A model generated the notes under the pieces. It did not search any database, was not told the DNA's origin, and saw only the letters and a list, made by a program, of their open reading frames with translations. Source: an uncultured Candidatus Saccharibacteria bacterium (GTDB lineage Bacteria > Patescibacteriota > Doudnabacteria > UBA920). Taken from it: a stretch of 64,000 bases of DNA. Where the stretch lies: assembly GCA_964532425.1 (NCBI GenBank), contig CAZHIA010000003.1, positions 117,365-181,364 of the forward strand. The letters run 5' to 3'. Position 1 is the stretch's first letter, and each line of letters begins with the position of its first letter. This document shows positions 1 through 64,000 of the stretch, piece by piece. Made by a program: the position numbers and the translations under genes.

Positions 1-16
1 ATGTAAGATTTTCTCT

Positions 17-2044
17 ATGGAAGAACTCGAAAGCCAAGTCGCCAAAATCCAAATCGGCAATTTCAAGACCACGACCAGCTATGTGCATATCGTGACCGAA
101 AAGGCAGTTGCCTCGGACGCGGAGCTGTATCTCGTGGTGGAATTGCCGTTATTCAATCCCGCAGCCGAGAGTTCTTGTGAAAAGATCGCTCTGGCTATTG
201 CCGGCACGCTCCGCCGCGCCTACCGCCGGAACGTCGGCCAGGCTTCGTTCGAGAGCGCCATCGCCCAAGTCAACGACGAGCTCGGCAAACTGGCTTCCAT
301 GGGCCAGACCCACTGGATTGACAAGCTCAATTGCATTATCGGAGTTAAAGACGGCACCACCTTTACCGTTGCCACGTGCGGCAAAATAGCAGCCTACATT
401 TACCGCAACGGGGAATTTACCGACATCTCCACTCCCACCCAACCCTCCCACCCGCTGAAGACTTTCGAAAACTATGCTTCGGGCAGGCTCCGCCTTGGCG
501 ATATCCTGATTCTTTCCACGACCCAGCTTTATAACCATATTTCGGTTGACCGATTCAAAAACATCCTGTCCGGTTCGGGATCGAATTTTCTGATTGCCAC
601 CCAGACAATCATCGAATTACTCAAAGAAAATGCCGGGCCGGAAGTGGCGTTCGGCACCATCCTGAACATGCAGGTCATGCCCGGCCAAACTCCGGACGGC
701 GAGATTGATCTGGAAAACTATGTGGCAGAACAGCCACGCCGGTTTAACTTGCTCTATAAAGCCTGGGGTTCGATAAAGTCCGTACTAGTTTTCGACAAAG
801 ATGCCCGCAAGCCGCAGGTGAGCTTGCCGAAAATTTCCCTGCCGAAATTCAAAAACCTTGGCGGCAGCTCCAAACGATGGGCCGGCAAGACCAGGCATGC
901 CATGAGCAGCGCCTGGAGCAGCTTAAAATCCGGTTCAGACAATCTCGGCGCAGCCAAAATTGCCTCCTATTCTCGCGAAAAGAAGATATTTCTTGCCGCC
1001 TTGGTTCTCATGCTCATTATGATCGGCGTAACTATTACGCTAGCCAGCCGCCACAAAAACTCCCAACAAACGCAAGCTACTGCATCGAGTACACTCAAAG
1101 AGATTCAAACCCTGTTGTCCAAAGCCAGCGATTCCTATTTGTACAAGGACGAACAGAACACCAGAACGTTCCTGTCCCAGGCCAAGGAAAAATTGCCCAC
1201 CAAGGACAGCATCCCCTCTTCCCAACAGGCACTCTATACGCAAATTACCGCACAGATTACTGACCTTCAGCAAAAGATAGATAGAACAAGCGAGGCCAAA
1301 GTACAGAACCTCGGCACGCTCGGTAACGCCGATTCACTTTTGAAGTTGCCCCAGTTCCTGGCTGTCCAGATTGGCAAAACCGTTGTTAGTTACAACCTGG
1401 CTAGCGGCCAAGTGCAAGACGGCGCGCTCCTGTCATCTGAAACCATCACTCGCGCGGTACCGCTCGGCGCCCAAACCGCGGTGGTTTACAACGGACAAGC
1501 GCTCATGGTGTGGGACTACCAAAAACACCAGTTTAGCGCTCCGTTCACACTCTCGGTCCCGCAGCAAAATGACAGTGTTGGCTTGGCGCTCTACCCCGTC
1601 AATAACCGGGTATACATGGTCAACAAGGCCACGCGCCAAGTAGTCAGCTACCTGGCAGGTTCGTCGTTGTCCAAGCCGGTCGTCTCGGTCGCAAACGCGC
1701 AGGACGCAAGCAACGCCATTGACCTTGCGGTCGACGGCAGCATTTATGTCCTGTCGTCCTCCGGCGTGGCCAAGTACCAATCCGGCAAGCCGGCCGATTT
1801 CCAACTGCCGTTTATGTACACGCCATTTTCCGGTAAAGGTAGGATTGCTACTGCAAAGGATTATAAGAATATTTACATTTTAGATGCCGGCAATAACCGC
1901 ATCATTATCGTGGACAAAAAAGGCACGCTGGTGCAGACCCTTGTCAGCAAGGACTTCACCAAGCTAAAAGACTTCACCGTCGATGAAGCAAATAAGACCA
2001 TGTATATTTTAAATGACAGCAGCTTGTTGAAAGTCAGTTATTAG
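17..2044 (+). CDS. PP2C/SpoIIE-like Ser/Thr phosphatase domain, one TM helix, then a C-terminal beta-propeller (NHL/YVTN-like repeats). The ORF is open to the window edge, so it may be 5'-truncated.
   Basis: PP2C-like motifs GKIAAYIYRNGEF and GDILILSTTQL; TM segment KIFLAALVLMLIMIGVTITLA; repeated YVLSSSG / NIYILDAGNNRIIIVDKKG propeller-like blades. Confidence 0.55.
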   Translation: MEELESQVAKIQIGNFKTTTSYVHIVTEKAVASDAELYLVVELPLFNPAAESSCEKIALAIAGTLRRAYRRNVGQASFESAIAQVNDELGKLASMGQTHWIDKLNCIIGVKDGTTFTVATCGKIAAYIYRNGEFTDISTPTQPSHPLKTFENYASGRLRLGDILILSTTQLYNHISVDRFKNILSGSGSNFLIATQTIIELLKENAGPEVAFGTILNMQVMPGQTPDGEIDLENYVAEQPRRFNLLYKAWGSIKSVLVFDKDARKPQVSLPKISLPKFKNLGGSSKRWAGKTRHAMSSAWSSLKSGSDNLGAAKIASYSREKKIFLAALVLMLIMIGVTITLASRHKNSQQTQATASSTLKEIQTLLSKASDSYLYKDEQNTRTFLSQAKEKLPTKDSIPSSQQALYTQITAQITDLQQKIDRTSEAKVQNLGTLGNADSLLKLPQFLAVQIGKTVVSYNLASGQVQDGALLSSETITRAVPLGAQTAVVYNGQALMVWDYQKHQFSAPFTLSVPQQNDSVGLALYPVNNRVYMVNKATRQVVSYLAGSSLSKPVVSVANAQDASNAIDLAVDGSIYVLSSSGVAKYQSGKPADFQLPFMYTPFSGKGRIATAKDYKNIYILDAGNNRIIIVDKKGTLVQTLVSKDFTKLKDFTVDEANKTMYILNDSSLLKVSY

Positions 2045-2045
2045 G

Positions 2046-2091
2046 AGTAATCTCGAATATAACGAATCAAGCACAAATATACGTATGCAGC
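2046..2091. repeat. Left inverted-repeat arm flanking the GxxExxY gene (agtaatctcgaatata...aatatacgtatgcagc).
   Basis: Reverse complement of 2501-2526 (gctgcattcgtatattcgagattact) matches agtaatctcgaatata-cgaat-gcagc here. A second nested inverted repeat (aatatacgtatgcagc) is also present. Confidence 0.7.
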
Positions 2092-2483
2092 ACTCCGGCT
2101 ATCTTCTTTACCCGGAACTGAGCTATCAGATTGTAGGAGCTGCTTTTACTGTCTTTAACAAGTGCGGTTATGGGATGCCTGAGAAATATTACCAGCACTG
2201 CTTTTCAGAAGAACTGAAAAAACTTCATATATCTCACCAGAGAGAAAAGTATGTAATGCTTAAATACGGAGATGTCCCACTGAGTAAATATTTTCTGGAC
2301 TTTATAATAGACGGCAAAATCGTCGTTGAGATAAAGGTGAGACCCCATACCGGATATATCCATATAAAACAAGTTACCGCATACTTAAAAGCAACCCAGT
2401 GCCCATTGGCTATTTTAATTTACTTTACGAGAGACGGAGTTAAATACCGAAGAATAATCAATACACCTAACAAGCTTACTTAA
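2085..2483 (+). CDS. GxxExxY family protein (PD-(D/E)XK-like fold).
   Basis: Motif YPELSYQIVGAAFTVFNKCGYGMPEKYYQHCF (G-x-x-E-x-x-Y), 132 aa. The gene is bracketed by about 22-bp inverted repeats. Confidence 0.7.
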   Translation: MQHSGYLLYPELSYQIVGAAFTVFNKCGYGMPEKYYQHCFSEELKKLHISHQREKYVMLKYGDVPLSKYFLDFIIDGKIVVEIKVRPHTGYIHIKQVTAYLKATQCPLAILIYFTRDGVKYRRIINTPNKLT

Positions 2484-2485
2484 AG

Positions 2486-2526
2486 CATTTGCATATTTGC
2501 GCTGCATTCGTATATTCGAGATTACT
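2486..2526. repeat. Right inverted-repeat arm flanking the GxxExxY gene.
   Basis: gcatttgcatatttgcgctgcattcgtatattcgagattact is the inverted partner of 2046-2091. Confidence 0.7.
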
Positions 2527-2528
2527 AT

Positions 2529-3092
2529 ATGAACGACAAAGAAATAGAGGCCAAATTTTTAGATATTGATAAGCCGGTGCTTGTAGCCAAATTGACGGCT
2601 CTTGGCGCCCAAGATTTCGGCGAGGAAACGTTCCAGGAAGCGATTTTTTATGACAAAGATCTGACCTGGAACAAGGTCGGACGGCCATTCGTGCGCATGC
2701 GCAAAAAGCACGACGAGATTATTTTAAGCTATAAAGACCACCAAGTCGTTTCCGTGGACGGCACGGTGGAATTGGAGACCAAGGTTTCCGACTGGGACCA
2801 GACTGTAAAAATTCTTGAACACATCGGCTTGGTCAAATTTCGCGTGCAGGAAAAGCGCTGCCATGAATTTCAGCTCGGCGAAGTTACCGTGGGCATCGAT
2901 ACCTGGCCAAAAGTACCGACCTATGTAGAATTAGAAGGGCCTTCCGAAGACTCGATAAAAGAGGCTGCCGATCGCTTAGGTCTGGACTGGTCCAAAGCCG
3001 TCTTCCTGGACGCTCGCAGCGTGATCAAGCAGTATTTGGGCGATGACGTGGGAAATTATAAGGTGTATACGTTCGACCGGATTGAGTTGTAA
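2529..3092 (+). CDS. CYTH-domain protein (class IV adenylyl cyclase / triphosphate tunnel metalloenzyme family).
   Basis: N-terminal EIEAKF (ExExK) motif; C-terminal VTVGIDTWPKVPTYVELEG block typical of CYTH. Confidence 0.8.
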   Translation: MNDKEIEAKFLDIDKPVLVAKLTALGAQDFGEETFQEAIFYDKDLTWNKVGRPFVRMRKKHDEIILSYKDHQVVSVDGTVELETKVSDWDQTVKILEHIGLVKFRVQEKRCHEFQLGEVTVGIDTWPKVPTYVELEGPSEDSIKEAADRLGLDWSKAVFLDARSVIKQYLGDDVGNYKVYTFDRIEL

Positions 3093-3195
3093 CACAAATT
3101 GACCCTGTACCACTCATCTGTCTTGGGTAGATTCGGATGCAGGACACAGCACGAATTACCCCGGACGCCTATCATCGGTAAAATGATAGATTGCT

Positions 3196-3221
3196 GTAGG
3201 GGCGGATACCATCCGCCCTCC
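3196..3221. repeat. REP-like palindromic unit (gtaggggcggataccatccgccctcc) immediately upstream of the RAYT gene.
   Basis: GTAGGG + inner palindrome GGCGGATACCATCCGCC. Same family as 11528-11558, 50480-50514 and others. Confidence 0.7.
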
Positions 3222-3234
3222 AGTGTTTTGAAAA

Positions 3235-3759
3235 ATGTCTAATTCTCGAAAACAAAATCGTCTTCATTGCTATGATTACTCTCAACCGGGGTTCTATTTT
3301 GTAACTGTGTGCACACAAGGTAGGATTTGCTGTTTAGGAGAGATCATAAATGGAAAAATGAATTTGAGTGAAAACGGAAAAATTGTTGAGGAGTGCTGGC
3401 TCGGCATTCCACTTCATTACGAGAATGTGAGCATTGATTCGGCGCATATTGTCATGCCCAATCACTTGCATGGAATAATCATAATAGAACCTGTAGGGGC
3501 GGTTACTAACCGCCCTAGGAACCGGGCGGATGATATCCGCCCCTACAATAACACCAATCTTTCTGCAGTGGTGGGTTCATTCAAAAAAGCAGCATCCAAG
3601 CTGATCCATGCTGAATATACAGCATTTGATTGGCAAAAGTCTTTTTATGACCACGTCATCCGCAAAGATGAATCACTCGATAAAATTCGCGAATATATTC
3701 GCAACAACCCATTAAAATGGGAATTGGACAGAAACAATCCTTCCAATATCTGGATGTAG
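3235..3759 (+). CDS. REP-associated tyrosine transposase (RAYT), IS200/IS605-like Y1 transposase.
   Basis: HuH motif HIVMPNHLHGII and Tyr motif DWQKSFYDHVIRKDE. A REP-like pair lies in frame between the two motifs. Confidence 0.8.
   Translation: MSNSRKQNRLHCYDYSQPGFYFVTVCTQGRICCLGEIINGKMNLSENGKIVEECWLGIPLHYENVSIDSAHIVMPNHLHGIIIIEPVGAVTNRPRNRADDIRPYNNTNLSAVVGSFKKAASKLIHAEYTAFDWQKSFYDHVIRKDESLDKIREYIRNNPLKWELDRNNPSNIWM
3491..3546. repeat. Two REP-like units lying in frame inside the RAYT coding sequence.
   Basis: ctgtaggggcggttactaaccgccctag and gggcggatgatatccgcccctac are translated as ...EPVGAVTNRPRNRADDIRPY... Confidence 0.7.
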
Positions 3760-3842
3760 CGCAGGCCCGTGGCCTGCTATTTTATTATTCTAAAACAAAA
3801 TTAAAAAATGGACACGCGAATCAAATTCGCGTGCCCTGTTGC

Positions 3843-4160
3843 TTACTTGGGTGCCACCGTGTAGACGATGGCCAGTTTGCCGAGCGGCCGGCTGCCGGCG
3901 CAAATGCGCTGCTTCGGCTGCTGGGGGCGCTCCGCCCAGAAAGTCCGCACGACCGTCACCTGATCGTCCATGATGGCCGAGGCGAAAAACTTTTCCTCGG
4001 TCATGTCAGGCGTCAACAAATGTTCATTCAGGTTAACTGCCACGGCTACAGCCAAATCGCGGAAACGTTCGTCGCCGTCATAGGCATTAATGACCATGAC
4101 TTTCTGGTCACCTTGCAACTGCGCGGCTTTTTCCACCAACGGGTCTACTCGTAACGACAT
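3843..4160 (-). CDS. Hypothetical protein (105 aa) co-transcribed downstream of the DHH phosphoesterase gene.
   Basis: SD AAGGAGGG 8 nt before the ATG; terminator hairpin cacgcgaat-caa-attcgcgtg plus a T-run downstream. Confidence 0.5.
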   Translation of the reverse strand: MSLRVDPLVEKAAQLQGDQKVMVINAYDGDERFRDLAVAVAVNLNEHLLTPDMTEEKFFASAIMDDQVTVVRTFWAERPQQPKQRICAGSRPLGKLAIVYTVAPK

Positions 4161-4170
4161 ACTCCCTCCT

Positions 4171-5211
4171 TTACACCGTAAACATGCTGTCTTCCATCCA
4201 AGCCTTGACCATTTCGAGAACCAGTGGCTCGGTGACCTTCTTGAGCCAGACTCCTAAGTCCAGTTCCATCATGGCCCCGCCCTCACCCCGACCATCGGGG
4301 GTTAACTTGGCGCCGGAATGCTTGGTGAAGTGCTTTTTAAGAAAATCACCCAGCGGCTCGCTGAGGTTGGACGACCGCGCGCTAATGCGCACGCGATTGC
4401 CAATAATGCCCCAGACCACGACGAGCGAGACCCCGTCCATGCGCAGGAATTCATCGGCCACTTCCGCGAGCTGGTCGCTGTCCTGTTCGCTAATGAATCC
4501 CATACCCGTCACCAGCCTGCTCCCCTGCTGCTTGCGCAGCTCAAGAGCTTTTTGGAGGTACACGAAGTACATGGGTGAGAGCTTGTAGGAAAGTAGCGGT
4601 GCCAATTCTTCGGCACTCAAGCCTTCCACGAGCTTTTGATAGGCGCTGATGTCGCGCTTGTCGCACGCAATGAGGCCTTTGGTGTCGGTGTAAATACCGA
4701 GGGCCATCACTACTTTCAGATAGCGGAATTCGAACGGGATAGTATACTGACACGCTTCGATCAGTTCGTGAACCAGCGTCGTGCCTGCACCCACCTCATC
4801 GACAAGGACGAAATTGTCACCATTTTGGGCAAATTCCCCATCGCGGTGATGGTCAATGATGATCGACGGCGGATATTCCTCAATCAGGTTGAGCCGTGCA
4901 TCGGTGAGCAGCGATGAGTCGACCAGGGCGGTGGGCACATTCTTGGCAAGAGTGACCATGGACGCTTCCCGCAGAAACCGGCCGAGGTCGTAACGATTCA
5001 CGATGGCGCGGTTCTGAGCATGGCCGATAGGTCCTCCGTAGACAATCCGGGAAGCCACATGGTTCTCCCCGCGAATTTTGTACGAATGAAAGTCCAGGCC
5101 TAAAGCCATGGCCAAAGCATCGGGATCGAGCTGTGCGAGGAAGATGGTCAACTGCCCTTGCAGTTCAGCCATAACCCGCTTGAATTTTTCCGCTTGTGCT
5201 TGCGTTACCAT
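4171..5211 (-). CDS. DHH-family phosphoesterase (NrnA-like oligoribonuclease / pAp phosphatase).
   Basis: DHH motif IIIDHHRD and DHHA1-like C-terminus (GGGH-like GEGGAMM). SD AGGAGG before the MVTQAQ start. Confidence 0.8.
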   Translation of the reverse strand: MVTQAQAEKFKRVMAELQGQLTIFLAQLDPDALAMALGLDFHSYKIRGENHVASRIVYGGPIGHAQNRAIVNRYDLGRFLREASMVTLAKNVPTALVDSSLLTDARLNLIEEYPPSIIIDHHRDGEFAQNGDNFVLVDEVGAGTTLVHELIEACQYTIPFEFRYLKVVMALGIYTDTKGLIACDKRDISAYQKLVEGLSAEELAPLLSYKLSPMYFVYLQKALELRKQQGSRLVTGMGFISEQDSDQLAEVADEFLRMDGVSLVVVWGIIGNRVRISARSSNLSEPLGDFLKKHFTKHSGAKLTPDGRGEGGAMMELDLGVWLKKVTEPLVLEMVKAWMEDSMFTV

Positions 5212-5307
5212 ATTGTTCCTCCTGAAATACACCCTACTATACACCTTTTGAAACAGCTTTACAAGGGCAATTTTTGGCAGTATACTGGCGGTGTTAAGGA
5301 GGGAACA

Positions 5308-5445
5308 ATGACCAGAAAAATGATATCGCTGCTCTTGCTGTTGCTCGCATTCCGCATTGTGATAGTAGTCGGCGGCTTAGAACTCCGGCCGAACCCCCCG
5401 CCGCCGCAAGTCCCAAATTTCGACTGGCATTGGGCACCGTACTAA
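5308..5445 (+). CDS. Small hydrophobic peptide (45 aa), hypothetical.
   Basis: AAGGAGGG SD 6 nt upstream; MTRKMISLLLLLLAFRIVIVVGG. Confidence 0.35.
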   Translation: MTRKMISLLLLLLAFRIVIVVGGLELRPNPPPPQVPNFDWHWAPY

Positions 5446-5464
5446 AGGCCCTAAGGAGCCACTC

Positions 5465-5689
5465 ATGCATTACACTTACCTGGAACTGCACGGACTTAAA
5501 TATGCCGAGGTTAACTCGCTCAAACTGTCAGACGACGATCTGGATATGAAGCGCCATCTCGAGCACTGCGAACTCTGCCGCGGGCGGTATGAGAATTTAA
5601 GCCATGCCGATACCGAAGAGATGAAGCGTTTTCACCAGGATTTCATGAAACCGCTGAGTTACGACTCGTCCCACAATTCAGCGCAGTAG
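5465..5689 (+). CDS. Small hypothetical protein (74 aa) with an HCELCRG motif.
   Basis: SD AAGGAG 8 nt before the ATG; followed by a terminator. Confidence 0.5.
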   Translation: MHYTYLELHGLKYAEVNSLKLSDDDLDMKRHLEHCELCRGRYENLSHADTEEMKRFHQDFMKPLSYDSSHNSAQ

Positions 5690-5700
5690 CAGCCAAACCC

Positions 5701-5735
5701 GCCACCGGATTCTCGTCCCCGGTGGCTTTTTGTAT
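5701..5735 (+). terminator. Rho-independent terminator.
   Basis: gccaccgg-attctcgtc-cccggtggc hairpin followed by TTTTTGT. Confidence 0.7.
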
Positions 5736-5973
5736 TCGCCCTGAGTCATTGCTATAAAAACAAAAACCGTCCCCACAGAGCCCCGATAACCGATACCTTC
5801 CCCCATGCTGTAATACGTGACAGCAATGCAGTGCAAAGTTCTTACTGCAGTACGGTGCAGTATTGCAGTGACTATCGTCTGCCTTAATCCCAAATCTTAA
5901 ATCATAAATCAGACCCCACCCTTTGCAACAAAGGGCGGGGTCATCCGGTCGAATGGCCGGGTCAAATGAAAAA

Positions 5974-5991
5974 GCAGCCCCGAAGGACTGC
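5974..5991. terminator. Hairpin terminator (gcagcc-ccgaa-ggactgc) serving the minus-strand gene 6012-6332.
   Basis: Stem-loop flanked by an A-run on the plus strand, which is a T-run on the minus strand. Confidence 0.6.
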
Positions 5992-6011
5992 TTGTGGTTT
6001 GTCTCGCGCCG

Positions 6012-6332
6012 CTACCCTCCAACAGCGGTACCGAGCGCGATGCTCCGGCCCGGCAACGTGAAGTGTTGCGAACCGAAGTCCAGCGGCCTTATAGCGCTGA
6101 CAGCCTGTCCGCCAGACGGCAGATCTTTGAGCGTAAAGATGACGAGTACGCCAGGCCGCAAACCGCCAGGAGAGAATCGCTTTAAGTCGCTCAACTTCTC
6201 CCCATGGTACTTGGCATACGCGTCGCAGGTAAAGGAATAATCTCCCCCTCCCGGACCCTCTTCCTTGATATAACCAAGGCCAGAATCCCCCACCATTCTG
6301 ACAACGATGCCTAACCGCTCATTCTGTTGCAT
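6012..6332 (-). CDS. Hypothetical protein (106 aa).
   Basis: SD AAGGAGG 7 nt before the ATG (MQQNERL); terminator just downstream. Confidence 0.55.
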   Translation of the reverse strand: MQQNERLGIVVRMVGDSGLGYIKEEGPGGGDYSFTCDAYAKYHGEKLSDLKRFSPGGLRPGVLVIFTLKDLPSGGQAVSAIRPLDFGSQHFTLPGRSIALGTAVGG

Positions 6333-6460
6333 AGTATTGCCTCCTTGTTGGTATCGAGCCCAGTATAAGACTCTTTATGGTAGCATGGTCAAATATTTTG
6401 CGAAAGATCCAATGATCAAGCAAACAGTATATTACAAAATTCTTTAATTGATGTTTATAT

Positions 6461-6488
6461 ACAAAAAAAGCAGTCCCAAAGGACTGCC
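6461..6488 (-). terminator. Rho-independent terminator (gcagtcc-caaa-ggactgc + T-run on the minus strand).
   Basis: Perfect 7-bp stem; aaaaaaa on the plus strand. Confidence 0.7.
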
Positions 6489-6502
6489 GAGAGGCGGCTT
6501 GG

Positions 6503-6817
6503 TTATTCCAAACCGCTCATACTTATGCTCTTGAGTTCGCGGCACCGTGCTTCCCACAGCGCATAGGCAGGGCTATATGCCGGATCCGGGGCAGAGGCCC
6601 TGGTGAGGTTACACAGTTCCAGCTCGTCTTGCCTGGTTGCGTTCAGGTTCGCGTTGCCCTCAAACACCATACCTGGCTCCAATCCGTCTAGGGGTATTGA
6701 AAACAGATCCCGGGAAACCCAGACGATCTCCAACTGTTTCCACTGCGGGATGACCACGCCGACCACTCCAAATTTTTTCAATACATCCTGGACACGAACA
6801 AAAACGTTGTATTCCAT
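6503..6817 (-). CDS. Hypothetical protein (about 104 aa).
   Basis: SD GGAGGG before the MEYNVFVRV start. Confidence 0.5.
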   Translation of the reverse strand: MEYNVFVRVQDVLKKFGVVGVVIPQWKQLEIVWVSRDLFSIPLDGLEPGMVFEGNANLNATRQDELELCNLTRASAPDPAYSPAYALWEARCRELKSISMSGLE

Positions 6818-7149
6818 TTTCCCTCCAATTAAGCAAACATCATACAATAGCACCAACTGGCACCTATGTCAATTCGCCCATTACCTGCCCTGCCTGCACT
6901 TTTTCATGCGGGATGATTGTCATAGTGGAAATAATCGACCTGTCCGCCGTAGGGGCAAGCGACAGCTGCCCACTCCCTATCGTGTTAACAGTTTCAGCAG
7001 GATGGGCACATTCCACCTTCGTTAAAACCCTGGCGGGCTGCTAAAGCACGCCCCTACAAAGCACAGCGCCGCTGACAGCGTGGGACGAGATTTATCCACA
7101 CCATCTGATGGTGCATTAAACTCGGGGTAACCCACTATTAATTAAAAAC

Positions 7150-7172
7150 TCTCCCAAAGGGAGAGTTTTTTA
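7150..7172. terminator. Bidirectional terminator hairpin ctctccc-aaa-gggagag flanked by an A-run and a T-run.
   Basis: Seen directly in the sequence; lies downstream of rplL. Confidence 0.7.
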
Positions 7173-7335
7173 AACCTTATTGAACGGAAGATCCTTCGTT
7201 CGCCAGAGGCGAACTCAGGATGACTTTGAAAACTAACAGATGCCGTTTTATTAAGACTACCCGCAATAAAGACAGCATGGATCCCCGCATTCGCGGGGAT
7301 GACCCCCTATTGTTTAAAAATCTGCTCCCTTGGGA

Positions 7336-7361
7336 GCAGATTTTTAAACCTTATTTGAGGG
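7336..7361. terminator. Terminator hairpin atctgctccc-ttg-ggagcagat + TTTT. This is a second copy of the module at 7150; both are followed by taaaccttatt.
   Basis: Seen directly in the sequence. Confidence 0.65.
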
Positions 7362-7412
7362 TCACTTTCGCGCCAGCCCTGAACTACTTTGAGTACAGGA
7401 CTTCCGCGAAGG

Positions 7413-7811
7413 TTACTTTAAAGTAACCTTCGCGCCAGCTTCTTCCAGTTTCTTCTTGAGTTCTTCGGCATCGGCCTTGGAGGCGTTTTCCTTGACTACC
7501 TTCGGAGCGCCGTCGACAATGTCCTTGGCTTCCTTAAGACCCAAACCGGTCACTTCGCGGACAACCTTGATGACATTGATCTTGTTGGCACCAGCTTCGG
7601 TGAGTTCTACATTGAACTCGGTCTTCTCTTCGACAGGAGCGCCGGCGGCCGGACCACCCATCATCATCATGGGAGCGGCAGCGGAAACACCAAACTTCTC
7701 TTCGAGCACTTTTACCAGCTCGGCAAGCTCGATAACGGAAAGCTTTTCGACCTGGTCAACGAGAGTCTTAAACTTCTCGGGGACTTCTACAGTCTTTACT
7801 TCGTCGGACAT
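7413..7811 (-). CDS. rplL: 50S ribosomal protein L7/L12.
   Basis: [42 protein letters not shown]...KVTLK, the canonical L7/L12 sequence. Confidence 0.97.
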
Positions 7812-7952
7812 AATATTCCTTTAGATGGCGTCATTCTGAATCGCGAGTGCATCCGAGCGGTGAAGAATCTCTGTAATACGATGAGACCCTTCAGTCGTCT
7901 GACTCCCTCAGGATGACGCCGGTATATATCAATACTAATTGTTAAATGTAAT

Positions 7953-8564
7953 CTACGCTGCTGCTGGAGCTTCCGCGGGAGCGGAGGTCTCGGCAGGGGC
8001 AGCTTCGGCTGCTTCCGCAACCGGAGCTGTAGCCTCTTCAACGGGCTTTTCAGCTGTGCCGGTAGAGCCGGAGCTCTCTCCAAGCTTCTTCGCATATGCA
8101 TTGAGCAAGCGGGCGAAAGCGGAAATCGGACCATTGAAGACGGACAGCAACTGGGCGCGGAGTTGGTCTTTGCCCGGCAGATCGCCCAAAGCTTCTACCT
8201 GGGCCTTCTGCATAATCTTGCCTTCGACAATACCTTCCAGAATGGAAAGGGTCTTAATGTCTTTGGCGAGATTCTTGATAACGCGGGCCGGAGCGGTCTC
8301 TTCTTCGGGAGAGATGGCAATAATGACCGGCGTCTTGTACTCGACAGATGCCGTGTCCAAGCCATTGGCCTGCATTGCCTTCTTGACCAAGGTCATCTTA
8401 TAGACTTTGGAAAAGACATTTTCCTTGCGCAAGCCTTTACGGACCTTATCCAGATCCTTCACGGTCGTACCGCGGTAATCGGCAAACACCACAGACTTGG
8501 CATCCTTGAGCTTACCGGTTAATTCTGCCAAATCCTGTTCTTTCTGTGATTTTAGTTTAGCCAT
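7953..8564 (-). CDS. rplJ: 50S ribosomal protein L10, with an extended Ala/Glu/Pro-rich C-terminal tail.
   Basis: L10 N-terminal and core sequence (VFADYRGTTVKDLDKVRKGLR...). It lies immediately upstream of rplL on the same strand. Confidence 0.95.
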   Translation of the reverse strand: MAKLKSQKEQDLAELTGKLKDAKSVVFADYRGTTVKDLDKVRKGLRKENVFSKVYKMTLVKKAMQANGLDTASVEYKTPVIIAISPEEETAPARVIKNLAKDIKTLSILEGIVEGKIMQKAQVEALGDLPGKDQLRAQLLSVFNGPISAFARLLNAYAKKLGESSGSTGTAEKPVEEATAPVAEAAEAAPAETSAPAEAPAAA

Positions 8565-8726
8565 ACTAATATTGTTATTATTTCCCTTCTATGATAATCA
8601 TCGAGTTTCGACCTTATTTACTACCGCTGAATGGACGCTGATTATTACGCTGATTCAACGCTAAAGCTAATCAGCCACCTTTCAACGGTACAAAAAAACT
8701 CGGTTTCCCGAGTACATCGTGCTCTT

Positions 8727-8753
8727 GTAGGGAACGGTCGAGACCGTTCCTAG
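8727..8753. repeat. REP-like unit gtagggaacggtcgagaccgttcctag in the rplJ upstream region.
   Basis: GTAGGG + palindrome AACGGTCGAGACCGTT; same family as 50480, 54771 and 59290. Confidence 0.65.
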
Positions 8754-8966
8754 ATGGGTTTAGATCCATCCCTACAAACACATGTCCTCGGTGGGCGCCT
8801 GCGCGATCTCGCAGTCATTAATCCGCCTCAGGCGGAACCAACTGTCATAGGAGTATTAACCCAGGCACTTATCTGCCTGGTGATTTTATTCGCCTCAACA
8901 CTTAAGTAATAAGTGCCGGGGTGAACTTGCTGAAATTATAGTAAATCCTGAGAAAAACGTCAAGTA

Positions 8967-8995
8967 TTGACAAAAAACAACAATTCTGATATAAT
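8967..8995 (+). promoter_or_regulatory. Consensus sigma70-type promoter: TTGACA-17-TATAAT.
   Basis: TTGACA at 8967-8972, a 17-nt spacer, TATAAT at 8990-8995, then an AGGAGG SD and the ATG at 9023. Confidence 0.7.
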
Positions 8996-9022
8996 AAGGT
9001 TTAACACAGGAGGAATTATACC

Positions 9023-9439
9023 ATGAAAGCTAGCCACAAGCTGGCTCGGTTCGTTCAGGCGAACCTAATTTTCGGGATCAGCATGCTCATTGCTATGCTG
9101 ATGACCCTCACGCCTCTCGTCCTTATCCCAAAGGTCCAGCACGCCGCATTCGTGTCGATCGCGTTTGGAGCCACCGTCGCAGGTCTTTGCGTGTATGCAA
9201 AATCATTCATCCCCGCACACAAGCAAAGCACTAACACGGCCAAGTGGTTTATCTGCATCGCATCGATATCGTTTCGGTCGCTGCTCGGCGTGTATCCCTG
9301 CCTGGTCGTGTCGTTCATTCGGCCAGACCTGGATGCATTTTCACGAGTCTGTATCTGGCTCTTCGTGTATTGGGTGACGGATGATTATCTACCAAGCATC
9401 CGCGAACGCGTTACGGTAGCTGCAAGAACTCAGAACTAG
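9023..9439 (+). CDS. Hypothetical integral membrane protein.
   Basis: Multiple hydrophobic helices; AGGAGG SD. Confidence 0.55.
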   Translation: MKASHKLARFVQANLIFGISMLIAMLMTLTPLVLIPKVQHAAFVSIAFGATVAGLCVYAKSFIPAHKQSTNTAKWFICIASISFRSLLGVYPCLVVSFIRPDLDAFSRVCIWLFVYWVTDDYLPSIRERVTVAARTQN

Positions 9440-9448
9440 GAGAAAATC

Positions 9449-9847
9449 ATGCCGATCAAATTCAATTGGGCAAACAAGTACGACCAGACCTTGTTCTGGG
9501 TCTCGGTCGTCCTGGCGGTGTATGCCGCTGCAACGTGGTACTTCTGGTCTTTCAAGGCCATGATTTTTCTCGGTGCGGTTGTTTGCACCACGCATGCGAT
9601 CAGCTACTACCGTGACAGCGTGCGGGATGTCGATGTGCATCGCATGAAGATGCATCAGTTCCTATCCCGGCTGTTTAAGGCAGCGGCTATCGGCTTTCTG
9701 ATTAGCCTGGGCACCACTATGCTCTGCGTGGCCTTCATGAGCCCCGAGATCTCTGAATGTTGGGGCATGCTTGCCGGTGCAGTGTATGCCTCGAGCAAGT
9801 TCACCAAGGCGCACCAGCACGCCGTATTGCACAAGAACTTCCTGTAG
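9449..9847 (+). CDS. Hypothetical integral membrane protein.
   Basis: SD GGAGAA; four predicted TM segments. Confidence 0.55.
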   Translation: MPIKFNWANKYDQTLFWVSVVLAVYAAATWYFWSFKAMIFLGAVVCTTHAISYYRDSVRDVDVHRMKMHQFLSRLFKAAAIGFLISLGTTMLCVAFMSPEISECWGMLAGAVYASSKFTKAHQHAVLHKNFL

Positions 9848-10002
9848 GAGGCAACAGTGCACGGTCCACTCCCCGCCCTCGGATTGACCATCGTAATCTG
9901 CGTTGGTGCGTGCATGACGTTCGACCGCGACCGGTCTCTCGTGACCCGGCTGGCGGGCATCGCCGTCATGCTTGCCGCTGTGAAGTTTCTTTTCTCCACG
10001 TA

Positions 10003-10035
10003 ACAATCGTGGACATCCGCGAACCTTGCAGGTTC
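10003..10035 (+). terminator. Rho-independent terminator ccgcgaacc-ttgca-ggttcgcgg + TTTTTTT.
   Basis: Seen directly in the sequence. Confidence 0.75.
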
Positions 10036-10119
10036 GCGGATTTTTTTATAATTTGAAATTCGCAATTGTATAATTAATCAGTAAAAAACCGCCCCAAACT
10101 TCGGGACGGTCTATTTTAT

Positions 10120-10566
10120 CTACGCGGCCAAACGGCGCTTGGCGGCGGCTGCAACACGGGCCGGCCATTGTTGAAGCTCAATCAGGCCCATAACCAATTC
10201 GCAGAGTTCCGATTCCGCCAGGCGAAGCGCTTCCAGCTCGTACGCCCGGTCAGGATCCTCGGCCAGGCACTGCGGCATGGTCTTCCCCAGCGGCCAGTCG
10301 GCCTGCTCGCGGGCAAAGAACCAGTTTTCCAGTTCAACTGGAATCCAATCCTCGCTCTGAAACTCCGCCAGCCGGGCTTCGCTCATAGTCATGAGCAGCA
10401 CGCGGTACAGCATTAGCTGCCCATACCGATCGGGATTGCTCCGCAATAGCGGCGCTGCGGCTTCCACGCCTTTTTTCCGAGAATACCACTGCCTTAGCAG
10501 ATCATTCAGGGCAAACACCCTAGCCATCACTTCATCGGGCTCGGTCCAATCGCGCTCGTTTTCCAT
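10120..10566 (-). CDS. Hypothetical protein (148 aa).
   Basis: ORF with a GGGGGAAG SD-like stretch; no recognisable motifs. Confidence 0.5.
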   Translation of the reverse strand: MENERDWTEPDEVMARVFALNDLLRQWYSRKKGVEAAAPLLRSNPDRYGQLMLYRVLLMTMSEARLAEFQSEDWIPVELENWFFAREQADWPLGKTMPQCLAEDPDRAYELEALRLAESELCELVMGLIELQQWPARVAAAAKRRLAA

Positions 10567-10814
10567 TCACTTCCCCCTTTGCTCAACACAGAGATCTGTC
10601 CCTGTACAGGCGGGTCGCGCCTGTCCGCCGAAAGCGGGACCCGCCCGTACAGGACTTACGCGCTTGCCCTAGCGCAAGGCATTTTGTGAGGATTGGCCGA
10701 GCCGTACTGGAGGTACGGTGAGGTCAACCGGAGCAAAATAACGAAGCGATCGGGCAAGCCCTTGTGGTTTCGACTATTATGGTTCCTTTCCGAGTCGAAA
10801 CGCGTAAGTCCTCC

Positions 10815-11414
10815 TCAACCAAAAATAAACTTCGGAATATACGTCACCATCGCTGCCATCTCGCGGATATAATAAAAGGCCAATTCTGATTTTTTGTAAT
10901 ATGAAGGCTTGGGCGAGCTCCAGTACACGGTATCGAACCCTGCCCGCTTGGCAAGAACCACGGCCCGTGCTAGGTGGTACTGATCACTGACAATAATCAC
11001 GCTTTTAACCCCAGGCAAGAGCTCCTTAGAGTCTTTAAGGTTTTCGTATGTATTATGGGAATTGGAATCAAGCAAAGTCGGCACGGACGAGGAAGCGTTC
11101 TTGCGAATGACTTTCTGCATGTATTCAGCTTCGGAAATGTCCTTGTCCGAGACCCGGCCACCGGAACAAACAATCATGTCCGCTTTCCCCTGCTGGTACA
11201 GCTTGAGTCCTTGCAGGCTCCGGTTGTACAGAGCCGGGGTATTAATAGCCGCCCCAAGGACAATAATGGCGTCGGACTTTTGCGGTTCCGGCCGGTAAAA
11301 AGAAAAAAAGAGCACTATGGCCGCATCAATTATGGCAAGGGTAAACAGGGTAACTGCAATATACTTATACAGTTGCCACCAGAATTTCAGTTTTAACCCT
11401 TTTTTGAAAGCCAT
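10815..11414 (-). CDS. DUF218 (YdcF/SanA/ElyC-like) membrane-anchored protein.
   Basis: N-terminal TM helix plus the DUF218 core AIIVLGAAINTP...MIVCSGG...SNSHNTYENL...IIVSDQYHLARA. Confidence 0.75.
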   Translation of the reverse strand: MAFKKGLKLKFWWQLYKYIAVTLFTLAIIDAAIVLFFSFYRPEPQKSDAIIVLGAAINTPALYNRSLQGLKLYQQGKADMIVCSGGRVSDKDISEAEYMQKVIRKNASSSVPTLLDSNSHNTYENLKDSKELLPGVKSVIIVSDQYHLARAVVLAKRAGFDTVYWSSPKPSYYKKSELAFYYIREMAAMVTYIPKFIFG

Positions 11415-11474
11415 GGGATTATTATACCTTACTCTGAAAATAATTTACACTTGAGGGAACCGAACTCCTTATTC

Positions 11475-11558
11475 GGGCGGGTCACGACCCACCCCTACAG
11501 AATTATGCTCCCTATGGGATTCATGTTCCCTGTAGGGGCGGTTATCAACCGCCCTGCA
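11475..11558. repeat. Cluster of two REP-like units (gggcgggtcacgacccacccctacag ... cctgtaggggcggttatcaaccgccctgcac).
   Basis: Inverted GTAGGG/CCCTAC ends with inner palindromes. Further hairpins follow at 11566-11590 and 11615-11650 (cctgcctgccggcaggcagg). Confidence 0.7.
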
Positions 11559-11751
11559 CCCCCTTCGTCCGCTTCGGCGGACAAGTCGGCAGTTCATTGA
11601 ACCACCCAACATCCGCCTTCGCATAAACCTGCCTGCCGGCAGGCAGGGCTACGGCGGATTGTTCTCTATAATTCTTTAGCCTTCGGCTAAATTTATCTAA
11701 GGAGAACAAAAAAGAACCCGCCAACGTGGGCAGGTTATAAAAGGGCCATCC

Positions 11752-12270
11752 TTAGTTGATCAGTTTCCGCTCGCGCAGGTGCGCATACAGTCTTTCGTAC
11801 TCCTCAGGATGAGGTTGGATGGTTTTCGGTTTTGCTTTTCGACGATGGCGTACAGTGTCCCCTGCTGGTTTTGGTTGGCTGTCCGGCTCACGGGCGCCGG
11901 CTGCAGTCTGAACAACACTCGGAGAGACTGGCGGGTGGACCGGAATAAACTTCTGTTCGGACGGAACCACGGCTTGTTGCTGATCCTTGCCATTCCCGGC
12001 TTTGACCAGCTTAATTTGCAATTCAGGAAAATCCTGGATTTGCCACAGAGACTGGCGGATAAGCTTCCAACTGTTCTCATTCAGCCGAGTGAACCTGGTC
12101 TGTGACCCGCGGATAACACCGCCGGGGATACCGCACAACCGATGGACCTCGGCAAAAATACTGTCTAAGGTATACTGCTTTTGTAGCTGGTCTATGAGTT
12201 GCCAGGCCTCTTGCTCAACCTTAGACCGCTCAGTCATAGGGGGAGGGCTGTAATCATCGAAATTACTCAT
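11752..12270 (-). CDS. Hypothetical protein (about 172 aa).
   Basis: SD GAAGGAGG 5 nt before the ATG (MSNFDDY). Confidence 0.5.
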   Translation of the reverse strand: MSNFDDYSPPPMTERSKVEQEAWQLIDQLQKQYTLDSIFAEVHRLCGIPGGVIRGSQTRFTRLNENSWKLIRQSLWQIQDFPELQIKLVKAGNGKDQQQAVVPSEQKFIPVHPPVSPSVVQTAAGAREPDSQPKPAGDTVRHRRKAKPKTIQPHPEEYERLYAHLRERKLIN

Positions 12271-12408
12271 ATATCCTCCTTCATAACTACCATAGCCGGA
12301 CTTATGGCTGATTGTCAATCGTTCCCCTCCATGGTCCCCATGGAGGGAAATAAAAACGCCCGCTCGGTGTTGCCTTGAGCGGGCGTTCGTTGTACTCGAG
12401 TGAGCGAG

Positions 12409-13035
12409 CTAGTCCCAGTACGCTCCGGGATTGCGCCAGTCGGGATAGTGGGCATCCAGCCATTCCACGGCCAGCTGGTTTGTCACCTCGCTGGTTTCCC
12501 AGCTCCGTTCCTTGTTTGTGGGGATCGGTTCCGTGCTGAAAATCACTTGGCCACAATCCGTGACATTGGAGACGCCGACGCCCTCCTTTTCGCTGCGGTT
12601 GTAGTCGAATGCCACGCCGTAACGGGTGTCGAGCCGCATGTGTGCACTGCGATCGTAGAAGGCTGCCTTGTAAAAGATGGCTGCGCGGACGCGGCCTTTG
12701 TCATCCACAAGGTTGGACCACATGGAATGGTCGGTTGGAACCTTCTTCCACCCGGCGGGAAGTTCGACATACTGGAACATGGGGTCGCCTTTGACCACAC
12801 TGCCGAATTTTACTCCGGCCGCTTCGAGGATTGCCTTCGCGTTATATTTGGAAACGCGACCCATGTCCGTGGGAAGGGTTGTGCTATTCACCAATTCGCG
12901 CTGGCCTTGTGCCTCCTGAAACTCGAGAGCGTCATTTGTTCCGACTAATAAGGCGTCCATGACCACCCCCAAAGCATCATCAGGTGTGAGACGCGCTGTA
13001 TTTTTTGGAGCACGCTTACCACTCTTTTCTTCCAT
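12409..13035 (-). CDS. Hypothetical protein (208 aa).
   Basis: SD GGGAGG before the MEEKSGK start. Confidence 0.55.
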   Translation of the reverse strand: MEEKSGKRAPKNTARLTPDDALGVVMDALLVGTNDALEFQEAQGQRELVNSTTLPTDMGRVSKYNAKAILEAAGVKFGSVVKGDPMFQYVELPAGWKKVPTDHSMWSNLVDDKGRVRAAIFYKAAFYDRSAHMRLDTRYGVAFDYNRSEKEGVGVSNVTDCGQVIFSTEPIPTNKERSWETSEVTNQLAVEWLDAHYPDWRNPGAYWD

Positions 13036-13214
13036 TCTATTACCTCCCTTCGGTTGTACCGCACTCTACTACATCCGGGTTCGTTCATTCAGCAGTCCAT
13101 TTCCCGGCACCAACACTGACCATATATAATCATATATTCGAAAGTACTTGTCAACAGCCACGAAAATACCACCGTGCAGGTGGTATTATTTATGACTGAT
13201 ATTATCGAACAATA

Positions 13215-13670
13215 TTAGTAAGCCTTTTTCTCAAGAATCTTTTTGAGCTGGTCAATGACTGCCTTTTCCCAGTACTTCATGGAATACCAGCGTATGAGCG
13301 GCACGGCAATTATACGGAGCCATTTTTTGTGGATGGTGACCTGGTAGGTGTAGTTGATCAGAGTTCCCTGTTCGTGTGGAGAAAGCAGTAGCTCTTCATG
13401 CCCGGAAGTCCCAAATTGGTAACTGTCGTTGTCTGAAACGAAACCTTTCCCCGGAAGAATGTGAGTCTTCATTCTCACCTGAAAGTTTCTACCGAATGAC
13501 CGCACCGTCGCTTCCATCTCCAAATAATCCCCTTCCCGCTTATCAACCCGTATCGACTCAGCCACCTTAGGAAAATTCTCCGGAAACTTTTCGAAGTCGG
13601 TCATTATATTAAACACATCAGCTAGAGGAGCCCTCACAACCCATTGTTTACGAAGCGTTATGTCGTGCAT
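13215..13670 (-). CDS. SRPBCC (START/polyketide cyclase-like) family protein.
   Basis: About 150 aa; WVVRAPLADVFNIMTDFEKFPENFPKV N-terminus typical of SRPBCC proteins. Confidence 0.55.
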   Translation of the reverse strand: MHDITLRKQWVVRAPLADVFNIMTDFEKFPENFPKVAESIRVDKREGDYLEMEATVRSFGRNFQVRMKTHILPGKGFVSDNDSYQFGTSGHEELLLSPHEQGTLINYTYQVTIHKKWLRIIAVPLIRWYSMKYWEKAVIDQLKKILEKKAY

Positions 13671-13834
13671 GATTTTATTCGGTCACAATACTCTTTTATT
13701 TCGCCTCAAATATACCACATTCGGCTAAAAACTACCACAGTATAAGAAGATTATCTTTGTATGATTTAATGCAGACAGCATTGACAAAAAACAAAATTTT
13801 TGATACTTTGTCGTGTTAAGGAGGAATAGGTATC

Positions 13835-14287
13835 ATGCCGAATACGGTCCACGTGAGCACAAAGACTTCCTTTTTTGATAACCTGGGAGGATCTTCTATC
13901 GAAGGGAATCCTCAATATCCATTTCGGCTGCGAGTCCTCGTCGCCGGTTACCGGGTCACCCCTCGCCACTCAATGTTCGAGTACTTCCGCGAGCTCGGAA
14001 TGAACCAGATCCCCGACATTCTGTACCACAAGAGGTTAAAAGGCAAGGATCTGAACTTCGATTTTGTTTTCCCAGAGCGCTGGATGTCGGTTCACGAGCA
14101 GTCACTATTCATTCACCGGCTCGAGACCCACCCGGACGTCGCTAAGATCAAAAGCGTCAGCATCATCACCCAAAACGCTCTCATCGTTGGCAATATCAAG
14201 CAAGGAAGTCTGGCCATGTTTCAGCTCCCAGAAGGTGACCCCGAAGCTGGAATTATGCAGCAGGACATCCCTGTGCCGACTCGCTAG
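13835..14287 (+). CDS. Hypothetical protein (150 aa).
   Basis: Promoter TTGACA-17-TACTTT at 13781-13809; AAGGAGG SD. Confidence 0.5.
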   Translation: MPNTVHVSTKTSFFDNLGGSSIEGNPQYPFRLRVLVAGYRVTPRHSMFEYFRELGMNQIPDILYHKRLKGKDLNFDFVFPERWMSVHEQSLFIHRLETHPDVAKIKSVSIITQNALIVGNIKQGSLAMFQLPEGDPEAGIMQQDIPVPTR

Positions 14288-14542
14288 TCATACACCCGCA
14301 CCGCGGCACCTTTTCTGGTGCCGCGGTCTTCTTATACCAAGACCATCTCCGATAACGACAATAATCGCTTATTTAAAAATAGATATTGTAGTTAAACTTG
14401 ACATTATTTATAAAATATGCTATACTTAGAAATTACCATAAACATGGTAACTCGGTAAGCATGGAAAGCCAGACACGCACTTCTCTTCGGCAAGCCTCTG
14501 ATTCCAAGTGGCAAAGCAGTAGCTTGGAACAAGCAGGAAGAG

Positions 14543-15211
14543 ATGAGGTTGGTAATGTTCACAGTTTTTCATTTGACTTCCGGCCACCACTTCGCTTTTT
14601 CAGCGAAGGAACTGGACGAGCTGAGAGAAAAGCTTGACACGTATGGCATGATCAACGATGGCGACACTTATGCCATCATGCAAGATGGCAAGCCCTATCA
14701 GCTCTGGGTCAAAGCCAGCTACGTGTCCATCCGCGACGATTACAAAGGCATGGATGGGTACCAGGGTTGGTTCCCGATGAGCCGCCGGAAGTGGGACACG
14801 CGCAAAGGTGAATTCACCACGGAAACCTACAAGGTGCCCGTGGCGATGTTCACCGGCAGTGTCGGCCACATCTACGGCACGTTCGGCGACGGAACTCCAC
14901 GCGAAGTCGAAGTGGATGGCATCCGTTACCGCATCGAGAATGTCTGCGGTAATCGGCACGTGTTCACGCTCGACGGGACGTGGCTCGGCGACTTCATCAC
15001 CCTATCGGATTCGGAGGGGTGGTACAAAGAAATCCACTCCGTTCGAAAGCCCACGCCGGCAACCTACACGTCGCCTAAGATAGAATTCTACCCCATTAGC
15101 TGGCGATATGGCAATCGCAGCAGTGAGGTCAAGTGGGCAAGCTCCGAGAAGGGTGCCGTTCGTCTGATTGTCAAACTCGTTAAGGAGTTTGCACAAGCCG
15201 CTGCGAAGTAA
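14543..15211 (+). CDS. Hypothetical protein (about 220 aa).
   Basis: ORF with an SD (AGGAAGAG); terminator at 15291-15339. Confidence 0.5.
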   Translation: MRLVMFTVFHLTSGHHFAFSAKELDELREKLDTYGMINDGDTYAIMQDGKPYQLWVKASYVSIRDDYKGMDGYQGWFPMSRRKWDTRKGEFTTETYKVPVAMFTGSVGHIYGTFGDGTPREVEVDGIRYRIENVCGNRHVFTLDGTWLGDFITLSDSEGWYKEIHSVRKPTPATYTSPKIEFYPISWRYGNRSSEVKWASSEKGAVRLIVKLVKEFAQAAAK

Positions 15212-15290
15212 ACTATTTCCGTTAGTCAGGCCGAGATAAACTGGCACATACTGTCAAAATAGACAGGAGGAAGTTTGAACAAAAACCTGA

Positions 15291-15339
15291 AGAGCACGAT
15301 GACCCGCACATTTACTGCGGTCTCGTGCTCTTTCTTTTT
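15291..15339 (+). terminator. Rho-independent terminator (agagcacga...tcgtgctct + TTTCTTTTTA).
   Basis: Long hairpin followed by a T-run. Confidence 0.65.
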
Positions 15340-15467
15340 ATGAAAATTTGTTTTACAAAGATTATCTTTGTAAATATTATTTTCGTAAAGCTCATAATAT
15401 ATGAAGTGACTCCCCGGTTGAAAAATTTGGTTACTTGTGTTAGTCATGTACGAAGATGTACGAAGAT

Positions 15468-15527
15468 AATCTTTGCATGGGGACCTTTGTAAATACAAAA
15501 TCACCAACCGACCGGTTGGTGATTTTG
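15468..15527. repeat. Uninterrupted copy of the 60-bp sequence (segments A+B) that is split by the tRNA-Gln gene at 17174-17366.
   Basis: atctttgcatggggacctttgtaaatacaaaa + tcaccaaccgaccggttggtgattttgt. It is 30/32 identical to 17174-17205 and 33/34 identical to 17333-17366. Confidence 0.75.
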
Positions 15528-15913
15528 TGGCTGGCCTTATGGGACGATGTTCGAACAGCTTTAACTTTAAAAATTACAGCGAAGTAACTGCAAGAATACA
15601 GTTAAGCCACGGTAATTAGTTGATTAGAGAGTCTTGCGAACTAACTTTGATTTCTGTTTCGATATTGTTTTCAGGGTTTGTGTTTTCACCAGACAAGAAG
15701 GTTATTCCAAGGTCAAGAAACTTTTGGATAACCTCTTTGCTAGGAAGACGCAATTTTGACCATTCAGAACAGTGTATTATCATTCTGAGCGGCTCTCCTA
15801 TGAGTTCGAAGGCTTTTGTTTCTTGCAGTTACTTCTTAATAATATTATACACCGATTTACATTTGTAATAAAAAATTACATGCTTAAACAAAAGGAATAT
15901 TAGCTTAGAATAT

Positions 15914-16432
15914 ATGTTATATGCTTTTTTGATCGTTTTAGTAATATTATTGATTTATATAATATTTCGCTACGGCCCTCTAATTGAAAAGTTTGCAAAT
16001 AAAGTCCTCAATAATACAGAGCCGACATTGTATCCTCTATTCGAGAAATGGAGAATTATTCAAGTTCAGCAACACTTAAATGACTTACAGACTAAGTATA
16101 ATTACTATTCCCAGGAATTAACAACTAATGATAATTTTCGCCAAGATACTCCTTACACACCAACAAAAGAGGAATTGGGAATTATCATAGGCTTCTTTGA
16201 AACGAAAGCAGCCTATGAATATGAAAAAGAATTTTATAATTTTATGATCGAATCTAATGCTTCGATAATAAATTCAAAATCTAAAATTACTGAAATAGAA
16301 AAACAATGGACCGATCTTTCTATCCAAGGTTCCATCTCAAGAGCTGTTAAAATTGAAAAAGATATTACCACTTTCGTTGATATGCTAAAGAACCCTGAAA
16401 AGAAGAATCGTGTCGAAGATGCATCAGTATAA
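15914..16432 (+). CDS. Hypothetical membrane-anchored protein in a low-GC segment.
   Basis: N-terminal TM helix; AT-rich codon usage distinct from the surrounding DNA. Confidence 0.45.
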   Translation: MLYAFLIVLVILLIYIIFRYGPLIEKFANKVLNNTEPTLYPLFEKWRIIQVQQHLNDLQTKYNYYSQELTTNDNFRQDTPYTPTKEELGIIIGFFETKAAYEYEKEFYNFMIESNASIINSKSKITEIEKQWTDLSIQGSISRAVKIEKDITTFVDMLKNPEKKNRVEDASV

Positions 16433-16591
16433 TACAAAAATTTCTACAGAACCCGCACAATTTACACTGTACACAATTGCTTCCAACTAGAGAAATTAAC
16501 CATGTAGAATGATTTTTAAACGAAGGTGACCTTTGCATGGGGATGGCAAATAAAAAAGGGACACCTTTTACAGTGCCCCGGGGGGTTTTGC

Positions 16592-17080
16592 TTACTTGAA
16601 CTCCCAAGCTTGCAGTCGAGCCGGCAGGTCGTCGACGCCGGCCAGGACGATATCACGGAGTTGTCCGAGCATAAGACTCAACTTGTGATCGAGAGTATTC
16701 GGCAAACGAACACCGAACATGTTCTCCCGCCCGTAATGATCAACGGAATGAAAGCCGATGGTGAGGTCGTTGTTTGTATTTCCGTTGTACCAAATGTCGA
16801 CCATTAAACCGTGCTTCTTTTTGTCATCGTGAGTCATTACTTGCACACCGAATCGTCCGCCGGGATAGAGCATGAGCTTGACGGGGTTGATGTGACAGAT
16901 GATCGTGTCCTCGTCACTTTCCACCATGACCGGATTTTTCCGAACGAACTCGGGCAGGTCATCTGCCAAGCCTCGAACCAGCAGCATGCCTAGATATGAA
17001 GTATCGAACGTTCGCTCGATTTCTGCGTAAAATCCAGGGTACAAAGCACCTCGCAAGTTTGCTTCTTGAACCAAGTTCAC
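16592..17080 (-). CDS. Hypothetical protein (about 162 aa).
   Basis: AAGGAGG SD before a GTG start (VNLVQEANL). Confidence 0.45.
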   Translation of the reverse strand: MNLVQEANLRGALYPGFYAEIERTFDTSYLGMLLVRGLADDLPEFVRKNPVMVESDEDTIICHINPVKLMLYPGGRFGVQVMTHDDKKKHGLMVDIWYNGNTNNDLTIGFHSVDHYGRENMFGVRLPNTLDHKLSLMLGQLRDIVLAGVDDLPARLQAWEFK

Positions 17081-17173
17081 AGCTTGCCTCCTTTTGTCTT
17101 GGTAGACAGCGTATAATATCAAGAATTGATAAAGTTATCAAGGGGTTGTTTTGCAGGGGGGCATACGATGATG

Positions 17174-17205
17174 TCCTTTGCATGGGGACCTTTGTAAATA
17201 CAAAA
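17174..17205. repeat. Segment A copy (tcctttgcatggggacctttgtaaatacaaaa) upstream of the tRNA-Gln.
   Basis: Direct repeat of 15468-15499; a partial third copy (cctttgcatgggga) lies at 16528-16541. Confidence 0.75.
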
Positions 17206-17214
17206 CCATCCTTG

Positions 17215-17243
17215 TTGAAAGATTTTGCTGGTTATGTTAGAAT
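17215..17243 (+). promoter_or_regulatory. Putative tRNA-Gln promoter TTGAAA-17-TAGAAT.
   Basis: -35 at 17215-17220, a 17-nt spacer, -10 at 17238-17243, about 15 nt before the mature tRNA 5' end. Confidence 0.5.
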
Positions 17244-17258
17244 TATCCTGCTGTCCGT

Positions 17259-17333
17259 TGGGGTGTAGCCAAGCGGTAAGGCAAGCGGCTCTGAACCGCT
17301 CATTCCTAGGTTCGAATCCTAGCACCCCAGCCA
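17259..17333 (+). tRNA. tRNA-Gln (anticodon CUG), 75 nt, with an encoded CCA.
   Basis: Cloverleaf with a 7-bp acceptor stem UGGGGUG/CACCCCA and an anticodon loop CUCUGAA. It is near-identical in layout to E. coli tRNA-Gln (GCCAAGCGGUAAGGC D-arm, GGUUCGAAUCC T-arm). Confidence 0.9.
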
Positions 17334-17381
17334 CAAAATCACCAACCGATCGGTTGGTGATTTTGTATTTGCAAAGGTCCC
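17333..17381. repeat. Segment B copy (34-bp perfect palindrome acaaaatcaccaaccgatcggttggtgattttgt) followed by an inverted copy of the segment A core (atttgcaaaggtccc).
   Basis: Matches 15494-15527. It may act as the tRNA terminator hairpin. Confidence 0.75.
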
Positions 17382-17430
17382 GTATTACTATAACGCACTC
17401 AAAAAATAAAAACCCTGCCCTCAGGCAAGG

Positions 17431-17892
17431 TTAGGCGGCGCGGCGTAAGGGTGCCGGGGCGCGCGAATGTTTTTTCTTCATTAGTACCAGCTCGCAGCGG
17501 CCATAGTCTTCGTCGAAGTCGTCAAATGGCAGCGGACAACTCGGGAAATGTTTGAAACGGATTTCTATGGCGGTTCTCCGCTCCCAATATTCCCCTACTG
17601 GAACTAGCCAGGTTTCACGCTCATACTCTTCGCCCGAAAAAATGTACGACTCCTCATATCCTTCACAGTAGTAGCAGCGGCGGTCTACCTCGCTTGTGGA
17701 AATTCGATTCCCTAAAAGACGGGGGTAATGGCTGGTATGAAATCTGACCTCGTCCTCCCATACCAGCGGAGCCGGGGCACTCATGGCTTTTGCATGCTCG
17801 CAGTCCGGCAACAAGTGATACCGGCCCCGTGCAACTCTCCTGCTCTTTTGGCCAGGGTAAATGAGGTTGCCGCACCGAATGCAGAAATGCAT
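17431..17892 (-). CDS. Cys-rich (2x CxxC) hypothetical protein, the second gene of a two-gene operon.
   Basis: SD CAGGAGG 7 nt before the ATG (MHFCIRCGN...CYYCEGY). Confidence 0.55.
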   Translation of the reverse strand: MHFCIRCGNLIYPGQKSRRVARGRYHLLPDCEHAKAMSAPAPLVWEDEVRFHTSHYPRLLGNRISTSEVDRRCYYCEGYEESYIFSGEEYERETWLVPVGEYWERRTAIEIRFKHFPSCPLPFDDFDEDYGRCELVLMKKKHSRAPAPLRRAA

Positions 17893-17983
17893 GATACAGT
17901 CCTCCTGTACTGGCACAACGGTAACATAAATAAATATTTTTGCCAAACAAAATGCGCCAGGCGGACCTGGCGCATACAGGACT

Positions 17984-19198
17984 TTATAAGCCCCAAGGAA
18001 TGCGGAGAAAATCATCCCTCGTGGACAAAACTCCGGGCAGCAGCCCGTCCCCCATCACCGCGGCAAAAATCATACCAAGGTTGGACCAATCAGTGATGGG
18101 CTTTTGGAGAAGGTCGCGAAGCCGGTAGACCTCTACGTATGTTTGCTCGGTCTCGCTAGCGTTCCCTTGCGGCAGGCCATTCTGCTGTTCCGCAATCCGC
18201 ATCTCTTCGTGGGTAAGTTCAACCGAAAAACAGTGAGCCTTGTGAGCGGTAGTCGTACCGGCGAGCTGACGGACGGGCATTTCATTGAGACGGTCCGGAT
18301 CAATTTTGATGCTGGTTTCTTCGAAAAATTCTTTTGCCGCCGTTACCTTGGGCTGTTCCGGCTTGAAACCGGAGCCGCCGGGCACCTCGCGGATAAAACC
18401 GTCAGGGGTCGACGCTGTCGAGCGGAACTCCTTGACCAAAAGAACTTTGGTGGCTAGAAGATCATTCCCGTTCCGGCAGTAAGCCACTATGTGCTTGATG
18501 TCCGGCCGGCCGATGACGATCTCGTTGGTCTTATTCCGATTTTCCGCAGTGACATGAATGTTGGCGTGGATAGCCCAATAGAGCAAGAAGCCTTTCTTCG
18601 GACCCACGCCGAATGCAAGTTCCACCTTGGCGCCGTCGAGCCTGTTGCCGGCGTTCTTCTGTGCCTGCAGCCAGGATTGGAAATGTGCGAGACGCCAAAT
18701 GTGCAGTGGCACCTGACACTCGCCACCGACACGTTCCGCACCCTTGCCGATCTTGGCAAGCGCGGTCTGAATAACCTGACCCATGTCGTTTGACCACTCG
18801 ACAAAATTCCGTTCTGCGAGATAGCTGAGAAACCTGGTCTTCGGCGCGCCTTTCGGAAAACCGAGAACGATGTTTCGGCCGGCGACGCGCTGTCCGAATT
18901 CCACATTCGTCGTAAAGCCGGGTAACTTCTCGAGCTCGCGCGGCACCCAGAATACGATGATGTCGCTCTGATCTTGTGCTTGCTGTTCCCAATCCGCTTG
19001 CGCTTGGTAGCCGGGCGGAAATTTCCCGTCGCGAGGCAGAGGGACAAACACATGGCCTTCAAAACCCGCTTGTTCTAAAGCGGCAAGAAATTCATCGCGC
19101 CACGACGCTGTCTCACTGTCGCGAGGGCTTGGGCCGGCGAGAAATATGGCGGCAGTTACTTTTGTCGGCAACGGTTCCTGCGCATAAATGACTTCCAT
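17984..19198 (-). CDS. Fusion protein: N-terminal nucleoside 2-deoxyribosyltransferase-like (LOG/NDT superfamily) domain plus a C-terminal Nudix-like domain.
   Basis: N-terminus AIFLAGPSPRD (cf. KIYLAGP) and catalytic-Glu block TNVEFGQ. The C-terminus has a degenerate Nudix box GSGFKPEQPKVTAAKEFFEETSI (Gx5Ex7[K]EUxEEx[S]U). SD AGGAGG/AAGGAG before MEVIYAQ. Confidence 0.6.
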   Translation of the reverse strand: MEVIYAQEPLPTKVTAAIFLAGPSPRDSETASWRDEFLAALEQAGFEGHVFVPLPRDGKFPPGYQAQADWEQQAQDQSDIIVFWVPRELEKLPGFTTNVEFGQRVAGRNIVLGFPKGAPKTRFLSYLAERNFVEWSNDMGQVIQTALAKIGKGAERVGGECQVPLHIWRLAHFQSWLQAQKNAGNRLDGAKVELAFGVGPKKGFLLYWAIHANIHVTAENRNKTNEIVIGRPDIKHIVAYCRNGNDLLATKVLLVKEFRSTASTPDGFIREVPGGSGFKPEQPKVTAAKEFFEETSIKIDPDRLNEMPVRQLAGTTTAHKAHCFSVELTHEEMRIAEQQNGLPQGNASETEQTYVEVYRLRDLLQKPITDWSNLGMIFAAVMGDGLLPGVLSTRDDFLRIPWGL

Positions 19199-19342
19199 TG
19201 CAATTCTCCTTTTCTGTTCCTCCTGCTGAGTATAGCTCACGATAATACTATATAATGGCTGCCAGGTCAAACTGGAACAGCTCCCACTCTTGACAAATTA
19301 GCCAGAATATGCTACTGTATAAAGTATATTTTTATTGATAGG

Positions 19343-19370
19343 AAATTGATCATGCGAGAGAATGATCAAT
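19343..19370. promoter_or_regulatory. Inverted repeat aattgatcat-N8-atgatcaatt upstream of a small membrane-protein gene; candidate operator.
   Basis: 10-bp perfect arms. Confidence 0.45.
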
Positions 19371-19421
19371 TTTCTCTCAGTAAAACAACAAGAATTACTG
19401 AGAAAGGTTAAGGAGGATTCC

Positions 19422-19637
19422 ATGATTATCAGACTTGCGTTCATGTTGCAGTATTTCTTTCTCTTTTTCCCGGAAGCGATACTGCGCTTCTGGTTCGTAC
19501 ACCTGATCCCGGTCCTCGTACTGACCGGAACCGCGTTGTATACCCACTCCTGGACTCCGTACATCTGGATCGCCCCGCTCGCCGTTCTGGCGAGTGCAGC
19601 GGTCTGCACGATCGTCGGTATTTTCAGCCGGCCATAA
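19422..19637 (+). CDS. Small membrane protein (72 aa).
   Basis: AAGGAGG SD; two hydrophobic helices; terminator hairpins at 19651-19733. Confidence 0.45.
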   Translation: MIIRLAFMLQYFFLFFPEAILRFWFVHLIPVLVLTGTALYTHSWTPYIWIAPLAVLASAAVCTIVGIFSRP

Positions 19638-19650
19638 TAACGCCGCAAAC

Positions 19651-19733
19651 TCGACCGACTCCGCCCGTTCAAGGTTTAAACCTTGCGGGCGCTTTCTTTT
19701 ATCTATAAAAAAGAACCTCGAACGTACGTTCGA
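19651..19733. terminator. Two adjacent terminator hairpins (cgcccgttcaaggtttaaaccttgcgggcg + T-run; aacctcgaacgtacgttcgaggtt).
   Basis: Convergent gene ends on both sides. Confidence 0.7.
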
Positions 19734-19753
19734 GGTTTGTTGGTTATTTGCGG

Positions 19754-19993
19754 TCACCCCCGACAGCGAGCCGGGCAATCCTTGTCGTGGGTTTCCCATA
19801 CTTTTGCCAGATGCGGAAGGGCGCACCTTCTCAAGAAAGCGGCATACCGGCCGTCAACACCGCACTCACAGGGTGGCGGCATGGGTTCTGGCCTGACGTT
19901 CCTTTTTTGCAAACGCTCCCGTAGCGAGTCGAGTTGAGCCCTTCTCTGTTCTTCCATCCTCTCGACCAGCAGGGTCATACTAAAGCATCCCAT
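19754..19993 (-). CDS. Small Cys-containing hypothetical protein.
   Basis: SD GGGGGAAAAG before MGCFSMTLL. Confidence 0.4.
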   Translation of the reverse strand: MGCFSMTLLVERMEEQRRAQLDSLRERLQKRNVRPEPMPPPCECGVDGRYAAFLRRCALPHLAKVWETHDKDCPARCRG

Positions 19994-20025
19994 ACTTTTC
20001 CCCCTTGCCGTATCAGGCAAAAGTT

Positions 20026-20292
20026 CTATTCCACCAGCACGTCCCCGTCCACGACCGGCAGGGCGAGGCCATTATGGGTATTGAAGAACTCGGCGAAGGC
20101 TTGCGGGTCTTCGATGGTAGGGCTTTTCTCGATTATGAAGCCGTGCGTGCCCCATTTATCTTTGACGAACTTGAGTGCGTCTTGAGCACTCATTTTCACG
20201 CCAGGACCAAGCCTGCACTTTTCCTGTCCGAGAGAATACGGAATGCATGGATGGTTGCAGACGAAACCAACATACTGATCTGTTCTGGTCAT
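20026..20292 (-). CDS. Hypothetical protein (88 aa).
   Basis: SD AAGGAGGAG directly before the ATG. Confidence 0.5.
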   Translation of the reverse strand: MTRTDQYVGFVCNHPCIPYSLGQEKCRLGPGVKMSAQDALKFVKDKWGTHGFIIEKSPTIEDPQAFAEFFNTHNGLALPVVDGDVLVE

Positions 20293-20456
20293 TACTCCTC
20301 CTTGTGGACCTCATACTTTCGCATGTAATTCAGATTTTGTCAAGAGAGCTCCTATAATAAATAAACATGTATAGATGACTTCCCTGCCCCCAAACTCTTC
20401 GGAGTCCGGAGTTTTTTAAATTCCGAACCGCCACTTCCTGATGATATAATAGAGTT

Positions 20457-21008
20457 ATGGTTTTCTTACGGAAACAAAAAGGATTCACGCTCATCGAATT
20501 ACTGGTTGTGATCAGCATTATTGGGCTGCTGGCCAGTGTCGTTTTAGTTTCCCTCAATTCCGCGCGCAAAAAGTCGCGATTGGCGAAACGAGCCACGGAT
20601 CTGACCCAAATTCGAAAAGCGTTGGAGCTCTACTATAACGAAAACAACAGTTACCCAGTAGCTGGCCCTTACTACTGGAGCGAATGCGCAGGCACATCAT
20701 GGAGTTGGGTGCAGAAACCGAAGAACCAATGGATCCCCGGTTTAGTCCCCACGTATGTTTCCGGCTTGCCGACAGACCCGAACATGGACGCAGTAAACAG
20801 CACATCGTGTTATGCATACTATTCAAACGGTACCGACTATTCGCTTATTGACCATGCCGTATCCGAATTTTCTTCGGCAGATTATTTATCCCATCCCGAA
20901 TTGGTGGACCAGGCTAGAGACGGGGGCAGCAATTGCACGTCCATTGACGGAACAGCCCCCTGGTCTTGGAAGCTTGCCACGCCAGGGGCCATCACTAACT
21001 GCTGGTAA
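20457..21008 (+). CDS. Type IV pilin / pseudopilin with a prepilin-type N-terminal cleavage/methylation domain.
   Basis: KGFTLIELLVVISIIGLLASVVLVSL class-III signal sequence. Confidence 0.85.
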   Translation: MVFLRKQKGFTLIELLVVISIIGLLASVVLVSLNSARKKSRLAKRATDLTQIRKALELYYNENNSYPVAGPYYWSECAGTSWSWVQKPKNQWIPGLVPTYVSGLPTDPNMDAVNSTSCYAYYSNGTDYSLIDHAVSEFSSADYLSHPELVDQARDGGSNCTSIDGTAPWSWKLATPGAITNCW

Positions 21009-21040
21009 ATCCTCCCAAAATGGAATGGGAGGATTTTTTG
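21009..21040 (+). terminator. Rho-independent terminator atcctccc-aaaatggaat-gggaggat + TTTTTTG.
   Basis: Seen directly in the sequence. Confidence 0.75.
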
Positions 21041-21253
21041 TCATTGGTTTTTGACTATTGCATTTTCTACAAAAAAGAGTTATATTTAAAACCAAAATTG
21101 TTCCTTGCCATATTTAAAAGAGGATATTTGCTACCGGCTGAGAGGCATAGAATTTATGAGGAGGTTATGCCCCTCAGCCGGTATCCATGCGCATGTATGG
21201 TGCTGCTGGGGCTCTTTTCGCATGAAAAGGGAAATCCAACAAAGAGAGAGTGT

Positions 21254-22144
21254 ATGAACTACAACACCTTGTTGTCGCAAGCACGACAGCTGATTCTGGA
21301 CCATTATCTGGCACTGGAGCATCCTCCTGCTGCAGCCGAAGGCTCGGCGGATGAATTCATCCGCAAGCTCAAAGCTGCGGGCGGGACCTCAGCCGATGCC
21401 CTGAAGATGGTCTCTTGGGAAGACCTGCGCGATCTCGGCTTGCCGCCGCTGCTCGCCAAATCCGTTGCGAAAGTATTTCGCGGCGGAGATGGCAGCGAAG
21501 AAAAGCCGCAGCATACCAGCGAGAAAAAGGCGCGTCGCATGCCGTTTAAGCAGTTGCTGGAACTTTACGATCCGGCGGATGCGGACAACGAGATCGGCAA
21601 GCGCCTGCGCGAGGTTTCCAACGGGCAGAGATTCATCATCTTCCAAAACGGAAAGGTGCTGGTCGAACCCTCGGCTACCCTGCTTGATGAAATTCGCCAA
21701 GGGTTTCCGGACCGTGAAGTCTTCATGGTCGAAGGACAGCCCCTCAAGACCTATCGAGTGGGAGAACGCCCCGGCAACTATGCGGATGAAAATCCGCTCT
21801 ACCCCGGACGCGCACTCCGCCCCAACGGCGACTGCGACCAGACCAATCGCAATTGGACTGGCGTGGACGACGAGATCCGTACTCTCCTGTACCTGGCTGT
21901 GAAAGATACGGGCGAACTGAAGATCTCCCGCCTCAAAGATGCGCACGACGCTTTAGACCTGGTCATCGGTAAGTCCAAGGAAGAAGCGCGCCGCGCCATC
22001 TGCACCTACTACCCGCATGCCTGCCAGCAATACAACGAGCTCAAGGAGATCGGCCAGCTGCCGAGCTTGAAGCTTGCCCGTACTCAGGCAGGAAGCAACC
22101 GCAGGAATGATCCGTTCGGTGTAGGAACGAATCGCACCTTCTAA
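21254..22144 (+). CDS. Hypothetical protein (about 297 aa). The start is uncertain because the upstream in-frame ATG at 21020 lies inside the pilin terminator.
   Basis: Long ORF with no recognisable motifs. Confidence 0.5.
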   Translation: MNYNTLLSQARQLILDHYLALEHPPAAAEGSADEFIRKLKAAGGTSADALKMVSWEDLRDLGLPPLLAKSVAKVFRGGDGSEEKPQHTSEKKARRMPFKQLLELYDPADADNEIGKRLREVSNGQRFIIFQNGKVLVEPSATLLDEIRQGFPDREVFMVEGQPLKTYRVGERPGNYADENPLYPGRALRPNGDCDQTNRNWTGVDDEIRTLLYLAVKDTGELKISRLKDAHDALDLVIGKSKEEARRAICTYYPHACQQYNELKEIGQLPSLKLARTQAGSNRRNDPFGVGTNRTF

Positions 22145-22216
22145 ACAGGCCGGTGGCGCCTTGGAAGTTTTTATAATTCCGGGCGCCTCTTATTTCATTT
22201 TCACAAGGAGAATTGT

Positions 22217-23377
22217 ATGTACAACCACTACACTTGCAACACCGAGAACGCCCTCATGAAGGTGAATGGCCTGTTCGCTGAATTCAACATGCCTAAGGCT
22301 CGCCCGCAGAAATTCCGTAAGTCGGACGGCATTGTTATCATTCCCACTCCCGAAACAGACCCTCAAGAGCTTGTCGGTGCGGTTGAAATGGAACAATCGC
22401 TGCCGGAATACAACCAGCAGCCGGTCTACATGGTGGACAATTATCCGGCCTGCCCGGATTCGTGGATGCGAGGCTCGGCCACGGCCAGTTCGTACTTTGT
22501 CGGCGTAGAAGCCGAACACGGCATGTGGCTGGACTTCAACCGCAATCGCAGCCACACCCACCATGTTGCCGTGCTCATTTCTGTCCAGGGCGTAAGTCCT
22601 CTTACCGCCCAGCCGACCCGCGACAATAAGCTGGAACAGTACAAGACCAACTGTCCGGTACACAACATACCGTTCGAGGCGGAGCGGTACTGTCCGGCCT
22701 GCAAATATAAGTGGCCGCCGCAAAACTACTTGGCGTCCAATGCCACACCCGGAGGGCTACTGTGGCTGGACGGTTTTTTGACCAAGGAAGGCGTGGTGCG
22801 CCAGTACGTGTTCACCAAAGACCAGGCGCGCGGGGTTGCCGCGCAAATTATCGGCAATCAGAGGGTGTTCGCTATCGGCATCAGTTTCTATTTGTCGAAG
22901 CAACCAAAACCCCTTCCGCGATTCGAACGACCCCGATATCGGTCGATGAGCTTTTTGTCCGATGCAACACTCGGCGAAAAGAGCATCGGGTGTTTGGGCG
23001 GAGATGACAACTGGGACGACATCGCCGTTGCTGACGGCGTAGCTGTCGAACCCCAATCATACACTTCGTTTGAAACGCTCGGTGTGCACGAACCGGTAAC
23101 TCGCGGTGCACTCCGAAGCCGCGGAGCCAGGAAAAGCCTGGCATCCAGGGAACGGCTCGAAGTCGCCGCTGGCGCGAAGATCAGCCAGCGCGTCTACGAA
23201 GACCCGGAGAGCCTGGATTTCTGGCAGAGCGAACCTGCCGGAACGCTGTACATCAATTATGCACCGGTCGAACTGGTGCAGGAGATCCTGGCTGCCGGCA
23301 TGGCAGACCGGGACCAAGGAGGAGAAGGACCATTAGCCGGCCTCAAAGTCGGCCATCCGGCCCACTATAACGAATAA
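22217..23377 (+). CDS. Hypothetical protein (386 aa), Cys-containing.
   Basis: AAGGAG SD; terminator at 23386-23417. Confidence 0.6.
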   Translation: MYNHYTCNTENALMKVNGLFAEFNMPKARPQKFRKSDGIVIIPTPETDPQELVGAVEMEQSLPEYNQQPVYMVDNYPACPDSWMRGSATASSYFVGVEAEHGMWLDFNRNRSHTHHVAVLISVQGVSPLTAQPTRDNKLEQYKTNCPVHNIPFEAERYCPACKYKWPPQNYLASNATPGGLLWLDGFLTKEGVVRQYVFTKDQARGVAAQIIGNQRVFAIGISFYLSKQPKPLPRFERPRYRSMSFLSDATLGEKSIGCLGGDDNWDDIAVADGVAVEPQSYTSFETLGVHEPVTRGALRSRGARKSLASRERLEVAAGAKISQRVYEDPESLDFWQSEPAGTLYINYAPVELVQEILAAGMADRDQGGEGPLAGLKVGHPAHYNE

Positions 23378-23385
23378 CCCTCAAC

Positions 23386-23417
23386 GGGCGCCGCTTCATT
23401 GCGGCGCCCGTTTTTTT
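23386..23417 (+). terminator. Rho-independent terminator gggcgccgc-ttcatt-gcggcgccc + TTTTTTT.
   Basis: Seen directly in the sequence. Confidence 0.8.
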
Positions 23418-23583
23418 GTTGTTATTATTTTTTTGTTTTGTAAAAATCCAAATTGTTCTACATTTTACTGCATATGCAGTAAAATGTAGAATAATTTAAT
23501 AGATAAATTTCATCACTGTTATGCTTTTCAAAAATTTATATACAAGTTAGAAAAACAGGCAGCGCGGAGCGCTGCCTGTAGTG

Positions 23584-24546
23584 TTAGGTGAACCGCTTGG
23601 TAAATGCCCCACTGCGGTCGATATGGTCGAGGTCCGGCCGCTCGCTCGAGATGCCGACACGATGCCGGCCCGGCGCAACCTGGAGTGATCCTTCGAGGAT
23701 CTTCAGGCTGTGGGGCGTACCGAACTTTTTCCTGCGTGCGAACGCAGCCAAATGTTCGTTATGAAAGACTTTGAGGTCTCTGTACACTTCGCCGGTCAGG
23801 CGCATCATTTTTGATGCGCAGTCATAGTGAGCTTCCAAAAGTTCCCGGGCTTGCCGGGAGTTCTCGGGAAAGCACGCTGCGATCTCATCCAATCTCTGGC
23901 CAACACCCAGATCCCCCATTGGCTGCACCGCGACCGGAACTGTTATGGGGGTACGAGGATTTTGCAACTGCGTCAACTGTATCAACTTTTTCCCAGCCGC
24001 ATTGCCGGACCGACCCACCGAATGGACTTTGTCCAGCCAGATGCGGGAGCTGACAAGCATATCGGCAATTCCCCCAAAACCTTCAATCACCACAACAGAT
24101 ACCCGCTGTGCAGGGGAAGCAATCTTCAGTGCAGTAAACACCTCAACTCCGGCACCCGGGCCGCCGCCGATGACAACCATCGCATCGGAAGCTTTCACAA
24201 AAACCTGTGTTTCATCGCCGTACCGGCTCTCCCCCATTTGCGGCGGCACGACAATGGCTAAATCCAACTCCGGATGCTGGTGCTTTTTCCCACACTCGGG
24301 CAGCACACCTATAACGCAGAAGCCCGCCTTTTTGGCCAAGCTTGCAACCGCATCTGAAAGATTCCATTTGGTTCCGCCGGTCATAATGGCGATACGCGAA
24401 GCATATTCTTTCAACTCTTCGAATAATTCGGCAAGGATGTCAAGAACCTTCTGTTCATCGCCATCGAGATAACCGCCGGAAAACGAGACCACCCACTCCA
24501 GCCCGTGCTGTTTCTTAAACCCCTGAAGCAATGTACCGTAGTCCAT
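23584..24546 (-). CDS. LOG/SLOG-like (TIGR00725/DprA-LOG superfamily) Rossmann-fold protein with an uncharacterised C-terminal extension of about 130 aa.
   Basis: Motifs VVSFSGGYLDGDEQ, GTKWNLSDAVASLAKKAGFCVIGVLPE and VVIGGGPGAGVEVFTALKIA (cf. LOG PGGxGTxEE). SD GAAGGAGG before MDYGTLL. Confidence 0.55.
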   Translation of the reverse strand: MDYGTLLQGFKKQHGLEWVVSFSGGYLDGDEQKVLDILAELFEELKEYASRIAIMTGGTKWNLSDAVASLAKKAGFCVIGVLPECGKKHQHPELDLAIVVPPQMGESRYGDETQVFVKASDAMVVIGGGPGAGVEVFTALKIASPAQRVSVVVIEGFGGIADMLVSSRIWLDKVHSVGRSGNAAGKKLIQLTQLQNPRTPITVPVAVQPMGDLGVGQRLDEIAACFPENSRQARELLEAHYDCASKMMRLTGEVYRDLKVFHNEHLAAFARRKKFGTPHSLKILEGSLQVAPGRHRVGISSERPDLDHIDRSGAFTKRFT

Positions 24547-24649
24547 ATTCCTCCTTCGTATTCCTGGTATTGAAACACATATTTCAAAGCCGGTCAATAC
24601 AAAATACCGCAGGTCCTTTCGGAGCCTGCGGTGTTGAAATGCTCAGGTG

Positions 24650-25675
24650 CTATTTCTCCAAAGTTCTTGCCGTGGCCAGCTGCCTGACCCGGAGCAACTC
24701 GGTTGTCCTGAGTACGAAATCGATGGCAATGCGATGCTCCTCGCTGAACGGTTCTTCGCCGCTCAGCGCTTTTTCCATTTTGGCGCAGCAGGCTTGGTAG
24801 AGCTCGAAGCTCAGTGATGTCTTACTCTCAAGCAAGGCTCTGACCTGGTTCTCGCTGCCAGGCTGGAGCGCTTTCATCATTGTGCTCTGATTCCACAACC
24901 GGCGCAATCGCGCCCCGCGCACATCTTCCAGATCCTTGCGAACCTGGTCAAATCCTGCTCCGGCCGAAGCGAGCCAGTGCAGCGAATGCATAGCCGCGTA
25001 GTCGGAAAATTCCCTGTCACCGGAACGATCAGCTTCATCCAGGTAATGGTGCAGGTCATCAGCCAGAAACGGCCGGTTATGACACTCGGCGCAGACCACG
25101 CTGTCGATGCTGTAGAGATGAAAGTTAACCGACACCTGCTTGCCGCAGATGGAGCACTTCTTCCCCCACAGCATTTTGTCGAAGTCCCAGTCCCCTGCCG
25201 GAGCCACGCCGCGCGCAGCCAATGTCTGCAGCTTTTCCTCACTGATGCCGCTTAAAAGATCCCACTGGTCGAACCGGCCCATATCGAGCAAGTCCTCGCA
25301 CTCGCGGTCGGCGTACAATTCCCAACGGACCGAAGTGCACAGGCGGCCGGCGCGCCAATTGGCAATAAGAATTTTGGCCGCATCCGGATCATTGAGCGTT
25401 TTGCCCACCAGGCGCTGGTGCTTGCCGTTGAAATCGAGCAAAAAGCGGACTATGGCAGTCTCGCCTGTTTTGCCCTGCGGCTGCATCCAGAACAGGCAGC
25501 GATACGGAGCCCGTTCCGCGGAATGCAAGCTGCGCCAATAAGCCATGGCTTGTTCAGCTGTGTGGCAATGCGGGTAAATGGGTTCCAGCTCGGATTTTAC
25601 CAAGCCGGTGCCGACCAGCGGATGCATCTGGACCGGAAGCTGAGGAAGTGGAGGAATAACAACAAGTTCATTCAT
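24650..25675 (-). CDS. Uncharacterised Zn-ribbon protein, paralog B of 25691-26767.
   Basis: Shares the core ...TSVRWELYAD...GDWDFD...CSICGK...CAEC with the upstream gene; 15-bp gap to the upstream stop. Confidence 0.6.
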   Translation of the reverse strand: MNELVVIPPLPQLPVQMHPLVGTGLVKSELEPIYPHCHTAEQAMAYWRSLHSAERAPYRCLFWMQPQGKTGETAIVRFLLDFNGKHQRLVGKTLNDPDAAKILIANWRAGRLCTSVRWELYADRECEDLLDMGRFDQWDLLSGISEEKLQTLAARGVAPAGDWDFDKMLWGKKCSICGKQVSVNFHLYSIDSVVCAECHNRPFLADDLHHYLDEADRSGDREFSDYAAMHSLHWLASAGAGFDQVRKDLEDVRGARLRRLWNQSTMMKALQPGSENQVRALLESKTSLSFELYQACCAKMEKALSGEEPFSEEHRIAIDFVLRTTELLRVRQLATARTLEK

Positions 25676-25690
25676 AGAGGTCCATCCTTT

Positions 25691-26767
25691 CTAGTTCTGT
25701 ATGACAGCGGCCCGGTCTTGAAACCTGCACGCATGGTTGAGTATGACTTCGTTGATGAGTTGGGGCAGTGCTATTTGCACGTATTGCGGTGAACAGCCAA
25801 GAAGCGCTTCGCGAGTGCGCTGCAAGCTTCCGCTTTGGAGCAACTCGCCGAATTTCCACACCTGCCCAATAAACATTGTCCAATCCTCCGTGCTGGTTTC
25901 CATCAGGAATTTCTTGAACCCTTCCCGGAGATAATGGATGGTCATGAACTTGAACAAGCTCTGGCGCACAATCGCGTGCAGCATTTCCTGCTGACCGCCG
26001 TAGAATGCCGCCTTCTCGTCATCCATGGCCGCACCGGCCTGGACCGTAATCCACCAGTACGCTACGGAATTCGGGGCCGGATCGACGAACTGCTGAATAG
26101 AGAACGCCCCACTCTCTTCACCTGCCGGGTAAAGCGCAAGCCGTTCCTGGCGCTGCCGAAACTTCAGCAGCAAGCGGTTAATGATTCTGCCGCTTTGATC
26201 CCTGCCTGCCGGCTCGCCACACTGCTCGCACGGGAAATGTGGAACGTAAAGGACTGAGGTGCGGTTGCACACTCCCTTGCAGTTCGGACATTTATGGGTC
26301 AGGATGATGTTATCAAAATCCCAGTCCCCGTTTAAGGCCAAGCCTTTGCGGGTCAGGACCGAGAGATCATCGATTGTGGGCAAAAGATCACGCAGATCGA
26401 ACCGGCCGCGTTCAACGAGATTGGTCAGGGCAAAGTCCGCGTACAGTTCCCAGCGCACGGAAGTCAGACTACTCCCTGCCGCAAAGTTGCCGATCAGGAC
26501 CCGAATGGCATCCAAGTCGCATGTTATTTTGCCGACCAGCAAATCATCGCTCTTCCGCGTGCGTTTGCGGTTGACCACATGGCGCAAGAAGGCTTGCCCG
26601 CGGGATTCCTCTATCCAAAAAATAGCCCGTTCCGGCTGGTTTTCCGCTGAGAAGACATCGCGGAAGCTGGCGAACAACTGACGGGTAAAATCGCTTGATT
26701 GCCCAGCCGGCACCACCCTATGTAAGGAGGTACTAGCTGCAACCAGCGATTGGGCATCGTTTTCCAT
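25691..26767 (-). CDS. Uncharacterised Zn-ribbon protein, paralog A and first gene of the three-gene operon.
   Basis: SD CAGGAGG before MENDAQS; motifs TSVRWELYAD, GDWDFD and CPNCKG...CEQCG. Confidence 0.6.
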   Translation of the reverse strand: MENDAQSLVAASTSLHRVVPAGQSSDFTRQLFASFRDVFSAENQPERAIFWIEESRGQAFLRHVVNRKRTRKSDDLLVGKITCDLDAIRVLIGNFAAGSSLTSVRWELYADFALTNLVERGRFDLRDLLPTIDDLSVLTRKGLALNGDWDFDNIILTHKCPNCKGVCNRTSVLYVPHFPCEQCGEPAGRDQSGRIINRLLLKFRQRQERLALYPAGEESGAFSIQQFVDPAPNSVAYWWITVQAGAAMDDEKAAFYGGQQEMLHAIVRQSLFKFMTIHYLREGFKKFLMETSTEDWTMFIGQVWKFGELLQSGSLQRTREALLGCSPQYVQIALPQLINEVILNHACRFQDRAAVIQN

Positions 26768-26915
26768 GATTTCAAATTCCTCCTGTCATGTCTTTGATTA
26801 AGACGTTTGAAATCTGCCAGACCCGCAGCCTGAGGCTGTCAGGTTCCCTTAACAATTTCATAATCCTGACGTTCCGTCAAGCTCTAAAAAAAACTCATTG
26901 TGGTATAATAACCGC

Positions 26916-27593
26916 ATGAATGAACGCAATTACTTTATCCCAAAAAACCGCCCGGACTTGGAAGAATCAGAACCGTCGGTCGAAACCCGCGAAGTTAATG
27001 GCTTGGCCGAACTAGCCGAACTTGTGTATCAAGAGCGGCCAGCATACATCCACATTCCCGATGCACATTTCGTACCCGACCCCCAGCAGCTTTCCCTCGC
27101 CCTCCTAAAAGCCCTCAAAAGCAACCCCCGCTACCTGCCCGGCGAGGTCGGATTTTACGTGGAAGCCCTCTTTTCCGATGCCAACCCGCAGGAGGGCAAT
27201 TATTCCAGCGGGCTGATAGCATATGATGAAAACGGTCAGACCAAGTACCGCGAAACGCTGGAACAGGCAACTGCTCTGGACATTCCGCCGCACGGTATTG
27301 ATCTCAATAAGCGCATTGACCAGGAAGGCGAAGAACGCATGAGCCACTGGGTCCGGCAGATTGAGAAAGGGACGGAACCTATTAAAGTACTCCTCATAGG
27401 AGCTGGGCACATTTGGAACAACCCGAAAAAAACACCGGACCTTATGTACCGGCTTGATGGCAAACAGTGGGTTATCGAAAACACCAGAGCTTACAAAGCC
27501 CCCGGGTATTCCGGCGAGATGAGCCTGCATTTGAACGATCCAAGCATATCAAAAGCAGATTTCGTAGTGCTCACTTACGAAAAAGCCGAATAA
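26916..27593 (+). CDS. Hypothetical protein. The alternative start at 26898 would add 6 aa.
   Basis: A TATAAT box lies 6 nt before the ATG at 26916, so the transcript may be leaderless. Confidence 0.45.
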   Translation: MNERNYFIPKNRPDLEESEPSVETREVNGLAELAELVYQERPAYIHIPDAHFVPDPQQLSLALLKALKSNPRYLPGEVGFYVEALFSDANPQEGNYSSGLIAYDENGQTKYRETLEQATALDIPPHGIDLNKRIDQEGEERMSHWVRQIEKGTEPIKVLLIGAGHIWNNPKKTPDLMYRLDGKQWVIENTRAYKAPGYSGEMSLHLNDPSISKADFVVLTYEKAE

Positions 27594-27630
27594 AATACCC
27601 CTCGCACAGCCATTTACATATATCCCATTC

Positions 27631-28299
27631 ATGGAAAACCTGACCAACTTCTCCGCTTTTGCTGCCAGCCTCGGCGCGGCTCTTATCGCAATCTCTGCCC
27701 TTGGCTCTGTTAGCAACTGGATCAATGGCAGGTTTTTAAATTATAAGATCGTGTTCCTGCTCTACTACGTGGGCGCGTTAGTCCACGAAGCCTCTCACGC
27801 GATAGTGTGCTTGTTCACCGGCGCTAAAATACAGGAGTTCTCCGTGCTGGCCCGGCAACCGCACGTTACCTACCTCAAGCCAAAGCTGCCGATTGTCAGC
27901 AATATACTTATTTCGCTTGCTCCCATTGTGGGCGGCATCGGCTTTTTATATCTCGTCAACCGGTTCTGGCTAACAGGCGCATTTACCCTGCCTGAGCTTA
28001 ATTCAGTATCAGACCTGTGGCTTGCCCTCGGAAAACTCCTGGCACAGATCCGCATTTTCCATTGGCAAAGCTGGGTCATGATCCTGCTCTTTCTGAATGC
28101 CGGGGCTATGATCGGCCCTTCTGCGCGCGACCTCAAGAACATTTGGCCGGCACTCATTATACTACTCTTTGTCAGTCCGCCGTTCCTGGTTCACCTGGCC
28201 TTGCTCGCCATTCTGCTCATTCTGGCAAATATCGCAGTACAAATTATTCTAGGAACCGTTCTCGCGCTGCTCGGCCGTATGCACAGGGTACAGGCTTAA
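27631..28299 (+). CDS. Polytopic membrane protein with an intramembrane HExxH motif (M50/site-2-protease-like metalloprotease candidate).
   Basis: LVHEASHAIV within a TM helix; six or more hydrophobic segments. Confidence 0.45.
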   Translation: MENLTNFSAFAASLGAALIAISALGSVSNWINGRFLNYKIVFLLYYVGALVHEASHAIVCLFTGAKIQEFSVLARQPHVTYLKPKLPIVSNILISLAPIVGGIGFLYLVNRFWLTGAFTLPELNSVSDLWLALGKLLAQIRIFHWQSWVMILLFLNAGAMIGPSARDLKNIWPALIILLFVSPPFLVHLALLAILLILANIAVQIILGTVLALLGRMHRVQA

Positions 28300-28372
28300 C
28301 ATCGCAAGGCTCCCTGCATTCACAGGTTACACCAAAACTGCTACCATACCATTATGCAAAGGGGGATCTATA

Positions 28373-28822
28373 ATGAAACTGCACAGTTCGCTCGTGGCGA
28401 AAGGCATGCCGATAGAAATCGACCTGAACGATGTCAGTTTGAATGTTTGGAACAAGGTTACTGGGATCATTGCGGAATTCAACCTTGATACTGGTGATAA
28501 CTATCTGATCCTGCACCTGCCGGTAGCCAGACAATGCAAAATCCCAACCACCTCCCTTGAACCCGGCTCCTACACGCTCGTTTTGAACCTCAACGGTACT
28601 TCGCTTTGCTTTATCGAGGGAATCCTCATTGGAGTGTCGGACATGGAAAACCGCATCGATACATTTTCCGAGGCCATCCGCCTGCGCTCGCAGGCCGCTC
28701 ACTTGCCGCCGCACGAAAAAGCGGAAAAACTGCGCCAGGTCGAAACACTCTATCGATCGCTCGACCTCGAAGACCTCGCTGACATAGTCAGAGACGAGAT
28801 AGCAGAACTTGCCTGCAGCTAA
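28373..28822 (+). CDS. Hypothetical protein (149 aa).
   Basis: SD AAAGGGGGA; terminator at 28826-28856. Confidence 0.5.
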   Translation: MKLHSSLVAKGMPIEIDLNDVSLNVWNKVTGIIAEFNLDTGDNYLILHLPVARQCKIPTTSLEPGSYTLVLNLNGTSLCFIEGILIGVSDMENRIDTFSEAIRLRSQAAHLPPHEKAEKLRQVETLYRSLDLEDLADIVRDEIAELACS

Positions 28823-28825
28823 GCA

Positions 28826-28856
28826 GCGGCCCGGCTCATGCCCGGGCCGCTTTTTT
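28826..28856 (+). terminator. Rho-independent terminator gcggcccgg-ctcatgc-ccgggccgc + TTTTTTA.
   Basis: Seen directly in the sequence. Confidence 0.8.
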
Positions 28857-28863
28857 ATTTACT

Positions 28864-28908
28864 TGACAGCGGAAGTTAATTGATATATATTTGATATATC
28901 AATTAACT
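28864..28908 (+). promoter_or_regulatory. MarR promoter (TTGACA-17-TATATT) overlapped by a 15-bp-arm inverted repeat; putative autoregulatory operator.
   Basis: agttaattgatatat-atttg-atatatcaattaact. Confidence 0.6.
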
Positions 28909-28917
28909 ATCAAATTT

Positions 28918-29346
28918 ATGGAACCTTTCAGCCCCCAAGTAAAATTCTTTATTAACCTTGCCACGGTCCAATCGCAGGTTACCCGGCGCTTTGATCGCGG
29001 CCTGGGCGGTCTCGGCCTTTCGGAATTCATTATCCTACACGCAATCAGCTTGGCTCCAGCACAGCGGATGAGCCGGGTTGAATTGGCTGTAAAGGTCGGC
29101 CTGACGCCTTCCGGCGTTACCCGCCTGCTGCTGCCCATGGAAAAGATCGGACTCGTCAAGCGGGAAAATGACCCCCAAGACGCCCGCATTAGCCTGGTAG
29201 CAATGGCTCCGGGAGGACGGCGCAAACTCGAAGAATCTGCTGAGCGTGCCGAACTGCTGGCTGCAGAACTACTCCCCGCTTCCGCTATGAAGCAGCTGAA
29301 AGCTTTTTCATCCCTCCTGTCCGAAATGGGCGGCAAGATAGCATAA
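28918..29346 (+). CDS. MarR-family transcriptional regulator.
   Basis: Winged-helix block MSRVELAVKVGLTPSGVTRLLLPMEKIGLVKRENDPQDARISLVAM. Confidence 0.85.
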   Translation: MEPFSPQVKFFINLATVQSQVTRRFDRGLGGLGLSEFIILHAISLAPAQRMSRVELAVKVGLTPSGVTRLLLPMEKIGLVKRENDPQDARISLVAMAPGGRRKLEESAERAELLAAELLPASAMKQLKAFSSLLSEMGGKIA

Positions 29347-29399
29347 ATCCTTATACGTTTGAGGAAAAACTGCTATACTGGGAGCGCAAGGAGGATGCG

Positions 29400-29792
29400 G
29401 TGAGCAAAACTGCGCAAAAGACAATAGTCGATTTCGTCGTCGCAGTTCCGGAAAGCCAGGTCGGACAAAAATTGTACCCCGGCTACCGCTACACCCTCTT
29501 CATTCATGGACTGGACCAGGCTCCATTCCTCACACCGCCTTACCCCCGGCACAAAGACCCGGTCTGGATCAAAGATTTTGAGATCAGGCTGTGCTCTAGC
29601 CACATACAATTTGAATGCCAATCATTCACTTTAGCCCGGCAGCCCGACAGAAGGCCGCCGGTCATCAAAACATGGTTCGAGCTGCTCGACGGCAATGGCG
29701 AGACTGAGGTCCGCCTCTACGCTCTCCCTGAGCAGGAACTGACTCAGAAACTGCGAGTCGACTTTTCCCAGCCAGTACCGGTCCTTAACTGA
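29400..29792 (+). CDS. Hypothetical protein (copy 1 of a tandemly duplicated gene), GTG start.
   Basis: Shares the RBS context gcgcaaggaggatgcggtg and a cctgacagc...gctgtcagg terminator with copy 2. Paralogous over about 80 aa (YPGYRYTLFIHGLDQAPF vs LGRRYGLTIQGVDQTPF). Confidence 0.55.
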   Translation: MSKTAQKTIVDFVVAVPESQVGQKLYPGYRYTLFIHGLDQAPFLTPPYPRHKDPVWIKDFEIRLCSSHIQFECQSFTLARQPDRRPPVIKTWFELLDGNGETEVRLYALPEQELTQKLRVDFSQPVPVLN

Positions 29793-29863
29793 CAGCCACG
29801 GCTGTCAGTTTTTCTTTGCGCTGAGCTAGATAAGGTATATAATGGAGGCGCAAGGAGGATGCG

Positions 29864-30241
29864 GTGGAAGGGACTATCTTTGAACTTTTCCTGGATGTTC
29901 CCGATGACGAATCGGGTCAACCGCTTCAATTAGGACGAAGATACGGATTGACCATTCAAGGAGTGGATCAAACCCCGTTTTTCGACCAACCGTATCCAAA
30001 CGCAACACCTCCTGCCTGGATCAGAGACTATCAGATAAATTTTTTTTCGCCAGATATCATATTCGGTCTCCCAGCAGTCGTTCTCACCCGCCAGTCCGAT
30101 GGCGGCCTCCCCTTCATTGAAACGTGGTGTGAGCTCGTTAAACCTCGGGGCTTGGTTGAAATCCTTGTCTTCCAACTGCCGGAGTTCAAGCTCGTGCAAG
30201 TCCTCCGCTTCCATTTCAGGACCAACTGTGGTCCTGCCTGA
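29864..30241 (+). CDS. Hypothetical protein (copy 2 of the tandem duplication), GTG start.
   Basis: See copy 1. Terminator cctgacagc-gcaa-gctgtcagg at 30238-30262. Confidence 0.55.
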   Translation: MEGTIFELFLDVPDDESGQPLQLGRRYGLTIQGVDQTPFFDQPYPNATPPAWIRDYQINFFSPDIIFGLPAVVLTRQSDGGLPFIETWCELVKPRGLVEILVFQLPEFKLVQVLRFHFRTNCGPA

Positions 30242-30391
30242 CAGCGCAAGCTGTCAGGTTTATTAGTTTATTACTCCAGAATGCGTTCGTGCTACAATAG
30301 CATTAACGGCGTTCGCAAAATTCCGTTCAAGGATCCCGCTCCGGGATATTACGCTCACGGATAACGCCTACTCTATATTTGCGGAGGACGC

Positions 30392-31153
30392 ATGTACCGC
30401 TCTTATTTTTTTATACTCTGCCTCATGCCCGCTGCGGCAATGCAGGCGGATTCTGATAAGACCGAAGCAAAGGTTCGCACAGAGATCGATGTCGCACGCT
30501 ATCTCATCAACCATCCCAGACCGGAACATCTGTTCTCCAGCCCCTACCTGGTTTCCGCGCTGTATTATCGCGCAAACTTTGCGGCAGAGCACCGTACCTG
30601 CACGGCAACCGGTTCCACCTGCCGCATTATCCTGGCAATCAAGCAAATGATAACACCGGCATACCGGGACTGGTTCATGCAGACGCTCCGCTCCATGGCC
30701 ACAGCGCAAGAACAACAATTCCAGCTTACCCCGCCGCTCCAATCGATGTATTACAAAAAGAGCAGGCGGAGCCATCCGAATGCAGCTGATTTGTTCAGCC
30801 CCGAAGGTTCACCCGTAACCGCAGCGGCTGGCGGCATCATCGTACTGGCGGAAGACGGCTGGACGGAACAGGACCAGTTCTCAACCAGCTCTCCGAATGG
30901 CGGGAATACGGTCATCGAATTCGTGCCGCATAAAAATCTTTTTATCCGGTATGCGCATTTAGGCTCGGTTGCCGTACGCCCGGGAAGTTTTGTTTCCCGG
31001 GGAGATACTCTGGGTACTGTTGGTCACTCCGGACTCAACGCCTGCCGCCGCGGACACGGCGGCCACCTGCATCTGGAGATAAACCAATATAACCAGGTGC
31101 AGCGGTCAATCAGCGCCTTCAGCGCCGGACAAATCATCGCCGCGCTTCGATAA
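30392..31153 (+). CDS. M23-family (LytM-domain) metallopeptidase with a signal peptide.
   Basis: HPNAADLF...YAHLGSVAVRPGSFVSRGDTLGTVGHSG...HLHLEI (HxxxD / HxH). Confidence 0.85.
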   Translation: MYRSYFFILCLMPAAAMQADSDKTEAKVRTEIDVARYLINHPRPEHLFSSPYLVSALYYRANFAAEHRTCTATGSTCRIILAIKQMITPAYRDWFMQTLRSMATAQEQQFQLTPPLQSMYYKKSRRSHPNAADLFSPEGSPVTAAAGGIIVLAEDGWTEQDQFSTSSPNGGNTVIEFVPHKNLFIRYAHLGSVAVRPGSFVSRGDTLGTVGHSGLNACRRGHGGHLHLEINQYNQVQRSISAFSAGQIIAALR

Positions 31154-31171
31154 TTCTCTTGTCAGAACACA

Positions 31172-31199
31172 ACAGGCACCTTCGCGGTGCCTGTTTTTA
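31172..31199 (+). terminator. Rho-independent terminator acaggcacc-ttcgc-ggtgcctgt + TTTTT.
   Basis: Seen directly in the sequence. Confidence 0.8.
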
Positions 31200-31245
31200 G
31201 TATACTGCCCAGATCATGAAAAATCAGGTATACTCCCTATAGCAA

Positions 31246-31869
31246 ATGAAAACAGCGCCAAAACCAATCATCGATCGCATTTTTTCCTCCTCCACCGACG
31301 TCCTGCTGGTGTTTCTTTCGTTTTGGGTCACAGTCCTGGCTGTACGCGGAATAATCTTCTGGTCGGTCAGGCGCGGCACGATTCCCGCAATCTTCATCAA
31401 CGGCTGGCACGTGCACCACTTTATTACCGGGTTCGTACTGCTGATCATTGCCCTGGTTCTCTACTATAAAAAAATTTGGTCGCACCATATACCGTTGGTT
31501 CTGCTCGGATGCGGTCTGGCATTAGTCTTTGACGAATGCCTGTTCTGGACGAGAGGCCACTTCAATTATTGGAGCATGATCAACCTGTTTGCCGTAGCCC
31601 TTACCGGCCTGTTACTTGCTGGATCATACCAATATTCACGCCAGTCGCAGCTTCTCCACCCCCTACCCATCCGGTCAGAGGTCAAGCAGTGGTCAATAGT
31701 CCTCTTGCCCGTTGTTTTGGCCAGCCTGTTGCTGCTCAACTGGTTCTCTTTCCACAATTTGACCGCAGCCAGCGCCGCAAACCGTCTCATACCTCGCGTG
31801 CTGCGGGTCGCTCGACCCGCACAGCAATTCGCGCCGAACACCCAAGCGAGCGGGAACTATCCACGATAA
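31246..31869 (+). CDS. Hypothetical polytopic membrane protein.
   Basis: Five to six TM helices. Confidence 0.5.
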   Translation: MKTAPKPIIDRIFSSSTDVLLVFLSFWVTVLAVRGIIFWSVRRGTIPAIFINGWHVHHFITGFVLLIIALVLYYKKIWSHHIPLVLLGCGLALVFDECLFWTRGHFNYWSMINLFAVALTGLLLAGSYQYSRQSQLLHPLPIRSEVKQWSIVLLPVVLASLLLLNWFSFHNLTAASAANRLIPRVLRVARPAQQFAPNTQASGNYPR

Positions 31870-31938
31870 CTATCTGTCCGACTACCCAACCAAGCAACTG
31901 CGCAATGGTATACTAGTATTAAAGTAAGCCTCAAGACT

Positions 31939-32325
31939 ATGGACTCTTCTGGACAGAAACAACAAAACACGGGAGATCGTCCGTTTGCGGTCATCGTACT
32001 GCTCGCCATTGCCTGCATAGCTGCGCTGTGGTGGTTTTTGACTGACCTTCACCAAACCTACCGGATTGTCCGGCTGCACGAAACCATAGGCTCAAGGGCC
32101 CAACACCTCACTCCGTCTGACATCCAACCCTGGATGACCTTTGAATACGTCAATAGGGTCTTCAAACTGCCGCCTGAATACCTCAAGGCCCGCCTGAGCA
32201 TAAAAGACCGGCACTATCCCCGCCTACAGATCAACCATTACGCAAACACAAACCGGCTCGACGTACACCAGGCCATTCAAAGCGTACGCACCGCAGTCGA
32301 AGAGTACCAATCAATAAAAAAATAG
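31939..32325 (+). CDS. Hypothetical membrane-anchored protein.
   Basis: Single N-terminal TM helix. Confidence 0.5.
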   Translation: MDSSGQKQQNTGDRPFAVIVLLAIACIAALWWFLTDLHQTYRIVRLHETIGSRAQHLTPSDIQPWMTFEYVNRVFKLPPEYLKARLSIKDRHYPRLQINHYANTNRLDVHQAIQSVRTAVEEYQSIKK

Positions 32326-32339
32326 AAAATTTAGGCATG

Positions 32340-32415
32340 GTATCATAATCTTTTTATTTTTCTATTTTCTATTTTTTTATCTGGTTTCTATCTTTTTATC
32401 TTTCTATCATTATCG
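32340..32415. repeat. A/T-rich 7-bp-periodic tandem repeats (ttttcta ttttcta ttttttt atctggt ttctatc tttttat ctttcta).
   Basis: Seen in the sequence. Related in composition to 58505-58572. Confidence 0.55.
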
Positions 32416-32420
32416 TCTCC

Positions 32421-33056
32421 ATGGATTTCCTTCTCCAGCCGATCCTGGCTTACCTTCTCCTCTACAAATACTGGGCACTGTTCCTGGTCACGTTTCTGTC
32501 CGCTATCGCCCTCCCACTCCCTTCCGCTCCCAGCCTCATGGCTGCGGCGGCATTTGCCGGACAGGGCTACTTCAACATTGCCGCAGTCGTGCTGGTCGCA
32601 ACTGCAGGCAACATTGCAGGAGACCTGATCTGCTACCTCCTCGCCCGTAAGTACGGCCGGCCGGTTTTGGTTCGTCTGGGATTTAAGCGCTTCCTGGAGT
32701 CCCCCACCTACGACTGGATACAGGATGAATTTCGGGAGTACCGTTTTTGGGCGGTGTTTTTGAGCCGTATCAATGTCCTGACCACCATTACCGTCAATAT
32801 TGTTGCTGGATTGACCCGCATGCCGTTAAAGACGTTTTTTTATTACGCTTTGCTTGGCGAAACGGTTCAGGTGCTATTCTATACAGCTATCGGGTACGCC
32901 TTTGGCAGCAACTGGCAGGCCATTTACGGCATCTTCGGCCGGTTTACGGTAGTGCTGATATTAGCCATTCTGCTGCTCATGACCATGGCTTCCAACAAAA
33001 TCCAAAAACGGCTGGCTCGTCGAAGGCGGGCGCATATTGCAGCAAGACAACGATAA
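32421..33056 (+). CDS. DedA/TVP38-family membrane protein.
   Basis: LFLVTFLSAIALPLPS...GNIAGDLICYLLARKYGRP...FLSRINVLTTITVNIVAG. Confidence 0.75.
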   Translation: MDFLLQPILAYLLLYKYWALFLVTFLSAIALPLPSAPSLMAAAAFAGQGYFNIAAVVLVATAGNIAGDLICYLLARKYGRPVLVRLGFKRFLESPTYDWIQDEFREYRFWAVFLSRINVLTTITVNIVAGLTRMPLKTFFYYALLGETVQVLFYTAIGYAFGSNWQAIYGIFGRFTVVLILAILLLMTMASNKIQKRLARRRRAHIAARQR

Positions 33057-33160
33057 TCCTACACAAGCACGCCGCAATGTCCTTGCAGGCATCGCCAAAG
33101 AGCCTTTGAAAGTTTTTCATCTTTATTTTGTATTAATGTAAGCAGCCCCCGTTTTCCACT

Positions 33161-33733
33161 ATGCAAGACCTTAACCAAGACAAAACCGACGAAGAATTGG
33201 TCAGCCTTGTAAAGGAAGGTGACATTGACCGGTTCGGCGAGCTGGTGGAACGGTATGAAAAAAAGATCCAACGGTACGGCAACCGCTTTCTTTCCGGAAG
33301 CAACAGCCTCGAAGACATCGTCCAGGAAATCTTCCTAAAAGCCTACCGTAATATCCAGAGTTTTGATGTTTCGAGGAAATTCTCGTCCTGGCTCTACCGC
33401 ATCGCACACAATGAGTTCATCAATGAGTGGAAAAAGAACAGCAGGAGCCACTTCACTTTTATGGACCCCGAGCTGCTGGCAATACATCCGGCTCCAGAAA
33501 ATCCCCCCGGCGAATACGAGCGGCAAGAAATTGCCCGCATGCTCGAACACTCTCTCAGCCGCGTGGAAGAGAAGTACCGTGAAATTCTGATCCTGTATTT
33601 CCAAGAGGATTTTTCGTACAAGGAGATCGCCGATATTCTCCAGATTCCCGTCGCCACGGTCGGCGTGCGCCTGCAGCGCGGAAAAGTACGTCTCAAAAAA
33701 GCATTTGATTCATTCGATAATTCAAAAATTTAA
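33161..33733 (+). CDS. ECF-subfamily RNA polymerase sigma-70 factor.
   Basis: Region 2 (FGELVERYEKKIQRYGNRFL...EDIVQEIFLKAYRNIQSF...FSSWLYRIAHNEFIN) and region 4 (YKEIADILQIPVATVGVRLQRGKVRLK). Confidence 0.85.
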   Translation: MQDLNQDKTDEELVSLVKEGDIDRFGELVERYEKKIQRYGNRFLSGSNSLEDIVQEIFLKAYRNIQSFDVSRKFSSWLYRIAHNEFINEWKKNSRSHFTFMDPELLAIHPAPENPPGEYERQEIARMLEHSLSRVEEKYREILILYFQEDFSYKEIADILQIPVATVGVRLQRGKVRLKKAFDSFDNSKI

Positions 33734-33769
33734 TATTTAAATTTTTAATTTAAATTTTTAAATACTTTT

Positions 33770-34495
33770 ATGGCTTCAGAACCGGCCACCCAAAATTCGC
33801 TGAAAGACTCTATCTTAAGCAAGATCAAGCACGGGGACGTGAAAATGCACTCCCGCGGGTATTTTGCCGCGCAACTGGCCGCCATTGTTACAGTCGTCAG
33901 TTTAGTGCTCCTGCTGACCATCCTTGCTACCAGTTTTCTGGTGTTCACATTGCGGTCGAGCGGACGACTGTTCCTGCCGGGCTTTGGTTGGTCAGGCATA
34001 GGCATTTTCCTCACCACCTTCCCCTGGCTGATACTGTTTGCCGTCCTGGTATTTGCGGTTGCCACGGAATTGCTGATCAAGCGGTTTTCCTACCGCCGCC
34101 CGTTCGTCTATTCGTTCCTGGGCTTGCTGGCCGGAGCAGCAGTGTTCGGTACGCTCATTGCACTCACCTCTGTCCATCCGTACATCTCACGCCAGGCTCG
34201 TGAGCACCAGTTTCCCGTAGCTGGCGATCTCTATCGCAGGTACGAGCATGAGCCGCGGGCGGATTTCCACCATGGGATCATTAAAAAAATGGAAGCTGGG
34301 CAATTTGTCATTCACACCGACGAAGGAGAATGCATTGTCATCCCGAACCCCAAGCAGCAGACAGCCAACCTGGATGTGGGAGACGAGGTATTCGTCATGG
34401 GTCCGGAAAACGACCGGATCATCCGGGCTTCCGATATCCGCAATGTCAGCGACGATTCCTGGTTCCAAAAAGTCTTCCCGTTTGACCTGAAATAA
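33770..34495 (+). CDS. Membrane protein directly downstream of the ECF sigma factor; putative anti-sigma factor.
   Basis: Called by position plus TM helices; there is no diagnostic motif. Confidence 0.4.
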   Translation: MASEPATQNSLKDSILSKIKHGDVKMHSRGYFAAQLAAIVTVVSLVLLLTILATSFLVFTLRSSGRLFLPGFGWSGIGIFLTTFPWLILFAVLVFAVATELLIKRFSYRRPFVYSFLGLLAGAAVFGTLIALTSVHPYISRQAREHQFPVAGDLYRRYEHEPRADFHHGIIKKMEAGQFVIHTDEGECIVIPNPKQQTANLDVGDEVFVMGPENDRIIRASDIRNVSDDSWFQKVFPFDLK

Positions 34496-34613
34496 AAACC
34501 CAAAAACATTGTATTACTCAGTGAATCCCATATAATGCCGGATTTCCGGCATTTTTAAGCATTTACTTTCATTTAGCATTCTTACTGCCCTCGCGGACTT
34601 TGATACATAAAAC

Positions 34614-34655
34614 ACACATTCCATTTTTGTCCGGTCGGACAAAAATGGAATGTGT
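34614..34655. promoter_or_regulatory. 42-bp near-perfect palindrome (20-bp arms) acacattccatttttgtccg-gt-cggacaaaaatggaatgtgt upstream of the FMN-binding protein gene.
   Basis: Seen in the sequence; no T-run follows, so it is not a canonical terminator. Confidence 0.55.
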
Positions 34656-34680
34656 AACTCTCACCGCGTACATCTCACGT

Positions 34681-35235
34681 ATGAAAAAATATATTCTCTC
34701 CATTTCTATTACCGTGCTATTCATCGCCTATATATTCTGGCAGCGCCAGGCAGATTCGAACAGTCCAAGCCTGCCGCCAGCTGTTATTCCCGGCACGCAG
34801 TCTCCGATCTCGCAGTCGAACCAAGTGGCAAGCAGCAGAAGCAGCACTCCCAGTACCGACACCGGCGCACCAGCCCAGCAGCCAGCGGCCCAGCAAGCGC
34901 CAAGCCAGCAGCCGGCGGGCCAACCCGCCCAAGCACCAACCGCCACTTCCGGGGCATTTAAAGACGGCACGTATACCGGTCCGAGCGTGGATGCCTACTA
35001 CGGGTATGTCCAGGTTCAGGCCATCGTCTCCGGCGGCAAGCTGACCAACGTACAATTCCTCAGTTACCCGAATGACCGGCGGACTTCGCAGCAGATCAAC
35101 GGCCAGGCTATGCCGCTGTTGACCCAAGAAGCCATTTCCGCGCAAAGTGCCAATGTCGATGCAGTCTCCGGCGCCTCAGACACGAGCGCAGCCTTTGTCC
35201 AATCACTCGGCGCGGCGTTGGCACAAGCCAAGTAA
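34681..35235 (+). CDS. Extracytoplasmic FMN-binding domain protein (NqrC/RnfG-like), a likely flavinylation substrate.
   Basis: Signal/TM helix, a Pro/Gln/Ala-rich linker, then DGTYTG...YYGYVQVQAIVSGGKLTNVQFL...DAVSGASDTS (FMN_bind). Confidence 0.7.
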   Translation: MKKYILSISITVLFIAYIFWQRQADSNSPSLPPAVIPGTQSPISQSNQVASSRSSTPSTDTGAPAQQPAAQQAPSQQPAGQPAQAPTATSGAFKDGTYTGPSVDAYYGYVQVQAIVSGGKLTNVQFLSYPNDRRTSQQINGQAMPLLTQEAISAQSANVDAVSGASDTSAAFVQSLGAALAQAK

Positions 35236-35409
35236 ATGACAAAAAATAAGTAAAACCACTGCAAACGGTCAACGGTTTTCGGTAGCGCCGCGCGTATCGG
35301 CAATCGTTATTCGGCAAGCGGCCGCTCCTCACTTCGCATACCGAATACCGAAACGCGCCGCCCCGCCGAATAACGAGTTATGAGGTATTCTATTTTTATC
35401 ATTTCCCCT

Positions 35410-36156
35410 ATGAAGATTCTTCGCCTTACCATGGGCATGCCGGCGACGGTAGAAATTCGCGATACAGATGGAGCACGTGCAGACGCAGCCATCGGCAAAG
35501 TATTTGAATATTTCTCCGAAATAGACCAGCGGTTCAGCACTTACAAACCGGACAGCGAGATTAGCCGTATCAACCGCGGAGAACTCGAATGGGCAGACAT
35601 CAGTCCGGAAACGAAGGATATTCTTGCCCGGTCGCAGCAGACCAAGGAAGAAACGGCTGGTTACTTTAATATCCGGCGTCCGGACGGCTCTTTGGATCCT
35701 TCCGGCTTGGTAAAAGGCTGGGCTATTTGGCAAGCAGCCAAGCTGCTTGAGAATCTCGGGTTCCAACAGTTCATTGTCGACATCGGCGGAGACATTCAGG
35801 CCAAATCCCTTACCGCCGGTAGCTGGAAAATTGGCGTCCGCAATCCGTTCAATCGCGAACAAAACGTGAAGATTCTCACCCTCGGTAACGAAGGAATCGC
35901 TACGTCCGGCACTGCTATCCGCGGGCAACACATTTATAATCCTCACGAGCCAAAACAGCCCATTACCGACATTGCCAGCTTGACCGTAGTCGGCCCGAAC
36001 GTCTACGAGGCCGACCGATTTGCCACCGCCGCTTTTGCCATGGGCGCGGACGGAATCCGGTTTATCGAATCCGTTCCGGGCCTGGAAGCGTATATGATCG
36101 ACAAGGACGGCATAGCGACGATGACAACGGGGTTCGGGAAATACGTCCAAGAATAA
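35410..36156 (+). CDS. apbE: FAD:protein FMN transferase (ApbE family).
   Basis: ApbE signature blocks MPATVEI, SRINRGE, DPSGLVKGWA and IGGDI. The upstream in-frame ATG at 35380 is an alternative start. Confidence 0.85.
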   Translation: MKILRLTMGMPATVEIRDTDGARADAAIGKVFEYFSEIDQRFSTYKPDSEISRINRGELEWADISPETKDILARSQQTKEETAGYFNIRRPDGSLDPSGLVKGWAIWQAAKLLENLGFQQFIVDIGGDIQAKSLTAGSWKIGVRNPFNREQNVKILTLGNEGIATSGTAIRGQHIYNPHEPKQPITDIASLTVVGPNVYEADRFATAAFAMGADGIRFIESVPGLEAYMIDKDGIATMTTGFGKYVQE

Positions 36157-36268
36157 CAAATATCAAATCTCAAATAACCAATCAATAACAAATCTTTAAA
36201 TTTCAAATTCAGGGAATTGTCATTAAATATTCATTTGAAATTTGATATTTGATATTTGAAATTCATTT
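36157..36268. repeat. Inverted heptamer-array element: tatcaaa-type 7-mers (left) and tttgata/tttgaaa 7-mers (right) in the same 7-bp phase.
   Basis: caaatat caaatct caaataa ccaatca ... tttgaaa tttgata tttgata tttgaaa; the right units are the reverse complement of the left units. Confidence 0.65.
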
Positions 36269-36300
36269 CTAACCAAACTCCTGCGGGACAACATTGATAC

Positions 36301-37827
36301 ATGCTATTTTACGTTGATAATCTCTTAAACCGAATTACCATGTACCGCCTTGTGCTGTACTATCTCATATTCCTGCTGGCCGCTGCCATGGTCCTGGGTT
36401 TTTTTGGCATACTCCCCTACAACCCGATTTCCATTCTCTCTTCGACGCTCGTCCTCGTAGCAGCCGGCTGGATCAGCAACCGGATCATCGCCGCTATCTT
36501 GAACGTACCAACCAATATAGAATCCTCCTACATAACCGCTCTGATTCTCGCACTTATTATCACACCCCCGCAGACCCACCTTCCCGCTGTCTCGCTTCCA
36601 TTCCTGCTCTGGGCTTCGGTCTGGGCCAATGCTTCCAAATATATCATCAACTTCAAAAACAAGCACATCTTTAACCCGGCCGCGTTTGCGGTAGCACTGA
36701 CTGCCCTGACCTTGAACCAAAGCGCAAGCTGGTGGGTTGGCACCGCTGTCATGCTGCCGTTTACACTGATCGGCGGCATCCTCATGATCCGCAAAGTCAG
36801 GCGCTGGGATGCGGTCATAGGATTTATAGCTGCAGCCGTCTTGACTATGCTCGTTCTAACTATTGGTCACGGTAGTATTGTCGTCACTATGCAACGCGCC
36901 ATTCTCGCTTCACCACTGGTCTTCTTTGCCGCAGTTATGCTGACCGAGCCGCTGACCATGCCGCCAACACGCGACGGGCGCATTGCGTATGGTATTCTGG
37001 TCGGTTGGCTGTTTGCGCCGCAGACGCATATCGCCAGCCTGTCCTTTACACCGGAACTGGCTTTACTGGCCGGTAATATTTTTTCCTACGCCATTAGCCC
37101 GAAGGAGCGCTATACCCTCAAGCTGAAAGAAATACAACAGTCTGCGGCCGGCGTGCTCGACTTCGTCTTCTCAACTCCCCGCCAGCTGCAATTCGCGCCG
37201 GGCCAATATATGGAATGGACGCTTGGCCATAACCGGCCGGACAACCGCGGCAATAGGCGATACTTAACCATTGCCTCTTCCCCCACCGAGCAGGACGTAC
37301 GTATTGGCGTAAAATTCTACGAGAATCCCAGCAGCTTTAAACAGAGGCTGGCAAAGCTTAAACCCGGCGATGAGATCATTGCCTCCCAGCTAGCAGGCGA
37401 CTTTGTCCTTCCGGAAGACCAAAAGGAAAAGCTGGTCTTCATCGCAGGAGGCATTGGGGTCACCCCGTTCCGAAGCATGATCAAAGATTTGCTAGACAGA
37501 AAGGAGCAGCGGGACATTGTCGTCTTCTATTCCAACAGGACAGCTGACGAGATTGCGTATACCGATGTGTTCGATGAGGCCAGCCGGCAGCTTGGCATCA
37601 AGACCGTATATACCCTGACTGACCGGAACAGCATTCCTGCAGGCTGGCACGGCGATATTGGTTACTTTACTTCTGAAAAAATAATCCGCCATGTGCCTGA
37701 CTATACGGAACGCACCTTCTACATTTCCGGCTCGCACATTATGGTGGAAGCATTCAAAGAACAACTGCTCGCTATGGGAGTTGGCAGGACGAAAATAGTC
37801 ACTGACTTCTTCCCCGGACTGGCATAA
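36301..37827 (+). CDS. Fusion of an RnfD/NqrB-like polytopic membrane domain with a C-terminal ferredoxin-NADP-reductase-like FAD/NAD(P)-binding domain.
   Basis: HIFNPAAF and MLTEPLTMPPTR (RnfD/NqrB-like); RRYLTIASSP (RxYS FAD motif) and FIAGGIGVTPF (NAD motif). Confidence 0.6.
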   Translation: MLFYVDNLLNRITMYRLVLYYLIFLLAAAMVLGFFGILPYNPISILSSTLVLVAAGWISNRIIAAILNVPTNIESSYITALILALIITPPQTHLPAVSLPFLLWASVWANASKYIINFKNKHIFNPAAFAVALTALTLNQSASWWVGTAVMLPFTLIGGILMIRKVRRWDAVIGFIAAAVLTMLVLTIGHGSIVVTMQRAILASPLVFFAAVMLTEPLTMPPTRDGRIAYGILVGWLFAPQTHIASLSFTPELALLAGNIFSYAISPKERYTLKLKEIQQSAAGVLDFVFSTPRQLQFAPGQYMEWTLGHNRPDNRGNRRYLTIASSPTEQDVRIGVKFYENPSSFKQRLAKLKPGDEIIASQLAGDFVLPEDQKEKLVFIAGGIGVTPFRSMIKDLLDRKEQRDIVVFYSNRTADEIAYTDVFDEASRQLGIKTVYTLTDRNSIPAGWHGDIGYFTSEKIIRHVPDYTERTFYISGSHIMVEAFKEQLLAMGVGRTKIVTDFFPGLA

Positions 37828-37830
37828 CAA

Positions 37831-37958
37831 ACACAACATTTAACCATTAACAATTAACATTTGACTGTAGTCGCCTCATCGGCGACCGCCGATAGGGTGG
37901 GAGGAGACCCTTGGTCTTCCCTATCCGGTCAAATGTCACATGTCAAAGGTCAAAGGTA
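37831..37958. repeat. Inverted heptamer-array element: ttaacaa/ttaacat 7-mers, a 60-bp spacer with a hairpin, then gtcaaat gtcacat gtcaaag gtcaaag.
   Basis: Same architecture as 57771-57837 and 63495-63558. Confidence 0.6.
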
Positions 37959-37967
37959 TATTTATCT

Positions 37968-38210
37968 ATGTATCATTATGGTTTCCCCTGGTTTGGGTTC
38001 GGAGGATTATTAGGCATGATACTCTTCTGGGTGTTCGTCGTTATTCTTATCGCCTGGGTTGTCCGCAGGCCATATCATTACTCCGGTCCGTCTGCTGGGC
38101 CCAACCCGCAATCCAGCCGTAGCGCGCTGGACGTTTTGAACGAGCGCTACGCCAAAGGCGAGATCAACAAACAAGAATATGACCAAAAGAAAAAAGACAT
38201 TATGGCATAA
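37968..38210 (+). CDS. SHOCT-domain small membrane protein.
   Basis: TM helix plus the C-terminal ALDVLNERYAKGEINKQEYDQKKKDIMA (SHOCT). Confidence 0.6.
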   Translation: MYHYGFPWFGFGGLLGMILFWVFVVILIAWVVRRPYHYSGPSAGPNPQSSRSALDVLNERYAKGEINKQEYDQKKKDIMA

Positions 38211-38269
38211 GCCAAGATCAAAAACTTTGATATTTACTTTCGTGATATAATGGAAGTAATCAAACTTCC

Positions 38270-38452
38270 ATGATTCGACTTTTTAAATTGACTTTGTATC
38301 TGCTCTTAGCAGCCGCAGCCCTGTTTTTGTACTGGTTCCTGCCTAAGTACTCGTTTATCAGCAAAAATCCGGGATACTGCGTCAAACTCAGCCAACACTT
38401 GTTCTATTGCGGCAACGACAGCAGGCTGGACAAGATGTTCAACGCTAAATAG
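38270..38452 (+). CDS. Small hypothetical membrane protein (60 aa).
   Basis: ORF only. Confidence 0.3.
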   Translation: MIRLFKLTLYLLLAAAALFLYWFLPKYSFISKNPGYCVKLSQHLFYCGNDSRLDKMFNAK

Positions 38453-38517
38453 GCATGGGATTTGACATTCGGCGAGATGCTTCGTATAATAAAGTAAATC
38501 ATCTCATTTGAAACAAA

Positions 38518-39126
38518 ATGGATAGAAAAATATCTCCCCAATCGAAAAGTTTTATAGTGCTTTTCAGCGTGGCGGTGGTGGGAACTGTCGTGTGCGCCGG
38601 ACTGGCCAGATACCTGACCATCAGGTACCAGGACGATGGGTATACTTTGTATCCGTATCCTCCAAAGTACCTGGTAAACAAACCTATGGTTAAGCAGCCG
38701 CCCACCACCCCGCCTCCCCCACAAAGCGAACCGGTAGTGCCTACCGTAGATACTTCCGACTGGAAAGTGTACACCGCCTCCAAATACAATTTTCAATTCC
38801 GATACGATCCCAGCTGGAATATCAAAAACGGCGGAAAAAAGGATGGGTACGATATCTTAGAGGTCGACCCGGGCAAAAAGTACTACAATTTCAAAATCTA
38901 TGTCAGCCCCACGGATTACTATATTGTTGACGGGCTCCCGGCAACCGACCAGACCATCGGCGGCAAGCAAGCGAAAAACATCCAGAACATGCTGTATGCC
39001 ATCCAAGATGACAACCTTCGCCTGACCTTTGACCTCGGCATGTCGTTGAGCCTGCGGCCGCAGTTCAAAGCCATGGTGGAATCCTTGAAGTTCACAGACT
39101 CCGCTCAGGCAAAAGGCGTCCAGTAA
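38518..39126 (+). CDS. Hypothetical membrane-anchored, Pro-rich protein.
   Basis: N-terminal TM helix, PPTTPPPPQSEP linker; terminator at 39141-39166. Confidence 0.5.
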   Translation: MDRKISPQSKSFIVLFSVAVVGTVVCAGLARYLTIRYQDDGYTLYPYPPKYLVNKPMVKQPPTTPPPPQSEPVVPTVDTSDWKVYTASKYNFQFRYDPSWNIKNGGKKDGYDILEVDPGKKYYNFKIYVSPTDYYIVDGLPATDQTIGGKQAKNIQNMLYAIQDDNLRLTFDLGMSLSLRPQFKAMVESLKFTDSAQAKGVQ

Positions 39127-39140
39127 CCCCGACATCATAA

Positions 39141-39166
39141 AACCCCGCGTGTGCGGGGTTTTCTTA
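39141..39166 (+). terminator. Rho-independent terminator aaccccgcg-tg-tgcggggtt + TTCTTATT.
   Basis: Seen directly in the sequence. Confidence 0.75.
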
Positions 39167-39531
39167 TTGGCTGATTTATGTGCCGTGTGATCTGAACCCT
39201 ACAACGACTCCCCAAAAACCCAAAATCAGGCTGAGTACCAGGTATTTGTCGGCCAGATCGAAACTCTGGCGGAAAGCGAACCCAACGACACCGAACAAGA
39301 ACAAGACCGAACCGGTAACGAGCGCGTATGAGCGGTGGCTATTTAAAAACATGTAATTTTTACTGCTTTTTCGACCTAGGCCGAAAAAGGTTGAAAAAAT
39401 TGTTAAAACCCGTATAATTATAGCAGCTTAAACCTCCTAAGGAAAGCACCGGAAAAGCTTTCCGAGGGACAAAGAGATATCACTAAATCCTTAATTGGAT
39501 ACGGCTATTGTGCCGTTATCCACACCAACCT

Positions 39532-41541
39532 ATGACCGAAAACTCTTTGCTCGTTGCTGCCCTCGTGGCCAGCCTGATAGCCCTGCTCTATGGGGTCTTT
39601 TTAATTTTTAAAATCCTCCGCCAGCCGCAAGGTTCGGGCAAGATGCTCGAAATTGCCAAAGCCGTCCAAGACGGAGCCAAGGCCTACCTGAACCGCCAGT
39701 ACCGCACCGTCGGCATTGTCGCGGTCGTCATTGTCCTCCTGATGTGGATCGCGCACTTTTCCGGCCATACGATCGTCGGGTTCATTATTGGCGCCGTGCT
39801 CTCCGCGGTTGCCGGATTCATTGGCATGAATATTTCCGTACGCGCCAATGTCCGCACCGCTGAAGCGGCTAAAAAAGGATTATCCGCCGCATTGTCTTTG
39901 GCTTTTGAAGGCGGCACTGTCACCGGCTTGTTCGTTGCCGGGCTCGGACTGCTCTCTGTGACCGTCTTTTACATGACCACCCGTGACCTGCCCGCACTGG
40001 CAGGATTAGCCTTCGGTGCTTCTTTGATCTCCGTTTTTGCCAGACTCGGCGGTGGCATCTTCACTAAAGGTGCTGACGTCGGTACCGACATGGTTGGCAA
40101 GGTCGAAGCTTCCATTCCGGAAGACGATCCGCGCAATCCGGGCGTCATTGCCGATAACGTCGGCGATAACGTCGGTGACTGCGCCGGCATGGCCGCGGAC
40201 CTGTTTGAAACCTATGTTGTGTCCGCTGTCGCCGTTATTTTGCTCGGCAACGTAGTCTTCCCTGGTTTCCTGAATGCCATCTTGTTCCCACTGCTCATCG
40301 GCGCGGCTTCTATTATTACCACCATCATCGGCACCTGGTTTGTCCGCCTGGGCAAGAGCAAGAACATCATGGGCGCCATGTACAAAGGCTTTGCCGTGAC
40401 TGGCGTACTCTCTGCCATAGTCTTCTACCCCCTGACCCAGAAACTCATGGCCGACAACCCGGGCAACATCAGCTGGCAGAATCTCTTCTATTCCTCTTTG
40501 ATCGGTCTTGTCGTCACCGGCCTTATAGTTCTGATCACCGAATTCTACACTTCCAAGTCCTTTAAGCCGGTGCGCGATATTGCCGCAGCTTCCACCACCG
40601 GACATGGTACCAACATCATCAAAGGGCTCGCCGTGGGCATGCAGTCCACCGCCTTACCGGTCATTGTCATCGTCATTGCCATTCTGGCAGCATACAAGCT
40701 AGCCGGATTATATGGCATTGCTTTGTCGGTTATGAGCATGCTTTCCCTGACCGGCATTGTCGTGGCCATTGATGCTTTCGGTCCCATCACTGACAACGCG
40801 GGCGGGATTGCCGAAATGGCTGAACTGGATAAGAGCGTGCGCGATGTGACCGACCCGCTCGATGCGGTCGGCAACACCACCAAAGCCGTCACCAAGGGCT
40901 ATGCCATCGCTTCGGCAGGACTTGCTGCCATGGTACTGTTTGCAGCATACACTCAGGAACTTGCAGCCAATAATATTTCCACTGTCTTCGATCTTTCCAA
41001 TAGCAAAGTCCTGGTTGGATTGCTCATTGGCGGACTGCTCCCCTACTTATTCGCTTCGATTGCCATGTCCGCCGTCGGAAATGCAGCCAAGGCTGTCGTT
41101 GAAGAAGTCCGCCGCCAGTTCCGCGAAATAAAGGGTATTATGGAAGGCACTGCCAAACCGGATTACTCCCGTGCGGTTGACATTGTAACCAAAGCTGCCA
41201 TTAAAGAAATGATCATTCCGGCTCTCATTCCGGTCATCATTCCCATCCTGGTCGGCTGGCTGCTTGGCGCTGCTGCCTTGGGCGGTTTGCTCGTCGGTAC
41301 TATCGTCACCGGACTGTTCGTGGGTATTTCCATGACCACCGGCGGCGCAGCCTGGGACAATGCCAAGAAGTATATTGAAGAAGGCCAGTTTGGCGGCAAA
41401 GGTTCGGACGCTCACAAGGCAGCCGTGACCGGCGACACCGTCGGCGACCCGTACAAGGATACTGCCGGCCCCGCGATTAATCCTATGATTAAAATTATCA
41501 ATATAGTCGCTCTCTTGCTAGTCAAATTCTTAAAGGGCTAA
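39532..41541 (+). CDS. hppA: Membrane-bound proton/sodium-translocating pyrophosphatase (V-type H+-PPase).
   Basis: [40 protein letters not shown] and [11 protein letters not shown] signature blocks; about 16 TM helices. Confidence 0.92.
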
Positions 41542-41547
41542 ATCACT

Positions 41548-41636
41548 GTGCCCTGCACCGGAGTCCGCCTGAGGCGGATGACTGGTACAGGGTCAACATT
41601 GTAGCTCTGCTCCTCGTCAAATTCCTGAAAGGCTAA
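41548..41636. repeat. REP-like palindrome followed by a diverged duplicate of the last roughly 45 nt of hppA.
   Basis: ccctgcaccggagtccgcctgaggcggatgactggtacaggg, then aacattgtagctctgctcctcgtcaaattcctgaaaggctaa (compare the gene end aatatagtcgctctcttgctagtcaaattcttaaagggctaa). Confidence 0.65.
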
Positions 41637-41647
41637 TGAGAAAGTTA

Positions 41648-41680
41648 AAACGTCCGTGCGATATCGCACGGACGTTTTTG
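41648..41680. terminator. Terminator hairpin aacgtccgtgcgatatcgcacggacgtt + TTTTG.
   Basis: Seen directly in the sequence. Confidence 0.75.
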
Positions 41681-41694
41681 ATTATCTCCCTGTC

Positions 41695-42228
41695 TTACAT
41701 ATGGGAATGAAGTGTCAGGCGGTCCAGCTCCCAACCGGTGTCAAATCCCTGTTGGTTCTCCACGCGCGGAAACAGGTCCCGCGCGGTGGCGTGCCGATAC
41801 AACAGCTCCTCCACGCCCAGCGGCTTGGCAATGCCGTACTGCCGCAGATCGTAACCTGACCTGCGCTGCGCATAAAAGAATCTTTTGTACGCCACCTGTG
41901 CTGCTTCGAATGGTAATTTCGGATCGCGTAGCAGTTCCAGCTGCCTGCCTGCTTCACGATGGTATGCATTACGGATCAACTGCGCATTCCCAGGCTCGTT
42001 TGCGGTGCAAACCGGGAACAAGCTTCCCAGCCTGTCACAAATTCGCAGCAACTGCTTATAACAGTCTTCCGCCTCGCTGCCGCTTTGCTGCCATTGCAGT
42101 TCGGCTTGCTTTACCAACGCTTCATTGAGCTGCTGATTTTCCGCCACCAGCCATCGTTCGTCTTGTGACGCACTGCAGGCTGCAAGCAGCAGTATAGAAA
42201 CCGCAACAAGCAACACCCCATATTTCAT
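41695..42228 (-). CDS. Hypothetical lipoprotein.
   Basis: Signal peptide with lipobox LLAAC; SD GGGAGGAAC. Confidence 0.55.
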   Translation of the reverse strand: MKYGVLLVAVSILLLAACSASQDERWLVAENQQLNEALVKQAELQWQQSGSEAEDCYKQLLRICDRLGSLFPVCTANEPGNAQLIRNAYHREAGRQLELLRDPKLPFEAAQVAYKRFFYAQRRSGYDLRQYGIAKPLGVEELLYRHATARDLFPRVENQQGFDTGWELDRLTLHSHM

Positions 42229-42320
42229 ATTGTTCCTCCCTTACCAACTTCGGCCGATTTCGCTTTCACAGTAAAGTAAAACACCTGCTTCGTCAACAAC
42301 CTCGTACGAGTTGTTTAAAG

Positions 42321-42354
42321 ACGTTAATCGTTCGCGGCCGCGAACGATTAACGT
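42321..42354. promoter_or_regulatory. Perfect 34-bp palindrome acgttaatcgttcgcggccgcgaacgattaacgt.
   Basis: Seen in the sequence; lies in the promoter region of the lipoprotein gene. Confidence 0.5.
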
Positions 42355-42384
42355 TAACTGGCTCTGCTAGCAATACTACAAAAA

Positions 42385-42412
42385 TAGTCCAATAGTTTAG
42401 ACTATTGGACTA
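42385..42412. promoter_or_regulatory. Palindrome tagtccaatagt-ttag-actattggacta (12-bp arms).
   Basis: Seen directly in the sequence. Confidence 0.5.
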
Positions 42413-42482
42413 TTCGCGAATTAAAAAATTCCGGAACTACAAGCAGTTCCGGAGGGCGACGAATCGCCAAGGCACTCTCATA

Positions 42483-43236
42483 CTACACGGCCATGGCCTT
42501 TTCTATACCGGTAATCTCCCGGTATTTCTCAGGCATCCACTCCGGCAACGTTTTCATGCCAGGGCCATAGACATATTCGAGCTGTTCGGGCCAGCTCGAA
42601 CCGAGTCGGCGCACCGCGTCCTCGCCTTCGAAGAACCGGTCAAGATGCGGGACGAAAAGATCTTCCCGCTTTACAGGTGAGCAGAACTTCACAAGCTCAT
42701 CGAACCCCGAATACGAACCCGAAGTGTTTTGTTCACTAAGCTTGGTTCCCTTGCGGGTGTACACGCCTCCCCGTACCGGTTTAATGAGCGAGCCCTGTTT
42801 TAAGAGACCATCCCTCACTTTCCTTTTGTGAAGTTCTACGGCTTGTTTCATCCCCTCTTCATTGAGCATGACGATGACGCTCTTGTACTCGTTCCAGAAT
42901 ACGATAGGAGGTGTCCAGGACTCACGAAGCCTTCGCGATTCTTCCGCATGCTGCTCAAGCCGTCTCTGATTCTCGCGGCGTTGTCGTCTCCGACGAACAG
43001 CCTTTACCGGCATCCCAACGAACAGATCCAAAAGCATCAGACCGCACAGTGACACCAACAAGGTGATGGCGAATTCCCGTTTGTGGTACCAGGTCGCCTT
43101 GAAAAAATTTACAGGCCGGCGAATTCCAGTGAGAACGCAGCTGGCATAGAAATAGGCAGAGCCCAAGTAAACGATCATCCCCACAATAGAGATGACTAAG
43201 TGGTTGACTACAAACGCCCACAGAGTGTGGAGCATA
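42483..43236 (-). CDS. Hypothetical membrane protein with an Arg-rich juxtamembrane segment.
   Basis: SD AAGGAGG before MLHTLWAF; two TM helices. Confidence 0.5.
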
Positions 43237-43472
43237 CCACCATCCTCCTTAAGGATAAATTTCCTCCCGCTCCCGCAAGCCGTCCCCGCCGAAAAGGTCA
43301 CGGTCAGGCTTTATTGGGTTTGGGTAGGAACAAATTAGCGACGTGCCAATTTGCCCTATATTAAAGCAGTTTTACCGGCATTTGTCCATACCCCGTAAAC
43401 TGACCTGGTAAATTCGAATAATCCACAAATAAGAAGAGACGGTCCGACAATGTCGGACCGTCTCATGATTGT

Positions 43473-44801
43473 TTACTGCTGCTTAACCGGCGTCAGCAGC
43501 TGCATACGCTTGGCCGCGTCGGCCTTGCCGAGTTTGGCGTAGAGTTTGGCGGCTTCGGCGTATTCTTTGCCCTGCTTTGCCCGCTCCGCCGCTTTCTCAA
43601 CCGCTTGGCGAATGCGCAGTTCGACTGCCTGCTTACCCAGTCCCTGCGCCTCGAGCCACCGCTGTGCCCCGTCCAAAATTTCCTGCTGGTACGCTGGGAA
43701 AACGGTTTTACCCGAGGCTTCGGAAAACTCGCCATAGTGATAGATCTGCAGATAGTGCCCGGCGGCCCTGCGGCTGCACGCTTGCATACCGGCTGGATCG
43801 TTCATGGCCTTGTACACCGCGTATGCTTTGTCATACGCCTCATCCATGAGACCGACCAGGGATGGCCCCTCGCTTTCATCACAGTGGTGATGGGTGATGG
43901 TTTGGTCCACTGACCGTAGCGTCCAAAAGCGGGTTTCTTCCCGGTTCCCGAGCGCCTGGTACAATTTGACCAAATTATTGACCCGGCCGTAAATGTCACT
44001 CGCACAATAATACGGACTCGGGTAATCATCATTCTGCAGGTACCGTTTTGTAAGGTCAAGCTTGTCGTCATGCACCACACGGTACTTGAGCTTGGAGATG
44101 AGACCTTCTAGCAGTGGCTGATAGATTGGGTCATGATTGCTCTTTTCCCAAAGATCTATCGTATGGTTGACCGCAGCGTTTTCCTGATGGTCATACGAAC
44201 CACGACGCATCAGAATAGCCAACCCAGTCTTTACATCCTCGAGGATCTCAGGGTGCTTGACCGCGAAATCACATAGTGTGTCGTATGCGGCAGCAACGTC
44301 CGGCTCCTGGCGATAGGCAACCTGATGGCCACGCCTGGAGTCTTCCTGCTCCCGTTGATACTCGGCCCAGTCTTCCAATGTTTCGTGGGCCCTTTGATAG
44401 AGAGCCTTTTCCTCAGCAGCTTCCCGCTCGGCTTGACGGACCTTTTCCCGTGCTTCGATCTCCGCAGTTGAAGGTGCCTCCACCTCGGCAGTAACCGGGA
44501 AAGTTTGGGCAGTTGGCTCCTGCTTATGACACGCTGACAGCAAGACAACGGCGGCAAGCAGACACGTTGTGAATACGCTGCGCAACCACCCCTTCAGCGA
44601 AGCCTTCAACAGATCATAGGCCATTCCGCCAAAAAAGGATTTGCACATCTGCATGAAAGCCCGTCGGCGCGTAGTATGATCAGCACTGGCAAGGAATTTC
44701 GGCCAGTCCCAATGATCATATCCAAGCTTCACCGCGATATGCGTGTAGACGCAAAAAAGGTATGCCGCAACAAACACCAAAAACCAAACATTATTAACCA
44801 C
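43473..44801 (-). CDS. Hypothetical membrane/lipoprotein-like protein (about 440 aa) with an acidic coiled-coil region.
   Basis: SD AGGAGG before a GTG start; TM helix plus an LLSAC lipobox-like segment. Confidence 0.45.
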   Translation of the reverse strand: MVNNVWFLVFVAAYLFCVYTHIAVKLGYDHWDWPKFLASADHTTRRRAFMQMCKSFFGGMAYDLLKASLKGWLRSVFTTCLLAAVVLLSACHKQEPTAQTFPVTAEVEAPSTAEIEAREKVRQAEREAAEEKALYQRAHETLEDWAEYQREQEDSRRGHQVAYRQEPDVAAAYDTLCDFAVKHPEILEDVKTGLAILMRRGSYDHQENAAVNHTIDLWEKSNHDPIYQPLLEGLISKLKYRVVHDDKLDLTKRYLQNDDYPSPYYCASDIYGRVNNLVKLYQALGNREETRFWTLRSVDQTITHHHCDESEGPSLVGLMDEAYDKAYAVYKAMNDPAGMQACSRRAAGHYLQIYHYGEFSEASGKTVFPAYQQEILDGAQRWLEAQGLGKQAVELRIRQAVEKAAERAKQGKEYAEAAKLYAKLGKADAAKRMQLLTPVKQQ

Positions 44802-44989
44802 AGTATCCTCCTGAGGGTTGTGATAAGCCGTATCTCGCGCGCAAACCAAAGATAGATGGTATGCGCAATTTCACGAACGGTTCACCAAACGATTTTTTTG
44901 AATCACTTGGCGGATGATTCACAAAATACCTCTTATTAAAGCACAATTTATACAATTTGTCAACAGCTAAAAATATGCATATAAAAAGG

Positions 44990-45012
44990 GACGGGCGGAT
45001 TGCCCGTCCCTG
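44990..45012 (-). terminator. Terminator hairpin gggacgggc-ggatt-gcccgtccc.
   Basis: Directly downstream of ppa. Confidence 0.7.
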
Positions 45013-45017
45013 AAATA

Positions 45018-45524
45018 TTATTTGCCGAATTCCAACGTCCTGAGGAGTTCTTTTACGGCTGCGGATTTGTCCTGAATGCCGGTCAAGGTGATATCACGGC
45101 TCCAGGCAACAGGCAGCTCTTTATAAAAAGCTTTGAGCTGCTCCATGTCCGCTTCCGGGATATCCCCCACGTCCTGCAAGTGTTCATACTTCTCCTCATG
45201 GAGAGGTACGGCTAGGATTTTGTGGTCGCTCCGGCCGCGATCAACCACCTCCAGCATGCCAATAGCCCGGCACTCTACCACTGTTCCGGTTGTAATCGGA
45301 TACGTGCTGAACACAAAGGCATCAAGCGGCGCGCCGTCATCTGCCACCGTCTTGGCAACATGGCCGTAGTTAAACGGAAAACGAAGCTCGCCATACAGGA
45401 CTTTATCTAATTTGATAGCATCCAGCTCGACATCATATTCGTATTTTTTCTGGCCACCCGCCGGTACTTCCACGATGACATTGAAGGCTTTCGGGTCACC
45501 AAACGGAACTTTTGCAAAAGGCAT
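45018..45524 (-). CDS. ppa: Family I inorganic pyrophosphatase.
   Basis: VIVEVPAGGQKKYEYD, DGAPLDAFV and HKILAVP blocks. Confidence 0.9.
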   Translation of the reverse strand: MPFAKVPFGDPKAFNVIVEVPAGGQKKYEYDVELDAIKLDKVLYGELRFPFNYGHVAKTVADDGAPLDAFVFSTYPITTGTVVECRAIGMLEVVDRGRSDHKILAVPLHEEKYEHLQDVGDIPEADMEQLKAFYKELPVAWSRDITLTGIQDKSAAVKELLRTLEFGK

Positions 45525-45632
45525 ACGGTAAGAATAATAATCTGAACAATTAAAAAGACGTCTGCTGCAGATGTCTATTATGGATTGTTCCGTAAATAAT
45601 TATAGCAAAAAACCGGTTATTTTTCAACCGGT

Positions 45633-46784
45633 TTAAGCTATGATTCCCCCGCCCACGCATATCTTGCCATCGTATAAGACCAAGCTCTGGCCGGACGCGA
45701 TAGACTTTTGGGGAGTTTTGAAATGAACCAGGTACGTACCGCCATCTTTTTGTTCGATCGTGAGCGGGACTAAATCACCCTGATGACGGAAGCGGCCTGC
45801 CAGCTGCCAGCTTTTAGCTTCTAGCTTATAGGCTATAGCTTCAGGCTGCGCAATCCAGTTCAAAGAATGTAAGGTAATATCCAGGACTTGCAGCGCTTTG
45901 TCGTCCGGGTCATTGGTCACGTACAGGGTGTTGTCATTCAGGTCCTTGCGCACGACAAAATACGGCCCGCTGGCACCAACCTTAATACCCTGACGTTGGC
46001 CAATGGTATAGTTATGAAGGCCTTCATGCTGACCGATGGCATTACCATGCTGGTCGATAATCGGCCCCGGCTTGGGTTTGAGCTTTTGTTCCAAAAAATC
46101 CTTCAGGCGAATCTTACCGACAAAGCACAGCCCCATGCTTTCCTGGCGACTTGCGTTCGGCAATCCGATCTTTGCCGCCAGCTTTTTCACTTCGGCTTTC
46201 TTCATCTCGCCAATCGGAAACAGCAGATGCGGTAACTGTTCGGGCTTGATGTTGTAAATGAAATAGGTCTGATCTTTGAATTCGTCAACGCTACGCTCAA
46301 GTTGAAAATGCAAAGTTAAAAATTCAAAATTACGTGGTGTGTTATCACTTTTAACTTTTAACTTTTCACTTTTCACTATCCTTGCATAATGCCCGGTCGC
46401 CAAATAGTCAAACCCATGCTCCATGGCCCAGTTATAGAGCAGCTTGAACTTGATCTCCTTATTGCACATGACATCCGGATTCGGCGTACGCCCGGCTTCG
46501 TACTCGCGAAAAAAATACTCCATCACCGTGTCCTGGTACTGCCTTTCGAAATCGAGCGTGTAGAGCGGAATCTTCAAAAACGCGGCTACGCGCAGCGCTT
46601 CCTGCCGGTCAGCCAGCCAAGGGCACTCACTCTTTAAAAGACCTTCGGTCAAAGACCAGTTTTTCATAAAAGCTGCTTCAACTTCGTATCCAGCCCGAAT
46701 GAGCAGGTATGCCGAAACAGCAGAATCAATTCCGCCGGAAAGGGCGACGAGCACCTTATTTTTTTGGCCGCTCTTGCGTTTCAT
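45633..46784 (-). CDS. mnmA: tRNA-specific 2-thiouridylase MnmA.
   Basis: PP-loop VLVALSGGIDSAV, ATGHYAR, and C-terminal GKICVGGGII. Contains an in-frame insert of about 16 aa that coincides with the heptamer-array element at 46301-46377. Confidence 0.9.
   Translation of the reverse strand: MKRKSGQKNKVLVALSGGIDSAVSAYLLIRAGYEVEAAFMKNWSLTEGLLKSECPWLADRQEALRVAAFLKIPLYTLDFERQYQDTVMEYFFREYEAGRTPNPDVMCNKEIKFKLLYNWAMEHGFDYLATGHYARIVKSEKLKVKSDNTPRNFEFLTLHFQLERSVDEFKDQTYFIYNIKPEQLPHLLFPIGEMKKAEVKKLAAKIGLPNASRQESMGLCFVGKIRLKDFLEQKLKPKPGPIIDQHGNAIGQHEGLHNYTIGQRQGIKVGASGPYFVVRKDLNDNTLYVTNDPDDKALQVLDITLHSLNWIAQPEAIAYKLEAKSWQLAGRFRHQGDLVPLTIEQKDGGTYLVHFKTPQKSIASGQSLVLYDGKICVGGGIIA
46301..46377. repeat. 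Inverted heptamer-array element lying in frame inside mnmA (gttgaaa atgcaaa gttaaaa attcaaa ... actttta actttta acttttc acttttc).
   Basis: 4x perfect/near-perfect 7-mers. Encodes the extra segment ...KSEKLKVKSDNTPRNFEFLTLHFQ... which is absent from E. coli MnmA at this position. Confidence 0.65.
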
Positions 46785-46842
46785 GGTATTATATTTTACC
46801 AGAATTTGATATAATTGAAAAGTCCAATAATTATTTCAACAT

Positions 46843-47403
46843 ATGAGAGATCGCCTTACATTCAGTTTTGACACGCATGCTGAAATGCCAAAACAGCGCG
46901 AAGTCGAGACATTTATAACTCCGGACATGCAGCCGCGGGAGTTTAAACAAATCAGCGAGGCAGACTTAGAAGCTGGAAATGAAATGATGGTATCAGAAAT
47001 CGCTACCCGGCAGGTAGAAAAAGGGGTGGATGCTCATGGCGAAACACTTATCGACATGGTACCCGAATTTAACCATGCAAAAAAAATCCGAGTAAAAATC
47101 CTCAACCCTCACCACAATACGGACGGGATGGATGTTGTTCTTTACGAAGAATCCCACCCAATTTTCAAGCAAAAACCCGGCTCAAAAGCAGATAAGCCTG
47201 AATACGAACTCGGTCAAGACGGTTATCCGGTCCCAGAGATAGATGCCGCTACGAAAAATTTTAAATATACCGCTCCCCGAACAGTATGGGGAAGCCGTTC
47301 ACGTTTTACCACCTATGTCCAAAATACTGGTGAGATTACAGCTGAAAAGCGACGAGCTGCGGAACAGGCAGCGGAAGCCGAGTCGCGGAAAAAGGCAGCA
47401 TAG
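46843..47403 (+). CDS. Hypothetical protein (186 aa).
   Basis: ORF plus the terminator at 47407-47435. Confidence 0.5.
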   Translation: MRDRLTFSFDTHAEMPKQREVETFITPDMQPREFKQISEADLEAGNEMMVSEIATRQVEKGVDAHGETLIDMVPEFNHAKKIRVKILNPHHNTDGMDVVLYEESHPIFKQKPGSKADKPEYELGQDGYPVPEIDAATKNFKYTAPRTVWGSRSRFTTYVQNTGEITAEKRRAAEQAAEAESRKKAA

Positions 47404-47406
47404 CAA

Positions 47407-47435
47407 AATCCCGGGATACCCCGGGATTTTCATTT
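47407..47435. terminator. Bidirectional terminator aatcccggg-atac-cccgggatt.
   Basis: Seen directly in the sequence. Confidence 0.75.
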
Positions 47436-47852
47436 TACCAGTACTGTTATTAAAATTCCTGCCGTGACCAACACTCCGCCAAGCACATTGCCTAATGTCG
47501 GACGCTCGCCCAGGAACAAGAAGGCCAAGACGATAGTTAAAGCTACAGAGAGCTTATCGATGGGCGCTACACGGCTGGCTTGACCAAGTTGCAAGGCTTT
47601 GTAATAGAACAGCCAGGAAAGGCCGGTGGCCAGGGCAGACAAGACGATGAACAACATTGAGTGCCGCGAAATGAATTTCACCTGCCCTGCTGTCCCCTCC
47701 AGCCAGACTATTCCCCAGGCAAAGAACACGATAATCAGAGTTCGGATTGCCACTGCCAGATTACTGTTGACACCTTTAATGCCGATCTTGCCGAATATCG
47801 CCACTAATGAAGCAAAGAAAGCGGACAATACGGCATATATCACCCAATTCAT
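47430..47852 (-). CDS. EamA-like (DMT superfamily) small transporter.
   Basis: 4-TM EamA domain: FGKIGIKG, LGQASRVAPIDKLSVALTIVLAFLFLGE. Confidence 0.7.
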   Translation of the reverse strand: MNWVIYAVLSAFFASLVAIFGKIGIKGVNSNLAVAIRTLIIVFFAWGIVWLEGTAGQVKFISRHSMLFIVLSALATGLSWLFYYKALQLGQASRVAPIDKLSVALTIVLAFLFLGERPTLGNVLGGVLVTAGILITVLVK

Positions 47853-48346
47853 TTCTTAGTTAGATAATGTTTATAAAACAAGAAAAGCAGTTCTGGATGG
47901 AATTTCTCCCCATTCTCTATCATAGTTTGGATTTCAGGTACAGTAAAATACACGGCTTCGGCCACTTCGTTCGGATCCAGCCGCAATGTACCACTGTACG
48001 AACCTTCGAAAGTTTCCAATATTTTTGGTATCTGCTGTTCAACGCTTATGTACTGGTCTTTGAACTTCATCTCAAGGGGAATTGAAACTCCAATCTCTTC
48101 TGACATCTCACGCAATGCGGCTTGCTCAAACGATTCTCCGCTACGAACATGCCCCCCAGCAGAAGTAACCCAATGACCGGGTTTAAAAGATACCTCCCCG
48201 CTTCGCTTTTGCAATAAAAGCTTGCCATTGGAATCTCGCAACATAACATGAACAATCCGGTGGCGAAGCTTCTGAGCGTACACCTCGTCCCGTGTCGCAC
48301 TCCCGACAACCTCATCATTTTCATTAATGATATCGAGAGATTCCAT
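47849..48346 (-). CDS. Nudix hydrolase.
   Basis: Canonical Nudix box GGHVRSGESFEQAALREMSEEIGV. Confidence 0.85.
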   Translation of the reverse strand: MESLDIINENDEVVGSATRDEVYAQKLRHRIVHVMLRDSNGKLLLQKRSGEVSFKPGHWVTSAGGHVRSGESFEQAALREMSEEIGVSIPLEMKFKDQYISVEQQIPKILETFEGSYSGTLRLDPNEVAEAVYFTVPEIQTMIENGEKFHPELLFLFYKHYLTKK

Positions 48347-48394
48347 GGTTTTCTGATTCCAATTTTATTTAATTTTAATTAATCTTACTTAATT

Positions 48395-49072
48395 TTACTT
48401 ATTCAAGTATTGTTCTATCTGCTTCTTCATCCCGTCCAGCGCCTGATTCTGCAGTTCGTGACCATTAAAGTAGAAGGTCGGTGTACCGCGGACACCTAAG
48501 GCTATGGACTGGTTATACTGTTGCTGGAGGTACGGCTTGTACTTGTCGGAGTTCATGTCCTGTTCGAATTTTGCAATATTCGAAACACCGACGGTCTGGG
48601 CATACTGGATAAACGCCTGGCGCGGATCGATCATGTTCTCCCAAGCTTGCTGGTTGGAGAACAATTGATCATGCATTTCCCAAAACTTACCCTGCTCCCC
48701 TGCCGCTTCAGCCGCATAAGAAGCAATGACGGAATTCTTATGAATCTGGAATATTGGGTAGTAACGGAATACTAGCACCGTATCCGGCTCCTGGTCGACA
48801 AGCTGCTTAATTACCGGATTGAATGCCGCGCAGGCTGGACACTGAAAGTCCTCGTAGGTAACCAGAACATTCTTAGCCTGGGGATTACCGAGCACATGAT
48901 CGGCCTTTGCATCAACCGGCGGCACGGTTTGGATAGGCTGCAGGTCTTTCGGATCATCCAGCTTGGTCGTAAAACTGACCTGCTGATTGTTTTGCGGAGA
49001 CAGGCTATAGAGATAGTATCCCAAACCTACGGCCACAAGGACGATCACGATTATAGTGATGGTTTTTTTCAT
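48395..49072 (-). CDS. DsbA-like thioredoxin-fold thiol:disulfide oxidoreductase, membrane-anchored.
   Basis: N-terminal TM helix; FQCPACAAF CxxC active site. Confidence 0.7.
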   Translation of the reverse strand: MKKTITIIVIVLVAVGLGYYLYSLSPQNNQQVSFTTKLDDPKDLQPIQTVPPVDAKADHVLGNPQAKNVLVTYEDFQCPACAAFNPVIKQLVDQEPDTVLVFRYYPIFQIHKNSVIASYAAEAAGEQGKFWEMHDQLFSNQQAWENMIDPRQAFIQYAQTVGVSNIAKFEQDMNSDKYKPYLQQQYNQSIALGVRGTPTFYFNGHELQNQALDGMKKQIEQYLNK

Positions 49073-49090
49073 ACTGGTCTATAATGATTA

Positions 49091-50008
49091 TTAAGGTAAA
49101 GATAGTACAGTTGAGGTACCGAGCACAGAACCGACCGGACCAAAGGCCTTGGCCAGGCTCCCGAGCATGGTCAGCTGCTTTGTCTCGGAGAATTGTGTGC
49201 TCGAGCTGCGGCTGCCAAATACGACGACAATGAACCGGTTGTCATACCGGTCAGCAAGCACGCTCGCAAAATTATACTGGGACTCTTCCAAGTATCCAGT
49301 CTTGCCGCCGATGACGGTCACATCCCCATCAGCCAACAATTTGTCGGTATTCTTAACGTTATGCGAGTACTTCTTGCTATTGGTCGCACGGAACGAGTAC
49401 GCGGGAGTCGTTGCGATTTTATGAATGAGATCATTGCCGAAGGCGGCGCTTGCCACCTTGGCGTAATCGGATGCGGTAGTTACGTTGTCAGGAGACATGC
49501 CGGTCGGTTCAACAAAATGGGTATCCGTCGCACCGAGCGCTTTAGCTTTGGCATTCATGCGCCGGACGAACTCATCTTGAGAAAGCCCTGTCGACCGTGC
49601 GACGGCCATGGTCGCATTGTTGGCTGAGGCAATCAGAGAAGCATGGAACAGGTCATCAAGGCGGTAGGAAATGCCAGGCTTAGTAGCGATGCATGCACCG
49701 CCTGAACTGCAGCCGCCGCCTGTCTGGTCAGAGGCCTTCATCACTACGGACTTTTTCAGATTCGGCTTGGTATCCAAAAAGACCAAAGCAGTCACCAGCT
49801 TGGTCAAGCTGGCTGGTGTCCAGGCCTGGGAGGCATTCTTTTCCAAAAGTACGCTGCCCGAAATCCGGTCAACAACAATATACGAATTGGCCGTAACATT
49901 CGCCTGCTCGACCATGTTGATCACCGGAGGCATTTCCAAAGCTGAAGCTGCCAGCGGAGCCAGCACCATTCCCGCAGCAAGTACTATCAGTTGTATTTTT
50001 CTGTTCAT
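49091..50008 (-). CDS. Serine-type D-Ala-D-Ala carboxypeptidase (PBP5/S11 family). The start is uncertain; the ORF extends in frame to 50119.
   Basis: SxxK (ASLTK), SxN (ASANN) and KTG (GGKTGY) motifs; signal peptide. Confidence 0.85.
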   Translation of the reverse strand: MNRKIQLIVLAAGMVLAPLAASALEMPPVINMVEQANVTANSYIVVDRISGSVLLEKNASQAWTPASLTKLVTALVFLDTKPNLKKSVVMKASDQTGGGCSSGGACIATKPGISYRLDDLFHASLIASANNATMAVARSTGLSQDEFVRRMNAKAKALGATDTHFVEPTGMSPDNVTTASDYAKVASAAFGNDLIHKIATTPAYSFRATNSKKYSHNVKNTDKLLADGDVTVIGGKTGYLEESQYNFASVLADRYDNRFIVVVFGSRSSSTQFSETKQLTMLGSLAKAFGPVGSVLGTSTVLSLP

Positions 50009-50160
50009 CAATACTATTTGAATTACGGTTATTCTAAGAAGATAATGAATCCCTTTAGCACCCTCTGCTTCAGCGTAATATCCGCGTTCCGCCTCCGCCA
50101 GCAGGCGGATGGCGGACATCAGCGCCTGCCCCGTCGGATGACGGGGACAGATCAGCGGTA

Positions 50161-50442
50161 TTATTGCTGCATCATATTCCCGAACTTCGACTGCAACATT
50201 TTCTTATGCTGCTTATTAAGGTCCTCGAGAGCCGCGCGAATATGGCGCGCAATCTCGCTTTTGTCGCCGACTACTGCCGCATCAACCTCAACGCTTTTAA
50301 CATTCTGGTTGCCATCCATCGTGATCTTAATCAGACCACCACTGCTCGAACCGGTGACTGTTTCCTGGGCTAGCATTAACTCGATCTGCTTAGCCTGCTT
50401 GCGCATCTCATTGATATCTTTGAGCTTGTCTAAAAATCCCAT
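50161..50442 (-). CDS. ybaB: Nucleoid-associated protein YbaB/EbfC.
   Basis: GSSSGGLIKITMDGNQNVKSVEVD, typical of the YbaB family. Confidence 0.9.
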   Translation of the reverse strand: MGFLDKLKDINEMRKQAKQIELMLAQETVTGSSSGGLIKITMDGNQNVKSVEVDAAVVGDKSEIARHIRAALEDLNKQHKKMLQSKFGNMMQQ

Positions 50443-50479
50443 AGTAGTTTCTTCCTTTCTCGAGGCTTGTTTGAAATAT

Positions 50480-50514
50480 CCCCGTAGGGGACGGTCGCGA
50501 CCGTCCCCTACAAG
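50480..50514. repeat. REP-like unit cccgtaggggacggtcgcgaccgtcccctacaagg.
   Basis: GTAGGG-GACGGTCGCGACCGTC-CCCTAC. Confidence 0.75.
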
Positions 50515-50597
50515 GACAGGGAACGTTGCATATCAATCCAAGCACCACATCCGATTCACACCGGACATCAATAATAATTTTTTGATTAATATGTATC

Positions 50598-51731
50598 TTA
50601 CTGAGGGTTCTGTCTCATTCGCTGCCAGATGACCAACCACCACGCGCCAAGTGTCATTAGGAAGACCACAAATACTACAAGCCAACCGATGACCGGAATG
50701 AGCCGTAAAATGGTCCACGCCAGCACCCCAACCAGCACAATCTGCCAGTCCCGGGGCTGGGGCCGCTTGCCCACCCGTTTCATCAGCCAGCTGCCGGCCA
50801 GCAAAGCACTCTGTAATCCCGCTATGAGCAGCATAAGGATATACGCAAGCAGCACGACTGCGGCAACATAATACCCAATTAAGGTAGCAAACAGTATGAC
50901 AATCGCAATCGGGACCGCAACAAGCAGCAGTAGTCCCGTCCCAAGGGCAACCCACGGCCTGCGCCAAACAGTTTCCTCAAGTTCCTGGAAGCTGCCGCGG
51001 CGCAGTCTAAGCAGTAAGAACGAGGCGATCAGCCATGCCAACAAGGTAATGAAGAATGAAGCCGTGGTAAGCCCTGCCCGCTTATGCCAGGAGCGCGGCT
51101 GCTGCTGGGTGAAATTGATGGATGAAATTTTAGCAGACGGATCAACGCTGGCTGGACGAGGGCCTTTGTACGTTATAGTTCCCGAAGCCGCTGCTTTCGG
51201 TCCGAAGACCAGGTCTTGGGAAGCTTGCACATCTATTCTGCCTCCCACCGTGCTATTGATGGCAATCCTTCCGCCCGCGGCTTTGATATTGCCGGTCACT
51301 GGACCGTTCAACTCTACCATGCCACCACCGATAACAAGATCGCCCCCAACCGTAGCAGTATCAGAAATAACCACCGTACCCCCGGCTACCACCAGATCGC
51401 CTGCCACCGGGCCGTTGATCGTAATATTGCCGCCGGCGATGCGAGCATTGGAACCAACCTTGCCGGACGCGACAATGGTGCCACCGGCTGCCAGCAAATC
51501 CTGATCAACCGTACCAGTAACCGTGATGGTCCCACCTGCCACGGTGAGATCGCTTTGTACCGGCCCGTTAATGACCACGGTATTTCCTGCTGTATACAAA
51601 TTTTTATGGGTCTCGCCGGCCGCGGTAGTTATCTGGCCGGATTGGCCGGGCATCACAAACTCGGCCGCTTGGGCGCTGGGAGCCAGAACAAACATGGACA
51701 CCAGCCCCGCAACCCAAAATAGTTTTTTCAT
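50598..51731 (-). CDS. Secreted protein with bactofilin-like (polymer-forming cytoskeletal / DUF583) beta-helical repeats and a C-terminal multi-TM anchor.
   Basis: Signal peptide; repeats GDLVVAGGTVVISDTATVGGDLVIGGGMVELNGPVTGNIKAAGGRIAIN; C-terminal hydrophobic helices. Confidence 0.55.
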   Translation of the reverse strand: MKKLFWVAGLVSMFVLAPSAQAAEFVMPGQSGQITTAAGETHKNLYTAGNTVVINGPVQSDLTVAGGTITVTGTVDQDLLAAGGTIVASGKVGSNARIAGGNITINGPVAGDLVVAGGTVVISDTATVGGDLVIGGGMVELNGPVTGNIKAAGGRIAINSTVGGRIDVQASQDLVFGPKAAASGTITYKGPRPASVDPSAKISSINFTQQQPRSWHKRAGLTTASFFITLLAWLIASFLLLRLRRGSFQELEETVWRRPWVALGTGLLLLVAVPIAIVILFATLIGYYVAAVVLLAYILMLLIAGLQSALLAGSWLMKRVGKRPQPRDWQIVLVGVLAWTILRLIPVIGWLVVFVVFLMTLGAWWLVIWQRMRQNPQ

Positions 51732-51823
51732 ACATGTATGGCTTAATATATGTCACATTATACCATTTTTAAAAGATTTTCGCACGTTCTGTGCGAAAAT
51801 CAACCGTGACACTTCCTCATAAC

Positions 51824-52549
51824 CTAGGAGGCAGGTGTCGCGGGTTGCGGCGGTGTAAAAATTTCCAGCTTGACCTTGTCCTGGGGATGACCCTTGCGCG
51901 CCAGAAGTGACCGCAGGTCTTTGACCGCTTCAATACCGCCGCACAGAAAGAACGTATGATCGGTGTAATACTCGTAGGCCACGTCTAAGTATGTGGTCAC
52001 GCGACCCATTTCACCAGGCCAGTGGCTTTTTGGCCGGCTGAGTATGGGAATGAATTTGAAATTCTTATAGAGATTGGCCAGATGACTGAAACGATCAAAG
52101 TAAAACACATCTTCTTCTGACCTGACGCCGAACAGCAGATGCAGGTCATGTTCATAGCCGCGCGCAAGCGCATCCGGGATCATTGACGCGAACGGCGCCA
52201 CGCCCACGCCAGTGGCGACCATAAAATAATTTTGCGATAGATCTCGAATGGTAAAATTACCGCTCGGTCCCACCATGTCGACCACCGCACCCGGCTCTGC
52301 CGCTCGAAAAAATTCAGAAGCCACGCCGTGGTTCAAGAGTTCGGCGCAAAACTTCAGATGTCGAGCGTCAACTCCTGGACCCGGCACGGAAACGATGGAA
52401 TACGACCGCAGGACCTTTCCGAACTTGAATTGCATGAACTGACCGGCTGCAAATTGCACCGGCTTATCCGAAACAATCTCCACGTCCAATTCAACGACGT
52501 TTTGGGTTAAAAACTTTTTTGCAGTAATGCGGCCGGAATATTCGGACAT
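51824..52549 (-). CDS. Ferredoxin-NADP reductase-like FAD/NAD(P)-binding oxidoreductase.
   Basis: RSYSI (RxYS) and GVGVAPF motifs. Confidence 0.75.
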   Translation of the reverse strand: MSEYSGRITAKKFLTQNVVELDVEIVSDKPVQFAAGQFMQFKFGKVLRSYSIVSVPGPGVDARHLKFCAELLNHGVASEFFRAAEPGAVVDMVGPSGNFTIRDLSQNYFMVATGVGVAPFASMIPDALARGYEHDLHLLFGVRSEEDVFYFDRFSHLANLYKNFKFIPILSRPKSHWPGEMGRVTTYLDVAYEYYTDHTFFLCGGIEAVKDLRSLLARKGHPQDKVKLEIFTPPQPATPAS

Positions 52550-52768
52550 AAATCACCAGTTAATACACCATGCTTTATAAAAGTATATCACTTCTTGAAA
52601 TCTATTGACAAAAAATGATTTTTATGATAAAATCCTGTCCATGGTGCGGCTGGGAGATTCTGCTCAGTCTGCCATGACGCCAAAGGCGTGAACGACCATT
52701 ATCACTTTCTTATTTCTAAGTGGCATTGATCGCACGTAAACCTTCTGGCGGACAACCAGGAGGAATGT

Positions 52769-52999
52769 GTGAGCGACTGCTACTACTGCAAGTGGAGAAA
52801 CGGGCACCATGACCCGGATTGCCCCAACCTGACCCCGGCCAACTCACCCGAGCGCAAGCTCTATGAGAAAGGTTGGGAGGATGGGCGGCAGGCCAAACCC
52901 GAAACCTCGGATCATCCGGCGTACAAACTGGGCTACGGCAACGGAATGTGCGCTTTGGAAGAATACGAGAACGGATTCGATCCGCGGTTCATGGAATAG
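52769..52999 (+). CDS. Small Cys-containing hypothetical protein, GTG start.
   Basis: AGGAGG SD; terminator at 53018-53048. Confidence 0.4.
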   Translation: MSDCYYCKWRNGHHDPDCPNLTPANSPERKLYEKGWEDGRQAKPETSDHPAYKLGYGNGMCALEEYENGFDPRFME

Positions 53000-53017
53000 C
53001 CAGGCAGATACAACAAC

Positions 53018-53048
53018 CCGGAGAGGAGCAATCCTCTCCGGTTTTTTT
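53018..53048 (+). terminator. Rho-independent terminator ccggagagga-gcaat-cctctccgg + TTTTTTT.
   Basis: Seen directly in the sequence. Confidence 0.8.
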
Positions 53049-53055
53049 ATTTCCT

Positions 53056-53925
53056 TTATTTATTCGCGCAGGCATCGAAGTTTTCAACCTGCTGGTTGTA
53101 GGCTGCGATGAGCGACTGGAGCTGGCCGAGGCGGGTATCGTAGGAAATAACCAAATCATTGAACTGCCGCACCTGCTCATTGTATGCATCAGCTTCCTGC
53201 TTGGTCGTCGGCGTCTGACTGCTGAGCCAGGCTTTCCATTCCTCAATTTTCTTGAGCGTGGTCTGCAGCTCGGTCCGCTGGCTATCAATGCTCGCTTTCG
53301 CTGACTGGTCCACAGTAGGACAATCCGAAAGCGGCCTGCCGAACTCCTGGACTGCCAGCCAGACCGTCTGGCCCTCATACTGGCCTTTCCCGACCGCTAC
53401 CCCAATTTCCGTATACCGATCATTTAAAATATTGGCCCTATGGCCCGGGCTGTTCATCCAAGCATCTACGAGCGCTGCGTCATTTTTAAAGTCGCCTAAA
53501 GCCAGATTTTCGCCTTCTACAATGAATTGATACCCGACCTGGGTAGCCAAGCCATCCGGACCGACCCCCTGGGGGGAAACATGCTCGAAGTACTGTTTGG
53601 CGAACATGTCTTTAACTTTCAGTTGGGCGGCTTGGTCCAGCTTGCTGTTTTCTTTCAGCGCCGGCAAGTTACCATTAGCCCGGCGTTGCTGATTCGTCGC
53701 CGCAACCGTTCCAGTCACAGTCAATTTACCTACTGCGGAAGGTGTAGAAGGGGGTGCCTTGAGCGGCGGCGGGGTCGAGATATCTTTTTGAACATCCTTA
53801 ACCAGCTGCCCTACGGTCTGGATCTGGCGCGTGCTGGGAAGACGGTGCAAATATTTCTCTATTGCAAACCGGTAATTCCAGGCAACAGCAGCAAGGAGTA
53901 TGACAATGATGACGGATTTTTTCAT
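53056..53925 (-). CDS. CAP-domain (SCP/YkwD-like) secreted protein with an N-terminal anchor and a C-terminal coiled-coil.
   Basis: HVSPQG...WMNSPGHRANIL...YTEIGVAV (CAP motifs). Confidence 0.8.
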   Translation of the reverse strand: MKKSVIIVILLAAVAWNYRFAIEKYLHRLPSTRQIQTVGQLVKDVQKDISTPPPLKAPPSTPSAVGKLTVTGTVAATNQQRRANGNLPALKENSKLDQAAQLKVKDMFAKQYFEHVSPQGVGPDGLATQVGYQFIVEGENLALGDFKNDAALVDAWMNSPGHRANILNDRYTEIGVAVGKGQYEGQTVWLAVQEFGRPLSDCPTVDQSAKASIDSQRTELQTTLKKIEEWKAWLSSQTPTTKQEADAYNEQVRQFNDLVISYDTRLGQLQSLIAAYNQQVENFDACANK

Positions 53926-54000
53926 ATTTATAAATTTCTTTCAACCTCAGTTCTAACTAAATTTCGCGGGGTGGCCCGCCGAGGGAATAACTGCGGATAA

Positions 54001-54140
54001 AATTCGAATATCGAAATACTAAATCCGAAACAAACTCTAAATTATAAACTCTAAATAACAAACTTTCTGCTTCGAATTTGAAATATTAGAATTTGGAATT
54101 TGTTTCGAATTTCGGGATTCGAATTTAGAATTTATTTTCG
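54001..54140. repeat. A/T-rich 7-bp-periodic repeat region (aattcga atatcga ... aacaaac tctaaat ... cgaattt cgggatt cgaattt agaattt).
   Basis: 7-bp phase is maintained over about 140 bp; the left units (aattcga) are inverted relative to the right units (cgaattt). Confidence 0.5.
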
Positions 54141-54177
54141 GACACCAAAAAATGCCATTAACAATATCAAAACCGCA

Positions 54178-54744
54178 TCATAACCCCAATATCCCCGAGA
54201 TAGGCCGCAATGCCCCAATAACAAAATTAATATGTTCGTCCTTATCGACGCCTAACTCCGCTATCCCCTGCTCAATGTCATCGCGGCTGACTTTGGCGGC
54301 AAAACTTTTATCTTTGAGCTTCTTTTTTACCGACGGCGCTTCCAGAGTCAACAAATGGTCGGGCCGCATGTAAGCACAGGCAGTAATAAAGCCGCACAGC
54401 TCATCCACGGCAAACAGAACTTTGGCCATTTGCAATTTCCGCGGCACGCCGCTGTAGGTGGCGTGACCTAAAATTGCCTCGATCATTTCCGCGGGGTAGC
54501 CCAAATGTTCCAGCTCTTTGACTCCTTCGAACGGGTGGCCAGTCTTTGCAACAGGATCCACCGTTGGAAACCGCTCGTAATCAAAGTCATGCAGCAAGCC
54601 GGTAATCCCCCACAGCTCTTCGTCCTCACCAAACTTTTTAGCATACGCCCGCATAGCTGCCTCAACTGCATACATATGCCGGCGCAGGCTTTCGGACTGT
54701 ACCCAGTCATGCAATAGAAGGTTGGATTGTTCTCTGGTGATCAT
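54178..54744 (-). CDS. HD-domain phosphohydrolase.
   Basis: H...HD motif (LLHDWVQ ... GLLHDFDYE). Confidence 0.75.
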   Translation of the reverse strand: MITREQSNLLLHDWVQSESLRRHMYAVEAAMRAYAKKFGEDEELWGITGLLHDFDYERFPTVDPVAKTGHPFEGVKELEHLGYPAEMIEAILGHATYSGVPRKLQMAKVLFAVDELCGFITACAYMRPDHLLTLEAPSVKKKLKDKSFAAKVSRDDIEQGIAELGVDKDEHINFVIGALRPISGILGL

Positions 54745-54770
54745 AGTACGATTGGCTTGGTACGGGCCGG

Positions 54771-54799
54771 TCGCGACCGGCCCCTACGACACTAAATTT
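54771..54799. repeat. REP-like unit gtacgggccggtcgcgaccggcccctacg.
   Basis: Same family as 50480-50514. Confidence 0.7.
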
Positions 54800-54816
54800 T
54801 TCTATATTTAAATTTT

Positions 54817-56328
54817 TTACCCCAAACTCCGGCGGAGCTTGCCGGTTTCAGTGATCAGTTCAGTGGCAGCCTTTTGGTCTTCCATAAGCAAGAGCAGGTT
54901 CGATGACAAATTCTTGTGCAAATAGTCGTCTTTGGACTGCGGACCAAGGGTGATCCCCAAATGCTTTTCTGTCAGCGCGATATCTTCCTGGATGCTGTGC
55001 CAAGCCGGATGGCTCACTGCCAGACGTTCAAGGTTCTCGCGGTTCACGTACCGGCCGGCACGAACCAGATCGGAGTGCAAATTATGGTAATAGGTCTGAA
55101 CCACGTCCATCTCGGCATTGGACAGCTGCTTAAACGCGCGTCCGAGTCCGATAAATTCCGGCGGCAGGCCGATGGAATACAGGGCCGCGGTAAAATTAAT
55201 GGCGCGCGGCAGCTGCAGCTTGCCGGCACTGCGCTGATACGCTAAAAAGCCGATATGCTGGCGGCGTTCGCGCCTTCTGGGTACGGCGGCAAACAGCGGT
55301 TGAACATCTTTCAAAATTTTGCCGAGCGCCTGCTGGTAACTCTTCTCACACTTGGCGATTGCTGACTTGACCGCTCCCCGATCGCGCGCCGACACCGGCT
55401 GCACTTGGGTCTTAGGCAACTCTTCTTGTAGGCGCAGAATGGCTTTTTTGACTTTTACCAAAGGATAGTCGTACCGGAAGGCGGACTGGATAGTGACCGT
55501 ACGTACGCCGCCGTATTCGGCCAAAAAGCCGTCCACATTCTCGGGACTCAAACCGCCGCGGAAGATCAGGCTCCCGACGCCGATAATCGGATGCGCCGAG
55601 ATGCCACTCTGTTCCGAAAATTGCGCAATGTCCGAAAGCGCGACTTTATTGGCAAGCATGGTGGCAAGAAGCCCCGAAACCAGTGCCGGATCACTGCGGG
55701 CCAAAAAGGGACGGATGTAGTCCGGCTTGCCGCGGAATTGCTTCTTGTGCATATCCAAATATTCGCGTAGCAGCTTTCCGATGCCCAACTGGCTTTCCAC
55801 GCCTTCCACCAGCGGAATAATCTCCATGTAATCGGTATTGGCCACCGTACGATGGTCGAACGTCTTGCTCTTAAAGCGCGCCAGCTGGCGGAACGAGCGC
55901 TGAATGTACATGAGCTGCTCAGCTTTTTCCGTCATGGGTAAAATAGCTTCAAACAGAGGCGGGCTGTGGAATTTCAGATCTACGGCAAAATCCTCGCTCG
56001 TTAAAATGACCATAAGCGCGCGAATGAGACTATACCCCTGCTCCTTCCAGATGTTTGGCAGCCGGAACGTCAAAAAATGCTCTTTGCCGATATGGAAGTC
56101 TTTAAAGAATTCGTAGTGATTGGAGAACAGTTTGTCGATGACCGCTTCGTCTGCGTACTTTCCTTCCCAGTCCCACATAAACTCTTCCACACCAAGGTCT
56201 TTGTAACAGGCCATGCACTCGCGCAGTTCTTCATAAATATTTACAAAACCGTTCCCGTCCGTTTCCCAGAACGGCGCACAGGCATTGTCCGGGTGCTGAG
56301 TAGCCATTGTAGAAGGAATTTTTCGCAT
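54817..56328 (-). CDS. Archaeal-type phosphoenolpyruvate carboxylase (PepcA-like).
   Basis: N-terminal IPSTMATQHPDNA signature; about 500 aa, much shorter than bacterial Ppc. Confidence 0.85.
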   Translation of the reverse strand: MRKIPSTMATQHPDNACAPFWETDGNGFVNIYEELRECMACYKDLGVEEFMWDWEGKYADEAVIDKLFSNHYEFFKDFHIGKEHFLTFRLPNIWKEQGYSLIRALMVILTSEDFAVDLKFHSPPLFEAILPMTEKAEQLMYIQRSFRQLARFKSKTFDHRTVANTDYMEIIPLVEGVESQLGIGKLLREYLDMHKKQFRGKPDYIRPFLARSDPALVSGLLATMLANKVALSDIAQFSEQSGISAHPIIGVGSLIFRGGLSPENVDGFLAEYGGVRTVTIQSAFRYDYPLVKVKKAILRLQEELPKTQVQPVSARDRGAVKSAIAKCEKSYQQALGKILKDVQPLFAAVPRRRERRQHIGFLAYQRSAGKLQLPRAINFTAALYSIGLPPEFIGLGRAFKQLSNAEMDVVQTYYHNLHSDLVRAGRYVNRENLERLAVSHPAWHSIQEDIALTEKHLGITLGPQSKDDYLHKNLSSNLLLLMEDQKAATELITETGKLRRSLG

Positions 56329-56379
56329 AAAAAGTGACGGGCTTACACGTTTAAAATTTAGACTTTTCCCATACGGGAC

Positions 56380-56560
56380 GACTCGCCTCGCTTTCGCTTT
56401 GACCTGCCTCGCTTGACGCGAGTCAAGGCGGGCGAAGCGGGTCGCGACCCGTTCGATTGACTCAGGGCCGTCCCGAGCCTGTCGAGGGGCGACCGTCCCC
56501 TACATAAAATTACATCAAAGCTCAGGTGAGCCTGCCTGCCGACAGGCAAGCGCGTAAGTC
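56380..56560. repeat. Cluster of REP-like palindromes (cttgac-gcga-gtcaag; gggtcgcgaccc; gaggggcgaccgtcccctac; gcctgcctgccgacaggcaagc).
   Basis: Several hairpins of the same families as 11475-11650 and 50480. Confidence 0.65.
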
Positions 56561-56598
56561 CTTTTCGTTAAAAATAGATGTACATACCTACTATCTGA

Positions 56599-57744
56599 TC
56601 ATCGAAAGCCCTTACAAAAATCCACAAACTCTCCATACCCTTCCTTCAACGTCTTCGTGTCCGCAGCAAAAGACAGTCGGACGAATCCCGGGCTGCCAAA
56701 CGCCTCGCCCGGTACCGCAGCGACCCCCGCTTCAAGCAGCAAGCGCCGGCAAAAATTCGCCGAGTCCTTGGTAATTTTCCTGATATCGATAAAAAAGTAA
56801 AATGCACCCTGCGGTTCTGTAAAAGAAATTTTTCTCGATTTTTTCAAGATCACCGTACACAGTTTGCGCCGCTTTTTCAGTTCAGTCACGAAACCCGCGG
56901 TCACTGTTCCGTCCTTTAAGCTCGCCAAAGCTGCGTACTGGCTTGGGACCGCCGCATTACCGCTCGTGTGGCTAACGAACTTGTTGAGGGCGCCAATTAT
57001 ATTTTTGTTTGCGGCCACATACCCAATACGCCAGCCGGTCAACGCATGACTCTTGGAAAACCCGTTCACAATCGCGACGAAGTCCAAGCTCTTGGCAAAC
57101 TTCGTGGCTGGCGCAGGCTTGGTCCCGTAGACGAGCTGGTTGTAAATATCATCCGCAATGACCATTATGCCCCGCTGCTCGCAGAGCTTTACAACCTTCT
57201 CTGTCTCATCATCGGAAAATACCGCTCCAGTCGGATTATGTGGCGAATTAATAATAACGGCTTTGGTCCGCCCGGTCACTGCGCTGGCAATCCTGGCCGC
57301 ATCAAGGTCAAAGTTCTTTTTCAGAGGCACATGAACCGGCACGCCGCCTGCTAATTTGATCTGAAAATCATAACTCACCCATCCTGGAAGCGGAACAATA
57401 ACCTCGTCACCCGGATCCAGCAGGACCTGAAACAAGCAATACAATACTTGTTTCGCACCGGCCATTACCGCAATATTCTGCTGGGAGACCTGAATACGGT
57501 ATTGTTTCTGTACAGAGACGGCCAATTCTTCGCGCAATTCCCCCATACCAAGCGCCGGGGTATACCGGTTTTTATCCAATACACGAGAAACCGCTTTGCG
57601 TACCGGCGCTGGAGTTTCGAAATCGAGCTCGCCGGCGGTCAAATTCCAAACCCGCTCTCCCTGGGCTTGCAGCGCTTCCGCTTCGGCGTTCAGCTGAAGC
57701 GTCAGGCTTTCTGAAATGGAATCGAGACGAGAACTTAATTGCAT
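56599..57744 (-). CDS. Class I/II pyridoxal-phosphate-dependent aminotransferase (aspartate aminotransferase-like).
   Basis: PLP-lysine block FSKSHALTGWRIGY; the upstream in-frame Met at 57792 lies inside the repeat element. Confidence 0.85.
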   Translation of the reverse strand: MQLSSRLDSISESLTLQLNAEAEALQAQGERVWNLTAGELDFETPAPVRKAVSRVLDKNRYTPALGMGELREELAVSVQKQYRIQVSQQNIAVMAGAKQVLYCLFQVLLDPGDEVIVPLPGWVSYDFQIKLAGGVPVHVPLKKNFDLDAARIASAVTGRTKAVIINSPHNPTGAVFSDDETEKVVKLCEQRGIMVIADDIYNQLVYGTKPAPATKFAKSLDFVAIVNGFSKSHALTGWRIGYVAANKNIIGALNKFVSHTSGNAAVPSQYAALASLKDGTVTAGFVTELKKRRKLCTVILKKSRKISFTEPQGAFYFFIDIRKITKDSANFCRRLLLEAGVAAVPGEAFGSPGFVRLSFAADTKTLKEGYGEFVDFCKGFR

Positions 57745-57770
57745 AATTTGAATCTTAATGCACAAGAACA

Positions 57771-57837
57771 TTTGACATTTGACCTGTGACATGTGACCGA
57801 ATGCAGTCGGTCAATTGTTAAATGTCAATTGTCAATT
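57771..57837. repeat. Inverted heptamer-array element: tttgaca tttgacc tgtgaca tgtgacc, an 11-bp spacer, then gtcaatt gttaaat gtcaatt gtcaatt.
   Basis: Seen in the sequence; the left block is 29/33 identical to 63495-63527. Confidence 0.7.
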
Positions 57838-57839
57838 GT

Positions 57840-58493
57840 TTATTTCACCCCTTCCCACTCGCTAAAAAATTCTTCTAAAAATTTTTCCATATATGCATGC
57901 CGGTTGCGGGCAAGCTGTTTGGCGGTTTTTGTGTTCAGCCGATCCTTGATGAGCAGCAGCTTTTCGTGGAAATGATGGATAGCTGCGGCTTCATGCTGCC
58001 TAAACTGTTCGACAGAAGAGATCTTTCTCGGCTTTGCTCCGGGAATGTACGGCGGTATGCCGTGAGCGCCTGCATATGTAAAACAGCGGACAACTCCCAT
58101 AGCCCCAATGGCATCGAGCCGGTCAGCATCCTGCACCACCTTCCCTTCTAATGATATCTTCTGCGCCTGTATGACATTCTTGCTAAAAGACATACGAGCA
58201 ACTATATGCAGAATCCGCTCCCGATCACCGGGCGCTACCCGCATCCGATTAAGCCATGCCCCCGCCTTTTCTTCCAGCCGATCCACTCGATCCGGTTCCA
58301 GCTTATAATCACCAAGATCATGCAGCAACGCCGCCATTTCGACTACGAACATGTCCGCGTGCTCAGCCTTGCCGATCCGCTTGGCCAATTGCCAGACGCG
58401 CCAAATATGCCACCAGTCGTGGCCGCTGCGGTCACCGGAAAACTCCTTTTTGATAAAATCTTCCGTTTGTTTAATAATCTGGCGCTTGGTCAT
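57840..58493 (-). CDS. HD-domain phosphohydrolase.
   Basis: HDWWHIWRV ... AALLHDLGD ... DADRLDAIG. Confidence 0.75.
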   Translation of the reverse strand: MTKRQIIKQTEDFIKKEFSGDRSGHDWWHIWRVWQLAKRIGKAEHADMFVVEMAALLHDLGDYKLEPDRVDRLEEKAGAWLNRMRVAPGDRERILHIVARMSFSKNVIQAQKISLEGKVVQDADRLDAIGAMGVVRCFTYAGAHGIPPYIPGAKPRKISSVEQFRQHEAAAIHHFHEKLLLIKDRLNTKTAKQLARNRHAYMEKFLEEFFSEWEGVK

Positions 58494-58504
58494 ATAAAAT
58501 TTAA

Positions 58505-58572
58505 AAATAGAAAGATAGAAAAATAGAAAATTAATTGCACTTAATTTTTAAATCTTTTTATTTTCTATTTTT
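58505..58572. repeat. Inverted heptamer-array element: agaaaga tagaaaa atagaaa, a spacer, then cttttta ttttcta ttttttt.
   Basis: Seen directly in the sequence. Confidence 0.6.
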
Positions 58573-59778
58573 TTATTGCGTCCCCCTGCCTACCGCTTCG
58601 CTGATATTCTTATATCCGTCTTGCTCGAGTAATCTGACCAGTCCGCGATTGATATCACTGATCGCTTCGGGACCTTCGAAGATCATGCCGGTGATCAACT
58701 GAATCAGACTCGCGCCGAGCTTGATCTTTCTATAGGCATCCTCAGCCGTAAACACGCCGCCGCACCCGATGATCACGAATTCTCCGCGCGTCTTTTGATA
58801 CAGATAGGCAATTTGCCGGTCAGACAACGCCTGTACTACCTTGCCCGACATGCTGCCACTTTGAGGCAAATCGGATTCCTTAATGTTCGGGTTAGACCGG
58901 TCTTTGGCCAGATTGGTACTGATAAACCCCGTGATTTTATGCTTGCGCGCAACTTCGATCATGCCATCCAAAACTTGTTCAGGCATCTCGGCCGGCATTT
59001 TGATGAAGACTGGTTTTTGGTTCGGTACCTGGCGTAAAGCTGTCATAAGGCGGTCGAACTTCTCCGGGGTAGTGAACGGCTCGCCGCCAAAGGCATTCGG
59101 ACAGGAAATATTGACCGTAAAATAATCGCCGGTGTTCGCATCCACGAAGGTCTTGTACGCCTTCACGTAATCCGCAATACCAGCTTGTTCCTCGACCGTG
59201 TCGGCACTGTTAGTCTTGGCAATAGATATCCCGATCGGTATTCGACTGACGGTGTAAGGACGGGCCTGCGCCTTACCGGCGGGCAGGTCGACCCGTTCAG
59301 AAGCGGAACGGTCTCGACCGTTCCCTACAGACTGTAGTCTCTTCACGATTGCTTTACATCCGTCATTTTTAAGTCCGTAATACACGACCAGGCTCCCCGA
59401 CCGCTTCAACCGCCACAGTCGCGGCTTGGGATTGCCCGCACACGGGTTGCCAGTAACCGAGCCAATCTCTTCAAATCCAAATCCCACTTCGGGCAGGATC
59501 TGCGTCAAATGCGCGTCCTTGTCAAATCCGGCCGCAAGGCCTATGGGATTTTCAAAACGGATGCCGGCAACGGTTTGGGCCAACATAGGACTATCATAAC
59601 CGAACATGACTCTCGTCAATCCGCGGGTTGCTGCCGTTTTGCCGAGCATGGAGCCGACGAATGTCATACGGTCATGCACCGCTTCCGGATCGGCAAGAAA
59701 AAACAACGGCTTCAGCACGCCTTTATACGCAACCCGGATAACTGCATTGCGCGCAATAATAAGAGAATCTTTAAGCAT
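58573..59778 (-). CDS. pyrD: Dihydroorotate dehydrogenase (quinone), class 2.
   Basis: N-terminal membrane-association helix; GNPKPRLWRL, IGSVT and GGV blocks; contains an in-frame REP-like insert. Confidence 0.85.
   Translation of the reverse strand: MLKDSLIIARNAVIRVAYKGVLKPLFFLADPEAVHDRMTFVGSMLGKTAATRGLTRVMFGYDSPMLAQTVAGIRFENPIGLAAGFDKDAHLTQILPEVGFGFEEIGSVTGNPCAGNPKPRLWRLKRSGSLVVYYGLKNDGCKAIVKRLQSVGNGRDRSASERVDLPAGKAQARPYTVSRIPIGISIAKTNSADTVEEQAGIADYVKAYKTFVDANTGDYFTVNISCPNAFGGEPFTTPEKFDRLMTALRQVPNQKPVFIKMPAEMPEQVLDGMIEVARKHKITGFISTNLAKDRSNPNIKESDLPQSGSMSGKVVQALSDRQIAYLYQKTRGEFVIIGCGGVFTAEDAYRKIKLGASLIQLITGMIFEGPEAISDINRGLVRLLEQDGYKNISEAVGRGTQ
59290..59330. repeat. REP-like unit (ggaacggtctcgaccgttccctacag) lying in frame inside pyrD.
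   Basis: Translated on the minus strand as ...QSVGNGRDRSASERVDLP... Confidence 0.65.
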
Positions 59779-60688
59779 TGGCTCGTTTGGATTTAATAAA
59801 GAAGAAAGCGACGATAACGAATGTGATGACCGGAGAAGTCCACTCCGGTATTTCGGCACCGAAACTGTCGGCGAGCATAATAAGACCGAGCGCGAGAATG
59901 GAATACATGGCCCCGTTCTTCAAAAATATGTACTGTTTGATGCGGTCGACATTATGCACGGTCAGCTGCCGGACCACGAGCGCCCCCAGGCTGTTCCCCA
60001 CCAAAATGAGTGGTACCGACAATGTAAAAGCAAACGCGCCGAGCACGCCATCAACAGAAAAGGTCGTGTCAATTATTTCAAGATACAAGATTTTGCTCAA
60101 ATCAGACAAACTACCGCTTTTGTCACGCAGCAAGGTCTCTTCGCTCTTGGCAGCGTTCTCTTTAAAACCGTGGGTAATAAAAAATGCGGTCGAGCCGGCT
60201 ACGGCTGCCAGGGCCATGTACGGATTCACGGCAAGCGCCTTCCAGACAATGCCGAGCAACAGGACAGAGATGACCGCAAAAAACCACACGCCTTGCCGTG
60301 CGATAAAACGTTCGCCTGGCAAGCCAAATTCCTTTTCTTCCAAAAATAACCAGTGAAAAAACAGAAAGATCAAAAAGACTCCGCCGGCCAGCAGAAGCAG
60401 CGGGGCCGAACGGTGCACCGCCTCCAGTACTTTCGGGTCGGAACTGAAGGTGGCGGTCAGTGCCCCAATAGGACCGAGAGACGGCGTTGCCAGCCAGACA
60501 ATGAGCCACGGCAGCAGACCTCTGACCACGAACACGGCAAACAGCATTCCCCACAGCAAAAACCACTTGCGGGCTTTCTGGCCCATGCCGGACAGGACTT
60601 CCGCGTTAATGATCGCGTTATCGATGCTGGACACCGTTTCAAACAGGCAAAGCCCGGCAACGGTAATGGCAATGGTAATGAAAGACAT
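59771..60688 (-). CDS. TerC-family / DUF475 integral membrane protein.
   Basis: ETVSSIDNAII and DTTFSVDGVLGAFA blocks; multiple TM helices. Confidence 0.7.
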   Translation of the reverse strand: MSFITIAITVAGLCLFETVSSIDNAIINAEVLSGMGQKARKWFLLWGMLFAVFVVRGLLPWLIVWLATPSLGPIGALTATFSSDPKVLEAVHRSAPLLLLAGGVFLIFLFFHWLFLEEKEFGLPGERFIARQGVWFFAVISVLLLGIVWKALAVNPYMALAAVAGSTAFFITHGFKENAAKSEETLLRDKSGSLSDLSKILYLEIIDTTFSVDGVLGAFAFTLSVPLILVGNSLGALVVRQLTVHNVDRIKQYIFLKNGAMYSILALGLIMLADSFGAEIPEWTSPVITFVIVAFFFIKSKRANA

Positions 60689-60738
60689 AGAGGGATCGTC
60701 TCCCCTCACTTTTCCAAAGAGAGGGGTCGGGGGTGAGT

Positions 60739-61107
60739 TCAAGGGGTGAACTTCACCGATGCAACCTGATAAATTTTCAAATATACACCTTCGATACTGC
60801 AGTTAACTTCGTTATTCCAAAAACGTAGTATGGTAACCCCCAACGAGCCTAGATAGTTGGCCCTATTTTCATCGTGCGATCGATCTGCAGGCCGGTTATA
60901 CTGACCACCATCTATTTCAAGGCATAATTTTATTTGGGGACAATAGAAATCCAAAATATATTTCCCGATGCTGTATTGCCTAAAGAACTTAAGGTTAAGA
61001 ATATTTCTATTGCGAACAATATTCCAGATTTTTCTTTCTTCTTTAGTCGATTCTTTTCTCAATTTCCTGCGAAATTGTTTGGTTCGGAGGGTATTGTAAA
61101 GTTTCAT
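60739..61107 (-). CDS. DUF559 (Vsr-like endonuclease domain) protein.
   Basis: ERKIWNIVRNR...YILDFYCPQIKLCLEIDGGQY...GVTILRFWNNEV. Confidence 0.75.
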   Translation of the reverse strand: MKLYNTLRTKQFRRKLRKESTKEERKIWNIVRNRNILNLKFFRQYSIGKYILDFYCPQIKLCLEIDGGQYNRPADRSHDENRANYLGSLGVTILRFWNNEVNCSIEGVYLKIYQVASVKFTP

Positions 61108-61179
61108 GGATTCTCTATTAACTTTCCCCTAGCCCCTCCCTTTGAAAAAGGGAGGGGGAACTGCATACCCACCCTTTCA

Positions 61180-61605
61180 TCAACTCATCAACCCTTTCTC
61201 CAACAGCTCTTGAAAAAATGCATCAATTTCGCCTGAAGCGGACATGGCTTTTATCTCTTCCATGGTAAACCACTGCGCCTCTGTGTGGTCTTGATCAATA
61301 ACGGGTTCACCTTCAATTTCACCGACATACGTGAGCCGAACCACATGTTTGTCAGGCCGCATGATATCTTGGGCCGCAATCAGTTTCGGTACTTTGATGA
61401 GCTCAAGACTAACCTCTTCTTTAATTTCCCGTTTAAGATTTTCGATCAGTGGAAAATCCGTATCAATCCTGCCGCCAACAATGTCCCAAGCTTGCGGCAC
61501 GTCTGGGTACTTGGCAGGATTTCTCCGCACTAATAAAAATTTCCCTTCCGGATTTTTTAGAAATGCCTTGACCCCCACTTGAAGCGGAAAATTTGAAGAA
61601 TCCAT
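61180..61605 (-). CDS. Nudix-family hydrolase with a variant Nudix box.
   Basis: GGRIDTDFPLIENLKREIKEEVSL (Gx5[D]x7[K]EIxEEx[S]L). Confidence 0.6.
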   Translation of the reverse strand: MDSSNFPLQVGVKAFLKNPEGKFLLVRRNPAKYPDVPQAWDIVGGRIDTDFPLIENLKREIKEEVSLELIKVPKLIAAQDIMRPDKHVVRLTYVGEIEGEPVIDQDHTEAQWFTMEEIKAMSASGEIDAFFQELLEKGLMS

Positions 61606-61609
61606 ACCT

Positions 61610-62911
61610 CTACATCCTATTAATCAACGCCTCTATTTCGCTGCTTTTTACTTCGTATTCTTTGCTTTCTTTTAAGTGCTTAACCTTGTAGGAATCCGTG
61701 TCCAATTCCTGCTGGCCAATGACCACAACCCAGGGGATCTGTTCGCGGTCTGCGGTTTTGACCTTGGCGGCGATTTTTCGATCGGTCAAATCCACCGCCA
61801 CATTCAGCCCCTGCAAGCGCAAATCGCGCGCGAGTTTATTGGCAGGCTCCACGAACGAAATATCGAATGGACAAATATATAGGTCGGTCGCCGGACGGTA
61901 CGGTGGAAGCAGATTGTAGGTTTCCAGGAAATCGCGAATGGTCACATCGCCCATACCAAACCCGACACCGGGAACTTTGTCCACGCCGAAAATGCCGACC
62001 AGATCGTCATACCTGCCGCCGCCGAACAAGGCGCGGGGGTTGACCGGAGACGTATCGTTCACTTCAAAAACAATGCCGGTATAATAGTCGAACCCGCGGA
62101 CCAGGCTGATATCGAATTCCGCATTTTCCACGCCGAGATTCTTGAGGCGGTCCAAGAAGACCTGCAATTCAAACACACTCTCATGCGTTTTCAGCTCATC
62201 AGGAAGCTGGTCAATATTCCCGGCGCGGACCACCTCGAGAATTTTTCGTTCCTGGTCTTCCTTTTCAACAATCCCGTGCAATTGCACAGCGAACTCCTCG
62301 CCGCTAATCTTGTGCATGCGATCGATCAACTTTGATAGCTTGTAAGCCTGCTCGCCGGTCAGCATTAAATACTCGTGCATGAGGTAGTTAAGCAGCTTGC
62401 GGCTGTTCAGCTTGATCTTGAACTGGTCGTCAGTGGCGCCAAAGGCTTTCATGATGTCAGATGAAACCCGAACCACTTCCAAATCCGCCTCAGTCGATTC
62501 CACTCCGAACATGTCCACATTCAACTGCCAATGCTCGCGCAGGCGGCCGCGCTGGGGCCGCTCGTACCGGAACAGATTGGGTATGGAAAACCAGCGCAAG
62601 GGGAACGAAAGCTCTTTGCGCTTCTGCGCGACCATGCGCGCTACAGTAGGCGTCATTTCCGGCCGGATGGTCACTTCCCTGCCCCCACGATCCGTAAAGC
62701 TGTAGGTCTGCTCGTTAACAATCTCTTCACCGGATTTAGCTTTGTACAACTCAGTCTCCTCAAGAATAGAGGCGTTATATTCCAAATAGCCATACTTCTG
62801 CGCTACGGAGCGCCAAACGGAAAAAATATAGTTCTGGATAAACTGGTCGTGGGGATAAAAATCCCGCGTACCCTTATACGGTTCTACGGAAAGTTTTTTG
62901 CTTTCAGGCAT
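61610..62911 (-). CDS. hisS: Histidine--tRNA ligase.
   Basis: Class II motifs, including FRYERPQRGRLREHWQLNVDMFG. Confidence 0.9.
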   Translation of the reverse strand: MPESKKLSVEPYKGTRDFYPHDQFIQNYIFSVWRSVAQKYGYLEYNASILEETELYKAKSGEEIVNEQTYSFTDRGGREVTIRPEMTPTVARMVAQKRKELSFPLRWFSIPNLFRYERPQRGRLREHWQLNVDMFGVESTEADLEVVRVSSDIMKAFGATDDQFKIKLNSRKLLNYLMHEYLMLTGEQAYKLSKLIDRMHKISGEEFAVQLHGIVEKEDQERKILEVVRAGNIDQLPDELKTHESVFELQVFLDRLKNLGVENAEFDISLVRGFDYYTGIVFEVNDTSPVNPRALFGGGRYDDLVGIFGVDKVPGVGFGMGDVTIRDFLETYNLLPPYRPATDLYICPFDISFVEPANKLARDLRLQGLNVAVDLTDRKIAAKVKTADREQIPWVVVIGQQELDTDSYKVKHLKESKEYEVKSSEIEALINRM

Positions 62912-62989
62912 GTAATTGGTGATAATATCCTTTTTATTATACAGAAAAATCACGTTTTTTACAAAAATACCAAGCCGGCAGGCTTGGCA

Positions 62990-63484
62990 TCAGGAATTCC
63001 TAGTTTCATTCGTTTTCCACGTTCGCGTCTTGTTGTATTCCATCTTCTTTTCCGCCTCGGCAGCCAGATCGAACTGATATGCGTGAGACAGGCCGACCAC
63101 CGCGAAAGCAATGTCAGCAAGCGCCAGCTTGAACTCCTCTTCCCTGTGCTGCCGATAATGTTCGTACGCTATCGAAGCCAGCTTATGCAGTCCGGCGATC
63201 TGCGCATCGATGGAGGCCGCTGGTTCAGGCGCGGAAAACTCCGCAGGAAACACCACGCCGTATGCGCCGGCCAAATGCAAAGTCCTCAGCAGGACGTCGG
63301 CCAATTCCTCATAAAAACCGTCTTTGCCCGTCAGGTTCTGCTTTTGATGCGCATCATATGCTTCGGAAATTTCGGAATGAATGAGTGCGATCTTTTCCGC
63401 CACGACCAGCTGGTCCGGCGCTATGCCGAAGCCTTTGCTGGCTGCTATCTCTAGGTTTTTTTGTTTGATGAGTTCGAGATTCAT
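62990..63484 (-). CDS. MazG-like all-alpha nucleotide pyrophosphohydrolase.
   Basis: EELADVLLRTLHLA motif; the upstream in-frame Met at 63517 lies inside the repeat element. Confidence 0.55.
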   Translation of the reverse strand: MNLELIKQKNLEIAASKGFGIAPDQLVVAEKIALIHSEISEAYDAHQKQNLTGKDGFYEELADVLLRTLHLAGAYGVVFPAEFSAPEPAASIDAQIAGLHKLASIAYEHYRQHREEEFKLALADIAFAVVGLSHAYQFDLAAEAEKKMEYNKTRTWKTNETRNS

Positions 63485-63494
63485 AATTAGGAAC

Positions 63495-63558
63495 ATTTGA
63501 CAATTGACCTTTAACATGGGACCGGTTGCAGAAAGTCAAAAGTCAAATGTTACATGTT
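63495..63558. repeat. Inverted heptamer-array element: tttgaca attgacc tttaaca tgggacc, an 8-bp spacer, then aaagtca aaagtca aatgtta catgtta.
   Basis: Seen in the sequence; homologous to 57771-57837. Confidence 0.7.
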
Positions 63559-63976
63559 AATTGTTGTTCTGTGATATCAAATCCTTCCAATGTTCAATAT
63601 ACTGTCGCTCTTTATTTTCGTATTCTTCCCGAGAACTGAGCGGGATATGCAACATCTGCATCCGCTGTTTCAGCTCTGCCATAGCCAGTTGTCGGTCGCG
63701 TTCATCCGCCATTTTTTCCAGTTGGACAATATAGCCGCAACCTTTGAGGAAATCCAGAGTGACCCCAATCCCATTCCAAATAAAAACATTCCTGACCCTG
63801 TGCCATTTGACGCGGACCGGATACCCCAGAGACACAAACAACTCGATCATTTTGTTGAAATCAGCCAATCCGAATTTTATTTCAGCGCCATCGGTAACCA
63901 ACAGTGCTTGCGAAGTATTGCGCTGTATGGATATCCGGCTCGGCGCCTCAAGCTGCACAATCTCCTGCCGGTCCAC
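63557..63976 (-). CDS. CYTH-like domain protein. The start is uncertain because the ORF is open toward the window edge.
   Basis: C-terminal block GIGVTLDFLKGCGYIVQLEKM resembles the CYTH C-terminus (cf. VTVGIDTWPKVPTYVELE in 2529-3092). Confidence 0.45.
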   Translation of the reverse strand: MDRQEIVQLEAPSRISIQRNTSQALLVTDGAEIKFGLADFNKMIELFVSLGYPVRVKWHRVRNVFIWNGIGVTLDFLKGCGYIVQLEKMADERDRQLAMAELKQRMQMLHIPLSSREEYENKERQYIEHWKDLISQNNN

Positions 63977-64000
63977 GCTTAAAAATTTGGCATATCGCTT

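What the first reader, a model, noticed from the sequence alone, without database searches (positions are those of the whole stretch)
23584..26767. Three-gene operon: two paralogous Zn-ribbon proteins feeding into a LOG/SLOG-like Rossmann protein - candidate uncharacterised nucleotide-centric system
Seen in the sequence: three minus-strand genes (25691-26767, 24650-25675, 23584-24546) separated by 15 bp and 103 bp, with strong SDs on the first and third. They are bounded by a convergent terminator at 23386-23417 and a hairpin-rich promoter region at 26800-26860. Genes 1 and 2 are clear paralogs: a shared core of about 120 aa with TSVRWELYAD and GDWDFD blocks, followed by a CxxC...CxxC zinc ribbon, and divergent C-terminal halves. 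Gene 3 carries motifs of the LOG/DprA-LOG (SLOG, TIGR00725-like) Rossmann superfamily (GTKWNLSDAVASLAKKAGFCVIGVLPE; VVIGGGPGAGVEVF), plus a C-terminal extension of about 130 aa with no recognisable motif. Established knowledge: LOG-family enzymes are nucleotide N-glycosidases (cytokinin riboside-5'-monophosphate phosphoribohydrolases), and SLOG domains serve as nucleotide-ligand sensors in conflict systems such as Thoeris ThsA. Inference: I cannot place the paralog pair in any family I recognise. The operon sits in a stretch of hypotheticals about 6 kb from a tRNA gene and about 4 kb from a second nucleotide-processing fusion gene, so an accessory (defence or signalling) role is plausible but unproven.
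Basis: partly seen in the sequence, partly recalled or inferred. Interest (0 to 1): 0.82.

Follow-up and report, generated by a model that had tools for sequence, protein, structure and literature searches.

The report
Orphan paralogue-pair cassette beside SLOG gene
The three genes are real, but only the first two (duplicated zinc-ribbon proteins with no detectable relative of known function or structure) travel together as a self-contained 2.2-kb cassette in a few candidate-phyla-radiation bacteria; the third (SLOG) gene is a neighbour seen only in this genome.

Summary
The sequence observation holds. There are three minus-strand genes with 15-nt and 103-nt spacers. Genes 1 and 2 are paralogues (E=8e-28), each with a four-cysteine ribbon. 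Gene 3 passes Pfam's threshold for SLOG cluster 4.

The "three-gene operon feeding into SLOG" reading does not hold. In 14 independent loci the gene1→gene2 pair is always adjacent (gaps of -64 to +15 nt). In 13 of 13 testable loci, the window included, an intrinsic-terminator hairpin follows gene 2. Nothing else recurs beside the pair, and no other locus has this SLOG gene. Between close relatives, DNA homology starts 14 nt before gene 1 and stops just after that terminator.

Gene 3's SLOG domain is closest to the Moco-carrier/TIGR00725 branch. Its standalone relatives sit among nucleotide-metabolism genes, and its 120-aa tail is unique.

My best reading is an autonomous accessory cassette encoding a heterodimer with an acidic/aromatic site beside a zinc ribbon. 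Its function is unknown and probably concerns a nucleic acid or nucleotide.

The parts
26768..26870 (-). Upstream leader and putative promoter of the pair; AGGAGG Shine-Dalgarno site 11 nt before the gene 1 ATG. The promoter itself is unverified.
   Evidence: Sequence. Fold z=-2.4 only. No minus-strand sigma-70 consensus found.
25691..26767 (-). Gene 1 (358 aa), the 'g1-type' paralogue: N-terminal alpha/beta domain with RWE / GRFDxxDLL / WDFD motifs, a 4-Cys zinc ribbon (C160, C163, C180, C183), and a helical C-terminal domain.
   Evidence: ORF. 8 orthologues at 35-52% identity. Alignments A2 and A5. AF2 pLDDT 78.6, pTM 0.79. No Pfam, NCBIfam, PHROG or PADLOC hit.
24650..25675 (-). Gene 2 (341 aa), the 'g2-type' paralogue. 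Same architecture, with cysteines C174, C177, C195, C198, plus a conserved N-terminal LPxLPxxMxPxxGxGL peptide.
   Evidence: ORF. 22 orthologues at 42-61% identity. Alignments A1 and A4. AF2 pLDDT 92.5, pTM 0.85. Only weak zinc-ribbon Pfam hits.
24596..24632 (-). Intrinsic-terminator-like element ending the gene1-gene2 bicistron: 11-bp GC-rich stem with a GAAA loop (24606-24632), then AUUUUGUAUU (24596-24605).
   Evidence: RNA fold z=-3.7. An equivalent hairpin plus T-run follows gene 2 in all 12 other testable loci. DNA homology between relatives ends just past it.
23947..24546 (-). Gene 3, residues 1-200: SLOG cluster 4 Rossmannoid domain (TGGTKWN loop; GGGPGAGVEV motif), with its own GAAGGAGG Shine-Dalgarno site.
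   Evidence: PF18306 39.5 bits, above the 26.3 cut-off. TIGR00725 36 bits, below its 106.9 cut-off. Best PDB matches are Moco carrier protein 2iz5 (E=1e-4) and 1rcu. Standalone relatives of about 200 aa at 36-42% identity.
23584..23946 (-). Gene 3, residues 201-320: basic (pI 9.1) C-terminal extension with no homologue anywhere.
   Evidence: No protein other than itself covers this part. pI. No family or PDB match.
23545..23579 (-). Intrinsic terminator of gene 3: 11-bp stem at 23555-23579, followed by a T-run.
   Evidence: Terminator scan. Fold -21.1 kcal/mol, z=-5.7.
23383..23412 (+). Terminator of the convergent plus-strand gene 22217-23377. This is the locus boundary and not part of the unit.

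Best explanation
The locus is composite: a conserved two-gene cassette plus an unrelated neighbour.

(1) Genes 1 and 2 form an autonomous bicistronic cassette of about 2.2 kb: a Shine-Dalgarno site and leader, gene 1, a tightly coupled gene 2, and an intrinsic terminator.

Shown:
- The two proteins are full-length paralogues.
- Each has an N-terminal alpha-beta-beta-beta-alpha-beta-beta domain carrying the motifs RWE, GRFDxxDLL and WDFD, then a four-cysteine zinc ribbon, then a helical domain.
- The pair is always adjacent, always in the same order and always self-terminated.
- It sits in unrelated genomic contexts in a few CPR (Patescibacteria) lineages.

Inferred:
- The two proteins form a heterodimer, suggested by the obligate pairing, the translational coupling and the roughly 1:1 counts of the two types.
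- In each subunit a cluster of conserved acidic and aromatic residues next to the zinc ribbon forms a metal- or ligand-binding site.
- The most likely activity is on a nucleic acid or a nucleotide-like ligand. I put this functional guess at about 0.3.
- The cassette is an accessory module that is gained, lost or relocated as a unit.

(2) Gene 3 is a separate gene with its own Shine-Dalgarno site and terminator. It is a SLOG cluster 4 protein of the Moco-carrier/TIGR00725 branch with a unique basic tail. It is most likely a nucleotide- or cofactor-binding or nucleotide-processing protein linked to salvage metabolism. Its position next to the pair is specific to this lineage.
For: - Pairing: in 14 distinct loci the g1-type gene is followed directly by the g2-type gene, with gaps of -64 to +15 nt.
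- Counts of the two types are balanced: 56 g1-type and 46 g2-type.
- A terminator hairpin plus T-run follows gene 2 in 13 of 13 loci.
- Cassette boundaries: L013 and L029 are 84.7% identical only from -14 of the gene 1 ATG to +57 after the gene 2 stop. L019 and L017 are 69.6% identical only across the pair. The flanks are unrelated in both comparisons.
- All-vs-all BLAST of flanking ORFs finds no other family recurring in more than two loci.
- The downstream gene differs in every locus: SLOG, LPD3, a Zeta_toxin/AAA_33 kinase, an SMC/AAA_15 ATPase, and unrelated proteins of 89-138 aa. In 4 loci it is convergent: a TsaD-like gene, HPF, an aaRS and an unknown.
- Paralogy and invariant residues.
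- The folds are confident: pLDDT 92.5 and 78.6.
- Gene 3: PF18306. It has no full-length homologue. Its relatives lie beside NrdD/NrdG/dCMP deaminase/ThyX or PRK/HAD genes. The closest PDB entry is the Moco carrier protein. The subfamily HMM hits no other pair locus.
Against: - Read-through of the gene 2 terminator cannot be excluded. Gene 3 is on the same strand only 103 nt away.
- Several same-strand downstream neighbours have domain types common in conflict systems: SLOG, LPD3, a Zeta-toxin-like kinase, and an SMC/AAA_15 ATPase that hits the PADLOC models mad3, LmuB and AriA.
- In L008 a divergent neighbour has sub-threshold PRTase and SLOG-like hits. A loose 'conserved core plus variable partner' relation is therefore not excluded.
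- The heterodimer, the metal or ligand site and the nucleic-acid target are inferences only.
- The overall charge is near neutral to acidic (pI 6.1-6.7), which does not particularly favour nucleic-acid binding.
- No fold search was run on the N-terminal domain alone, and AFDB could not be searched. A distant structural relative may therefore have been missed.
Confidence: 0.65

Rival explanations
1. First reader's model, generalised. The pair is the conserved sensor or regulator core of a modular conflict system, and the gene after it is a swappable effector: SLOG with a tail here, and LPD3, a Zeta-like kinase or an SMC-type ATPase elsewhere.
For: - Four same-strand downstream neighbours belong to domain classes frequent in conflict systems.
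- Integrase, transposase, serine recombinase, KAP NTPase and ParE/HicB genes lie nearby in L013, L029, L008 and L011.
- L008 has a sub-threshold PRTase + SLOG-like neighbour.
Against: - A terminator separates the pair from the next gene in all 13 loci.
- In 4 loci the next gene is convergent and is housekeeping or unknown.
- Other downstream genes are small unrelated unknowns.
- No PADLOC hit for the pair or for gene 3.
- The pair is absent from phage, plasmid and viral collections.
- The SLOG subfamily is found in no other pair locus.
Confidence: 0.12
2. The pair on its own is a stand-alone two-gene defence or anti-mobile-element system: a heterodimeric metal-dependent nuclease, analogous to heterodimeric restriction enzymes built from paralogous subunits.
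For: - Patchy distribution.
- Cassette-like boundaries and variable contexts, some next to recombinases and toxin-antitoxin genes.
- Invariant acidic residues beside a zinc ribbon in both subunits.
Against: - No nuclease motif was recognised (PD-(D/E)xK, HNH, RNase H-like or GIY-YIG; inspection of alignments A1-A5), and no structural hit supports one.
- No methyltransferase or other self-protection partner is present.
- No PADLOC match.
- Half of the contexts are ordinary housekeeping genes.
Confidence: 0.2
3. The pair is a lineage-specific cellular factor of CPR bacteria, for example an RNA- or ribosome-associated or regulatory zinc-ribbon heterodimer. It would be inherited mostly vertically and lost often, and would not be a mobile or conflict element.
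For: - Base composition matches the host.
- Its own promoter-like and terminator signals, and neighbours such as HPF (2 loci), TsaD-like, aaRS/TGT/RecO and YceG genes.
- A recurrent leader motif suggests regulated expression.
Against: - Present in only 4 of 185,579 species representatives, and spread across distant CPR classes.
- No conserved synteny at all.
- The flanks differ even between cassettes that are 85% identical.
Confidence: 0.15

Closest known systems
SLOG cluster 4 family (Pfam PF18306), TIGR00725, and the Chlamydomonas molybdenum-cofactor carrier protein (PDB 2iz5): closest to gene 3
   Same: The Rossmannoid SLOG domain scores above the Pfam threshold. The GGGPGAGVEV motif aligns with GMGPGTAAEV of the carrier protein and GGEIGTAIEI of 1rcu. 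The closest relatives are standalone proteins of about 200 aa.
   Different: It scores below the TIGR00725 cut-off (36 vs 106.9 bits). It carries a unique basic C-terminal extension of 120 aa with no homologue. The ligand is unknown.
LOG cytokinin riboside 5'-monophosphate phosphoribohydrolases
   Same: Same superfamily. The glutamate of the PGGxGTxxE-type motif is retained (GGGPGAGVE).
   Different: NF058542 scores 16 bits against a cut-off of 300, and PF03641 scores 18.3 bits against 27. The motif's Thr is replaced by Ala. LOG enzymes score lower than the carrier protein in PDB (E=0.015 vs 1e-4).
Thoeris ThsA-type SLOG sensors and nucleotide-centric conflict systems (Burroughs et al. 2015, as cited in PMC6459960 and PMC9503650)
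   Same: They use a SLOG domain, and a NUDIX/deoxyribosyltransferase-like fusion lies 4 kb away.
   Different: No PADLOC ThsA or other defence model matches. There is no SIR2, TIR or other effector or generator partner. The SLOG relatives sit in nucleotide-metabolism contexts.
Generic four-cysteine zinc ribbons (DUF4428, Zn_ribbon families, Rpo12/RpoP): the only recognisable element in genes 1 and 2
   Same: A CxxC-x16/17-CxxC pattern with invariant cysteines. Weak but recurrent hits to zinc-ribbon models.
   Different: The ribbon covers about 35 of roughly 350 residues. The flanking N-terminal alpha/beta domain and the helical domain match nothing.
Heterodimeric enzymes built from adjacent paralogous subunits, such as heterodimeric restriction endonucleases (from my own knowledge; an analogy only)
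   Same: Adjacent, translationally coupled paralogues that both keep the putative active-site residues.
   Different: No sequence or structural relation, and no accompanying methyltransferase. Activity has not been shown.

Membership tests
SLOG cluster 4 (PF18306), gene 3 | Score at or above Pfam's gathering threshold | tested here: met
   39.5 bits vs 26.3, residues 50-144
TIGR00725 family, gene 3 | Score at or above the NCBIfam cut-off | tested here: not met
   36 bits vs 106.9
LOG phosphoribohydrolase, gene 3 | Equivalog/Pfam score, and an intact PGGxGTxxE motif | tested here: not met
   NF058542 16.2 bits vs 300; PF03641 18.3 bits vs 27. The motif reads GGGPGAGVE: Glu kept, Thr replaced by Ala.
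LOG phosphoribohydrolase, gene 3 | N-glycosidase activity on nucleoside monophosphates | not testable with these tools
   Needs an enzyme assay
Thoeris ThsA / known defence systems, all three genes | Match to a defence-system protein model and presence of the partner genes | tested here: not met
   No PADLOC hit at E<=0.1. No TIR or SIR2 neighbour among the neighbouring ORFs scanned against Pfam.
Three-gene operon or system, as proposed | Co-occurrence of the three genes in related genomes | tested here: not met
   0 of 13 other loci have this SLOG gene. Full-length gene 3 is unique.
Three-gene operon or system, as proposed | Single transcription unit | tested here: inconclusive
   A terminator-like hairpin plus U-run lies between genes 2 and 3 and is conserved in all loci. 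Read-through cannot be tested here.
Conserved gene1-gene2 cassette (defined here) | g1-type then g2-type, adjacent, same strand, followed by a terminator | tested here: met
   14 of 14 loci for order and adjacency; 13 of 13 for the terminator. Homology boundaries.
Zinc ribbon, genes 1 and 2 | Four conserved Cys as two CxxC knuckles on beta-hairpins | tested here: met
   The four Cys are invariant in g1-type; in g2-type two are invariant and two are conserved in at least 90% of sequences. Beta-hairpin in the AF2 model. Recurrent weak zinc-ribbon hits.
Known nuclease folds (PD-(D/E)xK, HNH, RNase H-like), genes 1 and 2 | Catalytic motif in the canonical secondary-structure positions, or a significant structural match | tested here: not met
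Phage or plasmid-borne gene, genes 1 and 2 | Homologues in viral or plasmid collections | tested here: not met
   None in IMG/VR, INPHARED, PLSDB or PHROGs

The most novel reading that the evidence does not exclude
The gene1-gene2 cassette is a previously unseen kind of autonomous two-gene module built on a new protein fold. It would encode a heterodimeric zinc-ribbon enzyme with paired acidic/aromatic active sites. It would relocate between CPR genomes as a unit running from promoter to terminator, and would act on nucleic acids or nucleotide-derived molecules, for example in defence or in host-symbiont conflict.
Probability: 0.3. Interest if true: 0.75.

Novelty: categorically new. Interest (0 to 1): 0.5.

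Why it matters
CPR (Patescibacteria) genomes are full of unannotated genes, and few of these can be delimited as functional units. Here comparative data define a precise 2.2-kb unit with its own expression signals. It encodes two full-length paralogues that fold confidently yet match nothing in the sequence or structure libraries. This gives a clean, small target for structural and biochemical work, and possibly a new fold and a new activity.

The result also corrects an attractive but unsupported "nucleotide-centric three-gene system" annotation. The SLOG gene is an independent protein of the Moco-carrier/TIGR00725 branch. Adjacency in a single genome was misleading.

The "new" label is by exclusion, and function is unknown, so the practical importance remains to be shown.

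Tried and rejected
- Pfam, NCBIfam, PHROG and PADLOC scans of genes 1 and 2, alone and for every family member, gave only sub-threshold zinc-ribbon hits. The 'HEWD' and 'KH_NucS_shadow' hits were short or single-member noise.
- PDB profile searches with four alignments gave only zinc ribbons.
- I considered and rejected PD-(D/E)xK, RNase H-like, HNH, Toprim, HEPN (Rx4H is not conserved; the window has E in place of R) and Fpg/Nei-like readings, after inspecting the alignments.
- A recurring SLOG partner: the L008 neighbour is only sub-threshold and is not hit by the subfamily HMM.
- Prophage context in L030: no supporting PHROG hits.
- Integration at tRNA-Gln: no integrase was found among the window ORFs scanned near the tRNA.
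- Compositional evidence for foreign origin: none.
- Extra copies of the core elsewhere in the window: none.
- Organism name for the window contig: not obtainable.
- Burroughs et al. 2015 could not be read.
- The first metagenome scan, with the core alignment, failed for lack of a conserved stretch. I repeated it with A1.
Full report
**1. Observation**

The three minus-strand ORFs exist exactly as described. Gene 1 is 25691-26767 (358 aa), gene 2 is 24650-25675 (341 aa) and gene 3 is 23584-24546 (320 aa). The spacers are 15 and 103 nt, and AGGAGG-type ribosome-binding sites precede genes 1 and 3.

Genes 1 and 2 are paralogues. BLASTP gives 36% identity over 179 residues, E=8e-28. With deep family alignments the profile-profile comparison gives 100% probability, E=4e-42, over 270 columns. 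They are therefore full-length duplicates and do not merely share a 120-aa core.

Gene 3 matches Pfam SLOG cluster 4 (PF18306) at 39.5 bits against a threshold of 26.3. It stays far below the NCBIfam cut-offs for TIGR00725 (36 vs 106.9) and for LOG phosphoribohydrolase (16 vs 300).

The plus-strand terminator at 23383-23412 is real.
- a strong minus-strand terminator directly after gene 3 (23579-23555, z=-5.7);
- a terminator-like element inside the 103-nt spacer: an 11-bp GC-rich stem with a GAAA loop at 24606-24632, followed by AUUUUGUAUU (z=-3.7).

**2. The conserved unit**

Gene 2 has 22 orthologues at 42-61% identity, and gene 1 has 8 detectable by the word-indexed search. Full-length gene 3 has no homologue except itself. 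Only its first 200 residues or so match standalone SLOG proteins of about 200 aa, at 36-42% identity.

I recovered 14 distinct loci, counting the window. HMM classification shows that in every one a g1-type gene is followed directly by a g2-type gene on the same strand, with gaps of -64 to +15 nt.

All-vs-all BLAST of the flanking ORFs finds no other family that recurs in more than two loci. A subfamily SLOG HMM hits only the window.

The gene after the pair differs from locus to locus:
- LPD3 next to an integrase (L013);
- an unrelated 137-aa protein next to a transposase, a serine recombinase and a KAP NTPase (L029);
- a Zeta_toxin/AAA_33 kinase (L019);
- an SMC/AAA_15 ATPase (L015);
- small unknown proteins (L008, L011, L030);
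- in four loci, a convergent gene: a TsaD-like gene identified by eye, HPF, a class II aminoacyl-tRNA synthetase, or an unknown.

In all 13 loci where sequence follows gene 2, a GC-rich hairpin plus T-run lies within about 50 nt of the stop codon.

The DNA homology boundaries are decisive. L013 and L029 are 84.7% identical from 14 nt upstream of gene 1 to 57 nt past the gene 2 stop, and unrelated on both sides. L019 and L017 show the same pattern at 69.6% identity. The conserved entity is therefore a self-terminated bicistronic cassette of about 2.2 kb. Gene 3 is a neighbour specific to this lineage.

**3. The pair proteins**

AlphaFold2 gives confident models: gene 2 at pLDDT 92.5 and pTM 0.85, gene 1 at 78.6 and 0.79. 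The shared architecture is:
- an N-terminal alpha-beta-beta-beta-alpha-beta-beta domain;
- two short helices;
- an acidic loop;
- a zinc ribbon on beta-hairpins;
- an all-helical C-terminal domain.

Across 34 g2-type and 43 g1-type sequences, the invariant or nearly invariant residues are RWE, GRFDxxDLL, WDFD and the four cysteines. This is a dense cluster of acidic and aromatic side chains immediately before the ribbon, and both paralogues retain it.

Nothing known matches:
- Pfam, NCBIfam, PHROGs and PADLOC give only sub-threshold zinc-ribbon hits, even when every family member is scanned.
- PDB profile searches find only zinc ribbons.
- Foldseek finds nothing at E<=1e-3 in PDB or BFVD.
- An exhaustive HMMER scan of 1.84 billion cluster representatives with the shared core finds only 78 proteins at E<1e-10. 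All are single-architecture proteins, the complete ones 300-440 aa long (shorter hits look like fragments), with the core at the N-terminus and no fusions. They split about evenly into the two types.

**4. Distribution and context**

The pair occurs in 4 of 185,579 species-representative genomes. These are labelled Saccharibacteria, Taylorbacteria, an unclassified bin, and one labelled Gammaproteobacteria. It is absent from IMG/VR, INPHARED phages and PLSDB plasmids.

Some contexts carry recombinases, toxin-antitoxin genes or defence-type ATPases. Others are plainly housekeeping.

Base composition in the window matches the host. I could not obtain the taxon of the window's own contig.

**5. 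Gene 3**

Its best solved relatives are the Chlamydomonas molybdenum-cofactor carrier protein (2iz5, E=1e-4) and T. maritima 1rcu. The motif GGGPGAGVEV aligns with GMGPGTAAEV and GGEIGTAIEI. Genuine LOG enzymes score lower (E=0.015).

Standalone relatives lie next to NrdD, NrdG, dCMP deaminase, thioredoxin and ThyX in one case. In a Nanoarchaeota genome they lie next to a uridine-kinase-like PRK and a HAD hydrolase. These are nucleotide-metabolism settings and not defence islands.

SLOG domains range from N-glycosidases to non-catalytic ligand binders (PMC9503650, PMC6459960). Which of these applies to gene 3 is untested. The 120-aa C-terminal tail is basic (pI 9.1) and has no homologue.

**6. 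Mechanism**

Shown: an obligately paired, self-terminated cassette of full-length paralogues with a conserved acidic/aromatic cluster and a zinc ribbon.

Inferred:
- The two proteins form a heterodimer, from the invariable adjacency, the frequent start/stop overlap and the balanced counts of the two types.
- Each subunit contributes a metal- or ligand-binding pocket beside its ribbon.
- The target is most plausibly a nucleic acid or a nucleotide-like molecule. My confidence in this step is low, about 0.3.

The near-neutral to acidic charge and the absence of any recognisable nuclease motif argue for caution.

Rival readings are listed with their tests in the rivals section: a conserved core with swappable effectors, a stand-alone defence nuclease, and a lineage-specific cellular factor.

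**7. Verdict**

The interpretation as a three-gene, SLOG-centred nucleotide system is not supported.

What remains is an orphan two-gene cassette that is new by exclusion. It is moderately interesting because it is sharply delimited and confidently folded, but there is no functional evidence yet.

Limitations:
- no fold search was run on the N-terminal domain alone;
- AFDB was unavailable;
- no complex prediction was possible;
- there are no expression data.

Noticed in passing
window 23450-23497: A 48-nt near-perfect AT-rich palindrome (24-nt arms, 96% complementary, no spacer) lies in the intergenic gap between the two convergent terminators. It overlaps promoter-like hexamers on both strands. 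Its purpose is unknown.
   Followed up: no
window 17984-19270 (-): A 428-aa fusion of a nucleoside 2-deoxyribosyltransferase-like domain (PF15891, 34 bits) and NUDIX (PF00293). A Cys-rich 194-aa ORF (17431-18015) overlaps its 3' end, and tRNA-Gln is adjacent. I did not examine its relation to gene 3.
   Followed up: partly
L008, L011, L015, L020 and L022, 35-55 nt upstream of the gene 1 start: The motif [CT]TTGA[AG]AA recurs on the coding strand in the leader of 5 of 10 pair loci. Uncorrected P is about 1e-7 against the background rate, and roughly 1e-2 to 1e-3 after allowing for post-hoc choice. In L015, L020 and L022 it lies about 14 nt after a TTGACA-N16/17-TAnnnT promoter. It is not present in this orientation in the window.
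   Followed up: partly
L008 6985-8682 (-): The divergent upstream neighbour of the pair is a 565-aa protein with sub-threshold phosphoribosyltransferase (22.9 bits) and SLOG cluster 4/2 (22.7 and 18.2 bits) hits. The window's SLOG subfamily HMM does not hit it.
   Followed up: partly
starts of L013, L029 and L031: Three long contigs (17-34 kb) begin only 78-172 nt upstream of gene 1, and several short contigs also break near the cassette ends. This suggests strain-variable junctions or assembly breaks at the cassette boundary.
   Followed up: partly
window 29400-29792 and 29864-30241 (+): Two tandem ORFs of 130 and 125 aa are paralogues: 41% identity, E=7e-30. The first has no Pfam match; the second was not scanned.
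   Followed up: partly
L023, L024 and L025: A standalone relative of gene 3's SLOG domain (P0033) sits just after an NrdD-NrdG-dCMP deaminase-thioredoxin-ThyX block and before a long run of unannotated small genes. This could be a virus or another mobile element that carries dNTP-metabolism genes.
   Followed up: no
L015 9207-11912 (+): A 901-aa SMC_N/AAA_15/AAA_21 ATPase lies 244 nt downstream of the pair. It hits PADLOC mad3 (E=6e-58) and the LmuB, AriA and GajA heads. It is followed by a 1007-aa T2SSE-containing protein. I could not tell whether it is a defence ATPase or a housekeeping one.
   Followed up: partly
window 54817-56328 (-): An archaeal-type phosphoenolpyruvate carboxylase (PF14010, E=8e-130) lies in this bacterial-looking contig, alongside an H+-pyrophosphatase at 39508-41541.
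   Followed up: no

What the first reader, a model, noticed from the sequence alone, without database searches (positions are those of the whole stretch)
34614..37827. Flavin-trafficking membrane redox module (FMN-binding protein, ApbE flavin transferase, RnfD-like/FNR fusion) preceded by a 42-bp palindrome
Seen in the sequence: three consecutive plus-strand genes. (1) A secreted or anchored FMN_bind-domain protein with a long Pro/Gln/Ala linker. (2) ApbE. (3) A protein whose N-terminal half has RnfD/NqrB hallmarks (FNPAAF, MLTEPLTMPP) and whose C-terminal half is an FNR-type FAD/NAD(P) domain (RxYS, GGIGVTPF). A near-perfect palindrome with 20-bp arms (34614-34655) sits just upstream, and heptamer arrays separate genes 2/3 and lie after gene 3. 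Established knowledge: ApbE flavinylates FMN_bind and NqrB/RnfD-type proteins on a Thr. Inference: a minimal NADH:acceptor flavin-based electron-transfer unit (RnfD domain fused to its own reductase), possibly for extracellular or periplasmic electron transfer. The palindrome is a candidate redox-regulator operator.
Basis: partly seen in the sequence, partly recalled or inferred. Interest (0 to 1): 0.5.

Follow-up and report, generated by a model that had tools for sequence, protein, structure and literature searches.

The report
Known NQR/RNF-like flavin electron-transfer module
This is a typical copy of a membrane redox module already described from genome surveys (a flavin-carrying anchor protein, its flavin-attaching enzyme, and an RnfD-like membrane domain fused to an NAD(P)H reductase), and it appears to be switched on by the neighbouring stress sigma factor rather than through the palindrome.

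Summary
The three plus-strand genes, the 42-bp palindrome and the heptamer arrays are all present at the stated coordinates. The gene set meets the published definition of the "NQR/RNF-like" flavinylation-associated system (Méheust 2021; Huang 2024). That system has been described only by bioinformatics. I found the same cassette in 66 of 80 related loci from Chloroflexota and Patescibacteria.

Gene 1 carries the flavinylation motif (DAVSGAS). Gene 3 has a genuine RnfD/NqrB fold, but the loop that holds the flavinylated Thr is deleted, so it is not an ApbE substrate.

The palindrome is unique to this genome and absent from relatives. It is one of 23 long hairpins in the window. It lies in about 130 nt of extra leader, downstream of an ECF-type promoter motif (TGAAAT-N16-TGTATTA). 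That motif occurs only twice in the window: before the adjacent ECF sigma gene and before gene 1. It recurs at the same places in the three syntenic relatives.

One point is unexplained. The cassette's ApbE has no signal peptide in any locus, yet its substrate is predicted to face outside the cell.

Verdict: a new member of a known kind, of modest interest.

The parts
33107..33135 (+). ECF-type promoter motif TGAAAG-N16-TGTATTA, 26 nt upstream of the sigma gene (probable autoregulatory promoter)
   Evidence: One of only two matches to TGAAAK-N17-GTADTA in the 64-kb window, where 0.06 are expected. L082 has the same motif before its sigma gene.
33161..33733 (+). ECF sigma factor, SigW-like, 190 aa
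   Evidence: Pfam Sigma70_r2 and Sigma70_r4_2. NCBIfam SigW at 128 bits, below its cut-off. Sits in the same position in L064, L068 and L082.
33770..34495 (+). 241-aa membrane protein with three TM helices; a candidate anti-sigma partner, unproven
   Evidence: Three hydrophobic segments. No Pfam or NCBIfam family. Homologues follow the sigma gene in L064 and L068, and a 250-aa gene without any Pfam family (homology not tested) occupies that position in L082.
34488..34516 (+). ECF-type promoter motif TGAAAT-N16-TGTATTA overlapping the stop codon of the upstream gene; probable promoter of the flavin module
   Evidence: This is the second of the two window matches. Among 83 loci, matches occur only in L064, L068 and L082, each directly upstream of the FMN_bind gene.
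34534..34556 (+). Short GC-rich hairpin (GCCGG/CCGGC) followed by ATTTTT; resembles a terminator or attenuator within the leader
   Evidence: Read directly from the sequence. Part of inverted repeat I2. The loop is too short for the scan to report it.
34614..34655 (.). Perfect palindrome (20-nt arms, 2-nt centre) in the 5' leader of gene 1; a lineage-specific hairpin
   Evidence: Absent from relatives. One of 23 long hairpins in the window, against 0-2 in shuffles.
34681..35235 (+). Membrane-anchored FMN_bind protein (NqrC/RnfG-like), 184 aa; predicted covalent FMN on Ser166 of DAVSGAS
   Evidence: PF04205. Motif at residues 163-166. In relatives the [ST]GA[ST] motif occurs 82 times over 75 gene-1 ORFs and is absent from only 4 of them; the N-terminal flank is rich in Lys/Arg, which predicts N-in/C-out.
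35273..35375 (.). Imperfect inverted repeat with 7-nt periodicity between genes 1 and 2
   Evidence: Arms of 41 nt, 73% complementary, and a 12-nt perfect pair. The fold is only weakly better than shuffles, z = -2.1.
35410..36156 (+). Compact ApbE flavin transferase without a leader peptide (248 aa from MKILRL; the longest ORF starts at 35380)
   Evidence: PF02424 at 139 bits. No hydrophobic segment. Aligns from residue 8 to residue 23 of the crystallised 340-aa ApbE chain 4xgw_A, and keeps QH(I) and DxxxT. Leaderless in all related loci.
36152..36263 (.). Pair of heptamer arrays (AATATCA-like and ATTTGAA-like) forming a hairpin of about 105 nt between genes 2 and 3
   Evidence: RNA fold -26.5 kcal/mol, z = -3.6.
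36301..37827 (+). Fusion protein: RnfD/NqrB-like 10-helix membrane domain (residues 1-268) plus an FNR-type FAD/NAD(P)H domain (residues 269-508)
   Evidence: Pfam. AF2 model with pLDDT 83.7. The N-terminal domain model matches RnfD and NqrB chains at TMq 0.58-0.70. Profile match to RnfD 8ahx_D at E = 2.3e-5. The C-terminal domain matches NqrF, flavohaemoglobin and related structures.
37836..37957 (.). Pair of heptamer arrays (AACAATT-like and GGTCAAA-like) flanking a GC-rich hairpin, downstream of gene 3
   Evidence: RNA fold -47.4 kcal/mol, z = -5.1.
37968..38210 (+). Small membrane protein with a SHOCT domain (80 aa from the ATG at 37968); conserved downstream only in the closest relatives
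   Evidence: PF09851. A SHOCT gene follows the fusion gene in L082 and L083.

Best explanation
The locus encodes an 'NQR/RNF-like' flavinylation-associated transmembrane electron-transfer system in a Patescibacteria (CPR) genome.

**Shown here**
- Gene 3 is a 10-helix RnfD/NqrB-fold membrane domain fused to an FNR-type FAD/NAD(P)H reductase.
- Gene 1 is a membrane-anchored FMN_bind protein that carries the ApbE recognition motif.
- Gene 2 is an ApbE.
- The three genes form a conserved cassette.

**Inferred**
- NAD(P)H is oxidised at the cytoplasmic FNR domain.
- Electrons cross the membrane through non-covalent flavin site(s) in the RnfD-like domain. This domain has lost its own flavinylation loop.
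- The electrons reach the FMN that ApbE attaches covalently to Ser166 of gene 1, on the outer face. From there they reduce an unidentified extracytosolic acceptor.

**Regulation (inferred from motif statistics)**
- The module is transcribed from an ECF-type promoter (34488-34516). The same motif precedes the adjacent SigW-like sigma gene, so the module looks like the main target of that sigma factor and hence of an envelope signal.
- The 42-bp palindrome is a lineage-specific hairpin inserted in the 5' leader.
- The heptamer-array hairpins between the cistrons are insertions of the same kind.
- The most likely role of these hairpins is as RNA-level terminator, attenuator or stability elements, not as a protein operator.
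For: **Identity of the system**
- Domain hits.
- The cluster meets the published definition: a PF03116+PF00175 fusion in a cluster with ApbE and FMN_bind.
- The fusion family is very large and full-length: 7990 hits, with the best 120 at 56-64% identity.
- Among 80 related loci, the fusion gene has FMN_bind upstream in 76 and ApbE directly upstream in 66. Most loci are from Chloroflexota and Patescibacteria.

**Gene 3**
- RnfD/NqrB fold.
- The flavinylation loop is deleted.
- The distribution of Lys/Arg over the loops of the AF2 helices is consistent with N-in/C-in, which places the FNR domain in the cytoplasm.

**Gene 1**
- Conserved motif and N-in/C-out anchor.

**Regulation**
- The ECF motif occurs exactly twice in 64 kb, where 0.06 are expected: before the sigma gene and before gene 1.
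- In about 820 kb of related loci it occurs only in the three syntenic loci, at the homologous positions.
- A related NAAA-N14-15-CGTA[TC] motif lies upstream of FMN_bind in 8 of 10 ECF-adjacent loci, against 1 of 62 others.

**Hairpins**
- The palindrome is not conserved and has no other copy in the window.
- The window has 23 long hairpins against 0-2 in shuffles. Most are intergenic and many lie within about 30 nt of a gene's 3' end.
- Relatives have 25-60 nt between the motif and the start codon. This window has 165 nt.
Against: - No component has been studied experimentally, here or in the literature I could search. The direction of electron flow, the flavin content of the membrane domain and the acceptor are all inferred.
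- The cassette's ApbE has no signal peptide in this window or in any related locus. That is hard to reconcile with an extracytosolic substrate.
- The ECF motif was derived after the fact from the same sequences in which it was then counted.
- A terminator-like hairpin (34534-34556) sits only about 12 nt after the predicted transcription start. This would limit output from that promoter unless it is read through.
- The palindrome has no U-tract on the plus strand, so it is not a canonical intrinsic terminator.
Confidence: 0.7

Rival explanations
1. The palindrome is the operator of a (redox-sensing) transcription factor that controls the module.
For: It is a perfect dyad immediately upstream of gene 1. 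A weak sigma-like match (TGGAAT-N15-CGTACAT, 34646-34673) overlaps its right arm.
Against: - Only 7 of 72 related loci have any hairpin of 10 bp or more upstream of FMN_bind, and none resemble each other or this one. The syntenic loci L064 and L068 are among those without one; L082 was fetched later and has only 25 nt there.
- No DNA-binding regulator other than the ECF sigma factor is adjacent.
- Perfect 20-nt arms are far longer than usual operators. They resemble the 22 other long hairpins in the window, many of which lie close to a gene's 3' end.
Confidence: 0.07
2. The flavinylated FMN_bind domain faces the cytoplasm, or is modified there before export. On this reading the module is a cytoplasmic or membrane-facing NAD(P)H oxidoreductase, for example reducing a membrane quinone as the NqrB half of Na+-NQR does, and not an exporter of electrons.
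For: - ApbE is leaderless here and in about 60 related cassettes.
- Cytoplasmic ApbE acting on a cytoplasmic FMN_bind domain is known from Klebsiella fumarate reductase (PMC12052999).
- The window also encodes a quinone-type (class 2) dihydroorotate dehydrogenase.
Against: - The anchors of the FMN_bind proteins have 2-7 Lys/Arg before the helix and 0-2 after it in most loci, which predicts N-in/C-out.
- The homologous NqrC and RnfG subunits are periplasmic (established knowledge).
- The published AlphaFold-multimer model docks the subunit on the outer face (PMC11334425).
Confidence: 0.12
3. The two-subunit complex is a minimal ion-translocating redox pump. Electron transfer through the RnfD/NqrB-like domain would be coupled to Na+ or H+ movement, so the module would conserve energy as well as dispose of electrons.
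For: The membrane domain keeps the full RnfD/NqrB fold. It has invariant polar and charged residues within the helical, presumably membrane-embedded regions, including E74, K113, H122 and E216.
Against: The RnfA/E and NqrD/E subunits, which carry the intramembrane Fe-S centre of the pumps, were not among the eight neighbouring proteins scanned. No test of ion coupling is possible with these tools.
Confidence: 0.1

Closest known systems
NQR/RNF-like flavinylation-associated system (Méheust et al. 2021, eLife, PMC8238504; Huang et al. 2024, mSystems, PMC11334425; modelled for Ktedonobacter racemifer)
   Same: - A fusion of an NqrB/RnfD-like membrane domain (PF03116) with an NqrF-like NAD-binding domain (PF00175).
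- An adjacent NqrC/RnfG-like FMN_bind subunit and ApbE.
- The membrane subunit lacks the flavinylated Thr.
- It occurs in the candidate phyla radiation (CPR), one of the two groups (with Actinobacteria) where the 2021 survey found most of these clusters.
   Different: - About 144-nt intercistronic spacers filled with heptamer-repeat hairpins.
- A 42-bp palindrome in the leader.
- Synteny with an ECF sigma gene, a membrane protein and a SHOCT gene.
- The papers do not discuss the leaderless ApbE or any regulation.
Na+-NQR of Vibrio cholerae (subunits NqrB, NqrC, NqrF; e.g. PDB 7xk3, 8a1t)
   Same: - The membrane domain has the NqrB fold (TMq 0.58-0.65).
- The C-terminal domain matches the FAD/NADH domain of NqrF.
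- The partner protein resembles NqrC and carries covalent FMN.
   Different: - No NqrA, NqrD or NqrE subunits.
- No 2Fe-2S ferredoxin domain on the reductase.
- No covalent FMN on the NqrB-like domain.
- The reductase is fused directly to the membrane domain, so electron flow is presumably one-way (cytoplasm to outside) rather than semicircular to quinone.
Rnf complex subunits RnfD and RnfG (PDB 8ahx, 7zc6, 9eri)
   Same: These are the best structural and profile matches to the membrane domain. The motifs FNPA, Q-x-[ST]-[ST]-W and (L/A)T(E/D)P are shared.
   Different: The RnfD loop bearing DGxTxAT is deleted. No RnfA, B, C or E subunits. The electron donor is NAD(P)H through a fused FNR domain, not ferredoxin.
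Flavin-based extracellular electron transfer of Listeria monocytogenes (Ndh2, EetA/B, PplA, FmnB)
   Same: A membrane-tethered, ApbE-flavinylated FMN_bind protein receives electrons derived from NADH. Gene 1 gives a weak match to the PplA model (E = 7e-4).
   Different: Listeria routes electrons through a quinone (DMK) and a type-2 NADH dehydrogenase, and its ApbE homologue FmnB acts outside the cytosol (PMC9973259; that it is a lipoprotein is from memory). Here there is no quinone step and the ApbE is leaderless.
Cytoplasmic ApbE of Klebsiella pneumoniae, which serves the soluble fumarate reductase (reviewed in PMC12052999)
   Same: An ApbE without a signal peptide.
   Different: Its substrate FMN_bind domain is cytoplasmic. 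Here the substrate is predicted to be extracytosolic.

Membership tests
NQR/RNF-like flavinylation-associated system (operational definition of Méheust 2021) | One protein with an N-terminal NqrB/RnfD domain (PF03116) and a C-terminal NqrF-type NAD-binding domain (PF00175) | tested here: met
   PF03116 scores 33.7 bits (cut-off 27.7) and PF00175 scores 56 bits on the 508-aa product. The definition is quoted.
NQR/RNF-like flavinylation-associated system (operational definition of Méheust 2021) | Encoded within five genes of an ApbE or FMN_bind gene | tested here: met
   FMN_bind and ApbE lie directly upstream on the same strand. The same order is found in 66 of 80 related loci.
NQR/RNF-like flavinylation-associated system (operational definition of Méheust 2021) | [quoted passage not shown] | tested here: inconclusive
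   No SignalP is available. Gene 1 has an N-terminal hydrophobic helix preceded by MKK and no lipobox Cys. ApbE has no hydrophobic N-terminus.
NQR/RNF-like flavinylation-associated system (Huang 2024 description) | The NqrB/RnfD-like subunit lacks the flavinylated Thr, while the NqrC/RnfG-like subunit keeps its flavinylation site | tested here: met
   No [ST]GA[ST] in the membrane domain of the window protein or of 75 of 75 homologues. The RnfD flavinylation loop aligns to a gap. Gene 1 has DAVSGAS.
RnfD/NqrB family proper (subunit of the Rnf or Na+-NQR complex) | RnfD/NqrB 10-helix fold | tested here: met
   The top 15 Foldseek PDB matches to the N-terminal domain model are all RnfD or NqrB chains, probability 1.00, TMq 0.58-0.70.
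RnfD/NqrB family proper (subunit of the Rnf or Na+-NQR complex) | Covalent FMN on a Thr in the extracytosolic loop (D-G-x-[ST]-x-A-T) | tested here: not met
   The loop is absent. Fusion NQSASWW aligns to RnfD VQMTSW, and the next 45-70 RnfD residues, including DGVTTAT, have no counterpart.
RnfD/NqrB family proper (subunit of the Rnf or Na+-NQR complex) | Encoded together with the other Rnf or Nqr subunits (RnfA/B/C/E/G or NqrA/C/D/E/F) | tested here: not met
   The eight proteins scanned, spanning 32.4-39.1 kb, include none of these apart from the FMN_bind protein. The rest of the window was not scanned protein by protein.
ApbE FAD:protein FMN transferase | ApbE domain with the catalytic His and the Mg-binding D-x-x-x-T | tested here: met
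   PF02424 at 139 bits. Alignment to PDB ApbE chain 4xgw_A (which I take to be E. coli ApbE) pairs QHIYNP with SHVIDP and DRFAT with DAWDT. The functional role of these residues is recalled from the literature and was not tested.
ApbE FAD:protein FMN transferase | N-terminal lipoprotein or secretion signal placing the enzyme outside the cytosol (canonical ApbE) | tested here: not met
   No hydrophobic segment. Related cassettes start at MKQTRLLMGMP, often with a stop codon 1-6 codons upstream. The alignment starts at residue 23 of the crystallised 340-aa ApbE chain; such constructs usually lack the signal peptide.
FNR-like (ferredoxin-NADP reductase superfamily) module | NAD(P)H-binding Rossmann domain with G-x-G-x-x-P, plus a FAD-binding barrel with R-x-[YF]-[ST] | tested here: met
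   GGIGVTP at residues 383-389 and RRYLTIASS at 319-327. Sequence and fold matches to NqrF, flavohaemoglobin, Fre and b5 reductase. No Pfam FAD_binding_6 hit at E <= 0.01.
ECF sigma regulon (autoregulated sigma plus target operon) | A sigma factor with regions 2 and 4 only, and the same promoter motif before its own gene and before the target operon | tested here: met
   Sigma70_r2 and r4_2. TGAAAK-N17-GTADTA occurs only at 33107 and 34488 in the window, where 0.06 are expected. Among related loci it occurs only at the homologous sites of L064, L068 and L082. The motif was defined after the fact.
ECF sigma regulon (autoregulated sigma plus target operon) | A cognate anti-sigma factor with a recognisable anti-sigma domain | tested here: inconclusive
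   The co-transcribed 241-aa three-TM protein has no family hit. Its position is conserved.
Transcription-factor operator (for the palindrome) | A dyad conserved at the orthologous position in related loci | tested here: not met
   7 of 72 loci have any hairpin of 10 bp or more, and none are alike. The closest relative, L082, has only 25 nt of spacer there.
Intrinsic terminator (for the palindrome) | A stable stem followed by a U-tract on the transcribed strand | tested here: not met
   The stem is very stable, but the T-run is on the minus-strand side only. The smaller hairpin at 34534-34556 does have a plus-strand T-run.

The most novel reading that the evidence does not exclude
In this widespread Chloroflexota/Patescibacteria cassette the flavin transferase is cytosolic. 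Two readings follow:
- Covalent flavinylation happens in the cytoplasm before the FMN_bind domain is exported. That would be a new maturation route, one that removes the need to export FAD.
- The FMN_bind domain faces inward, in which case the published outward electron-export model for NQR/RNF-like systems is wrong.

Separately, in CPR bacteria the module is the dedicated output of an ECF sigma factor. That would make it an envelope-stress-induced redox device in organisms that have no respiratory chain.
Probability: 0.2. Interest if true: 0.6.

Novelty: new member of a known kind. Interest (0 to 1): 0.3.

Why it matters
NQR/RNF-like systems are among the very few membrane redox devices in CPR bacteria, which lack respiratory chains. 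They could be the route by which these cells dispose of NAD(P)H electrons or deliver reducing power to the envelope. No member has been characterised experimentally.

This locus adds three testable details:
- a defined ECF-type promoter that links the module to an adjacent sigma factor;
- a consistently leaderless ApbE, which conflicts with the assumed outward-facing substrate;
- a short, compact gene set (184, 248 and 508 aa) suitable for heterologous reconstitution.

The palindrome and the heptamer hairpins are a property of this genome's intergenic DNA. They are not part of the redox system.

Tried and rejected
- **Rfam scans.** The whole window at gathering thresholds returned only a tRNA. 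Region 34400-38300 at E <= 1 returned only chance-level hits. There is no FMN riboswitch or other known RNA.
- **Copies of the palindrome.** A search for further copies of the palindrome arm in the window, allowing up to 3 mismatches, found none.
- **Hairpins upstream of FMN_bind in relatives.** 72 related loci showed no conserved hairpin.
- **Foldseek with the full-length model.** The results were swamped by FNR-domain hits. I re-modelled the N-terminal 268 residues alone to test the RnfD fold.
- **S143 as a vestigial flavinylation site.** I considered the invariant A142-[S/T]143 (QSASWW) as a remnant of the site. I rejected it because it aligns with the RnfD motif Q-M-T-[ST]-W, which precedes the flavinylation loop.
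- **RnfD sequences for that alignment.** I used an E. coli RsxD sequence recalled from memory only as a probe. The RnfD sequences actually aligned are the PDB sequences printed by HMMER.
- **Weak sigma-like match inside the palindrome arm.** TGGAAT-N15-CGTACAT was set aside in favour of the exact motif at 34488.
- **ORF clustering of flanks.** A naive clustering picked some antisense ORFs in high-GC loci. I used it only to spot neighbours that recur.
- **SHOCT.** A regex search found a SHOCT gene downstream of the fusion gene only in the two closest relatives.
- **Literature.** Searches for experimental work on RnfD-like/FNR fusions found only the two bioinformatic papers. The supplementary sheet listing NQR/RNF-like clusters was truncated in the held copy.

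Full report
**1. The observation**

- Gene 1 (34681-35235, 184 aa) matches Pfam FMN_bind (28.2 bits, cut-off 22).
  - It has one N-terminal hydrophobic helix, followed by a Ser/Pro/Gln/Ala-rich linker of about 75 residues.
  - Homologues start at MKK followed by the helix. The ATG at 34681 is therefore the start, not the upstream TTG at 34600, and the palindrome lies outside the coding sequence.
- Gene 2 (35380 or 35410 to 36156) is an ApbE (139 bits).
- Gene 3 (36301-37827, 508 aa) combines PF03116 NQR2_RnfD_RnfE (33.7 bits, cut-off 27.7) with PF00175 NAD_binding_1 (56 bits).
- The palindrome has two 20-nt arms that are 100% complementary, with 2 nt between them.
  - It has no other copy in the window and no equivalent in shuffles.
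  - As RNA the region folds at -40.9 kcal/mol, z = -6.8.
- The heptamer arrays are real.
  - They occur as inverted pairs that fold into long imperfect hairpins between genes 2 and 3 and after gene 3.
  - A weaker repeat of the same kind lies between genes 1 and 2.

**2. What the genes are**

*The C-terminal half of gene 3.* This is an FNR-type module.
- It carries GGIGVTP and a variant FAD motif, RRYLTIASS.
- It matches NqrF, flavohaemoglobin, Fre and cytochrome b5 reductase in both sequence and fold.

*The N-terminal half of gene 3.* This has the RnfD/NqrB fold.
- A 16-sequence profile of this half hits Azotobacter RnfD (8ahx_D) at E = 2.3e-5.
- An AlphaFold2 model of residues 1-268 (pLDDT 80.5) has RnfD and NqrB chains as its 15 best PDB matches (probability 1.00, TMq 0.58-0.70).
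- The model shows about ten membrane helices. Lys/Arg cluster in the loops that the N-in/C-in arrangement places inside. This puts the FNR domain in the cytoplasm, as NAD(P)H use requires.

*Flavinylation sites.*
- Gene 1 carries the ApbE recognition motif (VDAVSGASDT, residues 160-169).
  - Across 75 gene-1 ORFs from related loci, the motif [ST]GA[ST] occurs 82 times and only four ORFs lack it.
  - Their anchors have 2-7 Lys/Arg before the helix and 0-2 after it. By the positive-inside rule the FMN_bind domain is therefore outside.
- Gene 3 has no such motif, and neither do 75 of 75 homologues from related loci.
- I aligned four family members with genuine RnfD sequences from PDB entries 8ahx and 7zc6, read from the HMMER output. 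Two things follow:
  - The fusion motif NQSASWW corresponds to RnfD (V/L)QMT(S/T)W.
  - The next 45-70 RnfD residues, including the flavinylated DG(V/M)T(T/G)AT, fall in a gap of the fusion proteins.
- The flavinylation loop has therefore been deleted.

**3. Comparison with what is known**

This architecture is already described.
- Méheust et al. 2021 (PMC8238504) defined an "NQR/RNF-like" system as a PF03116+PF00175 fusion inside a flavinylation gene cluster.
  - They counted 127 clusters, mainly in Actinobacteria and the candidate phyla radiation.
- Huang et al. 2024 (PMC11334425) modelled the Ktedonobacter racemifer complex and made two points:
  - The NqrB/RnfD-like subunit lacks the flavinylated Thr.
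  - The covalent flavin of the NqrC-like subunit may occupy the corresponding pocket.
- I found no experimental study.

The window locus meets every testable part of the definition. The family is much larger than the 2021 count.
- One protein search was saturated by full-length relatives. 7990 of the 8000 candidates scored passed E <= 0.001, and the best 120 listed are 56-64% identical.
- A scan of GTDB species genomes returned 80 loci, mostly Chloroflexota and Patescibacteria.
- Of those 80 loci, 76 have FMN_bind upstream of the fusion gene and 66 have ApbE directly upstream of it.
- The window organism is probably a Patescibacteria MAG. The named neighbours of its histidyl-tRNA synthetase and of the fusion protein are Patescibacteria or Doudnabacteria.

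**4. Regulation and the palindrome**

In the closest relatives the gene order is the same as in the window: ECF sigma, membrane protein, FMN_bind, ApbE, fusion. This holds in L064 and L068 and in L082. A SHOCT gene follows the fusion gene in L082 and L083.

A SigW-like motif, TGAAA(T/G)-N16-xGTA(T/A/G)TA, is highly specific.
- It occurs exactly twice in the 64-kb window, where 0.06 are expected.
  - One copy lies 26 nt upstream of the sigma gene (33107).
  - The other overlaps the stop codon of the membrane protein, upstream of gene 1 (34488).
- In about 820 kb of related loci it occurs only in L064, L068 and L082. Each has a copy directly before FMN_bind, and L082 has a second copy before its sigma gene.
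- Parcubacteria loci with a divergently oriented ECF sigma gene carry a related motif, NAAA-N14-15-CGTA[TC], upstream of FMN_bind in 8 of 10 cases. Only 1 of 62 other loci has it.
- I defined these motifs from the same sequences in which I counted them, so the statistics are somewhat generous. The positional specificity is nevertheless strong.
- This pattern is the usual signature of an autoregulated ECF sigma factor and its target operon.
- In Chloroflexota, a response regulator and histidine kinase pair lies within the fetched flanks of the cassette in 10-13 loci, directly adjacent in several.

The palindrome is not part of this conserved layout.
- Only 7 of 72 loci have any hairpin of 10 bp or more in the 220 nt upstream of FMN_bind, and none are alike.
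- The motif ends 4, 36 and 36 nt before the start codon in L082, L064 and L068. In the window it ends 164 nt before.
- The extra sequence holds a short terminator-like hairpin with a T-run (34534-34556) and then the palindrome.
- The window as a whole has 23 hairpins with stems of 13 bp or more, against 0-2 in shuffles. Most are intergenic and many lie within about 30 nt of a gene's 3' end.
- The window also has 18 period-7 tandem arrays, against 0-2 in shuffles. Relatives have about 1.2 per 64 kb.
- In most relatives the three genes abut or overlap. Here, spacers of about 144 nt containing hairpins separate them.

I conclude that the palindrome and the heptamer hairpins belong to a genome-wide class of intergenic hairpin elements. 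Within this operon they most likely act on the RNA, through attenuation, termination or stability. I found no support for a redox-regulator operator. The palindrome is also not a canonical terminator, because it has no plus-strand U-tract.

**5. Unexplained: the leaderless ApbE**

- The ApbE of the cassette has no signal peptide or hydrophobic N-terminus.
- In about 60 related loci the gene starts at MKQTRLLMGMP, often with a stop codon a few codons upstream.
- The window protein aligns from its residue 8 to residue 23 of the crystallised 340-aa ApbE chain 4xgw_A, a construct that normally lacks the signal peptide. It retains the His and D-x-x-x-T positions.
- Canonical ApbE is a periplasmic lipoprotein. 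Cytoplasmic forms are known only with cytoplasmic substrates (PMC12052999).
- The two papers on NQR/RNF-like systems do not address this point.

Three explanations remain open: the substrate is modified before export, ApbE reaches the outside by an unknown route, or the assumed topology is wrong. This is the one aspect of the locus that could change the published picture.

**6. Verdict**

It is wrong about flavinylation of gene 3 and unsupported for the palindrome. The locus is a new member of a known but experimentally uncharacterised kind. The added value is the ECF promoter link and the ApbE localisation paradox. Interest: 0.3.

Noticed in passing
window, whole: e.g. 32348-32408, 33726-33763, 45797-45841, 46305-46377, 54032-54133, 57768-57839: Period-7 tandem arrays are a genome-wide intergenic feature: 18 TRF rows against 0-2 in shuffles. 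Their unit sequences differ. Several neighbouring arrays lie in pairs like the inverted, hairpin-forming pairs in the studied region, but whether these other pairs are complementary was not tested. Relatives have about ten times fewer. They resemble cyanobacterial STRR heptamer repeats (from memory). Their origin and function are unknown.
   Followed up: partly
window 15494-15529 and 17332-17367: Two near-identical 36-nt palindromes (ACAAAATCACCAACCG..CGGTTGGTGATTTTGT) lie in opposite orientation about 1.8 kb apart. They bracket a segment that includes the only tRNA gene in the window (17259-17330). They could be a repeated terminator or the ends of a small mobile element.
   Followed up: no
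window 50483-50512 and 54760-54787: Two related GC-rich palindromes (GGGGACGGTCGCGACCGTCCCC and GGGCCGGTCGCGACCGGCCC) without T-runs. Possibly a second family of repeated hairpins.
   Followed up: no
L001 (Logan contig SRR11567520_100174) = window 34623-37956: An independent short-read assembly of the same sequence begins inside the left arm of the palindrome and ends inside the heptamer array after gene 3. Assemblers evidently break at these hairpins.
   Followed up: no
window 58573-59859 (-), 54817-56328 (-), 39508-41541 (+): This apparent Patescibacteria genome encodes a quinone-type (class 2) dihydroorotate dehydrogenase (NF003652, 319 bits against a cut-off of 267). It also encodes an archaeal-type PEP carboxylase and what looks like a membrane H+-pyrophosphatase (677 aa; inferred from the sequence, not scanned against a family library). 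A quinone-dependent enzyme is unexpected in a lineage usually thought to lack quinones. Its electron acceptor might relate to the flavin module.
   Followed up: no
window 36301 versus 36340: The public gene call for the fusion protein (P0001, 495 aa) starts at Met14. The 13 residues before it (consensus MLxxIDNFLNRIT) are conserved across the family, so the start at 36301 (508 aa) is more likely.
   Followed up: yes
L043 4203-4260 (Oscillochloris sp. ZM17-4): An inverted pair of heptamer arrays (CAGGAGG x3.7 and GCCTCCT x4.0) sits between the FMN_bind and ApbE genes of this Chloroflexota cassette. Intercistronic heptamer hairpins of this kind are therefore not confined to the window genome.
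   Followed up: no
L079 3659-5004: The FMN_bind domain and ApbE are in one reading frame with no stop codon between them. The FMN_bind gene also has an internal frameshift. This is either a real FMN_bind-ApbE fusion or indel errors from a long-read assembly. A real fusion would place ApbE on the same side of the membrane as its substrate.
   Followed up: partly
L004, L036, L046, L065, L070, L071 and others, flanking the fusion gene: In 10-13 Chloroflexota loci an OmpR-type response regulator and a histidine kinase lie within the fetched flanks of the cassette, directly downstream of the fusion gene in L004, L070 and L071. This parallels the ECF sigma association in Patescibacteria. In both lineages an envelope-signal transducer sits next to the module.
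   Followed up: partly
L002, L008, L011, L044, L049, L052, L060, L078: Parcubacteria loci with a divergent ECF sigma gene have FMN_bind followed directly by the fusion gene, with no ApbE in the cluster. The flavin transferase must be encoded elsewhere in those genomes.
   Followed up: no

Follow-up and report, generated by a model that had tools for sequence, protein, structure and literature searches.

A silently diverged second copy of an hppA gene end behind a palindromic hairpin, and possible routes to it

In the stretch of DNA analysed here (64,000 nucleotides, hereafter the window), the last 13 residues of a membrane pyrophosphatase are encoded twice, once on either side of a hairpin, and the locus raises the question of which of the two gene ends is the original and how the other came to lie beside it. 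The hppA reading frame, which ends at 41541 with AATATAGTCGCTCTCTTGCTAGTCAAATTCTTAAAGGGCTAA, is followed by 9 nt, a 42-nt hairpin, the dinucleotide TC, the second tail AACATTGTAGCTCTGCTCCTCGTCAAATTCCTGAAAGGCTAA (41595-41636) and then a strong terminator (Table 1). A sequence-only reading had placed a palindromic insertion element at the 3′ end of hppA with the same 13 residues encoded on both sides of it, and this was confirmed: the sequence is as described and the two copies translate identically. The stop codon of hppA (41539-41541) precedes the hairpin, which is not translated at this gene. Copy 2 lies in a frame that is open from 41493 and lacks a start codon, and it has no entry in the ORF list; without the insert, the resident tail would read ...ATTATCAACATTGTAGCT... 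directly joined. The terminator starts 10 nt after copy 2 and forms the dominant stem of the RNA fold, and hairpin and terminator folded together as RNA gave z = -7.1. Use of copy 2 by frameshift or readthrough was considered and rejected, as there is no start codon and no slippery site was seen; moreover, such use could not select for copy 2, because the product of copy 1 already suffices.

Table 1. Features of the hppA 3′ end and of related elements in the window
Feature	Position	Strand	Remarks
hppA (membrane pyrophosphatase, PF03030)	39532..41541	+	669 aa, live reading frame; in ORF list
Copy 1, live tail (TCAA + last 13 codons + TAA)	41498..41541	+	direct repeat D1; in frame with hppA
Linker ATCACTGTG, 9 nt	41542..41550	+	between hppA stop and hairpin
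Palindrome CCCTGCACCGGAGTCCGCCTGAGGCGGATGACTGGTACAGGG, 42-nt nested hairpin (copy A)	41551..41592	+	CCCTG[C/T]ACC...GGT[A/G]CAGGG family
Copy 2, silent relic tail (TCAA + same 13 codons + TAA)	41593..41636	+	out of frame with hppA
Intrinsic, bidirectional-looking terminator	41647..41683	+	inverted repeat I1/I10; perfect 16-19 nt arms, then T run
Three ORFs without homologues, 3.3-kb block	41695..44849	-	between hppA and the pyrophosphatase and MnmA genes (adjoining in relatives)
Hairpin copy B, second, decayed family member	3094..3150	-	nhmmer E = 1e-23
RAYT-like (REP-associated tyrosine transposase) ORF	3235..3759	+	candidate enzyme for hairpin mobility

A repeat search joined the two tails as a 44-nt direct repeat (41498-41541 and 41593-41636) that is 77% identical at a spacing of 95; among the direct repeats of the window whose copies lie within 400 nt of each other, it is the longest. 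The explicit alignment placed the similarity above chance, since at least 34 matches in 44 have an expectation of ∼1e-4 over all window positions and offsets, and six-frame translation of the window yielded only these two sites for the 13-residue tail. Where about nine substitutions had been reported before, we counted 10, five of them transitions and five transversions, and all 10 are synonymous, with the stop kept in both copies. This silent-only pattern arose in none of 300,000 random simulations (analytic value ∼1e-6), and its probability is 1.5e-4 if the live copy takes silent changes only and the relic takes all changes. Because the differences fall at silent positions only, the two tails most likely come from two hppA lineages, each under purifying selection, and not from a decaying local duplication. 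Their identity (32/42 nt) lies in the range seen between hppA tails of different candidate-phyla genera (26-33/42).

The earlier view, in which the element went in a few codons before the stop, the gene regained its end through a long target duplication or from its old 3′ end, and the tail downstream then decayed neutrally, superficially fits the direct repeats around a palindromic element. However, it would have to produce 10 silent differences out of 10 and a genus-level divergence while leaving copy 2 free of indels and missense changes and its stop in place. Transposon target-site duplications are short flanking direct repeats, identical when made and found at every insertion; the present repeat is 44 nt long, 77% identical and different at silent sites only, and insertions of the same hairpin family elsewhere (L086, L090 and L092, compared with L089 as the empty site) show no long duplication or repeat of this kind. 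We thus regard this view as highly improbable. The dating drawn from the substitutions, namely that the insertion is not recent, is likewise reversed, because the substitutions would be older than the event and the intact relic suggests that the event is young. Repeats on either side of a small palindromic element can have an origin other than target duplication, which changes the dating of such structures; here the silent-only differences recast a seemingly old insertion, its relic in decay, as the recent splicing of two selected lineages.

Copy 2 is most likely the original gene end, as judged from the terminator 10 nt on, the arrangement found in three relatives (L081, L082 and L084) where a single hppA tail ends in a stop followed by a terminator, and from its codons, which are typical for the genome (quantile 0.68-0.78). 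In this respect, the proposal that the old 3′ end now lies downstream of the element holds. The codons of copy 1 (among them ATA, TTG, CTA and TTA) are atypical, at quantile 0.05 for its own gene and 0.02 for the window, in a comparison that rests on 13 codons and in which only ∼3% of the 13-codon stretches of hppA depart as far from the norm; this is the sole pointer to the foreign side of the joint. The full 13-residue tail is common to only 3 of 119 homologues and both copies end in an uncommon Gly, which narrows the donor to a fairly close relative, or a paralogue, and counts against the import of copy 1 considered below.

We then looked at relatives for an allele resembling either side. 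The exact protein (P0001) is present in a public collection, and among 5.8 billion proteins its nearest homologues are candidate-phyla proteins of 87% identity; a scan of genome contigs with HppA gave relatives of 58-68% identity only. In the comparison with close relatives, which had been proposed as the check on the insertion, neither the hairpin family nor a duplicated tail occurs in the five closer relatives, and at 83-87% amino acid identity their tails are saturated at silent sites. No donor-like or empty-site hppA allele was present among the homologues found (nearest 87% identical). When HppA was compared with 119 homologues in sliding windows, the nearest relative did not change along the protein and no recombination breakpoint was seen, a comparison without power here because the HppA C-terminus is too conserved. 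Neither the junction nor the downstream ORF block showed up as a boundary in profiles of GC and GC3. The source is evidently a metagenome-assembled contig, so a joining by the assembler of hppA ends from two strains or two species has to be considered. However, the longest identical run between the copies is 9 nt, far below assembler k-mer sizes, the hairpin and TCAA junction is clean, and the flanks are syntenic and compositionally uniform, and we consider such an artefact very improbable.

The hairpin itself (copy A) folds as DNA at -14.6 kcal/mol, with z = -3.3 for either strand. With up to three mismatches allowed, the palindrome sequence occurs just once in the window, and a search of the window with the family pattern gave two matches where none was expected. 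The second, copy B, no longer folds; it is found 10 nt past the stop codon of a CYTH-domain gene, agrees with copy A at 39 of 50 positions and shares with it the stretch ...GATGA(C/G)TGGTACAGGGTCAA. Because this one diverged relative (3094-3150) is all that the window holds, the hairpin is only weakly shown to be ‘repetitive’. Further members were found in other genomes (L085, L086, L090, L091 and L092), with copy A aligning to L086 over 42 positions. In the alignment, CTGTG forms an unpaired 5′ tag in copies A and B, L085 and L086, although CTGTG belonged to the search pattern that found L085 and L086 and is an independent observation in A and B only; on the minus strand the tag is CT-GTAC. 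In an Omnitrophota DUF1015 gene the family is translated in frame in either orientation, as PCT...VQG, and the gene occurs with an empty site, with filled sites, with an inverted copy and with tandem copies. Judged from these states, the family is a genuine insertion element. Viral contigs gave no match to the hairpin, and a permissive Rfam scan gave sub-threshold chance matches only, the best (ar35) running through the terminator. A 9-nt match to the hairpin, GGCGGATGA at 44909, was set aside as chance level, and an integron attC site was rejected because the GTTRRRY and RYYYAAC cores are absent by eye.

The DUF1015 members resemble the Rickettsia palindromic elements and the intragenic GTAG REPs (PMC3733652) in being in frame and translated, in their presence or absence among orthologues and in their tandem arrangement. 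Unlike these, the hppA element is untranslated, with a stop before it and a spare tail after it, and the pattern of in-frame insertions absent from orthologues is that of the DUF1015 members and not of hppA.

For the hppA locus we tentatively favour, without giving it an even chance, a route in which a diverged hppA 3′ end carrying the hairpin was recombined in and joined at TCAA, stranding the resident tail as a silent relic. The resident hppA would first have ended in copy 2 (41595-41636) with the terminator directly after it. A segment of a diverged, related hppA would then have arrived, most plausibly by DNA uptake from another Patescibacteria-type lineage, bringing the last codons, a stop and the palindromic element 9 nt past that stop. 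On the left side, homology exchange may have taken place somewhere within hppA; on the right side, an illegitimate joint would have formed at the 4-nt TCAA that occurs both at the end of the hairpin element, as in copy B, and in the ATC-AAC codons of hppA. The protein would now terminate at the imported stop, and the resident tail would have been pushed 95 nt downstream and out of frame, left untranslated, intact and young in the 3′ UTR between hairpin and terminator. The microhomology that such a joint needs is present at both partners: TCAA ends copy B (GGGTCAA), the direct repeat at hppA starts exactly at TCAA, and the same letters stand in ATC-AAC. A one-sided foreign segment joined at 4 nt in a phylum reported to be competent resembles homology-facilitated illegitimate recombination, with the difference that here we infer both the homologous anchor and the foreign origin. 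To our knowledge, this process has no demonstration in the host phylum. Natural competence is reported for Patescibacteria, with gene transfer mostly within the phylum and some exchange with Omnitrophota (PMC12455944). If the direction is right, the locus would be a scar of gene-fragment exchange at nucleotide resolution, with a mobile hairpin at the joint, in an uncultivated and reportedly competent phylum.

Copy B, in the same genome, agrees with the hairpin in the 3′ part and in TCAA, a hint that the hairpin may be resident and not imported. This would suit the reverse direction, which we judge unlikely: copy 1 and the hairpin would be resident, and copy 2, the terminator and the downstream ORF block (41593 to ∼44900) would have been imported together from a relative in which these genes stood behind hppA, with the left edge of a donor hppA-tail fragment joined at TCAA to the resident hairpin end and the right anchor near the pyrophosphatase gene. 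The gene upstream of hppA is syntenic with relatives by tblastn, so hppA stands at its ancestral locus, a point in favour of the import of copy 1. Downstream, hppA is directly convergent with a pyrophosphatase gene in L081 and L084 and with MnmA in L082, where the window has instead 3.3 kb of homologue-less ORFs that start right after copy 2 and the terminator. The 458-aa ORF of this block matches itself alone among the 5.8 billion proteins, and the block gave no Pfam or NCBIfam matches. The position of this block and the shared GATGA.TGGTACAGGGTCAA speak for the reverse direction. However, copy 1 would then be native despite its atypical codons (0.05 for the gene, 0.02 for the window), the GC3 of the block (0.61-0.62) equals that of its neighbours, and downstream synteny varies among relatives anyway, with DUF218 genes downstream of hppA in L087 and L088. 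As a separate observation, the import of copy 1 leaves the break in downstream synteny unexplained.

REP sequences are GC-rich imperfect palindromes of 20-40 nt, present at high copy number within a genome and with a cognate RAYT gene that the same palindromes flank. A conserved unpaired GTAG (or CGTC) tag stands at one REP end (PMC3733652). The hppA hairpin has the palindromic stem-loop and lacks the GTAG or CGTC tag; there are two copies in the 64-kb window, and a GTAG-flanked RAYT-like ORF lies ∼85 nt from copy B. Systems of REPs or REPINs with their RAYT (REPtrons) are thus resembled in the GC-rich imperfect palindrome after a stop and upstream of a terminator, in the second copy by a RAYT-like gene and in the unpaired 5′ tag at the stem (CTGTG / CT-GTAC against CT-GTAG). 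In contrast to REPtrons, the hppA family has neither GTAG nor CGTC, is present in two copies in 64 kb, crosses phyla and often lies inside genes, and the RAYT-like gene is flanked by the other palindrome type. We know of no REP insertion with a recoded copy of a gene end, and found no report of one in the literature.

The RAYT-like ORF matches NCBIfam NF047646 with E = 1.5e-12 (47.6 bits, below the cut-off of 80) and Pfam Y1_Tnp with 22.9 bits (cut-off 23), and is flanked and interrupted by GTAG-type palindromes (3195-3225 and 3492-3547). A RAYT or IS200-type single-strand transposase could in principle have moved the hairpin and part of the gene next to it, cutting once at TCAA/TTGA in the tail of a donor hppA and once at the TCAA beside the hairpin, and re-inserting the 95-nt unit of gene tail and hairpin at the homologous TCAA; the product would be a miniature insertion with its own replacement for the interrupted gene end. 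We regard this as improbable. The unit does have TCAA at both sides, a RAYT-like gene is present in the window and the hairpin family inserts into coding DNA. The minus strand across the element edge reads 5′-...CAATGTTGACCCTGTACCAGTCATCCGCC...-3′, with TTGA directly followed by CCCTGTACC, and RAYTs cleave single-stranded DNA at a dinucleotide on either side of the hairpin, the choice being set by the GTAG tag; in vitro, a GTAC tag shifted the cut to GA or GT (PMC8266576). Nevertheless, donor DNA would be needed in the same cell, and of thousands of TCAA sites the insertion would have to strike the single homologous one; family members in other genomes lack TCAA; the RAYT-like ORF has palindromes of a different type (GTAG) on its flanks, scores below the cut-offs and is itself interrupted; and neither 82 other hppA loci nor the rest of the window held another such case. 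The ‘peel and paste’ transposition of IS200/IS605 is similar in its hairpin with a short adjacent cleavage motif and in making no target duplication at ordinary insertions, whereas the present unit has one hairpin and no transposase, and to carry along 53 nt of the adjoining gene would be out of the ordinary as a side reaction. If such movement were true, the result would be a 95-nt self-compensating mobile unit that sits in an essential gene and brings recoded codons for those it displaces, in effect a miniature equivalent, without an integrase, of the integrative elements directed at gene 3′ ends.

Integrative elements at gene 3′ ends bring a substitute end, and the original end is displaced as a direct repeat (attL/attR). 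The likeness is in the inserted DNA with a silently different gene end and the old end downstream as a direct repeat; the differences are that the ‘element’ here is 95 nt, with no integrase and no identical core longer than 9 nt. No recombinase gene lies within ∼10 kb of hppA, and no integrase was found in the surrounding ORFs. In diversity-generating retroelements, differences are confined to template adenines and a reverse transcriptase lies nearby. This origin was rejected, as A is involved in 2-3 of the 10 differences with either copy as candidate template and every one of the 10 is silent; a reverse transcriptase was looked for and not found.

Silent divergence between two functional genes could also have arisen within one genome, if two tandem hppA paralogues diverged silently and a recent deletion, from the TCAA of the hairpin to the TCAA near the end of the second gene, left the last 41 nt and the terminator of the latter. 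This accounts for the silent-only differences, the shared tail with its uncommon Gly, the intact relic and the TCAA junction without horizontal transfer. We give it a slim chance, because no tandem or nearby second hppA tail occurs downstream in any of the 82 other hppA loci with their 3-kb flanks, the window holds no other hppA-like sequence, and the atypical codons of copy 1 would be unexplained.

The presence of the hairpin family both in Omnitrophota proteins, where it is inserted in frame, in both orientations and as tandem copies, and in a Patescibacteria-type genome deserves a cross-phylum census of intragenic palindromes. A hairpin behind hppA also occurs in one of the relatives, L084, in which a GTAG-tagged hairpin lies 2 nt after its own hppA stop.

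Behind the hppA stop codon lie a linker, a nested hairpin, the dinucleotide TC and a second set of tail codons, which encodes the same 13-residue peptide as the live end of the gene. Repeat search found these two tails (copy 1, live; copy 2, downstream) as a direct repeat of 44 nt with 77% identity, 95 nt apart and both starting with TCAA, which is the longest short-range direct repeat of the window and far beyond chance; the second tail claimed in the sequence-only reading is thus real, and the window holds no third one. The longest run common to both copies is 9 nt, which makes an assembly artefact unlikely. Copy 2 lies in the -1 frame with respect to hppA and lacks its own start codon, and the HppA protein is not altered by the hairpin and second tail. 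The hppA transcript presumably reads through both up to the terminator, giving a 3' UTR of ~140 nt with a stable stem-loop, and any effect on the stability of the mRNA would be conjectural. In the -1 frame 48 codons stay free of stops (window 41493-41636), beginning within copy 1, crossing the hairpin and ending at the copy 2 stop; no ATG, GTG or TTG start and no slippery site was seen there, and we judged this frame incidental. The closest HppA homologues are named sodium-translocating / K+-stimulated pyrophosphatases in public sources, not H+-PPases.

Features at the hppA 3' end, members of the hairpin family and other palindromes (window positions unless a locus is named)
Feature	Position	Strand	Details
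hppA ORF	39532-41541		669 aa; PF03030
Copy 1, live hppA tail	41498-41541		final codons AAT ATA GTC GCT CTC TTG CTA GTC AAA TTC TTA AAG GGC TAA
Linker behind hppA stop			9 nt; ATCACTGTG
Nested hairpin (copy A)	41551-41592		42 nt; CCCTGCACCGGAGTCCGCC-TGA-GGCGGATGACTGGTACAGGG
Copy 2 codons	41595-41636		AAC ATT GTA GCT CTG CTC CTC GTC AAA TTC CTG AAA GGC TAA
Intrinsic terminator	41647-41683		perfect stem; 10 nt past copy 2
Three consecutive ORFs without homologues	41695-44849	-	177, 272, 458 aa; no family hits
Second hairpin (copy B)	3094-3150	-	
RAYT-like ORF	3235-3759	+	NCBIfam NF047646, E = 1.5e-12; Pfam Y1_Tnp at threshold
GTAG-type palindrome	3195-3225		just upstream of RAYT-like ORF
GTAG-type palindrome doublet	3492-3547		in frame, aa 86-104 of RAYT-like ORF
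GC-rich palindromes	10601-10653, 50479-50516, 21132-21183		CCTGTAC / CGTAGGGG heads
AT-rich repeat clusters	58498-58577, 46300-46377, 57768-57832, 63492-63551, 32314-32380		intergenic; units e.g. ATAGAAAA, ACATTTGAC
GTAG-tagged hairpin	L084:5008-5050		CCGTAG..ATTCCGGCCTCCGAGCCGGAAT; 2 nt past hppA stop
DUF1015 hairpin, forward	L086:1716-1766	-	
DUF1015 hairpin, forward	L090:10933-10984; L092:3933-3980		
DUF1015 hairpins	L091:3971-4010 and 3698-3740		one inverted at same site, second elsewhere in same gene
DUF1015 empty site	L089, about 2940		

The two tails differ by 10 substitutions (5 transitions, 5 transversions), all synonymous, and the stop codon is retained; the divergence noted from sequence alone therefore stands, with its count of about 9 corrected. 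In these codons roughly one in four single changes is silent, and the peptide would be kept through ten random changes with p ~1e-6 (0/300,000 simulations), or p = 1.5e-4 under a generous model in which the live copy takes silent changes only and the neutral relic takes all changes. Copies 1 and 2 are identical at 32 of 42 positions, and either matches the tails of hppA from five further lineages of candidate phyla (proteins 83-87% identical) at 26-33 of 42. On these comparisons, the simplest reading is that both tails diverged while each ended a working gene and were joined only recently. Since the relic, copy 2, is free of missense changes and indels and keeps its stop, its neutral age would be at most roughly 0.1 substitutions per site, by arithmetic on about 31 non-silent sites. 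Silent-only, genus-like divergence and an intact relic thus remove three earlier proposals, namely that the downstream copy is decaying, that the insertion is not recent and that a target duplication supplied the second tail. A tandem hppA paralogue, with most of one copy deleted, would also give silent-only divergence, but no tandem or duplicated tail occurs in 82 other loci, and we regard this origin as very improbable.

In the relatives L081, L082 and L084 an intrinsic terminator lies within 15-40 nt of the hppA stop, and in the window it is copy 2 rather than copy 1 that shows this layout. With the peptide fixed, the codon choice of copy 2 falls at quantile 0.68-0.78 of the distribution expected from the body of hppA or from other genes in the window, and that of copy 1 (ATA, TTG, CTA, TTA) at 0.02-0.05; among 13-codon windows along hppA, only about 3% deviate as strongly as copy 1. 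Moreover, hppA is at its ancestral locus, because three relatives have a homologue of its upstream 202-aa neighbour in front of hppA. From terminator layout, codon choice and locus we favour a resident end made of copy 2 and the terminator, and an incoming piece of copy 1, linker and hairpin, a preference with few codons behind it; the downstream copy would then be the displaced old end, as first proposed. The reverse direction, with copy 2, terminator and ORFan block incoming, is unlikely and ranked second. It fits the silent-only divergence, the 3' part of the hairpin and the following TCAA are common to copies A and B of the same window, and synteny is broken exactly behind hppA, which in relatives is convergent with an inorganic pyrophosphatase gene and MnmA and here is separated from them by a 3.3-kb block without homologues (none for its 458-aa ORF among 5.8 billion proteins). 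It is not placed first because GC3 and composition of this block are the same as in its neighbours, and genes downstream of hppA vary among relatives anyway. The searchable collections contained no close relative, nor any allele of the empty-site or donor type.

The exact hairpin sequence occurs once in the window, and a relaxed pattern gave one more copy, copy B (2 matches versus 0 expected), which is 39/50 identical to copy A (nhmmer E = 1e-23), has lost its fold and lies 10 nt past the stop codon of a CYTH-domain gene, with an ORF resembling REP-associated tyrosine transposases (RAYTs) ~85 nt away. In one metagenome scan a conserved-stem pattern found two loci, one intergenic (L085) and one (L086) within a DUF1015 gene of Candidatus Omnitrophota (taxon from source names). 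Alignment of 38 DUF1015 homologues showed clean presence/absence polymorphism at one site past FGMYL, between homologues with 76-84% identity to the L086 protein; the variants are longer by 12-15 residues (xPCTG..RLVQG or PCTSRGSAAPVQG), with three tandem inserts in one protein, P0133. The family sits in frame in this gene and in both orientations at one site, its inner stems vary with pairing preserved, and no long flanking duplication accompanies the DUF1015 insertions. This behaviour bears out the palindromic insertion proposed for the hppA end, and the hairpin is a genuine insertion element like REPs and Rickettsia palindromic elements, and Patescibacteria-type and Omnitrophota genomes share it. 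Unlike classical REPs, for which a GTAG tag is defining (PMC3733652), the hppA hairpin has no such tag.

The joint of hairpin and relic falls at TCAA, a motif with which the element of this genome ends (copy B: GGTACAGGGTCAA) and which also lies within the conserved ATC-AAC codons of hppA, found in L082 and L088 too. We tentatively suggest, as the model with the best support, that recombination between two diverged hppA-bearing DNAs made a mosaic gene end: homologous exchange within hppA on one side and an illegitimate joint guided by TCAA microhomology on the other would have brought in a foreign tail, its stop and the trailing hairpin, and stranded the resident tail. Patescibacteria are reported to possess genes for competence and recombination and to trade genes chiefly within their own group, Omnitrophota being one of the partners from outside (PMC12455944), which makes both exchange at hppA and cross-phylum spread of the hairpin plausible. 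Silent-only divergence would also fit if a transposase had moved tail and hairpin together. RAYTs cleave ssDNA at dinucleotides on either side of the hairpin, set by the tag, and with a GTAC tag the cut made in vitro moved to GA or GT (PMC8266576); the element on the minus strand reads TTGA/CCCTGTACC, and the 95-nt unit has TTGA at both borders. Such an event requires an improbable homologous re-insertion and is quite unlikely. On the recombination reading, the hppA locus joins two things of known kinds, a REP-like element inserted at the end of a gene and a gene end made mosaic by recombination; its tail structure is a single-locus curiosity, and the by-product worth following is a cross-phylum palindromic element inserting in frame.

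The RAYT-like ORF is flanked by a different, GTAG-tagged type of palindrome and interrupted by a doublet of this type; its Pfam match begins only past the doublet, and its GC3 (0.43) is much below the rest of the window (0.57-0.65). Further GC-rich palindromes in the window possibly represent other REP-like families. AT-rich clusters of imperfect inverted and direct repeats are also present, and simple repeats like them come after the hppA stop in the relatives L087 and L088. In L084 a GTAG-tagged hairpin stands between the hppA stop and the shared terminator; hence a palindromic element has settled in the space behind this stop in at least one lineage besides that of the window.
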